Shown piece after piece: positions 1 to 64,000 of a stretch of DNA of 64,000 nt (positions within the stretch are counted from its first letter, which is position 1; the number at the start of each line of letters is the position of its first letter). Below the pieces are notes generated by a model that had not been told where the DNA came from, did not search any database, and saw only the letters and a program-made list of their open reading frames with translations. The stretch lies in contig OZ250153.1 of the NCBI GenBank assembly GCA_965237805.1, forward strand, positions 960,001 to 1,024,000, given 5' to 3'. The DNA comes from Gammaproteobacteria bacterium. Lineage in GTDB: Bacteria > Pseudomonadota > Gammaproteobacteria > JABABF01. Position numbers and translations under genes: made by a program.

Positions 1-285
1 CCCTATATCGGTGCTGGCTTTGGCGTCGCCGACACCGAGACCAGCTTTCTGGCACTCGGCGCGGATGCGGGTAGCGCGAATGGCTATGGCGCAGACAAAG
101 ATGCAGTGGCCACGGCGCGCCTGAGCGCCGGTCTGAGCTACCCGATTGATGAGCGCGTCAATCTGGGGATGGAAATGCGTTTCTCTTGGTACGATAAGGC
201 CAACTTCGTTGGTGGCAACTTCTCCCTCGCGGTAGAAGAGCAGTTCCACTTTGGAACGGCGGTGGTGTTGCGCTATCAGTTCTAA
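1..285 (+). CDS. Outer-membrane beta-barrel protein (opacity/OmpA-like), 5'-truncated by the window edge
   Basis: Frame +1 is open from base 1: PYIGAGFG...AGLSYPIDERVNLGMEMRFSWY...AVVLRYQF*. It shows alternating beta-strands and a terminal Phe (BAM signal). Not in the ORF track. Confidence 0.75.
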   Translation, partial: PYIGAGFGVADTETSFLALGADAGSANGYGADKDAVATARLSAGLSYPIDERVNLGMEMRFSWYDKANFVGGNFSLAVEEQFHFGTAVVLRYQF

Positions 286-339
286 TCTCCACGGCGTCTG
301 GGAGGCGACAATCGTGCCCGCTAAACCAATGGCAACGCG

Positions 340-1545
340 GTGTGGCATCGGTGCACCACCGCGCCTGCACCCGCCGTCTTGAGCGAAGCCGAGCCGACAT
401 TTCCGGAGTTTCTCCCCCTCCCAGATAGCGAGGCGGCCGCCGCCGTGCGGCGCTTGGCCGATGCACACATTGTGCGCTTTGCCCTGCTGAGCGGTCTCCA
501 CCCCAAATGGCCACGCCTCTTGCGCTGGTTGCTGTCGCGTCACAACGCCGTGTTGCTGCGCCATCAACTGCGCGCCATCGACACCGTGGCCGCCTTTCAA
601 AATCAGGTGGCAAACTGGTTGCACCGTGCGCTCGCGCACAGCGCAGATGAGATCAGCGACAGCGGCTTCAGCGAACTGGAGCTGGATCGCCCGACCCTGT
701 TCGTCGGCAATCACCGCGACATTGCCCTCGACGGTGTGCTGCTCGACCTGACCTTGCTCAAATACGGTGCCCAAACGGTGCGCCTCGCCATCGGCGACAA
801 CCTATTCCACCCACCGCTAATGGCCGACTTCTTCCGCATCAACCGCGGTTTCAGCGTCCAGCGGGAAGCCACCAGCCGCCGCCAAGCAATGCGCCACATG
901 GCCGCCATATCCTCCTATATCCGCACTTCGCTGTCCGACGGCATCTCGGTATGGATCGCCCAGAACAGCGGGCGCGCCAAAGACGGCATGGACCGAACCA
1001 CCCCCTCGCTGCTATACATGCTCACTCAGGCCTGGCGGCCACTGCCTTTCCCCGACATCATCCGCCAGCTGCGCGTCGTGCCCGTCGCCTGCTCCTATGA
1101 ATACGATCCCTGCACGGCAGAAAAGGCGCAGGCCTGTCTGGTAGCCGAGCAGAGTGCTGGCGGGCGCGCAATGCCCACAGCTGGCAGCAGCGCACCGGAG
1201 CTGCTCAAAGGACTGAGCGGCCACAAGGGGCGCATCCATATCGCCGCCGGCACGGCACTCGACGGGGAATACGCCGATCAGGCAGAAGCCGCCGCCGCCA
1301 TCGACCGCCAGATCCACCGCTTGTTCAGACTCTATCCGCAAAATATCATCGCCGCCCAACAGCTCGAGGGCGCGGCTTGGCCCGAGGATTTCCGCGATGT
1401 CTTCGATCCCGAAGCACCGCAAGCAGTCACGGACAGAACTATTTTTGAGCGCCATATGGCGGCGTTGGCGGCGGAGCTGCACCCCTATGCCCTGCGGGCC
1501 TTAGCTAATCCGGTGATCAACGCCCGCATCGCCAACCGCGATTAG
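340..1545 (+). CDS. Glycerolipid acyltransferase (PlsC/GPAT-like)
   Basis: NHRDIALD (HxxxxD catalytic motif), AIGDNL and WIAQNSGRAKDG. Start codon uncertain. Confidence 0.8.
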   Translation: MWHRCTTAPAPAVLSEAEPTFPEFLPLPDSEAAAAVRRLADAHIVRFALLSGLHPKWPRLLRWLLSRHNAVLLRHQLRAIDTVAAFQNQVANWLHRALAHSADEISDSGFSELELDRPTLFVGNHRDIALDGVLLDLTLLKYGAQTVRLAIGDNLFHPPLMADFFRINRGFSVQREATSRRQAMRHMAAISSYIRTSLSDGISVWIAQNSGRAKDGMDRTTPSLLYMLTQAWRPLPFPDIIRQLRVVPVACSYEYDPCTAEKAQACLVAEQSAGGRAMPTAGSSAPELLKGLSGHKGRIHIAAGTALDGEYADQAEAAAAIDRQIHRLFRLYPQNIIAAQQLEGAAWPEDFRDVFDPEAPQAVTDRTIFERHMAALAAELHPYALRALANPVINARIANRD

Positions 1546-1622
1546 CGGTACAAGCAGCTCAGCTGCCCCGGCAGCATGCTACGCTAAAGCGCAGGCACCA
1601 CCGCTAGAACAGGTGTTGCGAC

Positions 1623-2411
1623 ATGGTGTATGAAATCCCCACCGAGGCAATCGCCGCCGAGCGGCGGCGCCACCGCATCCTCAGCGAATTGCTGGACGAC
1701 CGCACTGGCGCACAGTTTGATCACGCTGGCTTGGCAAGTGGCTGGTGCTGCCTTGAAATTGGCTGCGGCGGCGGCTCGGTGGCGGCGATGCTGGCCGACC
1801 GGGTCGGTGCCGACGGTGAGGTGTTGGCGGTCGACATCAATCTGAGGCTGAGCGATGAATTCTTGCCCGAAGTGCCACCACAGCTGAGCCTGCGCGAATA
1901 CAACATCGAAGAGGGACCGCCCCAATTAGCACATTTTGACTTGGTGCACGCCCGCGCTTTGCTGGAACATTTGGTCGACCCCGCCACCAGCCTGCGGCAT
2001 ATGTATCAAAGCCTGCGACCGGGCGGGCATCTCGCCGTTTCCGGTAGCGATTGGTCGCTGTTCGACCAACAAGACCTGCCCGATCCATTTGGAGCACTCA
2101 TGGCGCAGATGCACCGTCTGGTAGAGCTGCAGGAAAACAGCCATCAACGGCGCATGGGCGCGAAGCTGCTACCGATGCTGAACGAGCTCGGCTTTGTCGA
2201 TATCCACGCCGAAGGGCATGTCTGGCTGATGCGCGGCGGGCAGCCCAGCGCTGAATGGTTCATACAGGCCTTGGAATGGGCACTGCCTGACTTGACGAGC
2301 CAAGGGCTGGTGGACGGCGAGCTGGCGACTCGTGCGCTGGCTCAAGCACGGGAGCCAGACTTCACGATCCTCTCGCCGGTACACCTCGCCGTCAACGCGA
2401 GGCGTCCATAG
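1623..2411 (+). CDS. Class I SAM-dependent methyltransferase
   Basis: LEIGCGGG motif I, VLAVD, FDLVHARALLEH and LRPGG. Confidence 0.85.
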   Translation: MVYEIPTEAIAAERRRHRILSELLDDRTGAQFDHAGLASGWCCLEIGCGGGSVAAMLADRVGADGEVLAVDINLRLSDEFLPEVPPQLSLREYNIEEGPPQLAHFDLVHARALLEHLVDPATSLRHMYQSLRPGGHLAVSGSDWSLFDQQDLPDPFGALMAQMHRLVELQENSHQRRMGAKLLPMLNELGFVDIHAEGHVWLMRGGQPSAEWFIQALEWALPDLTSQGLVDGELATRALAQAREPDFTILSPVHLAVNARRP

Positions 2412-2433
2412 CGACCCGCGTCTAGGCCCGCGT

Positions 2434-5244
2434 CTAGGCCCGAGGCCGCCGTCGGCGCGGCTTCTTGCGCGCTGGCACATCAGCCCGTTTCGCTATTGCT
2501 GCCAGTGCTTTGCGCTGGTGTTCCGCAACGGCACCGAGCTGTTGCTCAAGCGCCTCGACGGCGGCAGCGAAGCGCCCTGCCAAGGCCTTTTCGGTCTCCG
2601 GGTCGGCAACCGGCCCACACAGCCACTCACGGCGCAACGCATCCACTTGGCCACGGCTGATCTGCCCACTTTTGAGCCCCTGATGCTGCATGTTTTGCAG
2701 CTGATAGGTGGTGCGCAATTCGCTGTCCTCAGGCGGGGAATCGATAGCGGCCAACAGCTCGGCGCGGATACAGGCAAGGTGCCGCTCCTGCGGCGGCACA
2801 GCGGGCTCCCCAGCCATGGCAGCCGCCCAGCGGTGCTGCATGGCCTGGTGTAGCTTGGGCGGCAAATCGATGCCGCTGGACCACTGCGAAGCCAGCTCCT
2901 CGCCCAGTGTGGTGCGCTCTGCTGGCTCAGCACCCTCGAGACACAGACATAAATCGGCCCGACGACCGAGCTCCTCGCGCTCTGTCTGCATGCGCTGCCG
3001 CGCCGTGTGTCGCTGGCGGCGTTCAGCACACTGCTCGTACTCACGCCGCAGCTTGGCAGCTGCGTCGCCAGCGATGTGCTCCTCGGCGAGCAGGGCATCG
3101 GCCTCTTGGCATAACTGCTGGTAGCGCTCTGCCGCCGCCGTCGGCTCCAACGCTCGCAAGGCGGCGGTCAAATCGCGCAGCTTGCCCTGCTGTTCGGCAC
3201 GCTCGCGCTGACGGCGCAGCCGGGCATCCTCGGCACCGGCAAAAAAAGTGTCCATAACCGCTTGGAAGGCCTGTGCTTGCTGCGGGTCGTCCTCGGCCAT
3301 CAAGGTCTTGAAATGATGTTGCATCAGCTTGGCTTTTTGCGCATCTTTGGGGGCGACCAAAGCCTGTGCCTGCGCGATCAACTGTTGTCGCTGTCGATGG
3401 AGTGCGGCGCGTGCGGGCTCGAGGTGCTGGTCCAGCTCGGCACACAGCTGCCGATAGCGCTGCTCCACCGCCTCCCTCTGCTCCTTCGGCACCGGCCCCG
3501 ACCGCTGCCACTGACTGTCAACGCGCTGCAACAGCGCCATCGTCTCCTGCCAATCCGGACGCTCCGGATCGATCTGTCCAAGCCACTCGGCGAGCTGTGC
3601 ACACAGTTTTTGGCGCTGCTGGAGATTCTGTTCACGCTGCGCCCGTTCGCGTTCGAAGAAGGCCGCACAGGGCTCAAAAGCACGCTCGGAGAGGCTGCGA
3701 AAACGCTGCCACAAATCCTCATCGCCAACCCGACCCAGCGACTGCCACTGCTGTTGCAACGCCTTGATGCGTGCCGCCTTGGCCCTGGGATGCATGTCCT
3801 CCCGAGCCAGCCGCTCCATCTCGTCACAGAGGGCGATGTATTTGGGCTGGGCGGCAAAATCGCGCCAGCCACTCAATTCTTCCAAACGCTTCTTGGCCCC
3901 CTCCAAAGCCTGCATGCTGCGCTGCCTGGCCCGCTCGCCCAGCTGGGACAGCTGTTCGGCTTCGGTTCGCCGCAACAAGGCGGTCGCTTGGCGCAAACTC
4001 CCTCTGCGCAACAGGCCATGCAGGCGCTTGACCGCCGTCTCGATCTTCGCCTCCACGACCCGCTCGGCCTGCTCCAAGTGCCGACAACACTTGCGCTGGC
4101 GTTTGATCGCACCGTGCAACTCCACCAGCACACTCGGCTCAGCAAAGGCTGGCGGCCATGCGAGCTGCTGCTGTAACTCCTCCAAGCGCTCACTGCGCTG
4201 ACTGGCGACCAGCAAGGATTCGTCGAGCTCGGGCTCGGCCAAGAGCTGCTCCAACTGCGGCTGTTTGGCCACCACCGAATCGACTGCGGCACAGAAGCTG
4301 TCGACTTGGACAAGCAGCTGCTGCCAGCGCTGTCCCAAAGCATCGTCGGGTGCCACTTCCTCGGCGAGGGCTCCGGCCCATAGCGCCTCCTGCTCTCGCA
4401 ACACGCAACGCAACGCCACCGTGTCCAGCAGCGGTGGCTCGACGGCGCTGAGCCCCGGCCGCACGGGCCCAACACGCAATGGGACCAAGGCCTCCTCCAG
4501 CAACTCGCAACAACGCTGCATCTGCAACGGCAATTCGACTGCACGGCGGTGATCCTCCACCCGCTCTTCGCAGCGCCGTTGCGCGCGCGTCGCGCGTTGG
4601 TGCAACTCGGCCGAGGCACCGTCGGCTTGGTGCTGCCATTTGCGCAGGCGATGCGCCAGCTGATGGCCATAGCTGGCATGCCACGGCGCTTGCGCCAGCA
4701 CCTCCAGCGCGGCGCAACTCTGCTCCCGCCCCTGCCACTGGTCCTGCTGACGGCGCTCCTCGTCGGCTCGCTTTTCCAGTCGAGCTCGCACCGCACGCGC
4801 AACTCGCCGGTCGCGCTGAATCGCGCTCTTGAGCACTGTGCCAAGCAATGTGGTATCGGTGATGCTTTGGGCCGCGCTGAGGCGGGTGCCACCATCTTCG
4901 GCCTCAACTGCTATCACCGCCAACGCGGCGTCATCCGCCGTTGCCGCCAAGCGCGCCACCGCCTCTCTCTGCTGTGACGGCTCGGCATGATAGAGCGCAC
5001 TCAGCAAGTCGCCCACACCGCCGCCGTCGATCAGCTCGCGCAACCGCACGCGCAACGCTTGGCGAATGCGCTCTGGTGCTATGGGTTCCGCCCGCAACAG
5101 GGCATGCAACAACTCTGGCTGAGACTGCTCGGCCAATCGCCGTGCCAACGGCAGCCCATCGCCCTGCTGCGCGGCAGCGAGATCGAGTTCCTCTCGCAGG
5201 CCAGCGAGGACAGCGGGCACCGTCGCCTGATCATCCATCGCCAA
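2434..5244 (-). CDS. DUF349-type helical repeat protein
   Basis: All-helical, with repeats such as IKALQQQWQSLG..LWQRF and W..SGPVP, plus WRDFAAQPK..LC and CIRAELLAAIDSPPEDSELR. Confidence 0.7.
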   Translation of the reverse strand: MAMDDQATVPAVLAGLREELDLAAAQQGDGLPLARRLAEQSQPELLHALLRAEPIAPERIRQALRVRLRELIDGGGVGDLLSALYHAEPSQQREAVARLAATADDAALAVIAVEAEDGGTRLSAAQSITDTTLLGTVLKSAIQRDRRVARAVRARLEKRADEERRQQDQWQGREQSCAALEVLAQAPWHASYGHQLAHRLRKWQHQADGASAELHQRATRAQRRCEERVEDHRRAVELPLQMQRCCELLEEALVPLRVGPVRPGLSAVEPPLLDTVALRCVLREQEALWAGALAEEVAPDDALGQRWQQLLVQVDSFCAAVDSVVAKQPQLEQLLAEPELDESLLVASQRSERLEELQQQLAWPPAFAEPSVLVELHGAIKRQRKCCRHLEQAERVVEAKIETAVKRLHGLLRRGSLRQATALLRRTEAEQLSQLGERARQRSMQALEGAKKRLEELSGWRDFAAQPKYIALCDEMERLAREDMHPRAKAARIKALQQQWQSLGRVGDEDLWQRFRSLSERAFEPCAAFFERERAQREQNLQQRQKLCAQLAEWLGQIDPERPDWQETMALLQRVDSQWQRSGPVPKEQREAVEQRYRQLCAELDQHLEPARAALHRQRQQLIAQAQALVAPKDAQKAKLMQHHFKTLMAEDDPQQAQAFQAVMDTFFAGAEDARLRRQRERAEQQGKLRDLTAALRALEPTAAAERYQQLCQEADALLAEEHIAGDAAAKLRREYEQCAERRQRHTARQRMQTEREELGRRADLCLCLEGAEPAERTTLGEELASQWSSGIDLPPKLHQAMQHRWAAAMAGEPAVPPQERHLACIRAELLAAIDSPPEDSELRTTYQLQNMQHQGLKSGQISRGQVDALRREWLCGPVADPETEKALAGRFAAAVEALEQQLGAVAEHQRKALAAIAKRADVPARKKPRRRRPRA

Positions 5245-5385
5245 GGCTCTGTCTTATGCTTGAGGCCATGGGATTCGCCGATACCTGCGGCGGGAGCCAC
5301 GTGCCCCGATTGTCAACCCGCCATCACATGCAGGTCGATCCTCCGCTATTCTAGCACTGGGAAAGGCGCTGAGCGGCTGGGGCCA

Positions 5386-7479
5386 ATGCTTGAGACCATA
5401 GTTGAGACCATGAACGATGCCTACCGCCAGTGGCTCGCTGGCATGGGCTTCTCGGAACGCCCCGAGCAGCTGCGGATGATGCGCAGCATTGCCAGCGCGC
5501 TGTTGCGAGTCGACGGCTCACCGCCGCTGAGCGCTATCGAAGCGCCGTCCGGCACTGGCAAGACTGTCGCCTATCTGCACGCGGCCATCCCACTGGCACG
5601 CGCACTCGGCAAGCAGGTGGTGGTGTCGACCTCAACTATCACGCTGCAGGAGCAACTGATGCACAAGGATCTGCCATCACTGTGCGAACACAGCGGCTTG
5701 GCTTTCGACTACGCACTAGTCAAGGGACGGCGGCGCTACTTATGCCGTGCGCGCTTTGAGCAGAACGCCGGGCTTGACGACGCTGCGCCGCAGGGCGATT
5801 TCGATTTGGAAAAATCACCACCGGCCGCTGGGACACGCACACTCTATCGGGAGCTGCGAGCGGCCTTGGACAGCGGCGAATGGGATGGCGACAGAGATCA
5901 CTGGCCGGGAAATACGGCGATGCCAGAGCGGGACTGGTTGGCGGTGACCAGCAGCAGTGCCGAATGCCCCGGGCATCGTTGCGGACACTTCCAAGACTGT
6001 TGCCTCTACGCCGCTCGACAGCAGGCATCCCACGTGCTGTGCCGGATCACCAACCACGACTTGCTATTGGCCGATCTGATGCTGGGTGGCGGCGTACTGT
6101 TGCCTGCGCCCGAGCAGACCATCTACATCATCGATGAAGCGCACCGGCTGGGTGACAAGCTGTGCAACAGCATGAGCTGTCATGTCGGGCTGGAAACCAG
6201 TGCACAGTGGATCGACAGCTGTGATGCCTACCTCGGCCGCTGCTCAGAGCAGCCGCTGTCCGGAGTCGCCTTGGCCAGTGACTTGCAACAGAAATTGGCG
6301 CAGGCCGGTACGCACTTGGCCAGCTTGCGGCAAACATTGACCGCGTTGCGCACCCAACTCGCCAAGCAGTTGCGGGCGAATCGCTCGGTGGTGGTGCTGG
6401 AGCAGATAGCACCGGAGCTGGCGGCACTGGCCAAGCGTGCGAGCTCTCACTACAGCCACATGGCCGAGCTGCTCGGCGCGGCGCGCGATGCCTGTGGTGC
6501 GGCAGTGGCCAATGCGCGTGGCGCGGCGGCCGAGATCGAGCGGCGCTACCGCGAGCTGGGCAACTTGCTGAGCCACGCCGAAACAGCGCAGGCGCTGTGG
6601 CACCGCTACGCTGAAGCCGACGAGGAGGATCAGCCGCCATGGGCGCGGTGGCTACAATGGGAGGGTTCCTCGCTGGCGCAGATCTCGGCGGCTCCGGTGC
6701 GCGGCGGCCAGCTGTTGCGCAATCAGCTGTGGTCGCGCTGTGCCGGGGCCGCGCTGAGCGCGGCCACACTGACAGCGCTCGGGCGCTTCGATCTGCTCTG
6801 CGCCCAGACCGGTCTGCCCACAGACAGCGCTTTCGATTGCTTGCCGCAGGTCTTCGACCACCAGCGGGCGGCCTCTCTGCATATCCCACAACGCGGCTTC
6901 GACCCGCGCGAGGCGGCGCGGCACAGCCGCGAGGTCTCGGTCCTACTGGCCCGGCTGTTGCCACAGCAAAGCGGCGGCAGCTTGGTGCTGTGCGCCTCGC
7001 ACCACCAACTGACCGAGTTGGTGGCGGCACTGCCCAGCCCACTGCGGGCGCTTGCTCTGGTGCAGGGGGAGGGACTGAGCCGCAGCCAGCTGCTAGTGCA
7101 GCACCGCCAAGCGGTGGACGCAGGTCGCCGTAGCGTGCTGTTCGGTCTGGCCAGCTTCGCCGAGGGCGTGGATCTGCCCGGCGACTACTGCCGTTTGGTC
7201 GTGCTGACCAAATTGCCCTTCGCCCCGCCAGACGATCCGATCACTCAGACGCTATCGCGCTGGATAGAACGCAGCGGTGGGAGCAGCTTTGAGGAGGTGG
7301 CTCTGCCTGAGGCGTCGCGGCGCTTAGTGCAGGCCTGCGGGCGCCTGCTGCGCGCTGAAGACGACAGCGGGCGCATCGCCTGCTTGGACAGCCGACTCCA
7401 CACTAGCACTTACGGCGCACGCCTGCTCGCCACGTTGCCGCCCTACAGGCTCGCTACGCTGGAAGCGTTGTGGGCGTAG
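5386..7479 (+). CDS. dinG: ATP-dependent DNA helicase DinG
   Basis: EAPSGTGKT Walker A, KGRRRYLC, Fe-S cysteines, IIDEAH, SFAEGVDLPG and QACGRLLR. Start moved to ATG 5386 because the longer ORF overlaps the divergent gene. Confidence 0.9.
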   Translation: MLETIVETMNDAYRQWLAGMGFSERPEQLRMMRSIASALLRVDGSPPLSAIEAPSGTGKTVAYLHAAIPLARALGKQVVVSTSTITLQEQLMHKDLPSLCEHSGLAFDYALVKGRRRYLCRARFEQNAGLDDAAPQGDFDLEKSPPAAGTRTLYRELRAALDSGEWDGDRDHWPGNTAMPERDWLAVTSSSAECPGHRCGHFQDCCLYAARQQASHVLCRITNHDLLLADLMLGGGVLLPAPEQTIYIIDEAHRLGDKLCNSMSCHVGLETSAQWIDSCDAYLGRCSEQPLSGVALASDLQQKLAQAGTHLASLRQTLTALRTQLAKQLRANRSVVVLEQIAPELAALAKRASSHYSHMAELLGAARDACGAAVANARGAAAEIERRYRELGNLLSHAETAQALWHRYAEADEEDQPPWARWLQWEGSSLAQISAAPVRGGQLLRNQLWSRCAGAALSAATLTALGRFDLLCAQTGLPTDSAFDCLPQVFDHQRAASLHIPQRGFDPREAARHSREVSVLLARLLPQQSGGSLVLCASHHQLTELVAALPSPLRALALVQGEGLSRSQLLVQHRQAVDAGRRSVLFGLASFAEGVDLPGDYCRLVVLTKLPFAPPDDPITQTLSRWIERSGGSSFEEVALPEASRRLVQACGRLLRAEDDSGRIACLDSRLHTSTYGARLLATLPPYRLATLEALWA

Positions 7480-7494
7480 CACAAAGCGCGGTGG

Positions 7495-7959
7495 CTAAAA
7501 GCGGCGGTGGAACTTCTCGGGATTGGCCCAGTGCTCGGAGCTGTTCCAACGGCGCTTCGGGTTGTAGTGGCGAGCATCGTAGCGGTAGACCTCGCCCGGT
7601 TGCCCCAACTCACGCAGACGCTCCAAGCCCAAGGCATAGAAATCGCACTGCGACCACGAAATGAGAGACTCAGTCTCGGTTTCCAAGAGATAGAAGAGAT
7701 GGCTGTGAAAATCGCGCAGGCGGGCGAGCAGGCGTTCGCCGTGAGGGCGCTCCACACCACCGAGTTGATTGATCAGCAACACCAGATCAAAACGTCCACT
7801 CAAGTCACTCAGCTGCGATGCCGTGGCCAGCGAGTACAGCGCGTGGTCATCCGCCCGCCCCCACTGCTCGAGCACCGGCAATGGCTGGGCACTAAAACAA
7901 AGTAGCGAATGCGGCCGGTGGTGCCGCAGCAACCCTTCTAGCCAGTCGTCCAGAGCCAA
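7495..7959 (-). CDS. DUF6231-like protein
   Basis: LLARLRD, DFYALG and a C-terminal YRYD..HYNPKRRWNSSEHWANPE pattern. Confidence 0.6.
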   Translation of the reverse strand: MALDDWLEGLLRHHRPHSLLCFSAQPLPVLEQWGRADDHALYSLATASQLSDLSGRFDLVLLINQLGGVERPHGERLLARLRDFHSHLFYLLETETESLISWSQCDFYALGLERLRELGQPGEVYRYDARHYNPKRRWNSSEHWANPEKFHRRF

Positions 7960-7961
7960 GG

Positions 7962-8897
7962 TCAGCGGACGATGGCTGGGTGCGGCTCCCTAGGATCGCC
8001 AAACAGGGGGCGGTGCGAGACCGGCGCTTTGCCGTCGATGTCCAAGATGCCGTACTCGGCACCCAACTCGGCACTGATGAAGGTGCGCCCAGACTTCGCC
8101 ATGCGCTCCGGGTCGCGGTAGAGTGCGGCGATGACGCGCCCGGTGAATTGCGGCCATTCAGCGAGCGGCTCCAGCTCGGCGTAGGCCTCTGGCTTTTCCT
8201 TGAAGACACGCTCGGTGCGCTCGGTGTGCAACAGGCCGAGCCACAGCGAGGCGCTGGCGACATCGTGCTCGCGCAGATCGACGGCCATATCGGCAGCGAA
8301 TTTATCGACCCCCGCTTTCTGTGCACCATAGGCCGGGCCATGCATATAGCAAGCGCCGCCGAAGGAAGAAGTAAAACAGATCAACCCCTCGCGACGTGCC
8401 ACCATCAACGGTGCCGCATAGTAGCTGGCGACATAGGCTGAACGCAGGCCGACATCGAGGATGTCGACCAAGGCCAAGGATTTTTCCCAGAATGGGGCGG
8501 CTTCGATCAGCTGATCATGGATGTCGGTGGCATTGTTGACCAAGATGTCTAGGCACCCCCCCGATTCGTCGGCGACGCGCTCGAATAGTGCGCTCACTTG
8601 GGTGTCGTCGGCGTGATCGCAAGCCACGGCCACACCGGTGCCAGAGCCGGTAGCACTGATTTCATCAGCAGTAGCGCCGATGGTGCCGGGCAGTGAGGCC
8701 ACGCCCTCCTCGACCGTGCGCCCGGTCACATAGACGGTGGCACCAGCAGCACCCAGCGCCAAGGCGATGCCACGCCCAGCACCGCGGCTGGCACCGGTCA
8801 CCACACAGATGCAACCGACCAACTGCTGTTCGGTGGTGGACGAATTGTCCTCTGCGCTCATATCATCGCCTGCGGCAATGCGATCCCTGCCCTCCAT
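7962..8897 (-). CDS. SDR oxidoreductase (DHRS1-like)
   Basis: TGASRGAG, LDILVNNA and YGAQK (YxxxK). Confidence 0.9.
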   Translation of the reverse strand: MEGRDRIAAGDDMSAEDNSSTTEQQLVGCICVVTGASRGAGRGIALALGAAGATVYVTGRTVEEGVASLPGTIGATADEISATGSGTGVAVACDHADDTQVSALFERVADESGGCLDILVNNATDIHDQLIEAAPFWEKSLALVDILDVGLRSAYVASYYAAPLMVARREGLICFTSSFGGACYMHGPAYGAQKAGVDKFAADMAVDLREHDVASASLWLGLLHTERTERVFKEKPEAYAELEPLAEWPQFTGRVIAALYRDPERMAKSGRTFISAELGAEYGILDIDGKAPVSHRPLFGDPREPHPAIVR

Positions 8898-8922
8898 GAT
8901 AACGGGAGCAGCGCGATGGCGG

Positions 8923-9465
8923 TCAGAGCGGCGGCGCGGTGCTGAGCGGCCATTGCATCAATGCGGTATGGCGGGCCCCCTCCGGGCGCAGCTCACTCTG
9001 GTACAGGGTGACGGCATGGCAGTCCAGCGACGGCAACGTCTGCGGTGACGGTAGTAGCGGCACCACCGCACCACGGCGCAGGCGAGCCAGCGTGATGTGG
9101 CCGCGGAAGCGCCGCCGCGGTGCTGGCAGGCCAGCGCGGTAAGCTGCGCCGCGCAGCGCCGCGGCCAAAGCCTCCAGCACATTCGGCGTAGCGGCCATCA
9201 CCGCCACCACTTGGGGGCGGGCAGTTGACGGAAACAACGCCGGACCGCTGAGCGGCACCGCACAGGAGTGGTGTCGCGCAATGACCTGCTCCGCGCAATA
9301 CATCAGTCGCTCGAGCTGTTGTGCCGGAGCGACTTCGATGAAGTGCAAAGTCAGGTGCAGCTGAGCTGGCGGCACCACACGCAGCGCGCCACCCAGCTCC
9401 GTCGCCAGCGCCGCCAGACGGCAGCGCAACACATCGTCGGGGACGACGGCAAAAAACAGACGCAT
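8923..9465 (-). CDS. thpR: RNA 2',3'-cyclic phosphodiesterase (2H family)
   Basis: MRLFFA start, the two 2H motifs HLTL and HITL, and LYQS. Confidence 0.85.
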   Translation of the reverse strand: MRLFFAVVPDDVLRCRLAALATELGGALRVVPPAQLHLTLHFIEVAPAQQLERLMYCAEQVIARHHSCAVPLSGPALFPSTARPQVVAVMAATPNVLEALAAALRGAAYRAGLPAPRRRFRGHITLARLRRGAVVPLLPSPQTLPSLDCHAVTLYQSELRPEGARHTALMQWPLSTAPPL

Positions 9466-9564
9466 GGCCTAAGTATAAGACGCTCGCCCCGCGCTACTGG
9501 CAACGGCTCCCGCACGACACCCAGCGACTATACTTCGCATCTCATAGCCCCCACGCCCATAAAT

Positions 9565-10830
9565 ATGAGCAAAAGCGACACCGCGCCCGTTCACCTCGAA
9601 GATTTGGATGCCCCCCAATTGGCCCCCGAACTGCGCCAAATGATGGCGGAGATGGTGGCCGCCTCCCCACACGCTGTCTACACCGAGCAGGCGGTGTTGG
9701 ATACTGCGCGCGAGCAGACCGGACTGGATGACTTCGGCGACGAATCCTTCCGCGTGCAGCTGCGCAAAGCGCTGGCAGCGATGGATGGCGATGACGGCCA
9801 GAGTGCTTTTGGCCGTCTGAGCAACTTCAATCTCATCGTGCGCAATGTCGCCAACCGACTACGCTTAGAGCAGCTAATCAGTCAGCATCCGGAGATCGAG
9901 CAGCTCAGCATCGACCGCCCGATCATCATCGCTGGATTGCCGCGTAGCGGCACCACCCATATGCACAACCTGTTGGGTGAGGATCCGCACTCGCGCTACC
10001 TGCCCTACTGGGAATCGATGGAGCCAGTGCCACCGCCAGAGGATCAAGCGGCAGCAGGCACGGAGGATCCGCGCATCACGCGCTGCCGCGAGGCCTTGGC
10101 AATGCAGGATGCGGTGCTGCCCTATTTCCGTAATATGCACGAGATGGTGCCAGAGCACGCCCATGAGGAGATCGAACTGGCGATGATGAACTGCTCCTCC
10201 ATGTTGTTTGAGACCTACGCCATGGTGCCGTCGTGGCGCGATTACTATCTGAGTTGCGATCAGGGTCCCAGCTACCGCTATATGCTGCGCGCCCTCAAGG
10301 CCGTGCAATGGCAGCGCGGCCCCAATGCTTGGGTGTTGAAGTCACCGCAGCACATCGAGCAACTGCCGACGCTGGCCGAAACCTTTCCCGATGCCACTTT
10401 TGTCTTGCCACACCGCGACCCGGTGGCAATCGTGGTGTCGCTGTCGACCATGCTGTCCTATACCTTCCGCCTGAGCCGCGACCCGGTGCGCCCGCAGGAG
10501 GTCGCTGCTTACTGGAGCGACCGCTTGCTACGCATGATCACGGCCTGTGTCCGCGACCACGACAAACTGCCACCTGCACGCGTCGTGGATGTGAACTTCG
10601 ACGACTTCATGGCCGACCCGATAGCGTTGATGGAGCGCATTTACCAAACGGCTGGGCGCGAGCTGAATGCCGAGTCCCGCCAAGCGCTGGAATCGTACCA
10701 AGCCAGCCACCAGCGCGGCCGCTTTGGCCGCGTCATCTACGACCCCGAGGCGCTGGGTTTGGATATCTCTAAGATGCGCGAGGATTTTCGCTTTTATATG
10801 GAACGCTTCGGACTACGCGAAGAATATTGA
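9565..10830 (+). CDS. Sulfotransferase family protein
   Basis: PIIIAGLPRSGTT (PAPS loop), WVLKSPQH and HRDP. ATG at 9565. Confidence 0.85.
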   Translation: MSKSDTAPVHLEDLDAPQLAPELRQMMAEMVAASPHAVYTEQAVLDTAREQTGLDDFGDESFRVQLRKALAAMDGDDGQSAFGRLSNFNLIVRNVANRLRLEQLISQHPEIEQLSIDRPIIIAGLPRSGTTHMHNLLGEDPHSRYLPYWESMEPVPPPEDQAAAGTEDPRITRCREALAMQDAVLPYFRNMHEMVPEHAHEEIELAMMNCSSMLFETYAMVPSWRDYYLSCDQGPSYRYMLRALKAVQWQRGPNAWVLKSPQHIEQLPTLAETFPDATFVLPHRDPVAIVVSLSTMLSYTFRLSRDPVRPQEVAAYWSDRLLRMITACVRDHDKLPPARVVDVNFDDFMADPIALMERIYQTAGRELNAESRQALESYQASHQRGRFGRVIYDPEALGLDISKMREDFRFYMERFGLREEY

Positions 10831-10834
10831 CGGC

Positions 10835-11587
10835 ATGGGATCGACCGCCGCCGCCACTGCGCCACCGCCGACACCTTCGCCGGAACAGTTGCTTGGCTTG
10901 GACGACAGCCATGTGCTGTCGGCCAGTGCCTTGCCCGGCCTCGGCGTGCCGCTGCATCCGGCGGCCGGGCGAGCTTTTCTGCGGTTGCGCACGGCGGCCA
11001 CCGCCGCTGGCTTCGATTTGTGTGCGCTCAGCGGACACCGCTCTTTTGCCCGCCAGTTGGCAATTGTCAACGACAAGGCCAACGGCCAGCGTGCGCTATT
11101 GGATGCCGACGAGCGACCGCTGAACAGCGCCAGCCTGCCCCCGCCCCAGCGCCTGCGTGCGCTGTTGCGCTGGTCGGCACTGCCCGGTGCCTCGCGGCAC
11201 CACTGGGGCAGCGAAACCGATGTCTGCGATGCCGCCGCACCGCCACAGGCGGGCTGCAAGCCACTGACGCTGGCCGAGGCAGAGGGCCCCTCGGCCGCGC
11301 TCCACGCTTGGTTGGATAGCCGTATCGCCGCAGATGATGCCGAGGACTTTGTGCGGCCCTATGCCGCCACCAAACTCGGCACCGACATCGCTACCGAGCC
11401 GTGGCATCTGAGCTACGCGCCGCTGTCATCGCGCTGCGGTGCCGCGCTCGCCGAGACTGGCGGCACGGGTCTGCGCAACTTGCTGGCAGTCTCAGATTTT
11501 GCGCTACGCGATGTATTGCTCTCCGACTGGGAGCAGCTCTACCTCGACTTCGTGGTACCGCACTGGTGCCCGCCGGATCAATCGTAG
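10835..11587 (+). CDS. M15 family D,D-carboxypeptidase (VanY-like)
   Basis: SGHRSFARQ, SRHHWGSETD zinc motif and EPWH. Confidence 0.8.
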   Translation: MGSTAAATAPPPTPSPEQLLGLDDSHVLSASALPGLGVPLHPAAGRAFLRLRTAATAAGFDLCALSGHRSFARQLAIVNDKANGQRALLDADERPLNSASLPPPQRLRALLRWSALPGASRHHWGSETDVCDAAAPPQAGCKPLTLAEAEGPSAALHAWLDSRIAADDAEDFVRPYAATKLGTDIATEPWHLSYAPLSSRCGAALAETGGTGLRNLLAVSDFALRDVLLSDWEQLYLDFVVPHWCPPDQS

Positions 11588-11650
11588 CGAAACCCGAGGC
11601 CGCACAACAGGCGGGTGGCCAAGCGGCGACCGTGCGACGCAGCCCGGCGC

Positions 11651-12064
11651 TCAGCTGCCCTCGAACATGCCGAGATCGTGCATATACTTGGTGTCCATCA
11701 TTTCCCAGACCTCGACAATCTGGCCATCACGAACCGTGAAGCGGAACATGTATTCGTTGCGGTAATCGCGCCCGGCACCCGTCTTAGCGGTCATCTCGAA
11801 ATGGGCGAAGGCGCTTTCCCCGTCGGCCACCACGACCCACAGATTGACCGACAAGGTGCTGAGATCGAACATGCCTACGCCGAGGCCCAGCATTTCCATA
11901 ATCGCCTGCTTTCCCGCAAAGGCGCTACCGAAGCGGTGATATGGCGGCAGGTGCCAGAGTGCATCTTCGGACATATCCGCCAAGAAATCGCCTCCGATAT
12001 TACCGCTCAAGGCGTCAAAATAGCGTTGCACCACGCGACGCGTATCCTCTGTATCGCTCATCAT
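11651..12064 (-). CDS. NTF2/SnoaL-like protein (ketosteroid-isomerase-like fold)
   Basis: VVQRYFDAL, YRNEYMFRFTVRDGQI..VWEMMDT. Confidence 0.8.
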   Translation of the reverse strand: MMSDTEDTRRVVQRYFDALSGNIGGDFLADMSEDALWHLPPYHRFGSAFAGKQAIMEMLGLGVGMFDLSTLSVNLWVVVADGESAFAHFEMTAKTGAGRDYRNEYMFRFTVRDGQIVEVWEMMDTKYMHDLGMFEGS

Positions 12065-12215
12065 TATTTCCCTAAGACACCAAGCTATTGCCGCAGTCTA
12101 GCACAGCACATCAGATGCAATAGCTGCGCAGCGGGCAGAGACGCCGTGTGGCCAGAAATTTTGCTTGACGGTTGCGATGGGCGACTTAAGTCATACCGCT
12201 ACGCGGTAAATTTGC

Positions 12216-12244
12216 TTGACGGTTACAGCAAATCGTATTAGAGT
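12216..12244 (+). promoter_or_regulatory. Sigma70 promoter for nrdB
   Basis: TTGACG (12216-12221), N17, TAGAGT (12239-12244), in an AT-rich intergenic region. Confidence 0.6.
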
Positions 12245-12425
12245 ATGTGGTTGTATCACACAATAATGAAAGTGTTATGGAGCGTGGTGAATGTTGTCGG
12301 TAGCGACGGCAATAAATATCCCTCTCCCGTCGACGACGGCGTTTTGCCGACGGTTCAAACACGCTGTGCTCTGCGCGCAAGAATCCCCCGACCAGCTGGC
12401 TCGCTGGCAAAAATCAAAAATACAC

Positions 12426-12455
12426 GCTGGCTCGACCGACCGAGGTCGAGCCAGC
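12426..12455 (+). other. Perfect 12-bp stem-loop in the nrdB leader
   Basis: GCTGGCTCGACC-gaccga-GGTCGAGCCAGC, ~30 nt before the nrdB ATG. Confidence 0.75.
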
Positions 12456-12486
12456 ACCACTGTTTCGGTATTGGAGAAATAAGGCG

Positions 12487-13650
12487 ATGACATTGAACTG
12501 GGAAGGACTAGAACGCGACCTCAGCCCCGCCACACCCCCGCCGGATTTGGCCGCTACAGTCAATGTGGCGGCGGTCGGCGAACGCTCGATGGCCGTGGGC
12601 AGCGCTGTCAGCGGCTTGGGGCCACTGGAGATGGGTGCCGGACGGGTGCGCGCCGAAGACAAGCGGATCATCAACAGCCGCGCCGATGTCAATCAATTGG
12701 TGCCGTTGCGCTACGACTGGGCGTGGCGCAAGTACCAAGAGGGCTGCGCCAACCACTGGATGCCACAAGAGATCAACATGGCCGCCGACATCGCCCTGTG
12801 GCGCGACCCGGCGGGGCTGAGCGACGACGAGCGCCAACTGGTCGAACGCAGTCTGGGCTTCTTCTCCACCGCCGATTCACTGGTGGCCAACAATCTGGTG
12901 CTGGCGGTCTACCGCCATATCACCAACCCCGAGTGCCGCCAGTACCTCCTGCGCCAAGCATTCGAGGAGGCCATTCACACCCACGCCTACCAGTACTGCA
13001 TCGAATCCTTGGACATGGATCAGAGCGCGGTCTTCAACATGTACCGCGAGGTGCCGTCAATCGCAGACAAGGCTTCGTGGGCACTGGAATACACCCAGGA
13101 ATTGTCCAACCCCAACTTCTGTACCGGCACCCTGCAGGCCGATCAACTACTACTGCGCAACCTGATCGCCTTCTACGCTGTCTTGGAGGGCATCTTTTTC
13201 TACTGTGGCTTCTCGCAAATCCTATCGCTGGGGCGACGTAACAAGATGGTCGGCGTCGCCGGACAATTTCTCTACATCCTGCGCGACGAATCGATGCATC
13301 TGAACTTCGGCATTGATGTGATCAACCAGATCAAACGCGAAAACCCCTATCTGTGGACCCCAGAATTCCAGCGCGAGGCTAGCCGCATGATCATCGAGGG
13401 CACCGCACTCGAAGTGGCTTACGCCCGCGACTCGATGCCGCGCGGTGTCCTCGGCATGAATGCGGCCAGCATGGAGGAGTACCTGCACTTCATCGCCAAT
13501 CGCCGGCTCAGCCAGCTGGAGCTGCCGCAGCATTTCACCGCACAGAACCCCTACCCATGGCTGAGTGAGATGCTCGACAACCGCAAGTTGGAGAATTTCT
13601 TCGAAACGCGGGTCAAAGACTACCAAGTTGGCGGGGCATTGAACCGCTGA
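12487..13650 (+). CDS. nrdB: Class Ia ribonucleotide reductase beta subunit (NrdBz-type)
   Basis: [11 protein letters not shown] (Asp ligand), EEAIHTHAY (radical Tyr present), LEGIFFY, RDESMH and NFFETRV. Confidence 0.95.
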
Positions 13651-13734
13651 GCGAGCACACGCCACCCAGCGCAATTCCATTTGGTGCCGCGCTGTCAGCG
13701 GCTCCGCACCCGCAATTCAGGACCCCGTAGCGGT

Positions 13735-14475
13735 ATGGCCAAGTCGCCCATCGCCGACGACGAGCGCTTGGTGCATGCACTCGACCTGCCGACTGCCGAG
13801 CTGGCGCGCCGTCATGTACAGCGTCTCGGTGAGGCGGTGCGATTCTACAAAGTAGGGCTCGAACTATTTGTTGGTGGCGAGGGTACAGCGCTGGTCGACT
13901 GGCTCTTGGAGCGAGGGCTGAAGGTCTTTCTAGATCTCAAGTTTTACGATGTGCCGCGCACCGTGGCCGCCGCCGTGCGGCAGTTGCGCGGGAGAGGCAT
14001 CCATTTTCTCAGCGTGCACGGCAACGATGACATATTGCGCGCCGCCATAGAGGAGAAGGGCTCGACCGGCATCTTGGCGGTCACCGTGCTGACCAGCTTG
14101 GATCAAGGCGACCTCGCGCAACTGGGTTTGGACTGTGATCCAGCCGCCCTCGCGCTATCGCGAGCACAACGGGCACGAGCCATCGGCTGTGACGGTGTCG
14201 TCGCCTCAGCCCAAGAGGCTGCGGCTCTGCGCAGCGCGCTGGGTGATGATTGCTTGCTGTTCACCCCCGGCATCCGGCCGGCGCAGCAGCACGAACGGGA
14301 CGATCAAAAACGCACGGCAGACACTGCGGCCGCCATCGCGGCGGGAGCTGACTATATCGTCGTCGGGCGACCGATCCACGCCGCCGAGGATCCACTGGCC
14401 GCTGTCGCCGACATCCAAGCGCAGATCCGTGCAGCGCTGGCCGCCCGTCACTGCGACGAGACCAAGCTCAGCTGA
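13735..14475 (+). CDS. pyrF: Orotidine-5'-phosphate decarboxylase
   Basis: ALD, KVGLEL, FLDLKFYDVPRT, TPGIR, DDQKR and VVGRPI. Confidence 0.95.
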   Translation: MAKSPIADDERLVHALDLPTAELARRHVQRLGEAVRFYKVGLELFVGGEGTALVDWLLERGLKVFLDLKFYDVPRTVAAAVRQLRGRGIHFLSVHGNDDILRAAIEEKGSTGILAVTVLTSLDQGDLAQLGLDCDPAALALSRAQRARAIGCDGVVASAQEAAALRSALGDDCLLFTPGIRPAQQHERDDQKRTADTAAAIAAGADYIVVGRPIHAAEDPLAAVADIQAQIRAALAARHCDETKLS

Positions 14476-14490
14476 GCCCAGCCGCCACCC

Positions 14491-17400
14491 TCACTGACAG
14501 GCCTCGCAGTCCGGCGCGTCCAACAGACAGGTAGCATCCGCACTGCTGCCGATTGCAACCGCATTCAACTCGCTGCGATCTACCGTGGCCTTCTCAGAGC
14601 TGGTCGCACCGCGCGAGCGCAGGTAATAGGTGGTCTTGATGCCCATCAGCCAAGCGTTGCAGTAAATCAATGACAGGGTGTTGAGGGAGATGTCTTTGGG
14701 CACATAGAGGTTCAGCGATTGCGACTGGTCGATCCACTTCTGCCGCCGCGATGCGGCCTCGATCAGCCACTGCGGCGAGACCTCGTGGGCAGTGGCGTAG
14801 AGGGTGCGCAAGGCCTCCGGCACGCGGTCGATTTTACGCAGGCTGCCCTCGTAGAACTTGAGGTCGTTGATCATCACCTCATCCCACAGCCCGAGCGATT
14901 TCAGTTCCCGCACCATATAGGAATTGATCACTGTGTATTGCCCAGAGAGGTTCGAGACCACATAGAGATTGCTGAAAGTGGGCTCGATCGACGGGCTGAC
15001 GCCGACGATGTTGGCGATGGTCGCCGTGGGGGCGATGGCCATCACATTGGAGTTGCGCATGCCTTGGCTCGTGACGCGCTCGCGCAGACTGTCCCAGTCC
15101 ATCGTCTGGCTGGTGTCGACCTCCAATTGATCATCAGAGCGCTGTTCGCGCAACAATTCCATCGAATCGATCGGCAGGATGCCCCGGCTCCACAAAGAGC
15201 CTTTGAAGCTCTCGTAGGCACCGCGCTCTAGCGCCAAATCCGAGGAGGTGCGAATGGCGAAGTAGCTGATCACCTCCATGGCGCGGTCGGCAAAATCCAC
15301 AGCTGCTTGGCTGGCGTACGGGATGCGCTGAAGCAACAAGGCATCCTGAAAGCCCATCATGCCCAAGCCCACCGGACGGTGACGACTGTTCGAGCGCTGC
15401 GCCGCCTGCACGGCGTAGTAATTGATGTCGATGACGTTGTCCAACATGCGCACCGCCGTCGTCACCGTGCGCTCGATCTTTTCGATATCCAAAACCAACG
15501 GCGCATCGCCCATCGGCGTCTCGCCCGCCTGCGGCTCGCGCAGGTGATTAGCCAAGTTCAGCGAGCCGAGATTGCACACCGCGATCTCTTCGGCATCCGT
15601 TTCGGCAGATGTGTTCAGCGTGATTTCGGTGCACAGATTCGAGGAGTGCACCACGCCGCAGTGCTGCTGCGGCGAGCGCAGGTTGCAGCTGTCCTTGAAA
15701 GTGACCCACGGCGTGCCAGTCTCAAACAGCTGGGTGATGATCTTGTGCCACAGATCCTCGGCTGGCAGCTTGCGGTGCTGCCCCATCTCGCCACGCTCGG
15801 CGCTCGCTTCGTACTCTTGATAGCGACGCTTGAAAGCAAGGCCGCACAGATCGTGCAAATCGGCCACCTCTTCGGGCGAGAACAGCGTCCAGTCGGCTTT
15901 TGCCATCACCCGTTCGAGGAATAGATCCGGAATCCACAGTGCCGTGAAGATGTCGTGTGTGCGACGGCGCTCATCGCCAGTGTTCTTGCGCAGCTCGAGA
16001 AAAGATTCCACATCCAAATGCCAAGGCTCTAAGTAAGCACACAGCGCACCGAGCCGCTTACCGCCTTGATCCACCGCCACCGCCGTGTCGTTGGCCACTT
16101 TGAGGAAAGGGATGATACCGCCAGAGCGTCCGTTGGTGCCGGCGATGCGCGCACCGATGGCCCGCACTGGTGTCCAGTCGTTGCCCAAGCCACCGGCCCA
16201 CTTCGACAGCATGGCGTTGTCCCGGATAGCTCCGAAGATACCATCCAAGTCGTCGGGTACCGTGCTCAGGAAGCATGAGGACAACTGCGGGTGCCTAGTG
16301 CCAGCATTGAACAGCGTCGGTGTCGAGCACATGTGGTCAAAGGAGGATAACAGCCGGTAGAAGTCCGCCGCACGCGCCGTACGCTCTTCCTCTTTCTCGT
16401 GCAGGGCGAGCCCCATGGCAACGCGCATCAGGAACAGCTGCGGCAGCTCGATGCGTCGGTCGGCGGCATCCTGCAGAAAATAACGATCGCAGAGGGTCTG
16501 CAGGCCGAAGATGGTAAATTGCAGATCCCGCTCTGGCGCCAGCTCCTGCCCCAGCTGCTGCAAATCGAAAGCCCGCAGTTCCGGGCTGAGCCTTTGCAAT
16601 TCGATGCCCCGCTCGACGAAAGCTGCCAAAGCGGCGGGATACAGCGCCGCTATCTGCTGCTGATCCACGCCGCCGAAACCGGCGCTGAGCGGGCTACGCG
16701 CCGACGACAGTTCCCCCTCCATGCCCAGCGCAACTAACACCTCCCGCCGCAGCTGGGAGAGCCGCAGTCGAGCGGCAACATAGCTGTAGTTGTTCTCCTG
16801 CTCGACCAAGGGACGAGCGCTGATAATCATCGCCTCGACCAAGTTGGCCTCTTCGATACCATCGTGGATTTCGCGCAACACACGCTCTAGCAACAACTCG
16901 GCACTGGTGTCCTCCAAGCCCGCGCAGGCCTCTTGCAGGCAGGCGACCAGTACGGCACGACCCAACGCCCGCCGTTGCCCGAGAGCATCCACCACTTCCA
17001 GCGGTCGCCGACCACCCTGCCCGTCATCTAGCCACTGGGCGGGTTCGTCTTCTGCCGCGCCCTTATCATCAGCCAGCGTCTCGCCGTCGTCCTGTTCCCA
17101 TTGCGCCTGCTGCTGCGCTTCGTGTTGCTTGCGTGTAATGGCGCGTTCTTCCCGGTAGAGCACATAGCGGCGCGCCACTTGGTGGTGGGCGCCACGCATC
17201 AACGCCAATTCCACCTGGTCTTGGATTTCCTCGATATCCAAAGCTCCGCCCGAAGGCAGGCGGCGCATAAAGATGGCCAGGATCTGCTGACTCAGCTGCT
17301 GCACCAACTCCCGCACCCGAGCCGAGCTGGCTGCCGCCTCGCCCTCGACGGCGAGAAACGCTTTGGTGATCGCAATAGCAACCTTGCTCTGATCGTAGGG

Positions 17401-17556
17401 CACCAAGCCCCCGTTGCGCTTGATGACCTGCAACAGGCCAGGCGTGGCATGAATATTTGCAATGGAGCTGCCCGCCTCCGCCTTATGTGATGCGACATCG
17501 GCTGGCGTGCTACCCAGCGTCGCTGCCGAGCCCGCAGGCACCATTTTTTCATCCAT
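14491..17556 (-). CDS. nrdA: Class Ia ribonucleotide reductase alpha subunit with a double ATP cone (NrdAz-type)
   Basis: VIKRNG ATP cone, TPTLFNAG, LSSCF, SNLCTEI, AIAPTAT, KTTYYLR and C-terminal CEACQ. Start taken at ATG 17556. Confidence 0.95.
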   Translation of the reverse strand: MDEKMVPAGSAATLGSTPADVASHKAEAGSSIANIHATPGLLQVIKRNGGLVPYDQSKVAIAITKAFLAVEGEAAASSARVRELVQQLSQQILAIFMRRLPSGGALDIEEIQDQVELALMRGAHHQVARRYVLYREERAITRKQHEAQQQAQWEQDDGETLADDKGAAEDEPAQWLDDGQGGRRPLEVVDALGQRRALGRAVLVACLQEACAGLEDTSAELLLERVLREIHDGIEEANLVEAMIISARPLVEQENNYSYVAARLRLSQLRREVLVALGMEGELSSARSPLSAGFGGVDQQQIAALYPAALAAFVERGIELQRLSPELRAFDLQQLGQELAPERDLQFTIFGLQTLCDRYFLQDAADRRIELPQLFLMRVAMGLALHEKEEERTARAADFYRLLSSFDHMCSTPTLFNAGTRHPQLSSCFLSTVPDDLDGIFGAIRDNAMLSKWAGGLGNDWTPVRAIGARIAGTNGRSGGIIPFLKVANDTAVAVDQGGKRLGALCAYLEPWHLDVESFLELRKNTGDERRRTHDIFTALWIPDLFLERVMAKADWTLFSPEEVADLHDLCGLAFKRRYQEYEASAERGEMGQHRKLPAEDLWHKIITQLFETGTPWVTFKDSCNLRSPQQHCGVVHSSNLCTEITLNTSAETDAEEIAVCNLGSLNLANHLREPQAGETPMGDAPLVLDIEKIERTVTTAVRMLDNVIDINYYAVQAAQRSNSRHRPVGLGMMGFQDALLLQRIPYASQAAVDFADRAMEVISYFAIRTSSDLALERGAYESFKGSLWSRGILPIDSMELLREQRSDDQLEVDTSQTMDWDSLRERVTSQGMRNSNVMAIAPTATIANIVGVSPSIEPTFSNLYVVSNLSGQYTVINSYMVRELKSLGLWDEVMINDLKFYEGSLRKIDRVPEALRTLYATAHEVSPQWLIEAASRRQKWIDQSQSLNLYVPKDISLNTLSLIYCNAWLMGIKTTYYLRSRGATSSEKATVDRSELNAVAIGSSADATCLLDAPDCEACQ

Positions 17557-17969
17557 ATCCGGTATGAAACCCCCTGCAATTAGCGAAACTGATTGCGATG
17601 ACTTTGAGCTCCCCCATGAAGCCGCGCAATATCTGAAATGCAAAACAGCAAATCAGTTGCGAGCCTAACATATTTTCTGGAGCTCTGCCGATGCCGCCAA
17701 AGGAATGCTTGGGGGAACAGCAAAAGCACCCATCCCCCGACGCGCCAATCGTGGGCCAGCCTCATCGCGTCAAATAAAGTGATTATTTATTAGGTATTTA
17801 CGCTTTGTCCGCCAAATTTTAACCGCTGTGGGGCGATGCGCAGACCACCCGCTATCCAGATAGATGCCAGCTGGAAAATGTCGCGACTTGAGGAGGTATA
17901 AATAATATTGATGCAAGTGCTTTAGTCGAAAATATTTTGGCACTTTGACAACTATAATTTGGCCTCATC

Positions 17970-18929
17970 TCAGCGCTTGCCGCCAGGGTTTCCGGGCAAC
18001 AAAAACTCCAGCAAAGCTTTTTGCGCATGCAGGCGATTCTCCGCCTCGTCCCAGACGACGCTGTCGGGGGCATCGATCAGCTCTGCCGCCACCTCCTCGC
18101 CACGGTGCGCTGGCAGGCAGTGCATGAAGAGCGCATCCGCTTCGGCCAAGGCCATCAGCTTGGGCCCCACGCAGTAGGAGGCCAGACTGCTCTGGGACCG
18201 CTCAGCCTCCCGGTCTTGACCCAGCGATGTCCAGACATCGGTCACCAGCAGCGCGGCACCGCACGCCGCCACCTGCGGGTCCCGCACCAGCTCGGCACCG
18301 GGACAAGCAGCTAGGGCTGCCGCATCCGGCTCGTGACCCTCGGGCGCGGCGATACGCAGCCCAAAGCCGAGCAGGCGGCTGGCCTGCAACCAAGTATGGC
18401 AGACATTGTTGCCATCCCCGATCCAAGCCACGACGCGCCCTGCGATGTCACCGCGGTGTTCGCAATAGGTCTGTAGATCGGCCAATAGTTGGCAGGGGTG
18501 ATAGCGCTTGGTCAGGCCGTTGATCACTGGCACGGTGGCGGCAGCTGCCAAACGCTCAAGCAGCTCGTGTTCCAAGGTGCGCACGACTAGTGCATCGACA
18601 TAGCGCGACAGGACTCTGGCGGTATCTTCCGGTGACTCGCCACGCTCCAGCTGCAGTTCGGAGGCGTTCAGAGACAGCGGCTTGCCGCCTAATTCGGCGA
18701 TGCCAACTTCGAATGAGACGCGGGTGCGGGTCGAGGGCTGGTCAAAAAGCAGGGCGACGCTACGGTCGGCCAAGGGCTGTGGTGCCCTAGGATCGCCTCT
18801 CAGTGTCTTCCACTCGCGACCGCGTGCGATCAGCCCCTGCAGCTCGGCCGCACTCAGATCGTCCAGCGACAGCAGATGGCGCACAGCTTCCGGCACTGCT
18901 GACGGACTAGCTGTCACCGTCGGGAGCAT
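17970..18929 (-). CDS. argF: Ornithine carbamoyltransferase
   Basis: STRTRVSFE, HPCQ, GDGNNV, HCLPAHRG and AENRLH. Confidence 0.95.
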   Translation of the reverse strand: MLPTVTASPSAVPEAVRHLLSLDDLSAAELQGLIARGREWKTLRGDPRAPQPLADRSVALLFDQPSTRTRVSFEVGIAELGGKPLSLNASELQLERGESPEDTARVLSRYVDALVVRTLEHELLERLAAAATVPVINGLTKRYHPCQLLADLQTYCEHRGDIAGRVVAWIGDGNNVCHTWLQASRLLGFGLRIAAPEGHEPDAAALAACPGAELVRDPQVAACGAALLVTDVWTSLGQDREAERSQSSLASYCVGPKLMALAEADALFMHCLPAHRGEEVAAELIDAPDSVVWDEAENRLHAQKALLEFLLPGNPGGKR

Positions 18930-20142
18930 GGCCGAGATGCCCCCGCACCAAGCGGATCACCCGCTCGACCAAATCCTCAGCCTCTGCGTCGCTGAGAATC
19001 AGCGGCGGCAGCAGCCGCAACACCGAGTCGGCCGTGACATTGACCAGCAAACCTGCCGCCAGCGCCTCACCGACCAAATTCCCGCAGGGCCGCTCCAGCT
19101 GTATGCCGATCATCAGGCCGGCACCGCGGATCTCGCGCACCCCGAGCAGGCCGCCGAGACCGATCTGCAACGCAGCCTGTAGCCGCGCCCCCAGCTCGGC
19201 CGCCCGTGCGCACAGACCCTCCTGCTCGATGGTGTCGACAACGGCCAGTGCCGCCGCACAGGCCAGCGGGTTGCCACCAAAGGTGGAGCCGTGGTCGCCC
19301 GCGGCCAGCAATTCGGTGGCCGCCGCCGCGACCATACAGGCACCGATGGGGACACCGTTGCCGAGGCCCTTGGCCGTGGTCAGCACATCCGGGCGCACAT
19401 CCTCGCCATGGCAGGCATACCAGTGGCCGGTACGACCGTTGCCGCTCTGCACTTCGTCCAGCATCAGCAACCACTGATGCCGGTCGCAGAGCTCGCGCAA
19501 GCCGCGCAGATAACCCGCTGGCGGCAGCTGAATGCCAGCCTCGCCCTGCACCGGCTCGACCAGAACAGCCGCTACTTCCGGGCGGGTCTCGGCGATACGC
19601 TGCACCGCATCGAGATCGCCGAAAGGGGCGCGCACAAAGCCCTCGACCAGCGCGCCGAAACCGCTTTGGATGCGGCGCTGCCCCGAGGCGCTGAGGGTGG
19701 CCAAGCTGCGCCCGTGGAAAGCATTTTCCATGACGATGATTTGTGGCTGGCGGAAGCCGCGGCGGACTCCGTGACGGCGCGCCAGCTTGATCGCCGCCTC
19801 ATTGGCTTCAGAACCGGAATTGCAGAAAAAGACGCGCTCCATGCCAGCGACGGCACACAGCCGCCGCGAGAGCGTTTCCTGCGCTTCGATCTGGTAGAGA
19901 TTAGAGCAATGCAACAGGCGAGCGGCCTGCGCGCCCAGCGCCTCGCTTAGCGCCGGATGGGCGTGCCCCAAACCACAGACGGCAATACCACTGAGGGCAT
20001 CCAGCCAGGCCCGACCCTCGGCATCGTAGAGCCACGCCCCAATGCCGTGGCTAAAGCGCACCGGCAGGCGTGCGTAGACTGGCACCAAGTGGTCCGTGGC
20101 TGGAGGCCCCGGGATGGCCCGTGCGACATTGGCATGCTTCAT
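18907..20142 (-). CDS. argD: Acetylornithine aminotransferase
   Basis: NSGSEANEAAIK, FHGRS, EPVQGE, DEVQSG, AKGLGNG and HGSTFGGNP. Directly upstream of argF. Confidence 0.9.
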   Translation of the reverse strand: MKHANVARAIPGPPATDHLVPVYARLPVRFSHGIGAWLYDAEGRAWLDALSGIAVCGLGHAHPALSEALGAQAARLLHCSNLYQIEAQETLSRRLCAVAGMERVFFCNSGSEANEAAIKLARRHGVRRGFRQPQIIVMENAFHGRSLATLSASGQRRIQSGFGALVEGFVRAPFGDLDAVQRIAETRPEVAAVLVEPVQGEAGIQLPPAGYLRGLRELCDRHQWLLMLDEVQSGNGRTGHWYACHGEDVRPDVLTTAKGLGNGVPIGACMVAAAATELLAAGDHGSTFGGNPLACAAALAVVDTIEQEGLCARAAELGARLQAALQIGLGGLLGVREIRGAGLMIGIQLERPCGNLVGEALAAGLLVNVTADSVLRLLPPLILSDAEAEDLVERVIRLVRGHLGHAPDGDS

Positions 20143-20317
20143 GGGATCGGCGGCAGAGCGCGGCAAGGGGGAGACATTCTAGAGACCCCCAGTACAAAAG
20201 TAAACCAGAGCCCCGCGCTACCGCAAAAATCTTTGCCCATCAGCGGACAGCTGCAGGCTTTGCGATATATAATGTGCGGATGCCATTTTCACCACAGATA
20301 AGGCGGCTGAGGAGGCC

Positions 20318-20695
20318 ATGACCAGCGCACCGTCGGCAGCGGCAGAGATCGGCGATACCGAGGTCACCCACCGTATCGAGCAGCAATTGCGGGATCATCA
20401 GATTCTGCTGTATATGAAAGGCTCGCCCCACCAGCCCCGTTGCGGTTTTTCGGGGCGCGTCATCGAAATTTTAGTTGAGATCGGGCAGCGTTTCGCTTTT
20501 GTCGACATCCTCGACAATCCGGACATCCGCCGAGTGTTGCCCGACTTTGCCCAGTGGCCCACTTTCCCCCAGTTGTGGCTGGAAGGTGAATTGATCGGCG
20601 GCTGCGACATCGTCGAAGAGCTGCACCGCAAGGGTGAGTTGCGCTCGAAGATCGAGCGTGCAGCAACAACAGAAACAGCCCCCTCCGCTCAATAG
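20318..20695 (+). CDS. grxD: Monothiol glutaredoxin Grx4
   Basis: YMKG, CGFS, WPTFPQL and GGCDI. Confidence 0.95.
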   Translation: MTSAPSAAAEIGDTEVTHRIEQQLRDHQILLYMKGSPHQPRCGFSGRVIEILVEIGQRFAFVDILDNPDIRRVLPDFAQWPTFPQLWLEGELIGGCDIVEELHRKGELRSKIERAATTETAPSAQ

Positions 20696-20728
20696 CCTAG
20701 CCAACCTGCCCCACCAGCACGGCAGCTA

Positions 20729-22636
20729 ATGGCACTGGCGATATCGACTTTTAGCAAGGACACGGGTGGTGCCACCCTGTTTAAAGCCCTCGGCCACCCC
20801 TTGGCGGTCGACGCGGCGCTCAATGTGCGTGGGAAACTGTCTGCCGCCCGCCATCCCGTCGCCTACGACCCACACGGCGTACTGCCAGAATTCGATGCGC
20901 TCTACCCCTTGGGCGGTGCCGCCCCACGCCAGCTATTTGTGCAGGATATGGAACAGATCGGGCAGCGCCGCTCCGGCTGTGTGACCGAGGCAGTGACGGC
21001 GCTGCCTGACAGCGGGGCAGATTTGCTGTTTGTCCCCAGCTTCGATAGCAAAGCGGAGCTGGCGGCGATCGGCCAGCGACTGCCCAGCGACTGCGCAGTG
21101 GTGACACTGGATTCCCTGCGCCTGCCAGAGCGGATGCTGAGCGACCCGAGCAACTACCTGTCGCCGATCAATTTTGCCACCAACCTGCTGTGGTTCCGCG
21201 ACGGTGATGGCGGCCATATGCGCCTGAACACAGTCAATTACTGGGGTCTGTACGGTGCCGAGCGCACTTGGCTCTGGTGCCGTCTATTCGATGCCGACGG
21301 CGCGGTGTTGGCCGAATTCGAACAAGCCGCCGGACCGACTGGAGCGAGCATCATCATCGACAGCCAAGCCGTGCGCAAAAGGCATCGACTCGGCGATTTC
21401 TGTGGACAGATCTTGATCCATGTGGTCGGTGCCGCTGGCCACGATATCGTCAAATACACGCTGGATGAATACGGTGACGAGACCGGGCGGCTGTCCTGCA
21501 CCCACGACGCCAATGCGTGGCCCGCCATGCGCTACGCTGGCCTGCCAGCACCCCGAGCGGGGGAACGCCTGTTGCTGTGGGTGCAAAATGCGCATCCGAC
21601 ACCCATCCCAAGCGGCGCAATAGGCTGCAACCGGATGGGGCGGGACGACGACATCCGTCACTACAACGAAGAGATTCCACCCTTTGGCACCCGCGCCATC
21701 GATGTCGGCGAGCTGTGGAGCGAGCTGTGTTGGCCGCAGCAACTGGAAGTGCGGGCGGGTCGCCATGTCGTGCGTCCGCGCTACGAGTTGTTGCAACGAG
21801 AGTCCCACCGCCGCCACTGCAGCCACATCAATATCGAACGCGATGACCTGAGCGCCAATGTGCGGCGCGACACATTGACACGCTGGGCCGGCAAGGGCTA
21901 TCTGCTACCGGCACCCGTGTTGCCGACGACCGAATTCCAAAGTGAATGCCTCCCCACGCCCATGTCACTAGCACAGCACGAGTTGCCGTTGCGGGCACTG
22001 GTCTACGACAGCGGCGGGCAGCTGGTGGCCGAGCACTCCCTCGGACGGCTACCGCGCGACCATGCCGCCACACTGGATTTGGGGGGCTTGGCCAGCGATG
22101 CCCTCGCCGAGGCTTGCGGCCATGTCGAGCTGTGCTATGAGCCGGCGCTGGACGGGGATGTCGACGGCTGGCTACACGCCTTGTTCCGCTACACACTGCG
22201 TGCCAGCAACCACGTGGCCGAAACCAGTTTTGGGGCGCATCTGTTCAACCACCCCTTGGTCTACCGCGATGAACCGCAGTCCTATCGCGGCCCAGCACCC
22301 GGCTTGACGACGCGGCTCTACCTGCGCCTCGCCCCGGCACCCGCACAGACTTTTTGCCAACTGATCTACCCCATCAGCGAGCGATGGCATGATCACAGCG
22401 CCACCGCGCTGTCGCTGTTCGACGGCGGTGGCCATGAGGTGGCCCGCCATTCCCTACAGATCCCCGCCAGTGGTTCAGCGCTGCTCTGTATGGCGCAGCT
22501 ATTCGATGACGATCAGCGGCGGGCGGCGGGCGACCGGGCTTGGCTGCAGGTGCGGGACACCAGCTGCCGACTGTTTGGTTATCAATGGACGCGTGCGGGC
22601 GATGCCTTCGCCTTGGATCACCTGTTCGGCTTTTGA
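20729..22636 (+). CDS. Hypothetical protein, 635 aa
   Basis: Long ORF with host-like codon usage, starting 33 bp after grxD. No family recognised with certainty. Confidence 0.8.
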   Translation: MALAISTFSKDTGGATLFKALGHPLAVDAALNVRGKLSAARHPVAYDPHGVLPEFDALYPLGGAAPRQLFVQDMEQIGQRRSGCVTEAVTALPDSGADLLFVPSFDSKAELAAIGQRLPSDCAVVTLDSLRLPERMLSDPSNYLSPINFATNLLWFRDGDGGHMRLNTVNYWGLYGAERTWLWCRLFDADGAVLAEFEQAAGPTGASIIIDSQAVRKRHRLGDFCGQILIHVVGAAGHDIVKYTLDEYGDETGRLSCTHDANAWPAMRYAGLPAPRAGERLLLWVQNAHPTPIPSGAIGCNRMGRDDDIRHYNEEIPPFGTRAIDVGELWSELCWPQQLEVRAGRHVVRPRYELLQRESHRRHCSHINIERDDLSANVRRDTLTRWAGKGYLLPAPVLPTTEFQSECLPTPMSLAQHELPLRALVYDSGGQLVAEHSLGRLPRDHAATLDLGGLASDALAEACGHVELCYEPALDGDVDGWLHALFRYTLRASNHVAETSFGAHLFNHPLVYRDEPQSYRGPAPGLTTRLYLRLAPAPAQTFCQLIYPISERWHDHSATALSLFDGGGHEVARHSLQIPASGSALLCMAQLFDDDQRRAAGDRAWLQVRDTSCRLFGYQWTRAGDAFALDHLFGF

Positions 22637-22793
22637 TGCTGGCCGGACGATCTGTTTTGAGTCGAGAACTGGCCGTTCTATAATGATGGCCGCGGGCGAA
22701 AACGGTATGTGCCGATATTGGTCATAGTCGTTCTGGCCTAGCGACCAGCGCCTCGGCGCTCAGACCCGCCGCCTCTCTGCCAAGCTCTGACTG

Positions 22794-23804
22794 ATGGTGC
22801 AGCTCGCAAAGACTGCCAAGCCCAAGATCTTGGGCATCAGCGAGGACAAAATGGGCATGTCGGTTCAGGTGGAGGGCTTGGCGAATGCCGTGGCCACCGT
22901 GGCCGGAGGCATCGCCCACCACAGCTCCTTGCCCCCGCTACCGTTGCACCAACGTGCGCCCCTGCTACGGCGCTGGATGCAGCAGCCCAAAGCGCTGATC
23001 GCCGAGCACTCCGACGCGACGATGATCGTCGGCTGCGGCAATGCGGTGGCACCCCTTGTGCAGGCCTTCGGGGCGGCGACTGGCGCGTTCACCGTGTGGA
23101 TCCAGCGGCCACCGCCAGACGTGAAAAAATTCGATTCGGTGGTTGTTCCGCAACACGATCAAATGGTGGGGGACGACGTGCTGAGCACCATCGGCGCGGT
23201 GAACGCGCTATTGCCTGAGGAACTTGCCGACCGCGAAAAAGTGGCACCGCACACGCTGCGGAAGTTGGCGCATCCACGCCTGCTACTATTGATCGGCGGT
23301 TCCAATCGTGCCTATGCGATGAATGCCGCTGTATGCGAGGCGCTGGTAGGGGAGTGCGTCCGGGCAGTGCGCCGAATCGGCGGCTCGCTAATGATCACGA
23401 GTTCCCGGCGCACAGATCCACAAAGCAGCGCCTACCTGCGAGGCATCCAAGCACCGGACATCTACCAGTGGCACCAAGGTGACTCAGGTGACAACCCCTA
23501 TTTGGATTTCTTGGCCTTGGCCGATGTCGCCGCTGTCACCGTGGACTCGGTGAACATGATCAGCGAGGCCAGTACCGCCCAATTACCCGTGCTGCTGTTG
23601 CCCCTGCCAACCGTCCGCGGCAAGCGGGGTGCCTCGGCACATCGCCGCATCGCCGCCTTTCACCAAAACATGCAAGAGCGCGATTTGGCGCGCCCTTGGC
23701 TGGGGTGGATGGAGCGCTGGGATGTGCCCGGCCTCAATGAGACCAAGCGGGCAGCAGAATGGGTGTGGCGACGCTATCTAGGATCACCAAAGCGGAGCGA
23801 TTAG
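22794..23804 (+). CDS. ELM1/GtrOC1-family putative glycosyltransferase
   Basis: FDSVVVPQHD, LLIGGS, ITSSRRT, NPYLDFLALAD, DSVNMISEA and LNETKRAA. Confidence 0.8.
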   Translation: MVQLAKTAKPKILGISEDKMGMSVQVEGLANAVATVAGGIAHHSSLPPLPLHQRAPLLRRWMQQPKALIAEHSDATMIVGCGNAVAPLVQAFGAATGAFTVWIQRPPPDVKKFDSVVVPQHDQMVGDDVLSTIGAVNALLPEELADREKVAPHTLRKLAHPRLLLLIGGSNRAYAMNAAVCEALVGECVRAVRRIGGSLMITSSRRTDPQSSAYLRGIQAPDIYQWHQGDSGDNPYLDFLALADVAAVTVDSVNMISEASTAQLPVLLLPLPTVRGKRGASAHRRIAAFHQNMQERDLARPWLGWMERWDVPGLNETKRAAEWVWRRYLGSPKRSD

Positions 23805-23806
23805 AC

Positions 23807-23827
23807 ACCCCCCACCCCCCACCCCCC
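23807..23827. repeat. (ACCCCCC)x3 simple repeat between convergent genes
   Basis: Read directly; the minus strand is G6-T-G6-T-G6. Confidence 0.9.
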
Positions 23828-23839
23828 GGTCCGCCGCCT

Positions 23840-24289
23840 TCAATCATCCTTGTAGAAGTCTTCTTCGCTGTAGTTGGCGAGACGCTCCAGCCACCATTGC
23901 GGCGCATTGCCCATCAGGGTCTGGAGATCAAAATAATCACTCCAGCGCGTGATCTTGCCATCCTCGACCCGCTGCATTGAGACAAAAGGCAGGGAGACGA
24001 CCTCGCCAGTGTGGAAATGCCAGTCCTCAACGTGCTCGGTGACCACATTGCCGCCCTCGTCGGAGACGATGGTCTTCAGATGGTGCACATGGTCATCGAT
24101 GACCTCCAGACCAATTTTGAGGCGCTTAGCGATGGCCTTCGGCCCGCGGGCACCATTGTCTGGAGCCGGGACATCCTCGTAGAGGGCATCCTCGGAGAAA
24201 AAGGCCCCGACGGCATCGTAATCCCGCTCCCCGTAAAGCGTGTTCCAGAAACGGATGATGAGTTCTTTGTTCTGTTCTGCGACGCTCAT
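23840..24289 (-). CDS. NTF2/SnoaL protein (limonene-epoxide-hydrolase-like)
   Basis: DALYEDVP, VVTEHVEDW, LPFVS and DGKITRWSDYFD. ATG at 24289. Confidence 0.8.
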   Translation of the reverse strand: MSVAEQNKELIIRFWNTLYGERDYDAVGAFFSEDALYEDVPAPDNGARGPKAIAKRLKIGLEVIDDHVHHLKTIVSDEGGNVVTEHVEDWHFHTGEVVSLPFVSMQRVEDGKITRWSDYFDLQTLMGNAPQWWLERLANYSEEDFYKDD

Positions 24290-24435
24290 GATGTCCTCAT
24301 GTTGAGCAGATTCCAAATCGTATTCTAGAGCATGATGCCAGCCAAGCCCCCGCACGATGGCACCGTATAATCTGGCGGTGAGTTGCTCGGAGCAGCAGAA
24401 GCCACTCCGCCCACCAGCTGCCGTGTATCGCTCCA

Positions 24436-25092
24436 TTGACTGATCCCACCCTGACCCTAGTCATCGGCAACTACAACTACTCGTCGTGGTCCCTGCGGCC
24501 TTGGTTCTTCCTGCGCCAAGCTGGCATCCCTTTCCAGACCGAGCGTATCCCGCTCAATTGCCCTGCCAGTGAGCAGGCGCTGGCGGTGTTGCCCTCCAAC
24601 CACACAGTGCCGATACTGCGCGACGGCGCGCTGGAAGTGTGGGACTCGCTGGCTATCCTCGAACACATCGCCGAGCGCCACCCCGAGGCGCGGGCTTGGC
24701 CGACCGAGCCCGAGAAGCGCGCGCTGGCGCGCTCGGTCGCCGCCGAGATGCATGCCTCTTTTCACCGCCTGCGCCGCCAGCTGCCGATGAATTGCCGCCG
24801 TGCGCCGTGCGCCGTGCCACTCAGCCCAGAGGTCGAGGCCGATGTGCAGCGTATCCGCTCTATCTGGCGCAGCTGCCTTGAGCGTTGCGATGGCGATTGG
24901 TTGTGCGGCGATTTCAGCATCGCCGATGCGATGTACGCCCCGGTGGCCTCACGCTTTCACAGCTACGATGTGGTACTGGACGCGAGGAGCCGCGCCTGGG
25001 TCGATCGGGTGCTGGCCCTGCCGGCAATGCGGCAATGGTACGCCGCCGCCCATGCCGAAAGCGAGCGCATCGAGCTATTTGAGCGGCCCTGA
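24436..25092 (+). CDS. Glutathione S-transferase family protein
   Basis: NYSSWSLRPW, VPIL, WDSLAILE, AEMHA.F and FSIADAMYAPV. Confidence 0.9.
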   Translation: MTDPTLTLVIGNYNYSSWSLRPWFFLRQAGIPFQTERIPLNCPASEQALAVLPSNHTVPILRDGALEVWDSLAILEHIAERHPEARAWPTEPEKRALARSVAAEMHASFHRLRRQLPMNCRRAPCAVPLSPEVEADVQRIRSIWRSCLERCDGDWLCGDFSIADAMYAPVASRFHSYDVVLDARSRAWVDRVLALPAMRQWYAAAHAESERIELFERP

Positions 25093-25160
25093 GATCACCG
25101 CAGGGTGATCGGCGCTGGGCCGATGGCATGGTAGCGCCAACGCCCGGTCGCTCGGCTGGG

Positions 25161-26294
25161 CTAGAGCGATGGCGGCGACGGCCGCAAGGCCCAAGTCTCG
25201 CCTAGGGCCAGCGCACGGAACGCATCGGCTGGCAGTTCAGCGGCGGCTGCGGCGCTGGCCAAGTCGCGGGGCGGGGCATCGATCGCCTCGCCGGATAGTT
25301 GGAAGGTGCCCCAATGGATGCCAATGGCACGCCGGGCACCGATGTCTTGGAAGATCTGCACCGCATCTGCCGGATCGACATGCATCGCCTGCATGAATTG
25401 GCGCGGCAGATAGACCCCGATGGGAATCAGCGCCAAATCCGGTGCCACGAGGCGCTCGGCGATGGTGCGGAACAGGGAGTCGTCATAGCCGGTGTCACCG
25501 CCGAACCACAGTGTGAAATCATCGATGCGCACATGCCATGAGCTCCACAGGCGCCGGTTGCGATCCCGTAGCCAGCGTCCGCCCCAATGCTGCGCTGGCG
25601 TCGCCACCGCCGTCACTTCGGCCTCACCCTGCTGGTGGCGGCTCTGCTGCCACCAGTCCAGCTCGACGATGCGCTCCGCCGCGATCCCCGCTTGACGCAG
25701 CCAGTCAGCAATGCCTAGCGGCACCAGCCACAACGGCGTATCGCCGAGGGCCCGCACCGTCTTCAAATCCAGATGATCGTAGTGGTCGTGGGAGATCAAC
25801 ACGAAGTGCGGTGCTGGCAACTCCCGCAGCGGTGCGGGCGGCGGAAAAGTGCGCTTGGGGCCGAGGAAAGGCAGGGGCGAGCAGCGCTCTGAGAACATCG
25901 GATCGGTCATCAGGTTGACACTCCGGTACTGCACCAGCACCGTGGAGTGCCCGAGCCAAGTCGCCTGCGGGGCCTCACCCGGGGTGGCCAGTGCGACGGG
26001 ATCCAAGTCGTGGCGCGGTAGCAGATGCTCTTGACCCTCCCAACTGGAGAATTTGCTACGCTCCCGCCGCCATGCCTTAGCACCGTCCCACAGCCGTCGC
26101 CGGGAATCCGGCCCGGACAGCTGGATGGCACCGGAGTCGGGGTCGTATTGATGCAGGTTGCGAAAGCCGCCCTCTGCTCGATGGTGCGCTGGCGCAGCAT
26201 CCGCAGCGCCCTCTGCAGCGCTCATCACAGCTGGCACCGACAGCGCGACCAGCAGACACAAGACCAGCGGCAACTGCCCGCGCTCAGGTGGCAT
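25161..26294 (-). CDS. Exported MBL-fold hydrolase (NAPE-PLD/RomA-like)
   Basis: TWLGHST, TDPMFS, SHDHYDHLD, FGGDTGY and IHWGTF. Signal-like N-terminus from ATG 26294. Confidence 0.85.
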   Translation of the reverse strand: MPPERGQLPLVLCLLVALSVPAVMSAAEGAADAAPAHHRAEGGFRNLHQYDPDSGAIQLSGPDSRRRLWDGAKAWRRERSKFSSWEGQEHLLPRHDLDPVALATPGEAPQATWLGHSTVLVQYRSVNLMTDPMFSERCSPLPFLGPKRTFPPPAPLRELPAPHFVLISHDHYDHLDLKTVRALGDTPLWLVPLGIADWLRQAGIAAERIVELDWWQQSRHQQGEAEVTAVATPAQHWGGRWLRDRNRRLWSSWHVRIDDFTLWFGGDTGYDDSLFRTIAERLVAPDLALIPIGVYLPRQFMQAMHVDPADAVQIFQDIGARRAIGIHWGTFQLSGEAIDAPPRDLASAAAAAELPADAFRALALGETWALRPSPPSL

Positions 26295-26411
26295 CGCCGA
26301 CAACACAGCGCTGCCGAGAGGGCATACATCGAGCACTTTGAGCGACCCTGAGACAGCTGAGGACTCCCTCCTGATCCGGCTGAACTGAGTGGCCATCCGC
26401 TCGGGATCGGC

Positions 26412-26603
26412 CTAGTGTGCCAGCGCGGCATCGGCACCATCCGCTGCGAGATCCATGGATAGCGCCGACAGCGTGGCCGACAGGCACAGCGGCAACTGCC
26501 AACACACAGGCGCAGTCGGGATCGGCTGCAAGAAACACACCGCCGCGAAACTCTGCGGCTTTGATGCTGGCACGGTACCGTCGATGGATGCCGTAGCGCT
26601 CAT
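26412..26603 (-). CDS. Possible 63-aa small protein coupled to pyrC
   Basis: Its ATG overlaps the pyrC TGA (ATGA). No recognisable motif. Confidence 0.3.
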   Translation of the reverse strand: MSATASIDGTVPASKPQSFAAVCFLQPIPTAPVCWQLPLCLSATLSALSMDLAADGADAALAH

Positions 26604-27637
26604 GCCACCTCCGCCCGCCACGCCAGCTCCTCGCCAGCCGCCAACGGCACCAGCTCCTCGCCAGCCATATCCAAACTCTTCGGCAGCTGCCAGCTGCGGC
26701 GGTGCAGCTCGATGTACCCGGTATTCAACGGCAGGCCGTAGAAGTCGGCCCCGCGACGACTGGCGAAATCCTCGAGCTGATCCAAAGCTCCGGCCTGCTC
26801 AAAGACAGTGGCGTAAAACTCCAATGCCGCTGGTGCGGTATAACAGCCCGCGCAACCGCAGGCCGCCTCTTTATCGCCACGGCGGTGCGGTGCCGAGTCG
26901 GTGCCAAGGAAAAAGCGCCGATCGCTACCAGTGGCGGCGGCGACCAGCGCCTGACGATCGCTTTCGCGCTGGAGCAAGGGGCGGCAGAAGTAGTGCGCTC
27001 GCAAACCGTCGCCGAGCAGCGCATTGCGGTTGTGCAACAGGTGATGCGCCGTGATGGTGGCCGCCAGTGTCGGCGGACCGGCGCGCACAAAGTCCACAGC
27101 ATAGGCTGTGGAAATATGCTCGACGACGACACGCAGAGCCGGGAAACGGCTCATCGCCGGTGCCAGCTCCCGCTCGATGAAATGCTGCTCGCGATCGAAG
27201 GCATCGAGCGTCGGATCCGGCGACTCAGCGTGCACCGACAGCACCAACCCGACCTCCTGCATCGCCTCAAGCACCGGATAGACATCCTCGGCGCGGCGCA
27301 CGCCAGCGTCGGCACCGGTGGTGACGCCAGCGGGATACCATTTGATCGCTTGGATCAGGCCGCTCTCGCGGGCGGTCGCAATCTCCGCCACCGAGCTCTG
27401 CGCGCTGAGGTAGAGCGTCATCAGCGGCTCGAAATCGCAGCCGTTCGCGGCTTCCAAGATGCGTGTTCGGTAAGCGCGTGCCAGCGCCGTCGTCGTCACC
27501 GGCTGCTCTAAATTCGGCATCACCAGCGCGCGGGCAAAACAGCGGGCGGCATCGGGCACCGTACGATTCAAAGCCGCTCCATCGCGCAAGTGCACATGCC
27601 AATCGTCCGGGCAGATCATGTGGAGGACATTGCTCAT
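26600..27637 (-). CDS. pyrC: Dihydroorotase, homodimeric type
   Basis: [28 protein letters not shown] and FLGTDSAPH. Confidence 0.95.
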
Positions 27638-27726
27638 GGCAGGGCAGATTACCATATAGCCCAAGCTGGCTGACGCACAGCGTGATGTCGCCGCTTGTTA
27701 GTCCTCCATCTACCCCCGCAACACAG

Positions 27727-28944
27727 ATGTCCACAAAGCCCCCACGCAAAGTCGTTCTGGCCTATTCCGGTGGCTTGGACACCGCCGTGATTCTGCGTTG
27801 GCTACAACGGGAATACGGTGCCGAGGTCATCACCTTCACCGCCGACATCGGGCAGGGCGAGGAAACCGAGGATGCCCGCCGCCGGGCGCAAGCAATGGGC
27901 GTGGAGCGCATCCATGTCAAGGATCTGCGCGAGGAGTTCTGCCGTGATTTCGTGTTTCCAATGCTGCGCGCCAACGCCTTGTACGAGGGCGAGTACCTGC
28001 TCGGCACCGCCATCGCGCGCCCCCTAATCGCACGCCATTTGGTCGAAATTGCTCGCGCTGAGGGTGCCGATGCCATCGCCCACGGTGCCACCGGCAAGGG
28101 CAACGACCAAGTGCGCTTCGAGTTGGGGGTGGCGGCGCTGGCACCAGATCTGCACGTGGTGGCACCGTGGCGCGAGTGGGGCATCCGCTCCCGCCAGCAG
28201 CTGTTGGACTACTGCGCCCAGCACGATATCACCGTCAAGACGCGCCCAGCTGGCAAAGCACCGTACTCGATGGATGCCAACCTGCTGCACGTGTCCTATG
28301 AGGGCGGCGAGCTGGAAGACCCGTGGCAGCCGCCGCCGGAGCAGATGTGGCGACGGACCAAGGCACCGGAGCAGGCACCGGAGCAAGCGCTGGAGCTGGA
28401 AATTGAATTCGAGGGCGGCGACCCAGTGGCGGTGGCGGGCGAGCGGGCGAGCCCGGCCACCCTGTTAGAGCGCCTCAACCAGTTGGGTGGCGAACACGGT
28501 ATCGGCCGCGCCGACTTGGTGGAAAACCGCTATGTGGGCATCAAATCGCGCGGCTGCTACGAGACTCCGGGGGGCACCCTGTTACTGCGTGCGCGGCGTG
28601 CGATCGAATCGCTGACACTGGACCGCCAGGCGGCACATCTCAAAGACGAGCTGATGCCACGCTACGCCGAGTTGATCTACAACGGCTACTGGTGGTCACC
28701 AGAGCGGCGCATGCTACAGGCGGCGATCGACGCATCACAGGAAGGGGTCGACGGCAGCGTGCGCCTGCGGCTCTATCGGGGCGGCGTGCAAGTGATCGGT
28801 CGCCGCTCCCAGAATGGCCTCTACGATGAGCGGCTGGCTACTTTTGGCGATGACCGAGACGGCTACGACCAGCGCGATGCTGGCGGCTTCATCCGGCTGT
28901 CCGGTCTGCGCCTGCGCTCGGCGGCTCGACGCGGCGAGCGCTGA
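27727..28944 (+). CDS. argG: Argininosuccinate synthase
   Basis: [32 protein letters not shown] and [11 protein letters not shown]. Confidence 0.97.
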
Positions 28945-28997
28945 TCACGCGCACCCCCACGGGTAGACATTCGGGCAGCTGTGACCCAACGCGATCA

Positions 28998-29026
28998 TTG
29001 ACACCGTCTGCACCCTGTAGTAATCT
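28998..29026 (+). promoter_or_regulatory. Sigma70 promoter for the kshA-kshA-hsaC-SDR cluster
   Basis: TTGACA (28998-29003), N17, TAATCT (29021-29026), followed by a leader hairpin at 29036-29068. Confidence 0.6.
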
Positions 29027-29121
29027 GAAATTGTGCAGTTGGCTTGCCATAGCGTGGCAACCGAACTGGGATTGCCAGCCACATTGACTGGTGCGTAGCG
29101 AGATGAGGAAAGCAAGCAACC

Positions 29122-30156
29122 ATGGCCAGAAACCGAGAACCCCGCCGCATCATCGCGGCTCCCATCGAAGAGCGTTACGCACGCGGTTGGCATTGCCTCG
29201 GGCTCGCCTCGGACTACACCGAAACCCCCAAGCTGCTCAAGAACTTCGGCACCGAGCTCGCGGTCTACCGGGGCGAGGACGGCCAAGTGCACATCCTCGA
29301 TGCCTTCTGCCCGCATATGGGCGGCAATCTGTCGCTGGGTGAGGTCTGCGGCAACTCGCTGGTCTGCCCTTTCCACCACTGGAGCTGGGGGGCGGACGGG
29401 GTCTGCGACAACATCCCCTACGCCAAGAAGATCCCACCGGAAGCGGTGATCCGCTCGTGGCCAGCGGTGGAGGAGAACAAGCTGCTGTTCGTCTGGCACG
29501 ACCACGAGGGCAATCCGCCCCTCCCCGAGCAGAAAATTGAACGCATCGAGGATTGTTTTTCAGACGATTGGACTGACTGGCAGGTGGGGCATCAGGTCAT
29601 CCACACCAACTGCCGCGAGCTGATCGACAACATGGGGGATGCCGCCCACTTCGGCCCGGTGCACGGTGCGCCCTGCAATGGCTTCACCAACACCGCCGAC
29701 GGCCACAAATACACCCAAATGATGAAGGGTAGCAGCGAGAGCCTGTCCGAGGGGGAGCTGGTTAGCACGGCCATCTACTACGGTCCGGCCTACATGAACA
29801 CCTATATGACCGGTCAGCTCCGCGGTGTTGAGATAGCCTCACGGCTGTTGGTGACCCATGTGCCGATCGATGTCGACAGCTTCGATCTGCGTTTCGGTGT
29901 CATCGTCAAAAAAATCTCGGGTGGGAGCGATGCCGAAAACGAGGCGATGGCACAGCAATATGTCGATCTGAATAATATTGCCTTTGGCCAAGATGTCGAT
30001 ATCTGGCACACCAAACGGCGTGTCGACAACCCGGTGCTGTGCGACGGCGACGGCCCGATCCACATGGTGCGCAAGTGGTATAGCCAGTTCTACATGGACA
30101 TCGACAAGGTGCCCAAGGCGCTACAGAGCAAAAAGGAATTCGTGCTAGACATCTAG
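29122..30156 (+). CDS. kshA: Rieske oxygenase, 3-ketosteroid 9alpha-hydroxylase-like (copy 1)
   Basis: RYARGWHCLG, Rieske CPH..CPFH, CRELIDN.GDAAHF..VH, QDVDIW and NPVLCDGDGPI..RKWY. Confidence 0.85.
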   Translation: MARNREPRRIIAAPIEERYARGWHCLGLASDYTETPKLLKNFGTELAVYRGEDGQVHILDAFCPHMGGNLSLGEVCGNSLVCPFHHWSWGADGVCDNIPYAKKIPPEAVIRSWPAVEENKLLFVWHDHEGNPPLPEQKIERIEDCFSDDWTDWQVGHQVIHTNCRELIDNMGDAAHFGPVHGAPCNGFTNTADGHKYTQMMKGSSESLSEGELVSTAIYYGPAYMNTYMTGQLRGVEIASRLLVTHVPIDVDSFDLRFGVIVKKISGGSDAENEAMAQQYVDLNNIAFGQDVDIWHTKRRVDNPVLCDGDGPIHMVRKWYSQFYMDIDKVPKALQSKKEFVLDI

Positions 30157-30564
30157 CGCCCGCTTGGGGCCCGGGAACAGCCTTGGCGGCGCGGCGTGCG
30201 GCAAAACACGGGGAAAGCAAGTCATGGCCCGGAACCGAGAACCCCGCCGCATCATCGCAGCTCCCATCGAAGAGCGTTACGCACGCGGTTGGCATTGCCT
30301 CGGGCTCGCCTCGGACCACACCGAAACCCCCAAGCTGCTCAAGAACTTCGGCACCGAGCTCGCGGTCTACCGGGGCGAGGACGGCCAAGTGCACATCCTC
30401 GATGCCTTCTGCCCGCATATGGGCGGCAATCTGTCGCTGGGTGAGGTCTGCGGCAACTCGCTGGTCTGCCCTTTCCACCACTGGAGCTGGGGGGCGGACG
30501 GGGTCTGCGACAACATCCCCTACGCCAAGAAGATCCCACCGGAAGCGGTGATCCGCTCGTGGCC
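29216..30564 (+). repeat. Identical 247-bp block shared by the two kshA copies (29216-29462 = 30318-30564)
   Basis: Compared base by base by eye; offset 1102 bp. Confidence 0.85.
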
Positions 30565-31252
30565 GACGATAGAAGAGAACCATCTGCTGTTCGTCTGGCA
30601 CGACCACGAGGGCGGCCCGCCCCTCCCCGAGCAGAAAATCGAACGCATCGACGAGTGCTTCTCCGACGACTGGACTGACTGGCAGTTGGGGTATCAGGTC
30701 ATCCATACCAACTGCCGCGAGCTGATCGACAACATGGGGGATGCCGCCCATTTCGGCCCGGTTCACGATGCCCCCTGCAACGACTTCAGCCTCACTGCCG
30801 ATGGCCACAAGCTCACTCAGGTGATGAAAGGTAGCAGCGAGCATTTGGGCGATTCGCTGGTCAGCATCGCCACCTACGCTGGCCCAGCCTACAGCATGAG
30901 CTACATGAGCTCCAACATGGACGGTGTCGAGCTGGTTTCGCGCCTGCTGGTCTCGCATATGCCCATTGATATCGACAGCTTCGAGCTGCGTTTCGGGGTC
31001 ATCGTCCGCAAGATCCCGGGGATGGCCGATGCCGATTGCGCGGCGATGATGCAGCAATACACCGACCTGAACAACAAGGCTTTCGGCCAAGATGTCGACA
31101 TCTGGCACAGCAAGCAGCGCGTCGACAACCCCTTGCTGTGCGATGGTGACGGCCCGATCCACATGGTGCGCAAGTGGTACAGCCAGTTCTACATGGATAT
31201 CGATCAGTTGCCAGAATCTCTACAGGGCAAAAAAGAATACGTGCAGTGCTAA
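30224..31252 (+). CDS. kshA: Rieske oxygenase, 3-ketosteroid 9alpha-hydroxylase-like (copy 2)
   Basis: Same motifs as copy 1. ATG at 30224, after the shared GGAAAGCAAG upstream segment. Confidence 0.85.
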   Translation: MARNREPRRIIAAPIEERYARGWHCLGLASDHTETPKLLKNFGTELAVYRGEDGQVHILDAFCPHMGGNLSLGEVCGNSLVCPFHHWSWGADGVCDNIPYAKKIPPEAVIRSWPTIEENHLLFVWHDHEGGPPLPEQKIERIDECFSDDWTDWQLGYQVIHTNCRELIDNMGDAAHFGPVHDAPCNDFSLTADGHKLTQVMKGSSEHLGDSLVSIATYAGPAYSMSYMSSNMDGVELVSRLLVSHMPIDIDSFELRFGVIVRKIPGMADADCAAMMQQYTDLNNKAFGQDVDIWHSKQRVDNPLLCDGDGPIHMVRKWYSQFYMDIDQLPESLQGKKEYVQC

Positions 31253-31355
31253 GCAACCAGCCACTGCCGGTGGCCGCGCATCGCGCGGTGCTAGGCACGG
31301 CAACTGTATGTGGCACAGCAATCGATCAGGGAAGGAAGGCCCGAACGAAACACAA

Positions 31356-32282
31356 ATGAAAATTCACAGCTTGGGCTATGCCCGCATAGAATCCGCCGAC
31401 CCCTCTCGCTGGCGCGACTTCGCCACCGAGGTGCTCGGCCTGATGGAGGTGCAAGGCCCCGACTCGGCGCAGGGCACCGTCTACCTGAAGATGGATGAGC
31501 GCCCATGGCGCATCGCCATCTGTCCGGGTAGCGAGGAGCGGCTGATCTGTGCTGGCTGGGAGATCGCCAACAGAGACGACTTTGCCAATGTTGCCCCTTG
31601 GCTGAGCACGCAGGGCATCGATGCCACAAGCGGCTCGGCGGAAGAGTGCCAAGAACGCGGCGTGCGCGACTTGTTGCGCTGCCAAGACCCGGCGGGCAAC
31701 CACTTGGAGCTGTATTGGGGCGGTGCCCTCGACTTCGCCCCCTTCGTCTCGCCGCTGGGTGTATCGCGCTTTGTCACCGGCGATGAGGGTGCTCTGGGCT
31801 TCGGCCACATCGTGTTGCCCGCTGGCGATCTCGAACTCACCCACCGCTTCTACCGCGAACTCGGTTTTGGTGACAGCGACTACATGGAAGTGCCCAACCC
31901 TCAGACCGGCGGTGCCGACGGCATCCGTTTCATGCACGCCGACAACGCCAGGCACCACAGCGTGGCACTCTACGGCGTGCCCGCTTGGCCCGGCGGCTGC
32001 GTGCATTTGATGGTGGAAGTGCCGACGGTGGATGAGGTCGGCCACTGTTTGGAGCGTGTCAACGAACGCGGCATCCACATCTTCTCGACGCTGGGACGGC
32101 ACAGCAACGACCACATGCTGTCCTTCTATATGATGACCCCCAGCGGTTTCGCGCTGGAATACGGTTGCCAAGGCCGGCTGATGGACTGGGGCGACTATCA
32201 GCCCAGCATCACCAGCGGGCGTGGCAGCCTCTGGGGGCACGCTTTCCAAATGCCAGAGATGCCCGAGGCAGCGGACGGTTGA
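31356..32282 (+). CDS. hsaC: Extradiol ring-cleavage dioxygenase (HsaC/TesB/BphC family)
   Basis: IHSLGY, YLKMDER, DPAGNHLEL, GFGHIVL, RHHSVA, HLMVE, LGRHSNDHMLSFY..TPSGF.LEYG and SLWGH. Confidence 0.8.
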   Translation: MKIHSLGYARIESADPSRWRDFATEVLGLMEVQGPDSAQGTVYLKMDERPWRIAICPGSEERLICAGWEIANRDDFANVAPWLSTQGIDATSGSAEECQERGVRDLLRCQDPAGNHLELYWGGALDFAPFVSPLGVSRFVTGDEGALGFGHIVLPAGDLELTHRFYRELGFGDSDYMEVPNPQTGGADGIRFMHADNARHHSVALYGVPAWPGGCVHLMVEVPTVDEVGHCLERVNERGIHIFSTLGRHSNDHMLSFYMMTPSGFALEYGCQGRLMDWGDYQPSITSGRGSLWGHAFQMPEMPEAADG

Positions 32283-32393
32283 GGCTGCACGGCGCACCCG
32301 GATGCGCCGCCAAATGGCGCAGCAGCCATCGCAGACCGTGCCTCCGTCAGCGCAATCGCGCACAATAGGCAATTCTGCTTAGAGCGGGCAACC

Positions 32394-33170
32394 ATGGGTC
32401 TATACGCAGTCACGGGCGCGGCCAGCGGTATCGGCAACGCCGTGTGCACCGCCTTGCGGGCAGCCGGACATGAAGTGATCACTATCGATCAACAGGACAG
32501 CGATATCGTCGTCGATCTGTCCACCGCCGAGGGTGTGGCCGAGGCCATCGCCGGCGTCAAGGCACGGGCACCGGACGGCCTCGACGGCTATGTGCCCTGT
32601 GCTGGCGTCGGACCAGCAGTGGAGCCGGTCAAATTGGCAAGCATCAACTACTACGCGGTGGTCGACACCGTCAACGGCCTGCGCGAACTGCTGGTCAAGC
32701 GCAGCGGGCGCGTGGTGCTGATCTCCTCCAATTCGGCACCGATGGACTTCCAAAACGAGGAATTGGCGCAGGCTCTGCTGAATGGCGAGCGTGCGGCAGC
32801 CGAACAACTGGCCGTCTCTGTACACCAGGTGATGAGCGCTGTCTACGGTGCCACCAAGCGGGCGCTGGCGCGCTGGATGCGCCATAACTGCGCGGCATGG
32901 GCTGCCGACGGTGTTTCCATCAATGCGGTGGCACCGGGGATGACGCGCACCCCGCTGGTCACCGAACAGATGGATGGCGGCAGCCAAGAGCTGCAAAACG
33001 CGCTGATGGAGTACGAGAAGTCCATCCCCTTACAACGCATGGCCGATCCCTCGCAGATCGCCAATGCCGTCGAGTTCCTGCTCGATGCCAAGCGCGCCAG
33101 CTACTGCTGCGGCACCTTGCTATTCGTGGACGGCGGCTCCGATGCCGTCGCCCGACCCGAAGACTTCTAA
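32394..33170 (+). CDS. SDR, 3alpha-hydroxysteroid-dehydrogenase-like
   Basis: TGAASGIG, DLSTAEG, LDGYVPCAG.GP and YGATK. Resembles Comamonas 3alpha-HSD. Confidence 0.75.
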   Translation: MGLYAVTGAASGIGNAVCTALRAAGHEVITIDQQDSDIVVDLSTAEGVAEAIAGVKARAPDGLDGYVPCAGVGPAVEPVKLASINYYAVVDTVNGLRELLVKRSGRVVLISSNSAPMDFQNEELAQALLNGERAAAEQLAVSVHQVMSAVYGATKRALARWMRHNCAAWAADGVSINAVAPGMTRTPLVTEQMDGGSQELQNALMEYEKSIPLQRMADPSQIANAVEFLLDAKRASYCCGTLLFVDGGSDAVARPEDF

Positions 33171-33188
33171 AGGCTCCACCCCCGGGCG

Positions 33189-34082
33189 ATGGCGGCCTCT
33201 TTCACCCCGCGTGGGAGCATCGTCGCCCTCGTCACACCGATGACAGCGGACGGCGCACTGGACTGGTGTGCATTGCGCCGCTTGGTGGACTGGCATGTCG
33301 AAGCTGGCACAGCGGCTCTCGGCGTGGCGGGCACCACCGGCGAATCGCCGACGCTGGATGTGGACGAGCACTGCGAGCTGATACAGCGCTCGGTGGAATA
33401 CGCCGCCGGTCGCCTGCCCGTGCTGGCGGGAACCGGTGCCAACGCCACCGCCGAGGCGATGGTGCTGACGCGGACAGCGCAGGCGGCGGGTGCGGATGCC
33501 TGCCTCAGCGTTGTCCCCTACTACAACCGCCCCATGCAGGAGGGCTTGTACCGACACTACCGTCAGATCGCCGAATCGGCCGACATACCGCAGCTGCTCT
33601 ACAACGTGCCAGCGCGCACCGCCTGCGATCTGATGCCGGACACCGTGATGCGCTTGGCTGAGCTGCCGGGCATCATCGGCATCAAGGAGGCCAGCGGCGA
33701 TGTGGCGCGGTTGCGCGCCCTGCTGGCCAGGCGTCCCTCAACTGATTTTTTGGTCTATTCGGGCGACGATCCCACCGCCACGCAGGCGATGCTGGACGGT
33801 GCCGACGGCGTGATCTCGGTCAGCGCCAATGTCGCGCCCACGCAGCTGGCCGAACTGTGCGCCGCCGCCTTGAGCGGCGACGAGGCGCGCAGCCGAGCAC
33901 TGGATGCCCAGCTCGCAACGCTCTACCATAGCTTGTTCGTGGAGAGCAACCCGATTCCGGTCAAGTGGGCACTGAGTGAGATGGGACATATAGAGCGCGG
34001 CATCCGCCTGCCGCTGACAGCACTGTCGGAAGTGCATCACGCCACATTGCGCCAAGCCCTCAATGACAGCGGGGCGCTGTGA
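33189..34082 (+). CDS. dapA: 4-hydroxy-tetrahydrodipicolinate synthase
   Basis: [29 protein letters not shown] and NPIPVK. Confidence 0.96.
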
Positions 34083-35128
34083 ACAGGCGCAGCACCGCAG
34101 TGGCGGCGACACTGGCAGCTGTGCTGGGGCTACCCGCCTGCTCGTACTTGGGGCTGGATCGGCTGTTGCACGACTACTCCAAAGACTACCTGTCCGCCTC
34201 GTCGGTCGAGCTGATGCGCATGCCGCCGGGACTGGATGCGCCCACCACCGACCCAAGCCATCCGGTGCCCGGCGATGCCAACCAGCCAGAGTCGTCCGCC
34301 CCTCCCTTTGAGCTGGGTCCACCGCAGCGGCTGTTTAACCCCGCCTTGGGGGAAGTGCGCATGCAGCGCCTCGGCGAGCGCTTTTGGATTGTGGTCGATC
34401 TGCCCCCCGACCGCGTTTGGCCCTTGGTGAGAGCCTTCTTCAGCGACAGCCAATTGCCGCTGGCCAAGATCAATACCCGCAGCGGCAGCTTGGAAACCGG
34501 CTGGCTCAAACCCGAGCATCATCCGCCAGAGCGCTACCGCCTGAAGCTGATTCCCGGCTTGCGCCCCGACAGCTCCGAAGTGATATTGGTGCAACACAAC
34601 GGCAAGGGCACCAGCTGGCCTGAAAGCGCCAGCGACCCGGCACGCCGCGACGAAATGCTCAAAGCCTTGGCGACTTATATGGTGGATGCCCCCACCGCCA
34701 AAATCTCCCGCCTCGCCGCCAGCCTGACGCTCGCCACCGAGCGCTCACGCATCGAAGACAATGCGGCGGGCCACCCCCAGCTGTTGATCGATCTGCGTTA
34801 CGACCGCGGTTGGGCGACCCTCGGCTTTGCCCTTGAGCACGCCGAATTTAAAATCGTGGATCGCGACCGCAGCACTGGCATCTACTATCTGGAACAGCCC
34901 TCGAATAAGCCCAGGCTGTCGCCCTTGCGCCGACTGCTACCGCAGCGCCGCAAGAGTCAGGGCAAAGAGCAATCAGCCGATGTCGACCAGCTACCCCCCG
35001 AGCGCCGCTTGGAGCTGCGGGTGCAGCGCGACGGCGACGAGCGGGTGCGCAGTTCCTTCCACGGCCCCAACTTGACAGCAGATGTGGCGAGGGTCTTGCT
35101 CAAGCGCCTGCGTCGGAAACTACCCTGA
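34079..35128 (+). CDS. bamC: Outer-membrane assembly lipoprotein BamC/NlpB
   Basis: Lipobox LPAC, LETGW and [10 protein letters not shown]. Sits in the canonical position between dapA and purC. Confidence 0.75.
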
Positions 35129-35175
35129 GTCGGGCGCGGCAAGGCCGACCGCCCACGCGACGACAGAGAAGCGAC

Positions 35176-35916
35176 ATGTCGGCAACAGAGCGGAATCCAC
35201 AGCGAGGCGAGCTGCTGAGCGAAGGCAAGGCCAAGACACTGTACGCGACTGACGACCCGCGCCTGCTGGTCATGCACTTCCGCGACGACACCACCGCCTT
35301 CGACGGCGCCAAACGCGCCAGCTTGGCGGGCAAGGGCGAGATCAACAACCGCTTCAACGCCTTCATCATGCAGCAGCTCGCTCAGGCCGGGGTGCCGACC
35401 CATTTCGAGCGCCTGCTGGCCAGCCAAGACAGCGCGGTGCGCCGTTTGGACATGTTGGCGGTGGAATTCGTGGTGCGCAACATCGCGGCGGGCAGCCTGT
35501 GCAAACGCCTCGGCTTTGAGGCGGGCGCCACGCTGGACCCACCACTACAGGAGTTATTCCTCAAAGATGACGCGCTCGGTGATCCGCTGATCAACGAGCA
35601 GCACGCCATCCGGCTCGGCTTGGCGACCATGGAGCAGCTGCAGCGAGGTGCCGAGTTGGCGCTGCGCGTCAATGAGATCTTGGCACCACTGATGGCCGAG
35701 GCCGGAATGTTGCTGGTCGACTACAAACTGGAATTCGGGATGGCTGGAGACGAGCTGCTACTCGGCGACGAGTTCACCCCCGACGGTTGCCGCCTGTGGG
35801 ACACCAAGAGCCGCGAGAGCTTGGACAAAGACCGCTTCCGCCAAGACTTGGGCAACATTGTCGAATCCTACCGTATCGCCGCCGCACGTTTGGGAGTGGA
35901 AGGAGCGACGGCCTGA
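35176..35916 (+). CDS. purC: SAICAR synthase
   Basis: EGKAKTLY, VVRNIAAGS, VDYKLEFG, DEFTPDGCRLWD and DKDRFR. Confidence 0.97.
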   Translation: MSATERNPQRGELLSEGKAKTLYATDDPRLLVMHFRDDTTAFDGAKRASLAGKGEINNRFNAFIMQQLAQAGVPTHFERLLASQDSAVRRLDMLAVEFVVRNIAAGSLCKRLGFEAGATLDPPLQELFLKDDALGDPLINEQHAIRLGLATMEQLQRGAELALRVNEILAPLMAEAGMLLVDYKLEFGMAGDELLLGDEFTPDGCRLWDTKSRESLDKDRFRQDLGNIVESYRIAAARLGVEGATA

Positions 35917-35994
35917 GCAGTGGTGCAGCACCCAGCGCGGCGCCAATCGCGCGGACAGACAGCGGGTGACATAATGCAATCGTGCAATTGGATA

Positions 35995-36084
<90 letters not shown>

Positions 36085-36228
36085 GGGGTTCTGAGCAACA
36101 ACATTCAGCTCGTGCGGGCAAGAAGGGTCTGAGAAATCTTAGTGCTAGGCTAGACGGCACTACGAACGATCTGCCGAATAGATTTTTCTGTATCAACGCT
36201 CCGCATAATTCTATTGACCATTATGTCC

Positions 36229-37275
36229 CTAAGGTGCCATCCCCCCCACCGTCAGCCCCTGCGTCTCCGGCAGGCCGAACATCAGGTTCATATTCTGTAG
36301 CGCTTGGCCCGCCGCGCCTTTGACCAAATTGTCGATCACCGACAACACCACCACCACCGCACGTCCCTGTGGGCGGTGCACCGCCAAGCGGCATAGATTG
36401 CCGCCGCGCACATCGCCGCTGCGCGGGTGCCCGCCCGGCGGCAACACATCGACAAAGGGCTCGTCGGCATAGCGCCCCTGCAGGGCACTGCACAGCGCCT
36501 CGTCATCCATCGATTCATCGGCCAGCACGGCACACAATGTGGCGTGGATGCCGCGCGCCATCGGCCCCAAATGCGGCACAAAGGTCAATTCCGCCGCCCC
36601 GTCCTGCCCGCGCAAAGCCTGCTCGATTTCTGGCAGATGGCGATGGCCCTGCACCCCGTAGGCTCCGATGCCACCACCGGCCTCGGCCAGCAGTTGCGGT
36701 ACCGCCGGAGCACGGCCGGCACCGCTGGTGCCGGAGACGGCGCTGGCAAAGAGTGGCGCGGGGCGCACCAAGCCCAGCTCCAGCAGCGGTGCCAAAGCCA
36801 AGATCACCGCCGTCGGGTAACAGCCGGGGTTGGCGACCAAGCGCGCTGTGGCGATGGCCTCGCGGTGGTACTCCGGCAAGCCGTAGACCGCCTCGGCCAA
36901 CTGCTCTGGTGCCGTGTGCGGCTGGCCGTGCCAACGCTGCCACTCGGCACCGTCCCGCAGGCGGAAATCGGCCGAGAGATCGACCACTTTGAGCGCTGGG
37001 TTCAGCGCCAATAGTTCTGGCACAAGGCGCATGGCGACGCCGTGTGGGGTCGCGGTGAACACCACATCGCAGGCCGCCAAGCGCTCGGCATCCACCGCGC
37101 TGAAGTCCAAATCGACGACACCGCGCAGCTGGGGATGCGTCGCGGCCACCGCCTCGCCTGCCAGCTCGCGCGCCGTCACATAGTCGAGGCGCAGCTCGGG
37201 ATGCCCCGCTGCCAAGCGCATCAACTCGGCACCGGTATAGCCAGTGCCGCCGACCAGACCCACCGCTATCGTCAT
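36229..37275 (-). CDS. argC: N-acetyl-gamma-glutamyl-phosphate reductase
   Basis: [35 protein letters not shown] and [11 protein letters not shown]. Confidence 0.96.
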
Positions 37276-37470
37276 TTGGCCTCCCGTCGGGCGTGTGGCA
37301 CCAAAGCGCAGTATCGGTCGTCCAGCAAGCTGGAGCGATGCCACCACACGAGGCACCGCGACTCTGGTCGGCCATTGTCGCGCCGCTCAGACAGCCACTA
37401 ACGCCTGCGCTCCTAGTCTATAATTTGGCTCAAGCTCCATGATAACAGCCTGTAAAGGCACCGAGCCGCC

Positions 37471-37890
37471 ATGCTCTGGATCAAAGCACTGCATCTCGTC
37501 TTCGGCATCAGCTGGTTTGCTGGCCTTTTTTATTTGCCACGCCTATTCGTTTATCTGGCCGATTGCGAGCACGAGGAGACCCGGCAACAGTTGCTGCTGA
37601 TGGCGCGTCGCCTGTACCGCTTTTCCTTGCTGCTGATGGTGCTGAGTTTGGTCTTCGGCCTGTGGCTGGTGCTGCTCAACAGCTCCGTCTATATGCAGGC
37701 GGGCTGGTTTCACGCCAAATTGACATTGCTGGTGCTGCTGATCGGCTACCACCATGTCTGCGCACGCTTCCTGCGCCAGTTCGAACAGGGCGACAACCAA
37801 CGCGACGCACGCTTCTACCGTGTCTTCAACGAAGTGCCCGCCCTGCTCCTGCTCGCCATCGTAGTGCTCGCCGTCGTTCAACCCTTCTAA
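37471..37890 (+). CDS. hemJ: Protoporphyrinogen oxidase HemJ (CopD family)
   Basis: WIKALH, WFAGLFYLPRLFVY, WFHAKL and RVFNEVP. Confidence 0.9.
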   Translation: MLWIKALHLVFGISWFAGLFYLPRLFVYLADCEHEETRQQLLLMARRLYRFSLLLMVLSLVFGLWLVLLNSSVYMQAGWFHAKLTLLVLLIGYHHVCARFLRQFEQGDNQRDARFYRVFNEVPALLLLAIVVLAVVQPF

Positions 37891-37899
37891 GCTAGACCC

Positions 37900-39201
37900 A
37901 TGGCCGCCACTGCCGCGGAATTGTTCCGGCGCGCCGAGCGCCATTTGGTCGGCGGTGTCAATTCGCCGGTGCGAGCCTTCACCGCTGTCGGCGGCACCCC
38001 GCCGTGCATCGTGCGCGGTGACGGCCCCCGGCTCTACGACAGCGAGGGGCGAGAATACTTGGACTATGTCTGCTGCTGGGGGGCGGCACTGCTCGGCCAC
38101 GCCCACCCCGCCGTGCTGAGCGCCTTGCGCGAGCAGCTGCAAAACGGCCTCGGCTTCGGCGCACCCTCTCCAGGCGAGATAGAGCTGGCAGAGCTGCTGT
38201 GCGAGGCTGTGCCGACCATGGAGCAGCTGCGGCTGGTCAGCTCCGGCACCGAGGCCACCATGAGCGCCATCCGCCTCGCCCGCGGTGCCACCGGTCGCCC
38301 CATGTTGCTAAAATTCGCCGGTGGCTACCACGGCCACGCCGATGCGCTGTTGGTGGAGGCTGGATCCGGCGCACTGGGACAACCGGCCTCGGCCGGTGTC
38401 ACAGTGGATGTCGCCAAACACAGCTTGGTGGCCGACTACAACGACATCGACACCGCCGCCGCGCTCTTCCAGCGCCACAGCGAGCAATTGGCCTGCGTCA
38501 TCGTCGAGCCGGTGGCGGGCAATATGGGCTGTATCCCGCCGCGCCAGGGCTTCCTCGAAGGGCTGCGCGAGCTGTGCGACAACAGCGGCGCACTGCTGAT
38601 TTTCGACGAGGTGATGACGGGCTTCCGCCTCGGCTGGGGCGATGCCGGGCAACGCTTCGGCGTGCGTGCGGATCTGGTGACGCTGGGCAAAGCCATCGGC
38701 GGCGGCCTGCCGATCGGCGCTTTCGGTGGACGGCGGGAGCTGATGGCCGAACTGGCACCGCTGGGCCCGGTCTACCAAGCTGGCACGCTGTCGGGCAACC
38801 CGCTGTCGGTGTGCGCCGGTCTCGCCACACTGGCTGAGGCACGCCGGGAGGGTTTCTATGAAGCCTTGCAAGCGCGGGCAGAGCAGCTGGCCGATGGCCT
38901 GCGGGCGCGGGCACAGGATGCTGGCGTAGCGTTGATGGTGACGCAAATCGGCGGCATGTTCGGGCTGTTCTTTGGTGCCTCGAAGCCGGTGTGGAATCTG
39001 CGCGACATGCAGGCTGGCGACAGCGATGCTTTCCGTTGCTTTTTCCATGCCATGCTGCGCGACGGTATTTATCTGGCACCGGGTACCGCTGAGGCCGGCT
39101 TTATCTCCGCCGCCCACGGCACGGCAGAGATCGATGCAACGCTGGCGGCAGCGGAGCGGGCTTTTGCTGTCGTCGCGGCGCAGCGGGAGGCGGCGGCATG
39201 A
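37900..39201 (+). CDS. hemL: Glutamate-1-semialdehyde 2,1-aminomutase
   Basis: GGVNSPVRAF, SGTEATMSA, DEVMTGFR and YQAGTLSGNP. Confidence 0.96.
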   Translation: MAATAAELFRRAERHLVGGVNSPVRAFTAVGGTPPCIVRGDGPRLYDSEGREYLDYVCCWGAALLGHAHPAVLSALREQLQNGLGFGAPSPGEIELAELLCEAVPTMEQLRLVSSGTEATMSAIRLARGATGRPMLLKFAGGYHGHADALLVEAGSGALGQPASAGVTVDVAKHSLVADYNDIDTAAALFQRHSEQLACVIVEPVAGNMGCIPPRQGFLEGLRELCDNSGALLIFDEVMTGFRLGWGDAGQRFGVRADLVTLGKAIGGGLPIGAFGGRRELMAELAPLGPVYQAGTLSGNPLSVCAGLATLAEARREGFYEALQARAEQLADGLRARAQDAGVALMVTQIGGMFGLFFGASKPVWNLRDMQAGDSDAFRCFFHAMLRDGIYLAPGTAEAGFISAAHGTAEIDATLAAAERAFAVVAAQREAAA

Positions 39202-40199
39202 GCGCTGCCGGTCGCTATCCGCGCACCCGCCTGCGCCGCAGTCGCCGCAACGCCGCGCTGCGGGGACTGCTGCGCGAGACCCAACTCAGCCCATCACAGC
39301 TGATCTGGCCGCTATTCGTGCGCGAAGGAGAGGGGGTCGCAGAGCCGATAACGACCATGCCCGGCCAGCACCGACTCAGTGTGGATCGACTGGTGGCGTC
39401 GGCACGCGAAGCAGCGGGGCTGGGCATCGCGGCCATCTGCCTGTTCCCAGTGGTGCCAACAGCCGCCAAGAACGAAGCTGGCAGCGAAGCGGCAAACCCA
39501 GACGGCTTGGTGCCGAGGGCGGTGCGGGCGCTGAAAGAGGCCATCCCGGAATTGCTGGTGATCACCGATGTCGCGCTGGATCCCTACACCAGCCACGGCC
39601 AAGATGGCTTGGTCGATGCCACCGGCGCGGTGCTGAATGACCCGACCGTGGCCGCGCTGCGCTCCCAAGCGCTCTGCCATGCCAATGCTGGTGCCGACAT
39701 CGTGGCACCATCGGACATGATGGATGGGCGCATCGGCACCATCCGCGACGCGCTGGAAAGCGAGGGCTTCCAAGATACCTTGATCCTCGCCTATGCCGCC
39801 AAATACGCCTCGGCCTATTACGGTCCATTCCGCGATGCGCTGGGCTCGGCGGCGGCGCTGGCTGGCGGTGACAAGCGCAGCTACCAGATGGATCCGGGCA
39901 ATCTCGACGAGGCCGTGCGCGAATGTCGCTTGGATTTGGAGGAAGGTGCCGACATCCTGTTGATCAAACCCGGCATGCCCTGCTTGGATGTGGTGCAACG
40001 CGTCAAGCGCGAGTTGTGCGCCCCGCTCTTCGCCTATCAGGTCAGCGGAGAGTACGCCATGCATGTCGCCGCCGCCGAGCGCGGCATGATCGACCGCGAA
40101 GCCGCGCTACTGGAGTCGTTGCTGTGCCTGCGGCGCGCCGGAGCCGATGCCGTGATCAGCTACTTCGCCTTGGAGGCGGCCACGCTGCTCGCGGCTTGA
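39198..40199 (+). CDS. hemB: Porphobilinogen synthase (Asp-rich, non-zinc type)
   Basis: DVALDPYTSHGQDG, PSDMMDGR, KYASAYYGPFRDA and YQVSGEYAM. Confidence 0.96.
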   Translation: MSAAGRYPRTRLRRSRRNAALRGLLRETQLSPSQLIWPLFVREGEGVAEPITTMPGQHRLSVDRLVASAREAAGLGIAAICLFPVVPTAAKNEAGSEAANPDGLVPRAVRALKEAIPELLVITDVALDPYTSHGQDGLVDATGAVLNDPTVAALRSQALCHANAGADIVAPSDMMDGRIGTIRDALESEGFQDTLILAYAAKYASAYYGPFRDALGSAAALAGGDKRSYQMDPGNLDEAVRECRLDLEEGADILLIKPGMPCLDVVQRVKRELCAPLFAYQVSGEYAMHVAAAERGMIDREAALLESLLCLRRAGADAVISYFALEAATLLAA

Positions 40200-40834
40200 T
40201 GCCGCCTCAGCGCGATATGGTCAGCGACACCTCAATGCGAAAGCCGCCCCCGACACCCAACTGGCAACGACAGCGCCAACCACCCCGCCTCAGCCGCGGC
40301 CTCGGCCCCGCCGCCTGCCTGCTGTCACTATTGCTACTGTATGGCTGCGCCCCGGAGTGGGTATGGGCTGAAGACACCACCACCATCGCATGCACAGGCA
40401 ACAAGACGCCCGCTATATTTTCCTACAGCGTCGCGGCGCAAGGGATTCAATTTCCCGGGATGAACACAATGCTCAAGCGCGACATCCCCACATGGGTGCA
40501 ATATCTGTGGGTGGAAGAAAACCGATTTCTGGTGATTTACAGTTCGCGCAAGCTGCACTGCGACAATCTTGCTGCAATGAAGCGCAATCCCTCCACCGTG
40601 GGCTGCGAGGGCCATCGCGCCGTCAGCGGACACGAGATGCTGAAATACTCCGACGGACGCATGCGCCATTGGGATCCGGCAGGTGCGCGGCTGTTCTTCG
40701 CCAGCAATATCGATTTTGAACCCGTTGAGGCACCGATCTTCACCGCAACGGATTGTAAAAAGAAATTCAGTTATCTCTACACGCTATTCCACAGCATACG
40801 ATGGCAGCTATGGGATTTGGCCCGCCAATTTTGA
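40199..40834 (+). CDS. Orphan putative lipoprotein
   Basis: ATG overlaps the hemB stop (TGATG). Hydrophobic LLSLLLLYGC is lipobox-like. GC is lower than in neighbouring genes. Confidence 0.55.
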   Translation: MPPQRDMVSDTSMRKPPPTPNWQRQRQPPRLSRGLGPAACLLSLLLLYGCAPEWVWAEDTTTIACTGNKTPAIFSYSVAAQGIQFPGMNTMLKRDIPTWVQYLWVEENRFLVIYSSRKLHCDNLAAMKRNPSTVGCEGHRAVSGHEMLKYSDGRMRHWDPAGARLFFASNIDFEPVEAPIFTATDCKKKFSYLYTLFHSIRWQLWDLARQF

Positions 40835-40910
40835 GGCTCATCATCGACCAAGCAACCAACCGACGAGACAGCGCGCGGCGAGGGGTGCACAGCGCGCACG
40901 ACCACTGGGC

Positions 40911-42269
40911 ATGAGCGTTGCGGTTGCACGGGCGCAGCGCATGCTGTTCGAAGCCTGCGAATACGACCCCGTGCGCGGTGAGGCCGTGCTGCGTTACCGC
41001 TTGGATCGGCAACCCTTTGTCGAGCGCCTGCGTTTTGTCGACGCACCGACGATCGGCGGAGCACGGCTGGCGGCTCTGCGCCATGCGCTGGGCTATCTGC
41101 ACCTCGCTGCCGGAGTCAGCTATTACAAGGCGCTACTGCCGCGGCAGCTGGAGCTGGCGGTCGAGCTGCCATCGGCACGCTGTGCTGCGTTCATGCGTCG
41201 CTTCTACCGCGAGGGCCTCGCCGAGTTCGCATGGCGCAATGGCGTGGATTTAGGCGATGGACCGGCGTTCCCCGCCGGGGCGGGGGGTGCAGCGGCGGCA
41301 ACCCAATCGCCACCACTGCGCCGCCTGACGGCAGCGGCCTGCGGCGGCGGCATCGGCTCCGCTGTCACGCTAGAGGCTTTGAAGCAAGTCAGAGAGCCGT
41401 TGACCGCGATCACCGTCAACTGCCATCCCGCCGCAGAGCATGTGGCCAGCACGGCGGGGGTGCCGCTACTGCGTCTCGAACGGCACTTGGATCCAGCGCT
41501 GAGTGCGCTGAACCGCCGCGGGGCTTGGAACGGCCATGTGCCCATCACTGGCATCCTCAGCTTCGCCATGGTGGCAGCCGCGCTGATCTACGACTTTGAT
41601 GCCATCGCCATGTCCAACGAAGGCTCGGCCGATGAGGGTAATTTCCCCGCCGGAGCCGATGCGAGGGCACTTCAGATCAACCACCAGTGGAGCAAATCCC
41701 AAGCCTTCGAAGCCCCGCTGCGGGAATTGCTGGCGGCCGAACTGTGCCCAGGGCTGGAGTACGCCTCTGTGCTGCGGCCATTTGACGACTTGCAAGTGAT
41801 GCGCCACTTCGCCACAGCACAAGAGATGCAACGCTACCACAGCGCGACACTCAGCTGCAATCGCGCTTTCAGAACGCATAGTACGAACCGACATTGGTGT
41901 GGTGATTGCGACAAATGTCGTTTTGTTTTCCTCGGTTTGGCCGCCTTCATGGGGGCAGAGCAGTTGCTGGGGATTTTCGGTGCCGACCTGTTGGGGCAGC
42001 CCACACAGCGCGATGGTTTCAGGCAATTGCTCGGCCTTGGCGAACACAAGCCTTTCGATTGCGTGGGCACTGTGGCCGAGTGCCGCTCCGCGTTGGCGCT
42101 GGCACGGCAGCAACCAGATTGGGCTGGCCACGCACTGCTGGGAGAGTTGGCGGCCGATTTGGCCACAGCTGGCATCGACCCCGGTTCGGCCGAGCTGCCA
42201 AGCGGTGTCGACCAGCAGGCGCAAGCAGCTTTGCCAACGCGCTGGCGTGTGGCACTGAATACCAGATGA
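40911..42269 (+). CDS. murL: UDP-MurNAc-L-Ala-L-Glu epimerase MurL-like
   Basis: HLAAGVSYYKA, GLAEFAWRN, NGHVPIT, MSNE.SA, NHQWSKS, SCNRAF, WCGDCDKCRFVFL and HKPFDCVG. Directly upstream of a murD2-like gene. Confidence 0.85.
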   Translation: MSVAVARAQRMLFEACEYDPVRGEAVLRYRLDRQPFVERLRFVDAPTIGGARLAALRHALGYLHLAAGVSYYKALLPRQLELAVELPSARCAAFMRRFYREGLAEFAWRNGVDLGDGPAFPAGAGGAAAATQSPPLRRLTAAACGGGIGSAVTLEALKQVREPLTAITVNCHPAAEHVASTAGVPLLRLERHLDPALSALNRRGAWNGHVPITGILSFAMVAAALIYDFDAIAMSNEGSADEGNFPAGADARALQINHQWSKSQAFEAPLRELLAAELCPGLEYASVLRPFDDLQVMRHFATAQEMQRYHSATLSCNRAFRTHSTNRHWCGDCDKCRFVFLGLAAFMGAEQLLGIFGADLLGQPTQRDGFRQLLGLGEHKPFDCVGTVAECRSALALARQQPDWAGHALLGELAADLATAGIDPGSAELPSGVDQQAQAALPTRWRVALNTR

Positions 42270-42285
42270 GCGCGACAGCGGCGAA

Positions 42286-43695
42286 ATGAGCCGCTCCCCG
42301 CTGCGACTCGTCGAGCTGATGGATCGCCGACTGGCGATCTGGGGGCTGGGGCGCGACACCACTGCTTTGCTGCGATTGTTGCGCCAGCGCGGACTGCGCC
42401 AACAGGTCACTGTATTCGATGCACAGCCGCCGCATCTCCAAAGGCAAGGGCAATTGGAGGCAGCGCTCGGCCCGCTCAGCTTCGCCGCGCCGCCAACACC
42501 CCCGACGGAGGCCTTGGCCAATGCAGAGATCCTGTTGAAAGCCCCCGGTGTGCCGTTGCACAGCGGGGCCTTGCGCGACACTTTGCGTTGCTGTCCGCAA
42601 CTGCGCCTCACCTCGCCCTCTTCGCTGTGCTTGGCCGAACCCGGCGTCGCCTCCGCCGCCATCGGTGTCACCGGCACCAAGGGCAAGAGCACCATCGCGG
42701 CTTTATTGCATCACGCCCTGCGCGGCCTCGGCGCGGATGCCCAACTGGGCGGCAACATCGGTACACCGCTGGCAGCTCTGCTGGAGGGAGCAAGCACGTG
42801 TGCCGACACGCTGTGGGTAGTGGAGTTATCCAGCTACCAGATCGCCGATCTGGAAGTGATGCCCCGCATCGCCGTGCTCAGCAATCTGTCGCCAGCTCAC
42901 CTGCCATGGCACGGCGATGCGGCACGCTACTACCAAGATAAATTGCGCCTGCTACGCCCGGCACCTGGCCGCATCGTCCTGCTCAATGCGGGCGACGCGA
43001 CGACGCGGCAACTGTGCGCCGACTGGGAGGGTGTGCGCTACTACCAAACGGCACGCGGTGCCCACACCCGGGGTGGGCTACTGTGGCACAACACGCAGTG
43101 CCTCGGCGCGCCCCCCCCGACCCTGCTCGGTCGCCACAACCTGCTCAACGCCTGTGCCGTGTTGGCAGTGCTGGAGGCACAGGGACACGAGCCGCAGAGA
43201 GCTTGGCAGGCGCTGGCCGATTATCCGGGTCTGCCACACCGCCAACAGCAGCTGGGGCAACGCGGGGGGCACCACTATGTGGATGACAGCGCTGCCACCG
43301 TGCCGGAAGCCAGCATCGCCGCGCTACGGCATTTTCGCCGATGCCACAAACAGCCACTAACACTGCTGGCTGGCGGGCAAGAAAGCGGTCTAGATTATCT
43401 GCCGCTGGCACGCGAGCTGGGGCGACGCAGCGGTGATACCGTGATCACCATGTACGAGGGTGGCGAAGGGTTGCGGGTCGCCTTGGCGGCAGCAGTGGGC
43501 CATGGGCAATGCCATGCGGGGGTGGCAGATTTGGCCTCGGCGCTGGCACGGGCACGGGAACTGACGCCAGAGGGCGGGCTGATCCTGCTATCGCCCGGAG
43601 CGCCAAGCCGGGATGCCTTCGCCAACTACCGCGAACGAGGGCGGCTATTTCAGACGCTGGCGGGCTTCGACCCGCTGCCCGAGGACGCGGGCTGA
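42286..43695 (+). CDS. murD2: UDP-MurNAc-L-Ala:glutamate ligase, MurD2-type
   Basis: TGTKGKST, GGNIG, ELSSYQ, LPHR, DDSAAT and LSPGAPS..F.NY.ERG. Coupled to murL. Confidence 0.8.
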   Translation: MSRSPLRLVELMDRRLAIWGLGRDTTALLRLLRQRGLRQQVTVFDAQPPHLQRQGQLEAALGPLSFAAPPTPPTEALANAEILLKAPGVPLHSGALRDTLRCCPQLRLTSPSSLCLAEPGVASAAIGVTGTKGKSTIAALLHHALRGLGADAQLGGNIGTPLAALLEGASTCADTLWVVELSSYQIADLEVMPRIAVLSNLSPAHLPWHGDAARYYQDKLRLLRPAPGRIVLLNAGDATTRQLCADWEGVRYYQTARGAHTRGGLLWHNTQCLGAPPPTLLGRHNLLNACAVLAVLEAQGHEPQRAWQALADYPGLPHRQQQLGQRGGHHYVDDSAATVPEASIAALRHFRRCHKQPLTLLAGGQESGLDYLPLARELGRRSGDTVITMYEGGEGLRVALAAAVGHGQCHAGVADLASALARARELTPEGGLILLSPGAPSRDAFANYRERGRLFQTLAGFDPLPEDAG

Positions 43696-43734
43696 GCTGG
43701 CGCGAGCCATCCCGTCAAGCCTCCGAGCTCGGGC

Positions 43735-45666
43735 TCAGGATGTGGCTGTGGCATCCTGCAGCCATTGGGTCTGTGCCCCGTCGGCGAGATGGCCACTCTG
43801 CTCTAGCCAATGGCGCCGCTCGGCGACTCGCTTAGCGCCGAGCAGACAGTCGAGCAGAGAGTCGGTCTCGTCCTCGTCCGCCAATGTCAGCTGGATCAGG
43901 CGACGGCTGGTCGGCAACATAGTCGTCTCCCGCAACTGAGTCGGATTCATCTCTCCCAAGCCCTTGAAACGCTGCACATGTATCTTCGCTGCAGGCGAGC
44001 GCTCTCGCAGACTTGCCAAAATGTGGTCGCGCTCAGATTCGTCGAGCGCGTAGCGCGCCGCATTGCCAATGTCGATGCGAAACAGCGGCGGCATCGCCAC
44101 AAAGACATGGCCGGCGTCGACCAACTGCCGGAAATGCCGCAGGAACAGTGCGCATAGCAACGTGGCGATGTGGCGACCATCGGGGTCGGCATCGGCAAGG
44201 ATGCATACCCGCCCATAGCGCAGGCCATCGAGCTGTCCCCCACCAGCTTCGATGCCCAAAGCGATGGTGATATCGTGGATTTCTCGTGACTTCATCGCGC
44301 TGACTGCGTCCAGCTCCCAAGTGTTGAGGATCTTGCCCCGCAATGGCAGGATGGCTTGGAACTCTCGATCCCGCGCTTGGCGCGCCGAACCGCCAGCGGA
44401 GTCGCCCTCGACCAAAAACAATTCGCTGCGCGAGCGGTCGGCACTGGCGCAATCAGCCAGCTTGCCGGGTAGCGTCACGCCTCCGCGCGGGCGCTTGAGC
44501 GCCGCCGCCCGGCTGAGACGGCGGCGCACTTGGGCGCGCTCCACCGCCAGCGCCGCCAATTGATCGCCCGCTTCAGTGTGTTGATTGAGCCACAGCGCCA
44601 AGCTGTCGCGCACGGCACCGCACACCAACGCGATGCAGCTGCGGGTGGCGCAGCGGTGCTTGGTCTGCCCGCTGAATAGCGGTTCTGGAATGCGCACCGA
44701 CAGCACATAAGCCAAGCGTGCGCTGACATCCTCGGTTTTCAACTTCAGGCCGCGCGGCAACAGCTTGCGCAGTTCGCAATACTCGCGCACCGACTCGAGC
44801 AAGCCGGTGCGCAGACCGCTGACATGGGTGCCACCCTCTGGGGTCGGCACCAAATTGACATAGCTTTCCATCAAGGGCTCGACACCATCGTCCATCACCC
44901 ACTGTAGCGCCCAATCAACATAGGCCTGCCCATCTGCCGCCGCATGGTGCCCGACCAGTGGCTCCGACGGCAAGGCCGCCGACCCCACCGCCCCGGCCAG
45001 ATAGTCACAGAGGCCATCACGGTAGCACCACTGCTGGCGCTCGCCACTCGCTTCCTGGAGCAAGGTGGTCTCCAAGCCGGGGCACAAGACCGCCTTGGCT
45101 CGCAATAGATGGCTGAGCCATGCGGGATTGATCTGCGCCGTGTCGAAGTAGGACGGATCTGGCAGGAAACGCAGCAAGGTGCCCGTGGTGCGCGCCCCGC
45201 AATCGTCTACTCGTTCGAGTTCCGAGCGCTTCTCGCCATTGCCATAGCGCATGTGGTAAACACCGCCTCCGCGCCACACGGTGACATCGAGCTCCAACGA
45301 CAGGCCGTTGACTACCGACACGCCGACGCCATTGAGCCCCCCCGAGAAACGGTAGTGACGATCCGAAAACTTGCCACCAGCGTGCAGAGTTGTCAGGATC
45401 AGCTCGACACCGGAACATTGCTGCTCTGGGTGCTGATCGACTGGCATGCCGCGGCCATTGTCGCGCACCGACAGACTGCCGTCGCTGTGCAGCGTCACCA
45501 GAATGCGGCTGGCATGGCCCGCCAGCGCTTCATCGACTGCGTTGTCTATCACCTCTTGGGCAAGGTGGTGCGGCGAACGCGTATCGGTGTACATACCGGG
45601 GCGCTTGCGCACCGGTTCCAGCCCCGTCAGCAGCTCGATGGATGCCGCATCGTAGCTGTCAGTCAT
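43735..45666 (-). CDS. parE: DNA topoisomerase IV subunit B
   Basis: GLEPVRKRPGMYT, EVIDNAVDE, VEGDSAGGSA, PLRGKILNTWE, DADPDG.HI and RFKGLGEMNP. Confidence 0.95.
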   Translation of the reverse strand: MTDSYDAASIELLTGLEPVRKRPGMYTDTRSPHHLAQEVIDNAVDEALAGHASRILVTLHSDGSLSVRDNGRGMPVDQHPEQQCSGVELILTTLHAGGKFSDRHYRFSGGLNGVGVSVVNGLSLELDVTVWRGGGVYHMRYGNGEKRSELERVDDCGARTTGTLLRFLPDPSYFDTAQINPAWLSHLLRAKAVLCPGLETTLLQEASGERQQWCYRDGLCDYLAGAVGSAALPSEPLVGHHAAADGQAYVDWALQWVMDDGVEPLMESYVNLVPTPEGGTHVSGLRTGLLESVREYCELRKLLPRGLKLKTEDVSARLAYVLSVRIPEPLFSGQTKHRCATRSCIALVCGAVRDSLALWLNQHTEAGDQLAALAVERAQVRRRLSRAAALKRPRGGVTLPGKLADCASADRSRSELFLVEGDSAGGSARQARDREFQAILPLRGKILNTWELDAVSAMKSREIHDITIALGIEAGGGQLDGLRYGRVCILADADPDGRHIATLLCALFLRHFRQLVDAGHVFVAMPPLFRIDIGNAARYALDESERDHILASLRERSPAAKIHVQRFKGLGEMNPTQLRETTMLPTSRRLIQLTLADEDETDSLLDCLLGAKRVAERRHWLEQSGHLADGAQTQWLQDATATS

Positions 45667-45761
45667 AGCGGGACGCTCCAATAAGGTGGGGCGCACCACG
45701 CCGCAAGGTCAAGAGAACGCTCGTGGCCAGCACCGTGCCCCGGCAGCGGAGCCCCCAACTA

Positions 45762-46655
45762 TCAGAGGGCGGCGATGCGCTCGAAGAAAGGCGGAAAATC
45801 CTCTGGCGCACGCACATACATATAGGGCAAAAACTCGATGTGCGTGGCACCGGCCTCAACTAAGGGCTCCACCACTTCCTCCACGCGATCGAGATCCGGC
45901 TCGCCCTGAGCATTGAGCGCTGGTGGCGCAACCGCACGCACGCACAATGTGGACGGGTCTCGGCCCGCGGCTTCAAAGGCTGCGCGGATCAGGGAACTGC
46001 CCTCCCTGATGAATTTCCGGCTACCTTTGATCGGCACCCAACCATCGCCAAATTCGGCGATACGACGGGCATTTTCCTCCGTCGGACTGATGCCAAACCA
46101 CAGCGGCACCCCGCCCTCCTGCACTGGCAACGGCAGGCTGTAGAGTTGCTCGATATTGACTGTCTCGGAGTGGAAAGTGACTGGTGACCCGCTCCACAGC
46201 GCACGCATGGCCCGCACTTGATCGTCCAAGCGCGCCAAGCGCCCTTCGAAGGGCAGGCCACAAGCATCGTACTCCTCGCGTTGCCAGCCAGTGCCAACGC
46301 CGAGGTCTAGACGCCCGCCCGACAGCACATCGAGCGTGGCCGCCATCTTGGCCAACAGAGCGGCCGGGCGCAGCGGGGCGATCAACACCCCAGTGGCGAC
46401 GCGCACACGGCTGGTGCAGCCAGCGATCATCGACATCAGCACCATCGGCTCGAACCACGGATATTGCGGTGCCACTGGGAAGTCGCCGAAAGGGTAGACG
46501 CCTGTGTTCTCGCTCATGATCACATGGTCGGTGAAATTCAACTGGTCGATGCCCGCCGCATCAGCTTGGCGCGCCAAGTCCAGCAGCTTTCTGGGATCGC
46601 CGCCAGCAAGATCATGCGTTCCCCACATGCCAATACTCTTTTTGTATGTCGCCAT
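45762..46655 (-). CDS. LLM-class (luciferase-like, putatively F420-dependent) oxidoreductase
   Basis: DHVIM, LAKMAATLDVLSGGRLDLGVGTGWQREEY and RRIAEFGDGW. Confidence 0.8.
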   Translation of the reverse strand: MATYKKSIGMWGTHDLAGGDPRKLLDLARQADAAGIDQLNFTDHVIMSENTGVYPFGDFPVAPQYPWFEPMVLMSMIAGCTSRVRVATGVLIAPLRPAALLAKMAATLDVLSGGRLDLGVGTGWQREEYDACGLPFEGRLARLDDQVRAMRALWSGSPVTFHSETVNIEQLYSLPLPVQEGGVPLWFGISPTEENARRIAEFGDGWVPIKGSRKFIREGSSLIRAAFEAAGRDPSTLCVRAVAPPALNAQGEPDLDRVEEVVEPLVEAGATHIEFLPYMYVRAPEDFPPFFERIAAL

Positions 46656-46707
46656 CTTCGTGTCCTCGCTGTCGTGTTGCGGATGCTCTATGTGCGCTGC
46701 CAGTGTG

Positions 46708-47145
46708 CTAGACCGCACCGTCCCCGATCTCGGCGACCGGACGCTGACCGCCGCAGAGTATCTCAGTGACCAGCTCTGTGTCCATGTACTCTTTGAGGCG
46801 CAATAATTTCCTGCGCCGGAATTCGAGCAGGAAATGGTAATGGTTGTTGTACAGCTTCCCCGAGGAATGGCGACCGCGAGACTCGGCCTCCACCGCCACC
46901 CGATCGCCCTCGGCGGTCATGGCGTGAATGGTGAAGTCCAAGCCTTCGGGGAAAGCCTCCAACACGGCACCAGCACCAGCGCGGATCTGCTCCTTGCTCA
47001 AGGTGCCGGAGATCAGGGTGCGCCCGGAAGTCCAGCAGCTGCCATCCTCATCGTAGGCATCGACAATGGCTGCCACATCACCGCGACTAAGCGCTTCAAA
47101 AAACTCCCGCGTCAGGCGTCGGTTGGTGTCTTCCAGCGTGGACAT
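46708..47145 (-). CDS. NTF2/SnoaL-like protein
   Basis: TAEGDRVAVEAESRG, YNNHYHF and KEYMDT. Confidence 0.8.
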   Translation of the reverse strand: MSTLEDTNRRLTREFFEALSRGDVAAIVDAYDEDGSCWTSGRTLISGTLSKEQIRAGAGAVLEAFPEGLDFTIHAMTAEGDRVAVEAESRGRHSSGKLYNNHYHFLLEFRRRKLLRLKEYMDTELVTEILCGGQRPVAEIGDGAV

Positions 47146-47237
47146 GATGGCCTAGTCTGCAAACCCATTGATTGCCCGCAATATAACACAAAGTGATGGG
47201 GCAATGGCGGCCATCAGAAACCGGTCGCACGGTGCAT

Positions 47238-47675
47238 TCAACTCGATGGTAGTGGCGGCGCACCCAAACCCAATGGCTGGCCGTAGCTGAACTCCACATG
47301 GTTGCCATTGGGGTCGCGCAACCCGCAGTAATAACCGACCGGGAACGGCTCCTGTCGCGGCGCCCAGATGAGGCAACCAGCGGCGGTGCCGCGCTCGGCG
47401 ACGGCGTCCACTGCCTCGTGCGACGCCATGGCGAAGCCAAAATGGCGGTAATCATCTGCTGGCAACGCCAAGTCCCGCCCTCCATCCATCAGCACAAAGA
47501 CCATGTCGCGCTCGCGCTTGGGCTCGGCGAGCCAGACGATGCGCTGGTGCCCGGCGCGGCGCTGGTGTACAACCCGCAAGCCGCAGAAATCCCGGTAGAA
47601 AGCGAGGCAGGCCGACAGATCGCGCACATGCAGCGCCAAATGTGTCAGACGCGGCGTGGCATGGGAGGGGGGCAT
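47238..47675 (-). CDS. VOC/glyoxalase family protein
   Basis: THLALHV, HFGFA and DPNGNHVEFSYGQPLG. Confidence 0.85.
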   Translation of the reverse strand: MPPSHATPRLTHLALHVRDLSACLAFYRDFCGLRVVHQRRAGHQRIVWLAEPKRERDMVFVLMDGGRDLALPADDYRHFGFAMASHEAVDAVAERGTAAGCLIWAPRQEPFPVGYYCGLRDPNGNHVEFSYGQPLGLGAPPLPSS

Positions 47676-47773
47676 CTCTAGCTATCCCGCTCGGCGGCGC
47701 GGCAGCTCAAACTGTAGGGTCAAACATGGCACCAGGTCAAGGCCGCCCAGCACGGCGGCTGGCCGCCAGCGAA

Positions 47774-50700
47774 CTAGTGGTACACCGGTGTCAGGTCGGC
47801 GTAGCCCGCCTTGACCCCCTTGGGCTTGAACAGCCGGATGTGGTCTATTTTCATGTAGATGGGGTCGAGCCCAGTATGCAAGTGAGCAGCGGGCATATTG
47901 AGGCGCAGGAGCAATGGGGAGTGGGGGATGCCGCATGTGATGTAGGGGTTGCGATTGACGCTGTGCGGATATTGATTGCACTCCACTCCTATAGGATTTG
48001 GATGAAATTGATTGCTGCCATTATTGATGAACTTGCCGTTAAAAAAGAATTTGTAGCCCGCTGGCGTTATCTCGTAACCCATTTTGTATGATTTCTTGGT
48101 GGCCGGATCGTTATCATTGATGCCCCATTTCTGGCCGTAGACCCGCGTGGCCCCTGCAATGGGCCAAGACCACGAGTCGCCCAATGCGACCGCGTCCGCT
48201 CTGCCTACCGCATCTAGCCCCCCGAGATGGTTGACTAGGAACTGTAAGCCCCCTCCGCTCCCGCCAGCAGTATATATGGTTGTTTCGTGATTTTCAAAAA
48301 GATCCACCTCGGTTCCTTGCAGCTCCAACTGCTCGCGCGCCGTGTTCGGGAACATGAAGACCGGCATCCCCACCATCGCGGTGGAGTTTGGCACCGAGCG
48401 TTGCGCCGTGCTGCCCGCAGCCCCCTCAGCCAACCAGTAGGCCCTTACGTCAGCTCCCACAACAGCTGGATAGCGCGCATGCAAAACAAGCCCCGAAGCG
48501 GGCGTGTCCGAACCATAGACGATCGGCGCTTCCATGGCTGGCAGGGTGTCCGCGACCTGCACTTCGAAGTAGCCGTATTTGAACTCCACCTCGCTGGCGA
48601 GAGTGGCCGCAATATGTGAGCAACCCGCCGTCTGAGTGCTGGTGCAGGGCAATGCGGAATAGCGAGGGGGACGCCGCGCCACGCCCAGCCACAACTCGCC
48701 GTCCCGCACATCCAGCGCACGAGTCCATGCCGTCGGGTAAAGTTGCTCAATCAATGCGTGCCGATCGCCATACCGCTCCTCATACCATGCTGGCAGCAGG
48801 CCGATGCGCCGCAGGTATTCGATGACGGTTTCGGCCTCCTCGTCGTAGTCGTTGAACTCTGCAGACCACACCAGTTCGTAGTGCTCTTTGGCATAGCTGA
48901 GCCCGGACTGCAGATCGGCGAGGATGGCTGCCCGCTCGGCATGGTCCAGCGCTGAGCGCCGGACATCCAGCGCTTCCGGCATCCACGCCCGCATCCAGCA
49001 TTGCCGCTTCTCTGCCCGGCTCATCTGGTCGAAGGCCGCCGATACCATGTAGGGTGAGTGCGACGCGCAGGGATTCAGACTGAAACTGCCAACAAAGGCC
49101 AGTGTGCCCTCCAGCACCGCATCCTCGTAAACCAACCGCAACGACAGCTCCGCGCCCCTCAGCAGCTGCTGTTGCGAGGCCGTCAGCGTCGTATCCGTCC
49201 AGATGCCCCCTTGCCGATCGATCCGGAAGTGGAAGGTCTGCCCCCCTCTCGTCAACTCCGCCACCATCAACTCCCAACGGAGCGGCGCACGCTTCACCTC
49301 ATAGCGCGCCAGCAATCCAGTGATATCCGAGGCGGCTGGCAAATAGACGCTTTGCCGCATCGTGTGAAACTCGGAGTAGGGCGAGTCCTTCACCGTGATC
49401 AACAGTTCGGTCTCCACCACTTCCGAGCTGTTAGCCACCCGCAAGGTCACGCGGTGCTCTCGCCACTGCTCGTAATCCAACTCCCCCTCAATGCGCAGCC
49501 AATGGCTCTCCCCTTGCTGTTCGATACTGAAAGCCGTCGCAGGCAGCGCCGACTCCACCGATCCCAGCGACCAGCTCAACTCGTCGCCACCCGCATCCCA
49601 TGCCAGCAACGGCCCGCAGCGGCGCACCGCAGACTCGCCATCGCGCTCCTCAAAAGCACAGCTGGTCGGCCCTGAGTAAACCGGTAGCGCATGACCGTCA
49701 TCCAGCACCCGCAGCAGCAACCGCTGTTCGGCAGTCTCGCCCCAGCGATCGGTCACCGTCAGCACCAAGCGGTGTAGAGAGGACTCCTCGTAGTCCAGCC
49801 GCCCCGCTATCTGCAGAGCCGCCGTCTGATCCGCTGTACTCACCGGCACCACCGAGAAAGCGCCAGCCCCCAACACCGAATCCTCCACCGCGACCGAGAA
49901 ATGCGTGTAATCCAAGGACGCTGGCCAAGCGTCCACCGCGCTCAGCCCCCCGACGACGGCAGTGCTCTGACCCGCCCCTTCCAAGACGGAATACTCTGTC
50001 CAACCGGTGTAGACCGGATCGGGGCGGTCGCGCACAAGTAGCAGCAGTGAAACCTTGGTGGGCTCCCCCTGCGCATCGGTCACCGTCAGCACCAAGCGGT
50101 GCTGCGAGGACTCTTCGTAATCCAAGGCCGGCGAGGCCTTCAGATAGGGGGTGAACTGATCGCCGCTCCACCGCACGATCGTGAAGCCATCAGCCGCCAG
50201 CACCGAGTCCTCCGCCACGACCGAGAAATGCGTATAGCCCACAGCCGCCCCAGCCGCATCCTGCGCCGACAGCCCGCCAATCCAGCGCGCTCCCTCGTCG
50301 ACAGAAATCTCTGTCAAGCCGGTATAGACCACCGCCCCGGGGCGGTCGAGTACCCGCAGCAGCAACCGCTGTTCGGCAGTCTCGCCCCAGCGATCGGTCA
50401 CCGTCAGCACCAAGCGGTGTAGAGAGGACTCCTCGTAGTCCAGCCGCCCCGCTATCTGCAGAGCCGCCGTCTGATCCGCTGTACTCACCGGCACCACCGA
50501 GAAAGCGCCAGCCCCCAACACCGAATCCTCCACCGCGACCGAGAAATGCGTGTAATCCAAGGACGCTGGCCAAGCGTCCACCGCGCTCAGCCCCCCGACG
50601 ACGGCAGTGCTCTGACCCGCCCCTTCCAAGACGGAATACTCTGTCCAACCGGTGTAGACCGGATCGGGGCGGTCGCGCACAAGTAGCAGCAGTGAAACCT

Positions 50701-53700
50701 TGGTGGGCTCCCCCTGCGCATCGGTCACCGTCAGCACCAAGCGGTGCTGCGAGGACTCTTCGTAATCCAAGGCCGGCGAGGCCTTCAGATAGGGGGTGAA
50801 CTGATCGCCGCTCCACCGCACGATCGTGAAGCCATCAGCCGCCAGCACCGAGTCCTCCGCCACGACCGAGAAATGCGTATAGCCCACAGCCGCCCCAGCC
50901 GCATCCTGCGCCGACAGCCCGCCAATCCAGCGCGCTCCCTCGTCGACAGAAATCTCTGTCAAGCCGGTATAGACCACCGCCCCGGGGCGGTCGAGTACCC
51001 GCAGCAGCAACCGCTGTTCGGCAGTCTCGCCCCAGCGATCGGTCACCGTCAGCACCAAGCGGTGTAGAGAGGACTCCTCGTAGTCCAGCCGCCCCGCTAT
51101 CTGCAGAGCCGCCGTCTGATCCGCTGTACTCACCGGCACCACCGAGAAAGCGCCAGCCCCCAACACCGAATCCTCCACCGCGACCGAGAAATGCGTGTAA
51201 TCCAAGGACGCTGGCCAAGCGTCCACCGCGCTCAGCCCCCCGACGACGGCAGTGCTCTGACCCGCCCCTTCCAAGACGGAATACTCTGTCCAACCGGTGT
51301 AGACCGGATCGGGGCGGTCGCGCACAAGTAGCAGCAGTGAAACCTTGGTGGGCTCCCCCTGCGCATCGGTCACCGTCAGCACCAAGCGGTGCTGCGAGGA
51401 CTCTTCGTAATCCAAGGCCGGCGAGGCCTTCAGATAGGGGGTGAACTGATCGCCGCTCCACCGCACGATCGTGAAGCCATCAGCCGCCAGCACCGAGTCC
51501 TCCGCCACGACCGAGAAATGCGTATAGCCCACAGCCGCCCCAGCCGCATCCTGCGCCGACAGCCCGCCAATCCAGCGCGCTCCCTCGTCGACAGAAATCT
51601 CTGTCAAGCCGGTATAGACCACCGCCCCGGGGCGGTCGAGTACCCGCAGCAGCAACTCTTGCTCACGGTAGGCTCCCCGCGCATCCGATACCCGCAACAC
51701 CAGGCGGTGGAGCGAGGATTCCTCGTAGTCCAAGACCCGCAAAGCCCGCAGATAGGGGGTGAACTGATCTTGACTCCACGGCACGATCGTGAAACCCTCA
51801 GCCCCAAACACTGAGTCCTCCACCCGTACTTCAAAATGCGTCCAGCCCAAGGCGACGCCATATTGATCCGTCGCACCCAACCCGCCGACTGCACGCACCC
51901 CCTCCAGCGCCGAGTGCTCTGTCCAACCCGTATAGCTGGGCGGCACGCTGTCATCTGGTAGCACCCGCAATGTCAATGGTACCAGCACATGACCGCCGCC
52001 ACCACCGGCAATATCGTCGACGCGCAACACCAAGCGGTGCAGCGAGGACTCGGCATAGCTCAACACCTGCGAGGCTCGCAGATAGGGGGTGAACTGATCG
52101 CCGCTCCACCGCACGATCGTGAAGCCATCAGCCCCCAGCACCGAGTCCTCCACCGAGACCGAGAAATGCTCCCAACTCAAGGCCGTGCCATCCTCACCCT
52201 CAGCGCTCAGGCCGCTGAGCCAACGCGAGTTTTTGGCAGCGAGCTCCGTCCACCCCGTGTAGAAGGGGCCGGGACGATCGAGCACCCGCAGCAGCAATGC
52301 CTGCTCGTGGTAGGCTCCCCGTGCATCCGATACCCGCAACACCAAGCGGTGTAGCGAGGACTCCTCGTAGTCCAAGACCCGCGAGGCCTCTAGCACCGGC
52401 GTGAAACCATCGCTGGGCGCAGCCACCACCGCAAAGCCGTTTGCACCCAGCACCGAGTTCTCCACCTGCAGCGCAAAGCGCGTGTAGTCCAAGGCGACGC
52501 CGTACTGATCCGTCGCGCTCAACCCATCGACCAAACGCGCACCCTCTAGCACCGAGAGCTCCGTCTGGCCAGTGTAGCTGGGCGGCACACTGTCATCGGA
52601 CAGCACCCGCAACGTCAATGGCACCAACACATAGTCACCACCGCCGCCAACAATGTCGTCGACGCGCAACACCAAGCGGTGCAGCGAGGACTCGGCATAG
52701 CTCAGCACCTGCGAGGCTCGCAGATAGGGGGTGAACTGATCGACGCTCCACGGCACGATCGTGAAGCCATCAGCCGCCAGCACCGAGTCCTCCACCGAGA
52801 CCGAAAAATGCTCCCAACTCAAGGCCGTGCCGCCCGCATCTTCAGCGCCCAAACCGCCGAGCCAACGCGAGTTTTTGGCGACGAGCTCCGTCCATCCCGT
52901 GTAGAAGGGGCCGGGGCGATCAAGCACCCGCAGTGTCAAGGTGGTCTGCACATAGTCGTCGCCACCGGCAATTCCGTCCCCATCGACGCGCAGCACCAGG
53001 CGATGCAAAGCGGACTCCGCATAGTACAGAACCCGCGAGGCTTGCAGATAGGGGGTGAACTGATCGCCGCCCCACGGCGCCACCGTGAAGCCCTCAGCCC
53101 CCAACACAGATTCCTCTACTGAGAGCGAGAAGTGCCGCCATCCCAAGGCATTGCCCTGAGTATCCTCAGCGGCCAGCCCGGCAATCCAGCGCCGACCCTC
53201 GGTGATAGAAATTTCCTGCAAACCGGTGTAGCGCGGCGGCTGGTCGTCGTCGTCCAGCACCCGGATCAGCCACTGCACATCGACATAGTCCCCCTGCGCT
53301 GCCGTGATGCGACCCACCACCCGGTGCAGCGAGGAAGCCAAGTAATACAGCGGCCCCTCAATCCGCAGCGTCACCGAGGCCGGATTCGCCGCATCCGGTA
53401 CCAGCGAAAACGCCGCCGAGCCCAACACCGAGTCCACCGACCACAACTGGTAATGCGAGAGGCCCAACTCGATACCGTCAGCGTCCAAGGCCACGATACG
53501 ACCGGCGGACGCGCCGCCACCCAAGATGCGCGTCGGTGCCCCCCCCTCCAGCAACTCGAACTCCAAATCACCCACATAGCGCGGCGGGGCACCGCCGACA
53601 TCCAACACCCGCAACTCCCCCACCCAATCGAAGTGATCTCCCAGTGCGTCCGTCGCCCGCACTGTCACTTCGTGGCGCGTCGAACTCTCGTAGTCCAACG

Positions 53701-55300
53701 CCACATCCAACAGCGTCAGGCCCCACTGCTGCGCCGCACCTGCCACGTGCGGATACAGCGCCATGCGCACCGAGCCCGCGCGCAGCGGCGGTGCCACCCC
53801 CGTCACCTCCAAACTCACTGTGCCCCCCTCGTGATCCGACACCGACAGCGGGCCGCAAAAGTGAAACGATGCCGTCTCCTCCATCACGCAGTCCCAATCC
53901 CCAGACACCACTGGCAAGTGGTTCACCGACAACTGCAATATTCGTTCCGTGCGGTTCCCCGCGCTGTCCCGAAGCTCCAGCGCCAGCGCGTAACTGTCGC
54001 CTGCAAACTCCGCCCCCGCCAGCGCCCACAACCGACCGCTCTCGCTGTCCACCCGGAACAGGCCCTCCTCGGCACCGGCCGCCAAGTGGTAACTCAGCGC
54101 ACCGCCATCCGGATCCATCCCGCTCAGCCGACCCAGAGAGCGATCTACCGACAGCCGCCTCGGCAGCACCGACACTTGCAGGCCCGCGCCCAACATCGGC
54201 CCGCCCAGGTCGCCGACCTCTCTCACCGCCGCCCGCAGCCGCAACAACACCTCCTTCGCATTCAAATACGGCAGACCCAGCACGACCGACTCCGGCTGCA
54301 AGCCAGCACGGTGCGCCGTGTAAACAATGTAGCGACCGATCAGCAGACCGTCATCCGCCCCTACCGCCCCATCTCCCGTCACATCCCACAGCCCCTCCAC
54401 CGCCGCCACTGGCGCACGCCGCAGCTTGTCCATCAACACCAACTCCGCATCCAAACTGTCGGTACGACCGTCTTTGTTTACATCCAAATCGCCGCCCGAA
54501 CCCCGCACCAGCAACTGCACCTGCGCTGGTGCCAACGCCGCGCCGCCCACCTGCTCCACCGTCAACTCCACGCTCCCATGTAGTGCGTCCTGATCGTGCA
54601 ACACCGCCGTCAACTCCACGCTCAGCGTGCCGTAGGCACCACCGATCAAAGTCGTCTCGCCAACTATCCCCCCGTGGAAGGATGGTGTCGTCCCAGTGGA
54701 TGTCACCTTCTGCGACACCCGTACCCGGTAACTGCCATCCACCTCCACCACGCAGGGCAGGGTCGCAGCGCGCAAATGGCACGTCGCGTCCCCCGCCACC
54801 GCATGCACCGCCAGCTTCACCGTCGAGCGCTCGCCATGCCCCACACGACCACCCATCACCACCACCAGCAAACGCTCCGCCGTCACATCCACCGCTGGCC
54901 CCCTCGCCGCCGACAACCAGCCGCCCAAGGACACCGAAAACTCCCCCGCACCGCCATCGCTGGTCGGCCAATAGCGCAACTGCAAGCGCGCCATATGCGG
55001 CGCTCCGGTCAACGCTTCCAACTGCACGCCGGACACTCGACCCCGATCCACCTGCACCGACAGGCTGGGAGCCAACGCGGCTATATCCACCGACGTATCC
55101 ACGTCGCCTGAAGCGTCAGATACCCACAACTTCCAACTCAGCAGTGCGCCGCCCAACTCGCGCGACGCTGTCTCCTGTGCGCTGAACTCCGCCGATAACT
55201 GCAAGGCAGGCGGCGCTGCCCACGCCCCATTCACCAGTAGCGGAGACGGCAACAGCACAGCTAGCACAGCCAGCACAAGACCCACTCGAAGCACAGACAT
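47774..55300 (-). CDS. Giant secreted multidomain protein (~2,500 aa): signal peptide, dockerin-like module, ~15 cadherin-like domains, C-terminal GH16-like domain
   Basis: MSVLRVGLVLAVLAVLL..AWA signal; DVNKDGRTDSLD and DVTGDGAVGADD loops; repeated LDYE..HR..L.V.D and RVLD..P.YTG units; LVWSAEFND, FKYGYFEV, EVDLFE and MKIDHIRLF. Confidence 0.8.
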   Translation of the reverse strand: MSVLRVGLVLAVLAVLLPSPLLVNGAWAAPPALQLSAEFSAQETASRELGGALLSWKLWVSDASGDVDTSVDIAALAPSLSVQVDRGRVSGVQLEALTGAPHMARLQLRYWPTSDGGAGEFSVSLGGWLSAARGPAVDVTAERLLVVVMGGRVGHGERSTVKLAVHAVAGDATCHLRAATLPCVVEVDGSYRVRVSQKVTSTGTTPSFHGGIVGETTLIGGAYGTLSVELTAVLHDQDALHGSVELTVEQVGGAALAPAQVQLLVRGSGGDLDVNKDGRTDSLDAELVLMDKLRRAPVAAVEGLWDVTGDGAVGADDGLLIGRYIVYTAHRAGLQPESVVLGLPYLNAKEVLLRLRAAVREVGDLGGPMLGAGLQVSVLPRRLSVDRSLGRLSGMDPDGGALSYHLAAGAEEGLFRVDSESGRLWALAGAEFAGDSYALALELRDSAGNRTERILQLSVNHLPVVSGDWDCVMEETASFHFCGPLSVSDHEGGTVSLEVTGVAPPLRAGSVRMALYPHVAGAAQQWGLTLLDVALDYESSTRHEVTVRATDALGDHFDWVGELRVLDVGGAPPRYVGDLEFELLEGGAPTRILGGGASAGRIVALDADGIELGLSHYQLWSVDSVLGSAAFSLVPDAANPASVTLRIEGPLYYLASSLHRVVGRITAAQGDYVDVQWLIRVLDDDDQPPRYTGLQEISITEGRRWIAGLAAEDTQGNALGWRHFSLSVEESVLGAEGFTVAPWGGDQFTPYLQASRVLYYAESALHRLVLRVDGDGIAGGDDYVQTTLTLRVLDRPGPFYTGWTELVAKNSRWLGGLGAEDAGGTALSWEHFSVSVEDSVLAADGFTIVPWSVDQFTPYLRASQVLSYAESSLHRLVLRVDDIVGGGGDYVLVPLTLRVLSDDSVPPSYTGQTELSVLEGARLVDGLSATDQYGVALDYTRFALQVENSVLGANGFAVVAAPSDGFTPVLEASRVLDYEESSLHRLVLRVSDARGAYHEQALLLRVLDRPGPFYTGWTELAAKNSRWLSGLSAEGEDGTALSWEHFSVSVEDSVLGADGFTIVRWSGDQFTPYLRASQVLSYAESSLHRLVLRVDDIAGGGGGHVLVPLTLRVLPDDSVPPSYTGWTEHSALEGVRAVGGLGATDQYGVALGWTHFEVRVEDSVFGAEGFTIVPWSQDQFTPYLRALRVLDYEESSLHRLVLRVSDARGAYREQELLLRVLDRPGAVVYTGLTEISVDEGARWIGGLSAQDAAGAAVGYTHFSVVAEDSVLAADGFTIVRWSGDQFTPYLKASPALDYEESSQHRLVLTVTDAQGEPTKVSLLLLVRDRPDPVYTGWTEYSVLEGAGQSTAVVGGLSAVDAWPASLDYTHFSVAVEDSVLGAGAFSVVPVSTADQTAALQIAGRLDYEESSLHRLVLTVTDRWGETAEQRLLLRVLDRPGAVVYTGLTEISVDEGARWIGGLSAQDAAGAAVGYTHFSVVAEDSVLAADGFTIVRWSGDQFTPYLKASPALDYEESSQHRLVLTVTDAQGEPTKVSLLLLVRDRPDPVYTGWTEYSVLEGAGQSTAVVGGLSAVDAWPASLDYTHFSVAVEDSVLGAGAFSVVPVSTADQTAALQIAGRLDYEESSLHRLVLTVTDRWGETAEQRLLLRVLDRPGAVVYTGLTEISVDEGARWIGGLSAQDAAGAAVGYTHFSVVAEDSVLAADGFTIVRWSGDQFTPYLKASPALDYEESSQHRLVLTVTDAQGEPTKVSLLLLVRDRPDPVYTGWTEYSVLEGAGQSTAVVGGLSAVDAWPASLDYTHFSVAVEDSVLGAGAFSVVPVSTADQTAALQIAGRLDYEESSLHRLVLTVTDRWGETAEQRLLLRVLDDGHALPVYSGPTSCAFEERDGESAVRRCGPLLAWDAGGDELSWSLGSVESALPATAFSIEQQGESHWLRIEGELDYEQWREHRVTLRVANSSEVVETELLITVKDSPYSEFHTMRQSVYLPAASDITGLLARYEVKRAPLRWELMVAELTRGGQTFHFRIDRQGGIWTDTTLTASQQQLLRGAELSLRLVYEDAVLEGTLAFVGSFSLNPCASHSPYMVSAAFDQMSRAEKRQCWMRAWMPEALDVRRSALDHAERAAILADLQSGLSYAKEHYELVWSAEFNDYDEEAETVIEYLRRIGLLPAWYEERYGDRHALIEQLYPTAWTRALDVRDGELWLGVARRPPRYSALPCTSTQTAGCSHIAATLASEVEFKYGYFEVQVADTLPAMEAPIVYGSDTPASGLVLHARYPAVVGADVRAYWLAEGAAGSTAQRSVPNSTAMVGMPVFMFPNTAREQLELQGTEVDLFENHETTIYTAGGSGGGLQFLVNHLGGLDAVGRADAVALGDSWSWPIAGATRVYGQKWGINDNDPATKKSYKMGYEITPAGYKFFFNGKFINNGSNQFHPNPIGVECNQYPHSVNRNPYITCGIPHSPLLLRLNMPAAHLHTGLDPIYMKIDHIRLFKPKGVKAGYADLTPVYH
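49707..51656. repeat. Three tandem 645-bp copies (215 aa, two cadherin-like domains each), apparently identical
   Basis: Units start at 49707, 50352 and 50997, with 15 bp of a fourth at 51642. Shadow ORFs in the track recur at +645. Confidence 0.92.
51660..52930. repeat. Older, imperfect two-domain duplication (period 642 bp); boundaries approximate
   Basis: PFYTGWTEL[VA]AKNSRW...VPPSYTG units. AGAAGGGGCC occurs at 52261 and 52903. Confidence 0.8.
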
Positions 55301-55825
55301 CGTCTGCAAAACCAATCTCAATACTTAGCGCGGGAACACCGCGCCACGGAGATCCTCACAGTCACTGGCAGACACAACGACCAGCCAGCTCCATGCCGCT
55401 CCGCGACTTAGGCGGCCAGACCGCATGGCTTTGGGACATACATAATATGCCGTGATCCCCCCAAAAAATCTATTTACTATAACACCACACCGTGGACCAT
55501 ACAAGCGACAATGTGAAGAATGATCGCATAGCGGCATGCCGCAAAATTCTATATTGCAAGGTGTGGCAAAGCAGCTGTAGCGAGGAGTCGCCTCAGGGGC
55601 GGAACAACTCTAACCAAACAATGTGGTGCCTTGTCAAAGCCATTCTTCGCGCCAAGCTTGGCCTTAGCTTGAGGCAACCGACCCCCTTAAAGGAGGCATC
55701 ATCAAGGATCGTGACGGCAACATTTCAACACCAATTGACATGCTAACATAGCGTGGATGCGGTCAATAGCACCAAGCAATTATGGGAAGATTGGCAACAA
55801 CTCTGCCAGCGCTCAGGGGCGCGGC

Positions 55826-57121
55826 GTGACTGCCGCCCTGCCGCAGGACACCATGGCGTTGCGGCAGCTGGAAGCAGAGTTAAGCGCGTCGTATGTAGCG
55901 TGGCGACAACGCGGCCTCAAGCTGGACTTGACACGCGGCAGGCCCGGACCGGAACAAGTCGCCTTGGCCTCGGCGCTGGACGGTGTGCTGGGTGGCGATT
56001 TTTGCACCGAGAGCGGCACCGATACCCGCGGTTACGGCGGTTTGCTCGGCATTCCCGAAGCGCGACGCCTATTGGGCGAGCTGTTGCAGGCACCCCCCGA
56101 GCAGAGTTTGGTCGGCGGCAACAGCAGCTTGGAGCTGATGTATCGTTGCCTCAGTTTCGCCTATCTGCACGGCATCGGCAACCAGCCACCATGGCGCGAG
56201 CAGGGGACGGTGCGCTTCCTGTGTCTGACACCGGGCTACGATCGCCATTTCCGCATCTGCGAGGCATTGGGCATTGAGATGACAGCCGTGCCTTTGGGCG
56301 CGGCAGGTCCCGACATGGATGTCGTCGATGAAGCCGTCGCCGACCCAGCGGTGAAGGGCATCTGGTGCGTACCGCGCTTCTCCAACCCCTCTGGCATATG
56401 CTACAGCGAGGAGACCGTGGTGCGCATGGCTCGGCTCGGGCAACGCGCGGCCCCGGATTTCCGCCTGTTCTGGGATCTGGCCTACGCCATACACGCTTTC
56501 TCCCCAGACGCACCCGAGCCACCCTCGGGACTGCTCGGCTTGTGCAGCCAAGCTGGCACCGAGGACAGCGCACTGCTGTTTGGCTCCACCTCGAAAATCA
56601 GCTTCGCCAGCGGCGGGGTGGCAGCCTTGGCCAGCTCGGCAGGCAACCTCGAGTGGTTCAGCCGCCACTTGGCGGTGACCACCGTGGGACCAGACAAAGT
56701 CAACCAGCTGCGCCACACACGGCTCTTCCCAAACCTCGATGCCCTGCGCGAGCATATGCGCGGCCACGCCGCCCTGTTGCGCCCGCGCTTCGCCGCCGTG
56801 GACAGCGTGTTGAGCGCCGAATTGGGCGATCGGGAGCAGAGCCCCTACGGACGCTGGAATGCACCGTGCGGCGGATACTTCGTACTATTCAACACACTCC
56901 CCGGCTTGGCCACCACCGTGATCCAGCTGGCCGCCGAGGCGGGCCTCGCGCTGACACCGGCCGGTGCTACATGGCCGCTGGGCTTAGATCCGGCCGACAG
57001 CGACATCCGCATCGCTCCCACCGTGCCGAGCATCGCCGAACTCGAGCAAGCCATGGCGCTGTTCGCAAACTGCGTGCGCCTCGCCACCGTGCGGGCGGCG
57101 CTGGCCGAGCGCGGCGGCTGA
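55826..57121 (+). CDS. PLP-dependent aminotransferase class I/II (Rv3722c/AspAT-like)
   Basis: LDLTRGRP, GNSSLELM, PGYDRHF, WCVPRFSNPSG, STSKISF and IRIAPT. Start uncertain. Confidence 0.85.
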   Translation: MTAALPQDTMALRQLEAELSASYVAWRQRGLKLDLTRGRPGPEQVALASALDGVLGGDFCTESGTDTRGYGGLLGIPEARRLLGELLQAPPEQSLVGGNSSLELMYRCLSFAYLHGIGNQPPWREQGTVRFLCLTPGYDRHFRICEALGIEMTAVPLGAAGPDMDVVDEAVADPAVKGIWCVPRFSNPSGICYSEETVVRMARLGQRAAPDFRLFWDLAYAIHAFSPDAPEPPSGLLGLCSQAGTEDSALLFGSTSKISFASGGVAALASSAGNLEWFSRHLAVTTVGPDKVNQLRHTRLFPNLDALREHMRGHAALLRPRFAAVDSVLSAELGDREQSPYGRWNAPCGGYFVLFNTLPGLATTVIQLAAEAGLALTPAGATWPLGLDPADSDIRIAPTVPSIAELEQAMALFANCVRLATVRAALAERGG

Positions 57122-57184
57122 GCGCCATCTCAACAAGACCAGCCAAACCGAATCATTGCGCCGATGCGGGGCGCGCAAGCTGGC

Positions 57185-57562
57185 TCAGTTGTTGCCATCC
57201 CGATTCGGCAGCTTGGACAGTGAGCTCGGCAAGGGCAAGCGGGTGATATTACTCTGATCGCTATTCTTGCCATCGGTGATGCGGGCAGTGCCGCGACGCT
57301 CGACCTCGTCGATGCGCAATACCGATGCGATCGGCAGGAAAACCCGCCCCACATCTTGAAATTCGGCTCGCAAACGCTCCTCAGAAGTATCGACAATCGT
57401 GCGGCCGCGCTCACCGAATAAAAACTCCTCCACTTCGATGAAGCCGTAGAGGTCGCTCTGGTAAACCCCGCGCACATAGACCTCGTAGACTCGACCCTGT
57501 TGCGCGAACAGTACGCGGTAGACGGGGTTGGGTTCTTTTTTCTTGCTACGGCTTTCAGCCAT
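57185..57562 (-). CDS. DUF1820-like protein
   Basis: YRVLF.QQG.VYEVY, QSDLYGFIEVEEF.F, SEERL.AEF and RIDEV. Confidence 0.75.
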   Translation of the reverse strand: MAESRSKKKEPNPVYRVLFAQQGRVYEVYVRGVYQSDLYGFIEVEEFLFGERGRTIVDTSEERLRAEFQDVGRVFLPIASVLRIDEVERRGTARITDGKNSDQSNITRLPLPSSLSKLPNRDGNN

Positions 57563-57699
57563 CTTGCAATGCACTCCGGCGAGTTAAGGATTTGACACTG
57601 CGGCACCCCGCCGCCACTACAGACTCTCTGAAGCCTGCGGCAAGGCGGCAATAACGCACCGCAACACCGTTGAATTCTAGCACAAAGCGGCGCTTGAGT

Positions 57700-58125
57700 T
57701 CAGCCGCTCATCGACGCGTGGTGGATGAATTGCACCGAGCTGCCATCCGGGGCGCAGCAATAAAAACTGCGTGCCCCGTCGCGGTGAGTGGCGGGTGGCT
57801 TCAGCAGTTGCACACCGGCCGCGCACAGATAATCGTGCCAGCAATCCACGGCCTCAGCACTGACCATGGCGAAGCCGATATGATCCAAGGCTCCGGGCGG
57901 AACCGCCCCCCGCCGCCGGTGCAGGGCCAGATTGTCGCTACCCGAACACAGATAGGCATTGTCCTCGTCAGGACGCCATTCCACCGCCATGCCCACCAAG
58001 CGCGTGAAGAAGTCCAGCGTCGCCTCGTAGGCATCATCGGACACATAGAGAGCGACATGTCGCAGACCCAGTAGCCCCCCGGGGCGGGACGCCCCCAGCT
58101 CAGCGGGTACCGTGCGCGCGCTCAC
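57700..58125 (-). CDS. VOC family protein
   Basis: GLRHVAL, DNLALH, LDHIGF and HRDGARSFY..PDG. Confidence 0.85.
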   Translation of the reverse strand: MSARTVPAELGASRPGGLLGLRHVALYVSDDAYEATLDFFTRLVGMAVEWRPDEDNAYLCSGSDNLALHRRRGAVPPGALDHIGFAMVSAEAVDCWHDYLCAAGVQLLKPPATHRDGARSFYCCAPDGSSVQFIHHASMSG

Positions 58126-58553
58126 TCAGCCACCAGCTCGTAGGAGTGGCTGATCGCAACACCAGCCGCCGCGAGCATGATGGAGGCTGAGCAATAGCGC
58201 GTGGCCGATAGCTCCACGGCACGGGCCACGCGATCCTCGCGCAACGCCTTGCCACGCACCGAGAAATGCATGCGCAATGCGGTAAACACCGCCGGTTCGG
58301 CCTCCGCACGTTCGGCCTCGATGCGCAGCTCGCAAGCGCTGACCTGTTGGCGCGAACGGCGCAGGATGTGGACGATGTCAAAGGCGGCACAACCGCCGAC
58401 ACCAAGCAACAGCGTCTCCATCGGTCGCGGACCTCGATTCTCACCGCCGTGGGTGGGCGGCCCGTCCATGCGCAACGTGTGTCCACTACCGCTCTCGCCC
58501 TCGAAGCAGGCTGCACCGCGCCAGTGCACGGTGGCACTCATCGTCTCGCCCAT
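58122..58553 (-). CDS. OsmC family protein (YhfA-like)
   Basis: MDGP..GG.N.GPRPMETLL.G.GGC, D.V.IL and RYCSAS. AGGAG RBS upstream. Confidence 0.85.
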   Translation of the reverse strand: MGETMSATVHWRGAACFEGESGSGHTLRMDGPPTHGGENRGPRPMETLLLGVGGCAAFDIVHILRRSRQQVSACELRIEAERAEAEPAVFTALRMHFSVRGKALREDRVARAVELSATRYCSASIMLAAAGVAISHSYELVAE

Positions 58554-58646
58554 CGCTCCTCCGCCCGGCACCTCAAGTTCAGTCGAGCATAGCGCAAAGC
58601 GGGCAGAAGTGTCGGCAAACCGTCCCCAAGCCTGCGCAGCCTAGGC

Positions 58647-59474
58647 TCAAGCAGGCCCCAAGTTGTCACCGAACAATGCATGCAGGGCATCCCCCGGCAT
58701 CTCGGCACGCATCAGCGCTTCACCGACCAAAAAGCAATGTACCTCGCGGGAGCGCATGGCGACGACATCTGCCACTTTGGCAATGCCGCTCTCGGTCACC
58801 GCCAATCGCCCCGGCGGCAAATGCGGTAGCAGCTCCCAGGTGGTTTCGAGCCGGATCTGAAAATTGCTCAGATCGCGGTTGTTGATGCCGATCAACGGTG
58901 TCTCAACACCATGAGCAACGGACATCTCAGCTGCGCTGTGCACCTCCAACAATACATCGAGGCCGAGCTCCGCGGCGTGCGAAGCCAACGCTGCCAGCCG
59001 CTCCGGCATGTCAGTGAAGGCCGCGGCAATCAGTAGCACACAGTCGGCACCCAAGGCACAACTCTCGTAGAGCTGATACTCGTCGACGATGAAATCCTTG
59101 CGCAACACCGGCAACGCCGTGGCGGCGCGCGCCTGCTCAAGATGCGTGTTGGCACCGTGGAAGAAGTGCTCATCCGTCAACACCGACAGCGCCGCCGCGC
59201 CGTGCGCCTCATAGTCGGCGGCGATGGCGGCGGGCCGGTAATCCTCCCGCAACACTCCAACGCTGGGCGAAGCCCGCTTCAGTTCGGCGATGACCCCCAC
59301 CGCGCCAACCTCCAGTCGTTGCCGCAAGGCATCGGCGAAGGGGCGGCGGTCACGGCGGCGCGCCGCCCGACGCTCCAACGCAGCCCGCGGCTCAGCGGCG
59401 GTGCGGGCGGCAACTTCGCGGCGCTTGTGCGCGATAATGCGCGCCAACATACCGTCCGGCGGGGCGGCGGTCAT
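58647..59474 (-). CDS. trpC: Indole-3-glycerol-phosphate synthase
   Basis: IAELKRASPS, SVLTD, LRKDF, GINNRDL, ESGI and LVGEALM. Confidence 0.95.
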   Translation of the reverse strand: MTAAPPDGMLARIIAHKRREVAARTAAEPRAALERRAARRRDRRPFADALRQRLEVGAVGVIAELKRASPSVGVLREDYRPAAIAADYEAHGAAALSVLTDEHFFHGANTHLEQARAATALPVLRKDFIVDEYQLYESCALGADCVLLIAAAFTDMPERLAALASHAAELGLDVLLEVHSAAEMSVAHGVETPLIGINNRDLSNFQIRLETTWELLPHLPPGRLAVTESGIAKVADVVAMRSREVHCFLVGEALMRAEMPGDALHALFGDNLGPA

Positions 59475-60529
59475 GCGTCCTCGGTGCTGTCCTCTGCCAG
59501 CACCCGCGTAAAAGCCGTCAACTCGCGCAGCTTCTCGGCCGCTTGGCCGGTGGCAAGCAGATCCCGCGCCAATTCGCAACCCAGCGCCATGCTGTCCGTG
59601 ATGCCGCCCAGATAGAGCGCCGCGCCACCGTTCAGCGCCAAGATCTCGGCGGCATCCGATGCCTTGCCCGCCAGTGCGGCACGCAGCAACTGAGCACTGT
59701 GAGCCGGGTCGCGCACCGTCAAAGCAGCCAGCGAGGCCCCCTCGCAACCCAGTGCCTCCGGGCGCAACTCGTATTCGCGAATGTCGCCATCGTCGCACAA
59801 TTCGGCCACCGCTGTCGGTGCGGCGGAGCTGATCTCATCCAAACCATCGTGCGAATGGACGACCAAAGCGCGCTCCGCACCCAGCTCGCGCAACACCTCG
59901 GCCATCGGCACCAGCCAACGCGCCGCGAAGACTCCCACCAGCTGGCGCCGCGCACCGGCCGGGTTGGATAGCGGGCCGATCAAATTGAACACCGTGCGCA
60001 ATCCCAGTGCGCGCCGCACCGCGCCGACATGGCGCATCGCACCGTGGTGGTGCGGCGCAAACAAGAAGCCGACACCGACTCCCTCTATGCAACGCGCCAC
60101 CTGAGCGGGACTCAAAGTCAAATGCACCCCCAGCGCCTCCAGCACATCGGCGCTACCACTGTTGCCACTGGCGGCGCGGTTGCCGTGCTTGGCGACAAAA
60201 GCGCCGCCAGCCGCCGCCACCAGCGCCGCACCGGTCGACACATTGAACAGCTGGGCACCATCCCCACCAGTGCCGCAAGTATCCAGCAAAGGACCTGGCA
60301 CATCGACTTGCACCGTGGTCATCAGACGGCGCAGCTCCAACGCCGCCGCCGCGATCTCTGCTGGCACCTCGCCTTTGATGGACAGTGCTGTCAGCAGGCC
60401 GCCCAGTGGCACCGGATCGGCCTCGCCCGCCATGATCTCCCGCATCACCGTCGCCATCTGCTCGCGTGACAAGTCGGCACCACCCGCCACCCGTGCCAGT
60501 GCATCCTGCAGACTGTAGGCCGCTGCCAT
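59471..60529 (-). CDS. trpD: Anthranilate phosphoribosyltransferase
   Basis: DTCGTGGDG, FNVST, AKHGNR, GSADVLE and GLDE. Confidence 0.96.
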   Translation of the reverse strand: MAAAYSLQDALARVAGGADLSREQMATVMREIMAGEADPVPLGGLLTALSIKGEVPAEIAAAALELRRLMTTVQVDVPGPLLDTCGTGGDGAQLFNVSTGAALVAAAGGAFVAKHGNRAASGNSGSADVLEALGVHLTLSPAQVARCIEGVGVGFLFAPHHHGAMRHVGAVRRALGLRTVFNLIGPLSNPAGARRQLVGVFAARWLVPMAEVLRELGAERALVVHSHDGLDEISSAAPTAVAELCDDGDIREYELRPEALGCEGASLAALTVRDPAHSAQLLRAALAGKASDAAEILALNGGAALYLGGITDSMALGCELARDLLATGQAAEKLRELTAFTRVLAEDSTEDA

Positions 60530-60540
60530 CGCGCCCCGCC

Positions 60541-61137
60541 TCAGTGTGCCGACACGGCAGGCAGGGTGTCGAGGAAATTGCGCAACATCGCGTGGCCCCA
60601 TTCGCTGGCGATCGATTCGGGATGGAATTGCACGCCCTCCATCGGTAACTCCCGATGGCGCAAGCCCATGATCTCGTCGACATCGCCGTCTTCGTCACAA
60701 GTCCAAGCGCTGATCTCCAGACAGTCTGGCAGCCCCTCGTGCGCCACCACCAAAGAGTGGTAGCGAGCAGCTGTGAATGGACTCGGCAACCCCCGGAAGA
60801 CACCGCGGCCATCGTGGCACACCTCCGAGGTCTTGCCATGCATGACACGGCGTGCGCGCACCACACGCCCGCCCAGCGCTTGGCCGATGCTCTGGAGACC
60901 GAGGCAGATGCCGAACAGTGGCAGCTGACCGCTGTGGCGCACCGCCGCCATTGAGACCCCCGCCTCGTTCGGCGTGCAAGGTCCCGGCGAGAGCACAAGG
61001 CCGCGTGGCGCACGGTGCCGGATATCCTCCACTTCTATGGCATCGTTGCGCACCACCTCAACTTCAGCACCCAGCTCCTCCAAGTACTGAACGATGTTGT
61101 AGGTAAAAGAATCGTAGTTGTCGATGACTAGCAGCAT
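60541..61137 (-). CDS. trpG: Anthranilate synthase component II
   Basis: [25 protein letters not shown] and QFHPES. Confidence 0.95.
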
Positions 61138-61216
61138 GGTGCCCTCCAGCCCGCGTAGCGCTCAAAGTGCGGGACGATGGGGTGGCTCTAGTGTAGCGCC
61201 CTAGGCAATGGCAGTG

Positions 61217-61347
61217 GTGACGGCGCAAGCGGGCAAGCGCCTCTGCCCAAATCGAGCCCCACTTCTCAAATGATGGAGCGGATAGCTCGTTTGATGCTGG
61301 TTGACGCGATCAAGCTGATCTGCAGCTATCAACCAATCTGCCGTCAC
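61217..61347. ncRNA. Candidate structured RNA (four-way junction) in the trpE-trpG spacer
   Basis: GTGACGGC/GCCGTCAC closing stem enclosing three hairpins. No known family recognised. Confidence 0.3.
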
Positions 61348-61543
61348 AAGTCGAGCAACATCTCAACTGCTCCCCAGCTCCCGTCGCACCACCGCAACCG
61401 CCTTGCTGGGTGCCTGTGAATATCGCATGATCTGTGGATGAATGCGGTGACCGATGATCGGCACCGTCGATCTCAGGCGGGTGGAACGGTAGCCAGCGCA
61501 AAGTGTAGCGCCCCGTCAAGCGGCCACGGGCGGGGGACGCGAC

Positions 61544-63031
61544 TCAGCTGGCGGCGCTGCGAGCCATGGCCACGGCACGCAGCATCACGCGAGCCTTGCT
61601 CGCGGTCTCCTCCCATTCCAGTGCTGGCACCGAATCGGCAACGATGCCGCCACCGGCCTGTGCGAAGACGGTGCCATCCTTGACCACCGCCGTGCGAATC
61701 GCCACCGCCGTGTCCATATCGCCCTGCCAAGAGAGGTAGCCAACGGCACCGCCATACATACCGCGCCGCACCGGCTCCAATTCGTCGATGATCTGCATCG
61801 CTCGTATTTTGGGTGCCCCGCTCAGGGTGCCCGCTGGCAGGATGGCGCTCAGCACGTCAAGGGCATCGCTGTCCTCGCGCAGCTGGCCAATCACCGTGGA
61901 GACGATGTGCATGACATGCGAATAGCGCTCCACCACCATGTACTCCGACACCGCTACCCGCCCGGGACGTGCGATACGCCCGACATCGTTGCGCCCCAAA
62001 TCCACCAACATCAAGTGCTCGGCCACCTCCTTGGGATCGGCCAGCAATTCGAGTTCCAAGGCGCGATCCTCCGCCGCATCCCGCCCGCGTCGTCGGGTTC
62101 CTGCGATCGGGCGCGTCAACACCGTGCCACCGCGGCAACGCGCCAAGCTTTCCGGCGAAGAGCCGACAATGTGGAAATCCCCAAAATCAAAGAAATAGAG
62201 ATAGGGTGAGGGATTCAACTGGCGCAGGGCGCGGTAAAAATCCAGCACACTTGCACCGAGCGGCAAGGACAGACGGCGCGAGGGCACCGCCTGCATGATG
62301 TCGCCGGCGATGATGTACTCGCGGATGCGCTCGATACCAGCCTCGTAGACTTCCCTGCCAGTGCCGCAGCGGGCCTCGTCCTCAATCGCCGCATCGGTAG
62401 CGACAGCGGCGTCCAGCGGTGCCAGAGCTGGCCGTGCCACTGTCAGCTGCTGCTCGAGCTCGTCGAGGCGACGGCCAGCGCGATCCCACGCTCCCGACTC
62501 CTCCGTGTCCGCGTGTACCACAAGGCGCAGACGGTCGCGGCGGCGGTCGAAGACCACCAGCTCACGGGCGACGATCAGCAAGGCATCCGGCGTGCCAAGG
62601 GGGTGTGCGGCCGGTGCGGTGACAGCCAGCCGCGGCTCCACATAGCGCAACATATCGTAGGCAAAGTAGCCGGCGAGGCCACCGCAGAACGGCGGTAGAT
62701 CGGGCAACGCTGGCGCTTTGTGACAGCTCATCCAGCGGCGTAGTAGCTGCCACGGGTCGCCCTCCCACCGCTCTGCCAGCTCGCCATCTCGATAGCGGTG
62801 CAACTCCCCCTTGTCCACTACCAAAGTATCCCGGGCAGGCAACAACACGATGGAATGATGACCCCAGCGCTCGCCACCGCCGACCGATTCCAGACAACCG
62901 GAATTGGGGCCTTGAGCCAACTGCGCGTACAGCTCGCAGGGTTCGTGCTGCCCGCGGGGCAGGTCGCGGATGCGCGGAACATAGCGAAAGCCTTCGCGAG
63001 CCAGCCGTGCGTAGTCGGCAGCGCTGGTCAT
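61544..63031 (-). CDS. trpE: Anthranilate synthase component I
   Basis: LESV.GGE, GGLAGYF.YD, NPSPY, RPIAGTR, EHLMLVDLGRND and PAGTLSGAPK. Confidence 0.95.
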   Translation of the reverse strand: MTSAADYARLAREGFRYVPRIRDLPRGQHEPCELYAQLAQGPNSGCLESVGGGERWGHHSIVLLPARDTLVVDKGELHRYRDGELAERWEGDPWQLLRRWMSCHKAPALPDLPPFCGGLAGYFAYDMLRYVEPRLAVTAPAAHPLGTPDALLIVARELVVFDRRRDRLRLVVHADTEESGAWDRAGRRLDELEQQLTVARPALAPLDAAVATDAAIEDEARCGTGREVYEAGIERIREYIIAGDIMQAVPSRRLSLPLGASVLDFYRALRQLNPSPYLYFFDFGDFHIVGSSPESLARCRGGTVLTRPIAGTRRRGRDAAEDRALELELLADPKEVAEHLMLVDLGRNDVGRIARPGRVAVSEYMVVERYSHVMHIVSTVIGQLREDSDALDVLSAILPAGTLSGAPKIRAMQIIDELEPVRRGMYGGAVGYLSWQGDMDTAVAIRTAVVKDGTVFAQAGGGIVADSVPALEWEETASKARVMLRAVAMARSAAS

Positions 63032-63288
63032 GACAGTACACCGTAGGCGGCATGGAGGGCGGTTCGGCACGCTGAGTGGCCACAGGCACCGGCATCGCGA
63101 CATTCCCTGATAGGGGCGCTGACAGACATGGTGGGCATGGCTTCGTCGACGCGGCGAGGATAGTGATCGGTGGCAGAGAGGGTCGGCACCGACCGAGACC
63201 AACGGCGTGCGAGATGCCGGGAAAGTGACCGAACGGCGCACTAAATTGTAGCGCACAGCGGTGATGGTGCCCTGTAGAATGCTCCACT

Positions 63289-64000
63289 ATGGGCGTTTTT
63301 GAGCAACTGCCTGACACTGCGCCGGTACTGGTTGGCGTCGGCTCGGTGACGCGGCGCGACGGCCCGCCGGAGCAAGCCCCCGAAGCGGTGGCGCTAATGG
63401 CCGAGGCACTGCGCCGCGCCGAGGCCGACGCCGACGCACCGGGGCTGTTGGCCGAGGCCAACTCAATCCGTGTGCCGCGCGGCTTCTGGGGTTACCGTGA
63501 CCCCGGCCACCTGCTGGCCCAAACCCTGCGAGCCCAGCGCTCGCGCAGTGTGCTGGCCGAGATCGGCATCTTGCAGCAGAGCCTGATCAGCGCCGCCTGC
63601 GCAGACATCGCTGCTGGCGAGGAAGAGGTGGTGCTGGTGGTGGGCGGCGAGGCACGCCACCGGGCGGCGCAGGCAAGACGCGCTGGCGTGGCGGTGGCCG
63701 AGCACGAGCAGGGGGAGGACATTGAGCCAGATCAGACACTGCGTCCGAGCAGCGATTTCGGCTTCAGCTGGGAGGGCGAGCGCGGCCTGATGCTGCCGGT
63801 GACCTGCTACGCCGTACTGGACAATGCGCTGTCCGCCCATCTGGGGCTGTCCGCCGCAACACATCGACAGGAGCTGGATACGCTCGGCGCGGCGCTGAGC
63901 GCGGTGGCGGCAGACAACCCCGAGGCGTGGAGCCGCGAGGCGCTGGACGAAGCGGCACTGCATCCGGGTGCCGACAACCCCTACTTAGCCTATCCCTACA
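63289..64000 (+). CDS. Thiolase-like protein (acetyl-CoA acetyltransferase family), 3'-truncated by the window edge
   Basis: Open frame from ATG 63289: PVLVGVG, EAVALMAEALRRAEADA, GFWGYRDPG, IGILQQ, VVGGEA and YLAYPY. Not in the ORF track because no stop falls in the window. Confidence 0.75.
   Translation, partial: MGVFEQLPDTAPVLVGVGSVTRRDGPPEQAPEAVALMAEALRRAEADADAPGLLAEANSIRVPRGFWGYRDPGHLLAQTLRAQRSRSVLAEIGILQQSLISAACADIAAGEEEVVLVVGGEARHRAAQARRAGVAVAEHEQGEDIEPDQTLRPSSDFGFSWEGERGLMLPVTCYAVLDNALSAHLGLSAATHRQELDTLGAALSAVAADNPEAWSREALDEAALHPGADNPYLAYPY

Follow-up and report, generated by a model that had tools for sequence, protein, structure and literature searches.

A single reading frame encodes a long modular protein

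What is a protein of some 2,500 residues, with an enzyme-like domain at its extreme C-terminus behind a long row of repeats, made for? The gene in question belongs to an uncultured gammaproteobacterium and lies in a small genome of 1.73 Mb that consists of 1 contig and is 97.4% complete; we refer to the whole 64,000-nt stretch of DNA analyzed here as the window. An initial annotation had proposed an ORF of ~2,500 aa. The frame is real: it runs without interruption on the minus strand, and the gene is present as a 2,500-aa entry in the protein collection. The true start is likely the ATG at 55300 (M8) because the orthologue in a second genome of the same genus (G001) begins MSVFR at the equivalent place. 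From the N- to the C-terminus, the Sec-type signal is followed by a lineage-specific N-terminal module (N-module) with a dockerin-like pair, 15 cadherin-like units, a connector, and the C-terminal domain, hereafter the tip (Table 1).

Table 1. Features of the reading frame, with residue numbers counted from the TTG and nucleotide positions in the window.
Feature	Residues	Nucleotides	Strand	Basis or content
Whole ORF		47774..55321	-	2,515 codons from TTG, stop at 47774-47776 included
Sec-type signal peptide	M8-A35	55217..55300	-	Read from sequence and motif position; predicted cut AWA/A
Lineage-specific N-module	36-379	54185..55216	-	Beta-rich region, dockerin-like pair, conserved LGLPYL..EV..RL tail
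Dockerin-like pair of 12-residue Ca loops	280-332	54326..54484	-	Pfam PF00404 and reading of the loops
15 cadherin-like units	380-1979	49385..54184	-	89-117 aa each; Pfam Cadherin, segmentation, unit HMM
Three tandem copies of 645-nt double unit (units 9-14)		49700..51634	-	Repeat search
Connector	1980-2084	49070..49384	-	~105 aa; no Pfam match at E ≤ 10, no unit-HMM match
Tip	2085-2515	47777..49069	-	431 aa; GH16 by hhalign, Foldseek and VIA
EVDLFE (E2338, D2340, E2343)	2338-2343	48293..48310	-	Candidate nucleophile, helper Asp and acid/base

The neighboring genes encode parE, a luciferase-like oxidoreductase, SnoaL, a glyoxalase, an aminotransferase and trpCDE; none of these neighbors is a substrate-utilization gene. 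The GC content of the gene (0.61-0.65) equals that of the window, so composition provides no argument for horizontal transfer. A scan for promoters and terminators gave results at or below shuffle expectation, and an NCBIfam search with the protein returned nothing (best E 0.38). Among sequencing runs, the tip sequence occurs in two DNA runs, both from a single study; no RNA runs are listed.

The Sec signal claimed in the initial annotation can also be read from the sequence. AWA/A occupies residues 33-36, behind a basic n-region and ~18 hydrophobic core residues, and the AWA is kept in the G001 orthologue (AHSAWA/SS). A cleavable signal of this kind would direct the protein to the periplasm, and the type II secretion system of the genome, where a 712-aa secretin adjoins a T2SS-F gene at 213-216 kb, is the likely exit route. 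Two means of attachment were considered and rejected: a lipoprotein anchor, because no Cys lies near the signal cut, and a C-terminal sorting tail (e.g. GlyGly-CTERM), because the protein ends ...TPVYH inside the conserved tail of the tip. We see neither a membrane anchor nor a lipid anchor in the protein.

Profile comparison relates the tip to GH16 enzymes

The first part of the tip (~2085-2141) is a helical N-terminal extension that contains Cys; behind it lies a jelly-roll core, GH16-like and interrupted by large insertions. The motifs that first suggested a GH16 domain are all present (LVW..EF as LVWSAEF at 2150, FKYGYFEV at 2247, MKIDHIRLF at 2490), and EVDLFE lies exactly where it had been placed. 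Standard searches with the GH16 profile PF00722 gave no match, neither at E ≤ 10 with a 546-aa tip piece nor at E ≤ 1 with the whole protein, and six-frame scans of the whole genome with this profile yielded 0 candidates. Sequence and profile searches of the PDB with the tip (phmmer, hmmsearch) were empty save for one chance match to DsbA (E 0.48).

A comparison of profiles uncovered the relationship. A 6-row profile of the tip family aligned with 12 GH16 domains in hhalign with a probability of 96.7% (P 3.4e-10) and a score of 77.3; the highest score among 21 decoys, one reversed and 20 with shuffled columns, was 17.2. Split by GH16 subgroup, the probability was 96.7% for beta-bulge laminarinase-like domains (n=10), 86.4% for galactanase-like domains (n=2) and 2.4% for lichenase-like domains (n=19). 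In a greedier hhalign run, the tip and GH16 profiles aligned colinearly along the entire GH16 domain, with EVDLFE on EIDI-E. MAFFT alone puts LVWSAEF, YGYFEV, EVDLFE and IDHIRLF on the corresponding GH16 blocks. In an alignment of 37 sequences, 31 of them true GH16 domains, the catalytic glutamates of the tip (E254 and E259 in tip numbering) make up two of only four nearly invariant columns.

Predicted models place the ExDxxE motif on a jelly-roll strand

We obtained two predicted models of the tip. Model 1, built from the tip family only, has a pLDDT of 41.8, with low confidence in ~73% of residues; all 42 of its matches listed by Foldseek are GH16-type enzymes (E 2e-6 to 3.6e-4). Model 2 reaches a pLDDT of 58.7 and a pTM of 0.64, with low confidence in ~37% of residues, including segments 178-233 and 260-319. 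It is matched by GH16 structures at ranks 1-26 in VIA (Z 11.1-13.5, ~200 residues aligned, rmsd 3.4-5.1) and by GH16-type structures in all 43 matches listed by Foldseek, which are not independent evidence because the alignment behind model 2 contains GH16 rows. For a few structure matches, the GH16 assignment is taken from the entry titles. The margin in VIA is small: the last GH16 row scores Z 11.1 vs 10.6 for lectin-type jelly-rolls. EVDLFE falls on modelled strand 254-267 of model 2.

The best structural matches are 1ups (endo-beta-galactosidase), 7fgz, 8va4 (GH16_3), 8xph (laminarinase) and 6t2r (mucin O-glycanase), and the top matches tie within ~1 Z across glucanases and galactanases. 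With the beta-bulge (ExDxxE) GH16 enzymes the tip shares the jelly-roll fold, as far as the predicted models show it, and colinear blocks W..EF, YG.E, E.D..E, H, E.TP and IDyIRv, with both Glu of ExDxxE. It differs from them in escaping PF00722, in its length (431 aa vs ~250), in the helical extension with its cysteines, in three insertions of 20-60 aa, and in a conserved tail, K-P-K..GY.D.TP.Y. Agreement among hhalign, MAFFT and the predicted models thus bears out the earlier assignment of a GH16-type jelly-roll with ExDxxE on the catalytic strand. By these alignments and models, the tip is a very divergent GH16 relative of the beta-bulge branch.

The tip family is rare and retains both glutamates

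Among 1.84 billion representative proteins the tip family comprises 5 clusters, with 4 full-length members and 2 fragments. A word-index protein search with the tip alignment recovered 2 known members only. Scanning genome contigs with a pattern from the same alignment gave one locus, in a same-genus MAG, and metagenome contigs gave none. Each of the four full-length members has the tip at its C-terminus. At identities of 28-59%, these four keep both catalytic Glu (EVDLFE, EMDLFE, EMQLFE, EYQLME); the two distant ones have Gln in place of the helper Asp, a replacement that could mean weak or altered chemistry. The six Cys of the tip form three sequence-adjacent pairs, of which five columns are kept in 4/4 full-length relatives and C2226 in 3/4. 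The two distant members start with what read as lipobox-like signals (LVAC, AGGC), and one of them carries 2 CARDB spacers.

Fifteen cadherin-like units form the array

Pfam Cadherin (PF00028) matches the protein with E 1.5e-51 and 173.2 bits (cut-off 28.8) in 9 stretches. By segmentation there are 15 units, and an HMM derived from these units likewise finds 15. Of the ~15-16 cadherin-like units initially proposed, the cadherin-like character and the number 15 hold; a 16th unit at residues 1980-2084 was ruled out, as this region, the connector, does not match the unit HMM. The connector is conserved in the G001 orthologue.

The canonical inter-domain Ca motifs of cadherins are of the DRE type, together with a DxNDN linker. 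LDYE occurs 10 times in the protein, and DYE is kept in 10/15 units. The linkers read VLD-RPG, VLD-DD or VRD-RPD; DxND is found in 0/15 of them and is absent from the whole protein. These counts do not support the proposal of a Ca-rigidified rod; partial Ca binding by the units is possible. The 15 beta-sandwich units may provide a long spacer, bind glycans, or do both. An extended cadherin unit measures ~4.5 nm, and the array would span 60-70 nm if extended to this degree.

Units 9-14 are encoded by a 645-nt double unit in three tandem copies, a repeat too long for TRF, which stops at a period of 500. There is no difference between copies 2 and 3, and copy 1 departs from them at only 2 bases, at its edge; such near-identity could reflect mis-assembly of a gene that is in truth shorter. 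We regard such an artefact as very unlikely: no stop codon interrupts the frame in any copy, the 1.73-Mb genome comes as one contig, and a protein with one copy would still have 11 units and the same ends.

The N-module carries a dockerin-like pair in a genome without a detectable cohesin

Both paired Ca loops of the initial annotation were found, DVNKDGRTDSLD at residue 280 and DVTGDGAVGADD at residue 313. Dockerin_1 (PF00404) is the only Pfam match in the N-module. It scores 25.7 bits (E 1.3e-5) when the N-terminal piece is searched and 21.6 bits when the whole protein is, against a cut-off of 22.9. The pair resembles a type I dockerin in having two 12-residue, Asp/Asn-rich loops 33 residues apart. 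It differs in being embedded in a larger lineage-specific module at the N-terminal end and in that, unlike the dockerins of cellulosomal enzymes, it occurs in a genome with no cohesin: PF00963 has 0 matches at E ≤ 1 in this 97.4%-complete genome, where a divergent cohesin-like fold is still possible. Of the dockerin-like anchor claimed for this region, the dockerin-like EF-hand pair is supported. The anchor is not, since the PF00963 search found no cohesin in the genome and the protein shows neither a membrane nor a lipid anchor.

Among 301 genomes of the class, the N-module was found in this genome only, and it has no match among entries of 200-637 aa in the protein collection. The same-genus genome G001 encodes an orthologue of the N-module with 73% identity and three paralogues with 33-36% identity. 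In two of these paralogues (C106 and C168) the module is C-terminal and the reading frame ends with it. Judged from this distribution, the N-module is portable, common to at least four G001 proteins and found at either end of its carriers. At the mature N-terminus, this genus-specific module is a candidate docking handle for a non-cohesin partner.

Possible functions of the protein

We consider it fairly probable that the protein is secreted (by Sec, then probably by type II secretion), possibly tethered, and modular, and that its tip is a retaining endo-beta-glycanase or transglycosylase. The extreme C-terminus would be a deeply divergent beta-bulge GH16 member with three predicted disulfides and large insertions. 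Its putative mechanism is double displacement, with E2338 as the nucleophile, D2340 as the helper and E2343 as the acid/base, roles that we take over from GH16 by analogy. Possible substrates are beta-linked glucans, beta-linked galactans and glycoconjugates. The reading frame, the order of its domains, the homology with GH16 and the retained motif are shown here, whereas catalysis, substrate, tethering and the route of secretion are inferred. The host matrix into which the initial annotation projected the head finds no support, as no result here gave any sign of a host.

Instead, the GH16-derived tip might have lost catalysis and serve as a head that binds carbohydrates. The protein as a whole would then be a long Ca-dependent adhesin that attaches to a biofilm matrix, to another cell or to a surface. 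Consistent with a lectin tip are its divergence, too great for the GH16 HMM; the Gln that replaces the helper Asp in 2/4 full-length relatives; the large insertions around the strands of the cleft, with the low-confidence segments of the model at 178-233 and 260-319; and the lectin-type jelly-rolls that match nearly as well in VIA (Z 10.6). In addition, the nearest whole-protein relatives are giant proteins of the cadherin/RTX type without an enzyme domain. However, both Glu persist in 4/4 full-length members, down to 28% identity, and fall in two of the four nearly invariant columns shared with 31 true GH16 domains. A module that only binds could do without these residues, and we judge an adhesin with a lectin tip unlikely.

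The protein may also be a free enzyme that the cell releases to the medium, with the cadherin-like units serving as carbohydrate-binding modules (CBMs) that hold the enzyme on insoluble polysaccharide and not as a stalk rooted in the cell. The cleavable-looking signal peptide and the lack of a lipobox, of a C-terminal sorting tail and of a cohesin in the genome fit such an untethered enzyme. Cadherin domains are reportedly treated as CBMs in one paper, going by its title, and multi-CBM GH16 proteins exist in the class, e.g. a 2,571-aa GH16 with 5 CBM_4_9 stretches. In contrast, the sharing of the N-module among at least four G001 proteins, at either end of its carriers, fits a docking handle better than a substrate binder, and the two distant relatives seem, from their sequences, to have an N-terminal lipid anchor and the tip at the far end. 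A free enzyme is thus possible, if doubtful.

Relation to known systems and implications

The exact combination of a GH16-like tip, a cadherin array and a dockerin-like module was not found in protein, genome or metagenome searches. The view that this architecture is unknown in gammaproteobacteria is upheld for this combination and fails for the general design, which is known from Saccharophagus laminarinases and GH107 fucoidanases. The parts are all of known kinds; the tip domain and the combination are new.

In Saccharophagus degradans 2-40, Lam16A (1,707 aa) has the order GH16/CBM6x2/TSP3x4/COG3488, Lam81A has lipobox/CAD/GH81/FN3x2, and the genome holds dockerin-like motifs without a cellulosome (PMC2386152). 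These laminarinases resemble the present protein as gammaproteobacterial secreted beta-glycanases fused to Ca-binding or cadherin-like modules. In contrast, the S. degradans GH16 is canonical and N-terminal, the single cadherin-like module accompanies GH81 and not GH16, and the enzymes have neither a 15-unit array nor an N-terminal dockerin-like module (PMC2386152). The GH107 endo-fucoidanases Fhf1 and MfFcnA carry 1-3 repeats of cadherin-like Ig domains (PMC7698502). These secreted marine polysaccharidases resemble the present protein in joining a catalytic domain to repeated cadherin-like beta-sandwiches; the catalytic domain, however, belongs to another family and is N-terminal, the repeats number 1-3 vs 15, and a Bacteroidota C-terminal sorting domain is present (PMC7698502).

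Closer at hand, the genome contains six giant ORFs of 1,561-2,516 codons and one of 6,151, a set that includes the present protein. Three others of the set are long chains that bear an enzyme or CARDB repeats. A 2,160-aa protein combines 2 M23 stretches with 11 CARDB stretches, and a 1,896-aa protein has M23, CARDB and Flg_new_2. These M23 peptidase and CARDB giants share the enzyme-plus-repeat design of the present protein and differ from it in their enzymes and their repeat types. Long tethered enzymes, among them the GH16-like tip on its cadherin stalk and wall-lytic M23 peptidases on CARDB stalks, might be what this genome-reduced bacterium lives by. Docked to the cell via a genus-specific, dockerin-like handle whose receptor is not a cohesin, they would break through the glycan coat or wall of a prey, host or neighbor organism; we rate this scenario as quite unlikely. 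If it were true, the tip would represent a new family related to GH16, with its own new specificity, and the handle would be a new docking system in the Gram-negative envelope.

None of these findings overturns current knowledge. A portable dockerin-like module without a cohesin bears on an old question, namely what non-cellulosomal dockerin-like modules bind. The tip is a GH16 relative invisible to standard annotation, and a well-studied enzyme clan could gain a new specificity or subfamily from it; because all four full-length members retain the two Glu and five of the six Cys, it is also a cheap target for expression. For the organism itself, the set of giant ORFs hints that tethered extracellular enzymes may be central to its way of life.

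Organization of the giant gene and its product

The giant gene is one uninterrupted frame, and its GC content (0.61-0.65) does not differ from that of the window (0.59-0.67). It is called in the public protein collection as P0002, a protein of 2,500 aa. Its orthologue in the same-genus MAG, G001, is broken across short contigs. Because the N-terminal part of this orthologue (73% identity) begins MSVFR...AHSAWA|SS, translation probably starts at ATG 55300 and the signal cut site is conserved; the C-terminal part contains cadherin units and the tip, with a tip identity of 59%. The neighbours are housekeeping genes (parE, luciferase-like oxidoreductase, SnoaL, glyoxalase, aminotransferase, trpC, trpD, and trpE) and give no clue to the function of the giant protein. 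A 435-nt intergenic region, window 55322-55756, separates the gene from the divergently transcribed aminotransferase gene; a simple scan of this region found no sigma-70-like site.

Coordinates of the giant gene, the parts of its product, and related loci
Feature	Location	Strand	Remarks
Giant gene	window 47774..55321	minus	single open frame, 2,515 codons
Signal	M8-A35		AWA|A cut site
N-terminal module	residues 36-379		sole database match, Pfam Dockerin_1
Cadherin array	residues 380-1979		15 cadherin-like units by segmentation; Pfam E 1.5e-51
Repeat expansion, units 9-14	window 49700-51634		645-nt double unit x3
Connector	residues 1980-2084		no Pfam match; no unit-HMM match
Tip	residues 2085-2515		
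Giant frames of the source genome (G000:C1)	258520-264264, 270561-277601, 1248534-1255016, 1331632-1336317, 1336431-1342121, 1599972-1618427		outside window
N-terminal module copies in G001	L087 (G001:C106), L088 (G001:C168), L089 (G001:C3), L086 (G001:C219)		

The approximately 15 cadherin-like repeats of the initial annotation are borne out by the segmentation and by an HMM made from the units themselves, which recovers 15 domains. The proposed Ca-rigidified rod is not established, because the Ca-binding signature is kept only in part: D-Y-E occurs in 10 of the 15 units, and none of the 15 has the D.ND motif of the linkers. Copies 2 and 3 of the 645-nt repeat are identical and the remaining copy differs at 2 bases, which reflects a very recent expansion or, with lower probability, an artefact of assembly. 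Arrays of near-identical copies can grow or shrink by recombination, so the stalk may differ in length from cell to cell or from strain to strain.

Relationship of the tip to GH16 enzymes

Profile comparison and fold matches support the GH16 tip of the initial annotation, but direct searches were empty: the tip matched no family in Pfam (E <= 10) or NCBIfam and no PDB sequence. A PF00722 genome scan found nothing in the source genome, G000; the same scans detected GH16 in 10/251 class and 69/401 phylum genomes. A profile of the tip family, whose six rows are the query, its orthologue in G001, two full-length but distant relatives, and two fragments, was compared with 12 GH16 domains excised from loci of the PF00722 scan. 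hhalign returned a probability of 96.7 (P 3.4e-10, score 77.3), and no decoy (one reversed, 20 with shuffled columns) exceeded 17.2. At a greedier setting the whole GH16 domain is colinear with the tip, and EVDLFE falls on EIDI-E. Probabilities were 96.7% for laminarinase-like (10 sequences), 86.4% for galactanase-like (2), and 2.4% for lichenase-like (19) domains; judged from sequence, it is the beta-bulge (ExDxxE) branch that the tip resembles. The GH16 blocks quoted initially were all aligned by MAFFT alone, and only four columns of the 37-row alignment are nearly invariant, E2338 and E2343 being two of them.

AlphaFold with the six family rows only gave a poor model (pLDDT 41.8). All 42 rows listed by Foldseek for this model are GH16-type enzymes (E 2e-6 to 3.6e-4, TM by target up to 0.52), and these model-based matches are independent of the GH16 alignment. 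A model with 31 GH16 domains added (pLDDT 58.7, pTM 0.64), which is non-independent evidence, has confident core strands and carries EVDLFE on strand 254-267. VIA-align of this model against 48,161 chains placed GH16 at the first 26 ranks (Z 13.5-11.1, ~200 residues aligned, rmsd 3.4-5.1), a modest lead over generic jelly-rolls, as lectin-type jelly-rolls follow from Z 10.6; the rows listed by Foldseek were again GH16 types only. The top matches (endo-beta-galactosidase, laminarinases, carrageenases, porphyranases, and mucin O-glycanases) lie within ~1 Z of one another and do not reveal the substrate. We consider a GH16-type fold and ancestry of the tip highly probable and lean, with less assurance, towards a putative active glycanase.

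The tip family is rare. Among 1.84 billion representatives, an exhaustive HMMER search (E <= 1e-3) yielded 5 clusters: the giant protein itself, two C-terminal fragments, and the distant relatives P0005 (872 aa) and P0006 (737 aa), with 29% and 28% identity to the query over the tip alignment. The initial annotation had suggested a search of related genomes, and among 61 only G000 and G001 carry the tip; pattern scans found the G001 record only across 185,579 species genomes and nothing in JGI metagenomes. The tip is the extreme C-terminus of all four full-length members, and its last residues form a conserved ...KP...Y.D.TP.Y tail. Both Glu of the motif are kept in all four; the two distant members have Gln in place of the middle Asp. 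By eye, both of these begin with lipobox-like signals; in P0005 the tip is preceded by two CARDB stretches.

The N-terminal module, export and anchoring

The Dockerin_1 match spans two 12-residue loops, DVNKDGRTDSLD and DVTGDGAVGADD, and scores 25.7 bits when the N-terminal piece is searched by itself and 21.6 bits for the entire protein (cut-off 22.9). The dockerin anchor first proposed finds no support from a cohesin search of G000, which was empty at E <= 1; five further frames of G000 give weak dockerin-like matches. G000 is the sole carrier of the module found among 301 class genomes searched, and the protein collection gave no match at lengths of 200-637 aa. Two of the four G001 copies (C106 and C168) form the C-terminus of other, unassigned proteins, whose frames end ...RL.AIY. 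The module looks like a portable, genus-specific one and, since it occurs on different carriers and at either end, behaves like a candidate docking or targeting handle. This docking-handle reading competes with that of an untethered secreted enzyme whose cadherin-like units would act as carbohydrate-binding modules on insoluble polysaccharide. In the accessible portions of the literature on GH16 with cadherin-like modules and on bacterial cadherin as carbohydrate-binding, the combination of parts seen in the giant protein is not described. A cell-tethered stalk appears rather unlikely.

All 12 Cys of the giant protein lie in sequence-adjacent pairs, six of them in the tip, where five columns are conserved in 4/4 full-length relatives and one in 3/4; this pattern fits an extracytoplasmic, disulfide-bonded protein. 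Export by Sec and then type II secretion is plausible because a secretin gene adjoins a T2SS-F gene in G000.

G000 (1.73 Mb) has six more giant frames of 1,561-6,151 codons, which with the giant gene included take up ~3% of its sequence. A SPOR domain closes two of them, two combine an M23 peptidase with CARDB arrays, and one has CARDB alone; the 6,151-codon frame matches nothing meaningful in Pfam. Directly upstream of the 2,346-codon SPOR giant lies a frame of 240-255 codons (L027, G000:C1:277944-278201) with 40% identity over 85 residues to the first beta-region of the N-terminal module.

Comparison with known systems

S. degradans laminarinases, in the available parts of its genome paper, include GH16/CBM6x2/TSP3x4 (1,707 aa) and lipobox/CAD/GH81/FN3x2, and dockerin-like motifs occur there without a cellulosome (PMC2386152). 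These secreted glycanase modules are comparable, but the giant protein differs in its 15 cadherin units and cryptic tip. GH107 fucoidanases, in the portion available, have one to three cadherin-like domains (PMC7698502), as against 15. In three giant GH16 proteins taken from genomes of the same phylum, the accompanying modules are either CBM_4_9, RTX plus Big_13 and Big_6, or CBM30, and none has cadherin. A lipoprotein-like GH16 of 2,571 codons from the same class (L071, G573:C1:1375000-1393000, 8491-16203 +), with five CBM_4_9 stretches, exemplifies a giant canonical GH16. Searching with the entire giant protein retrieved 6 proteins, all of them lacking GH16.

The initial observation is confirmed and its interpretation supported in part only. 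The architecture had been put forward as one not familiar from gammaproteobacteria; the principle was already known from S. degradans and GH107 enzymes, whereas the exact build was not found in the sources as available. On these comparisons the general principle is known, and the novelty lies in the precise arrangement, an N-terminal dockerin-like handle, 15 cadherin units and a C-terminal cryptic GH16-like tip, together with the tip family itself.
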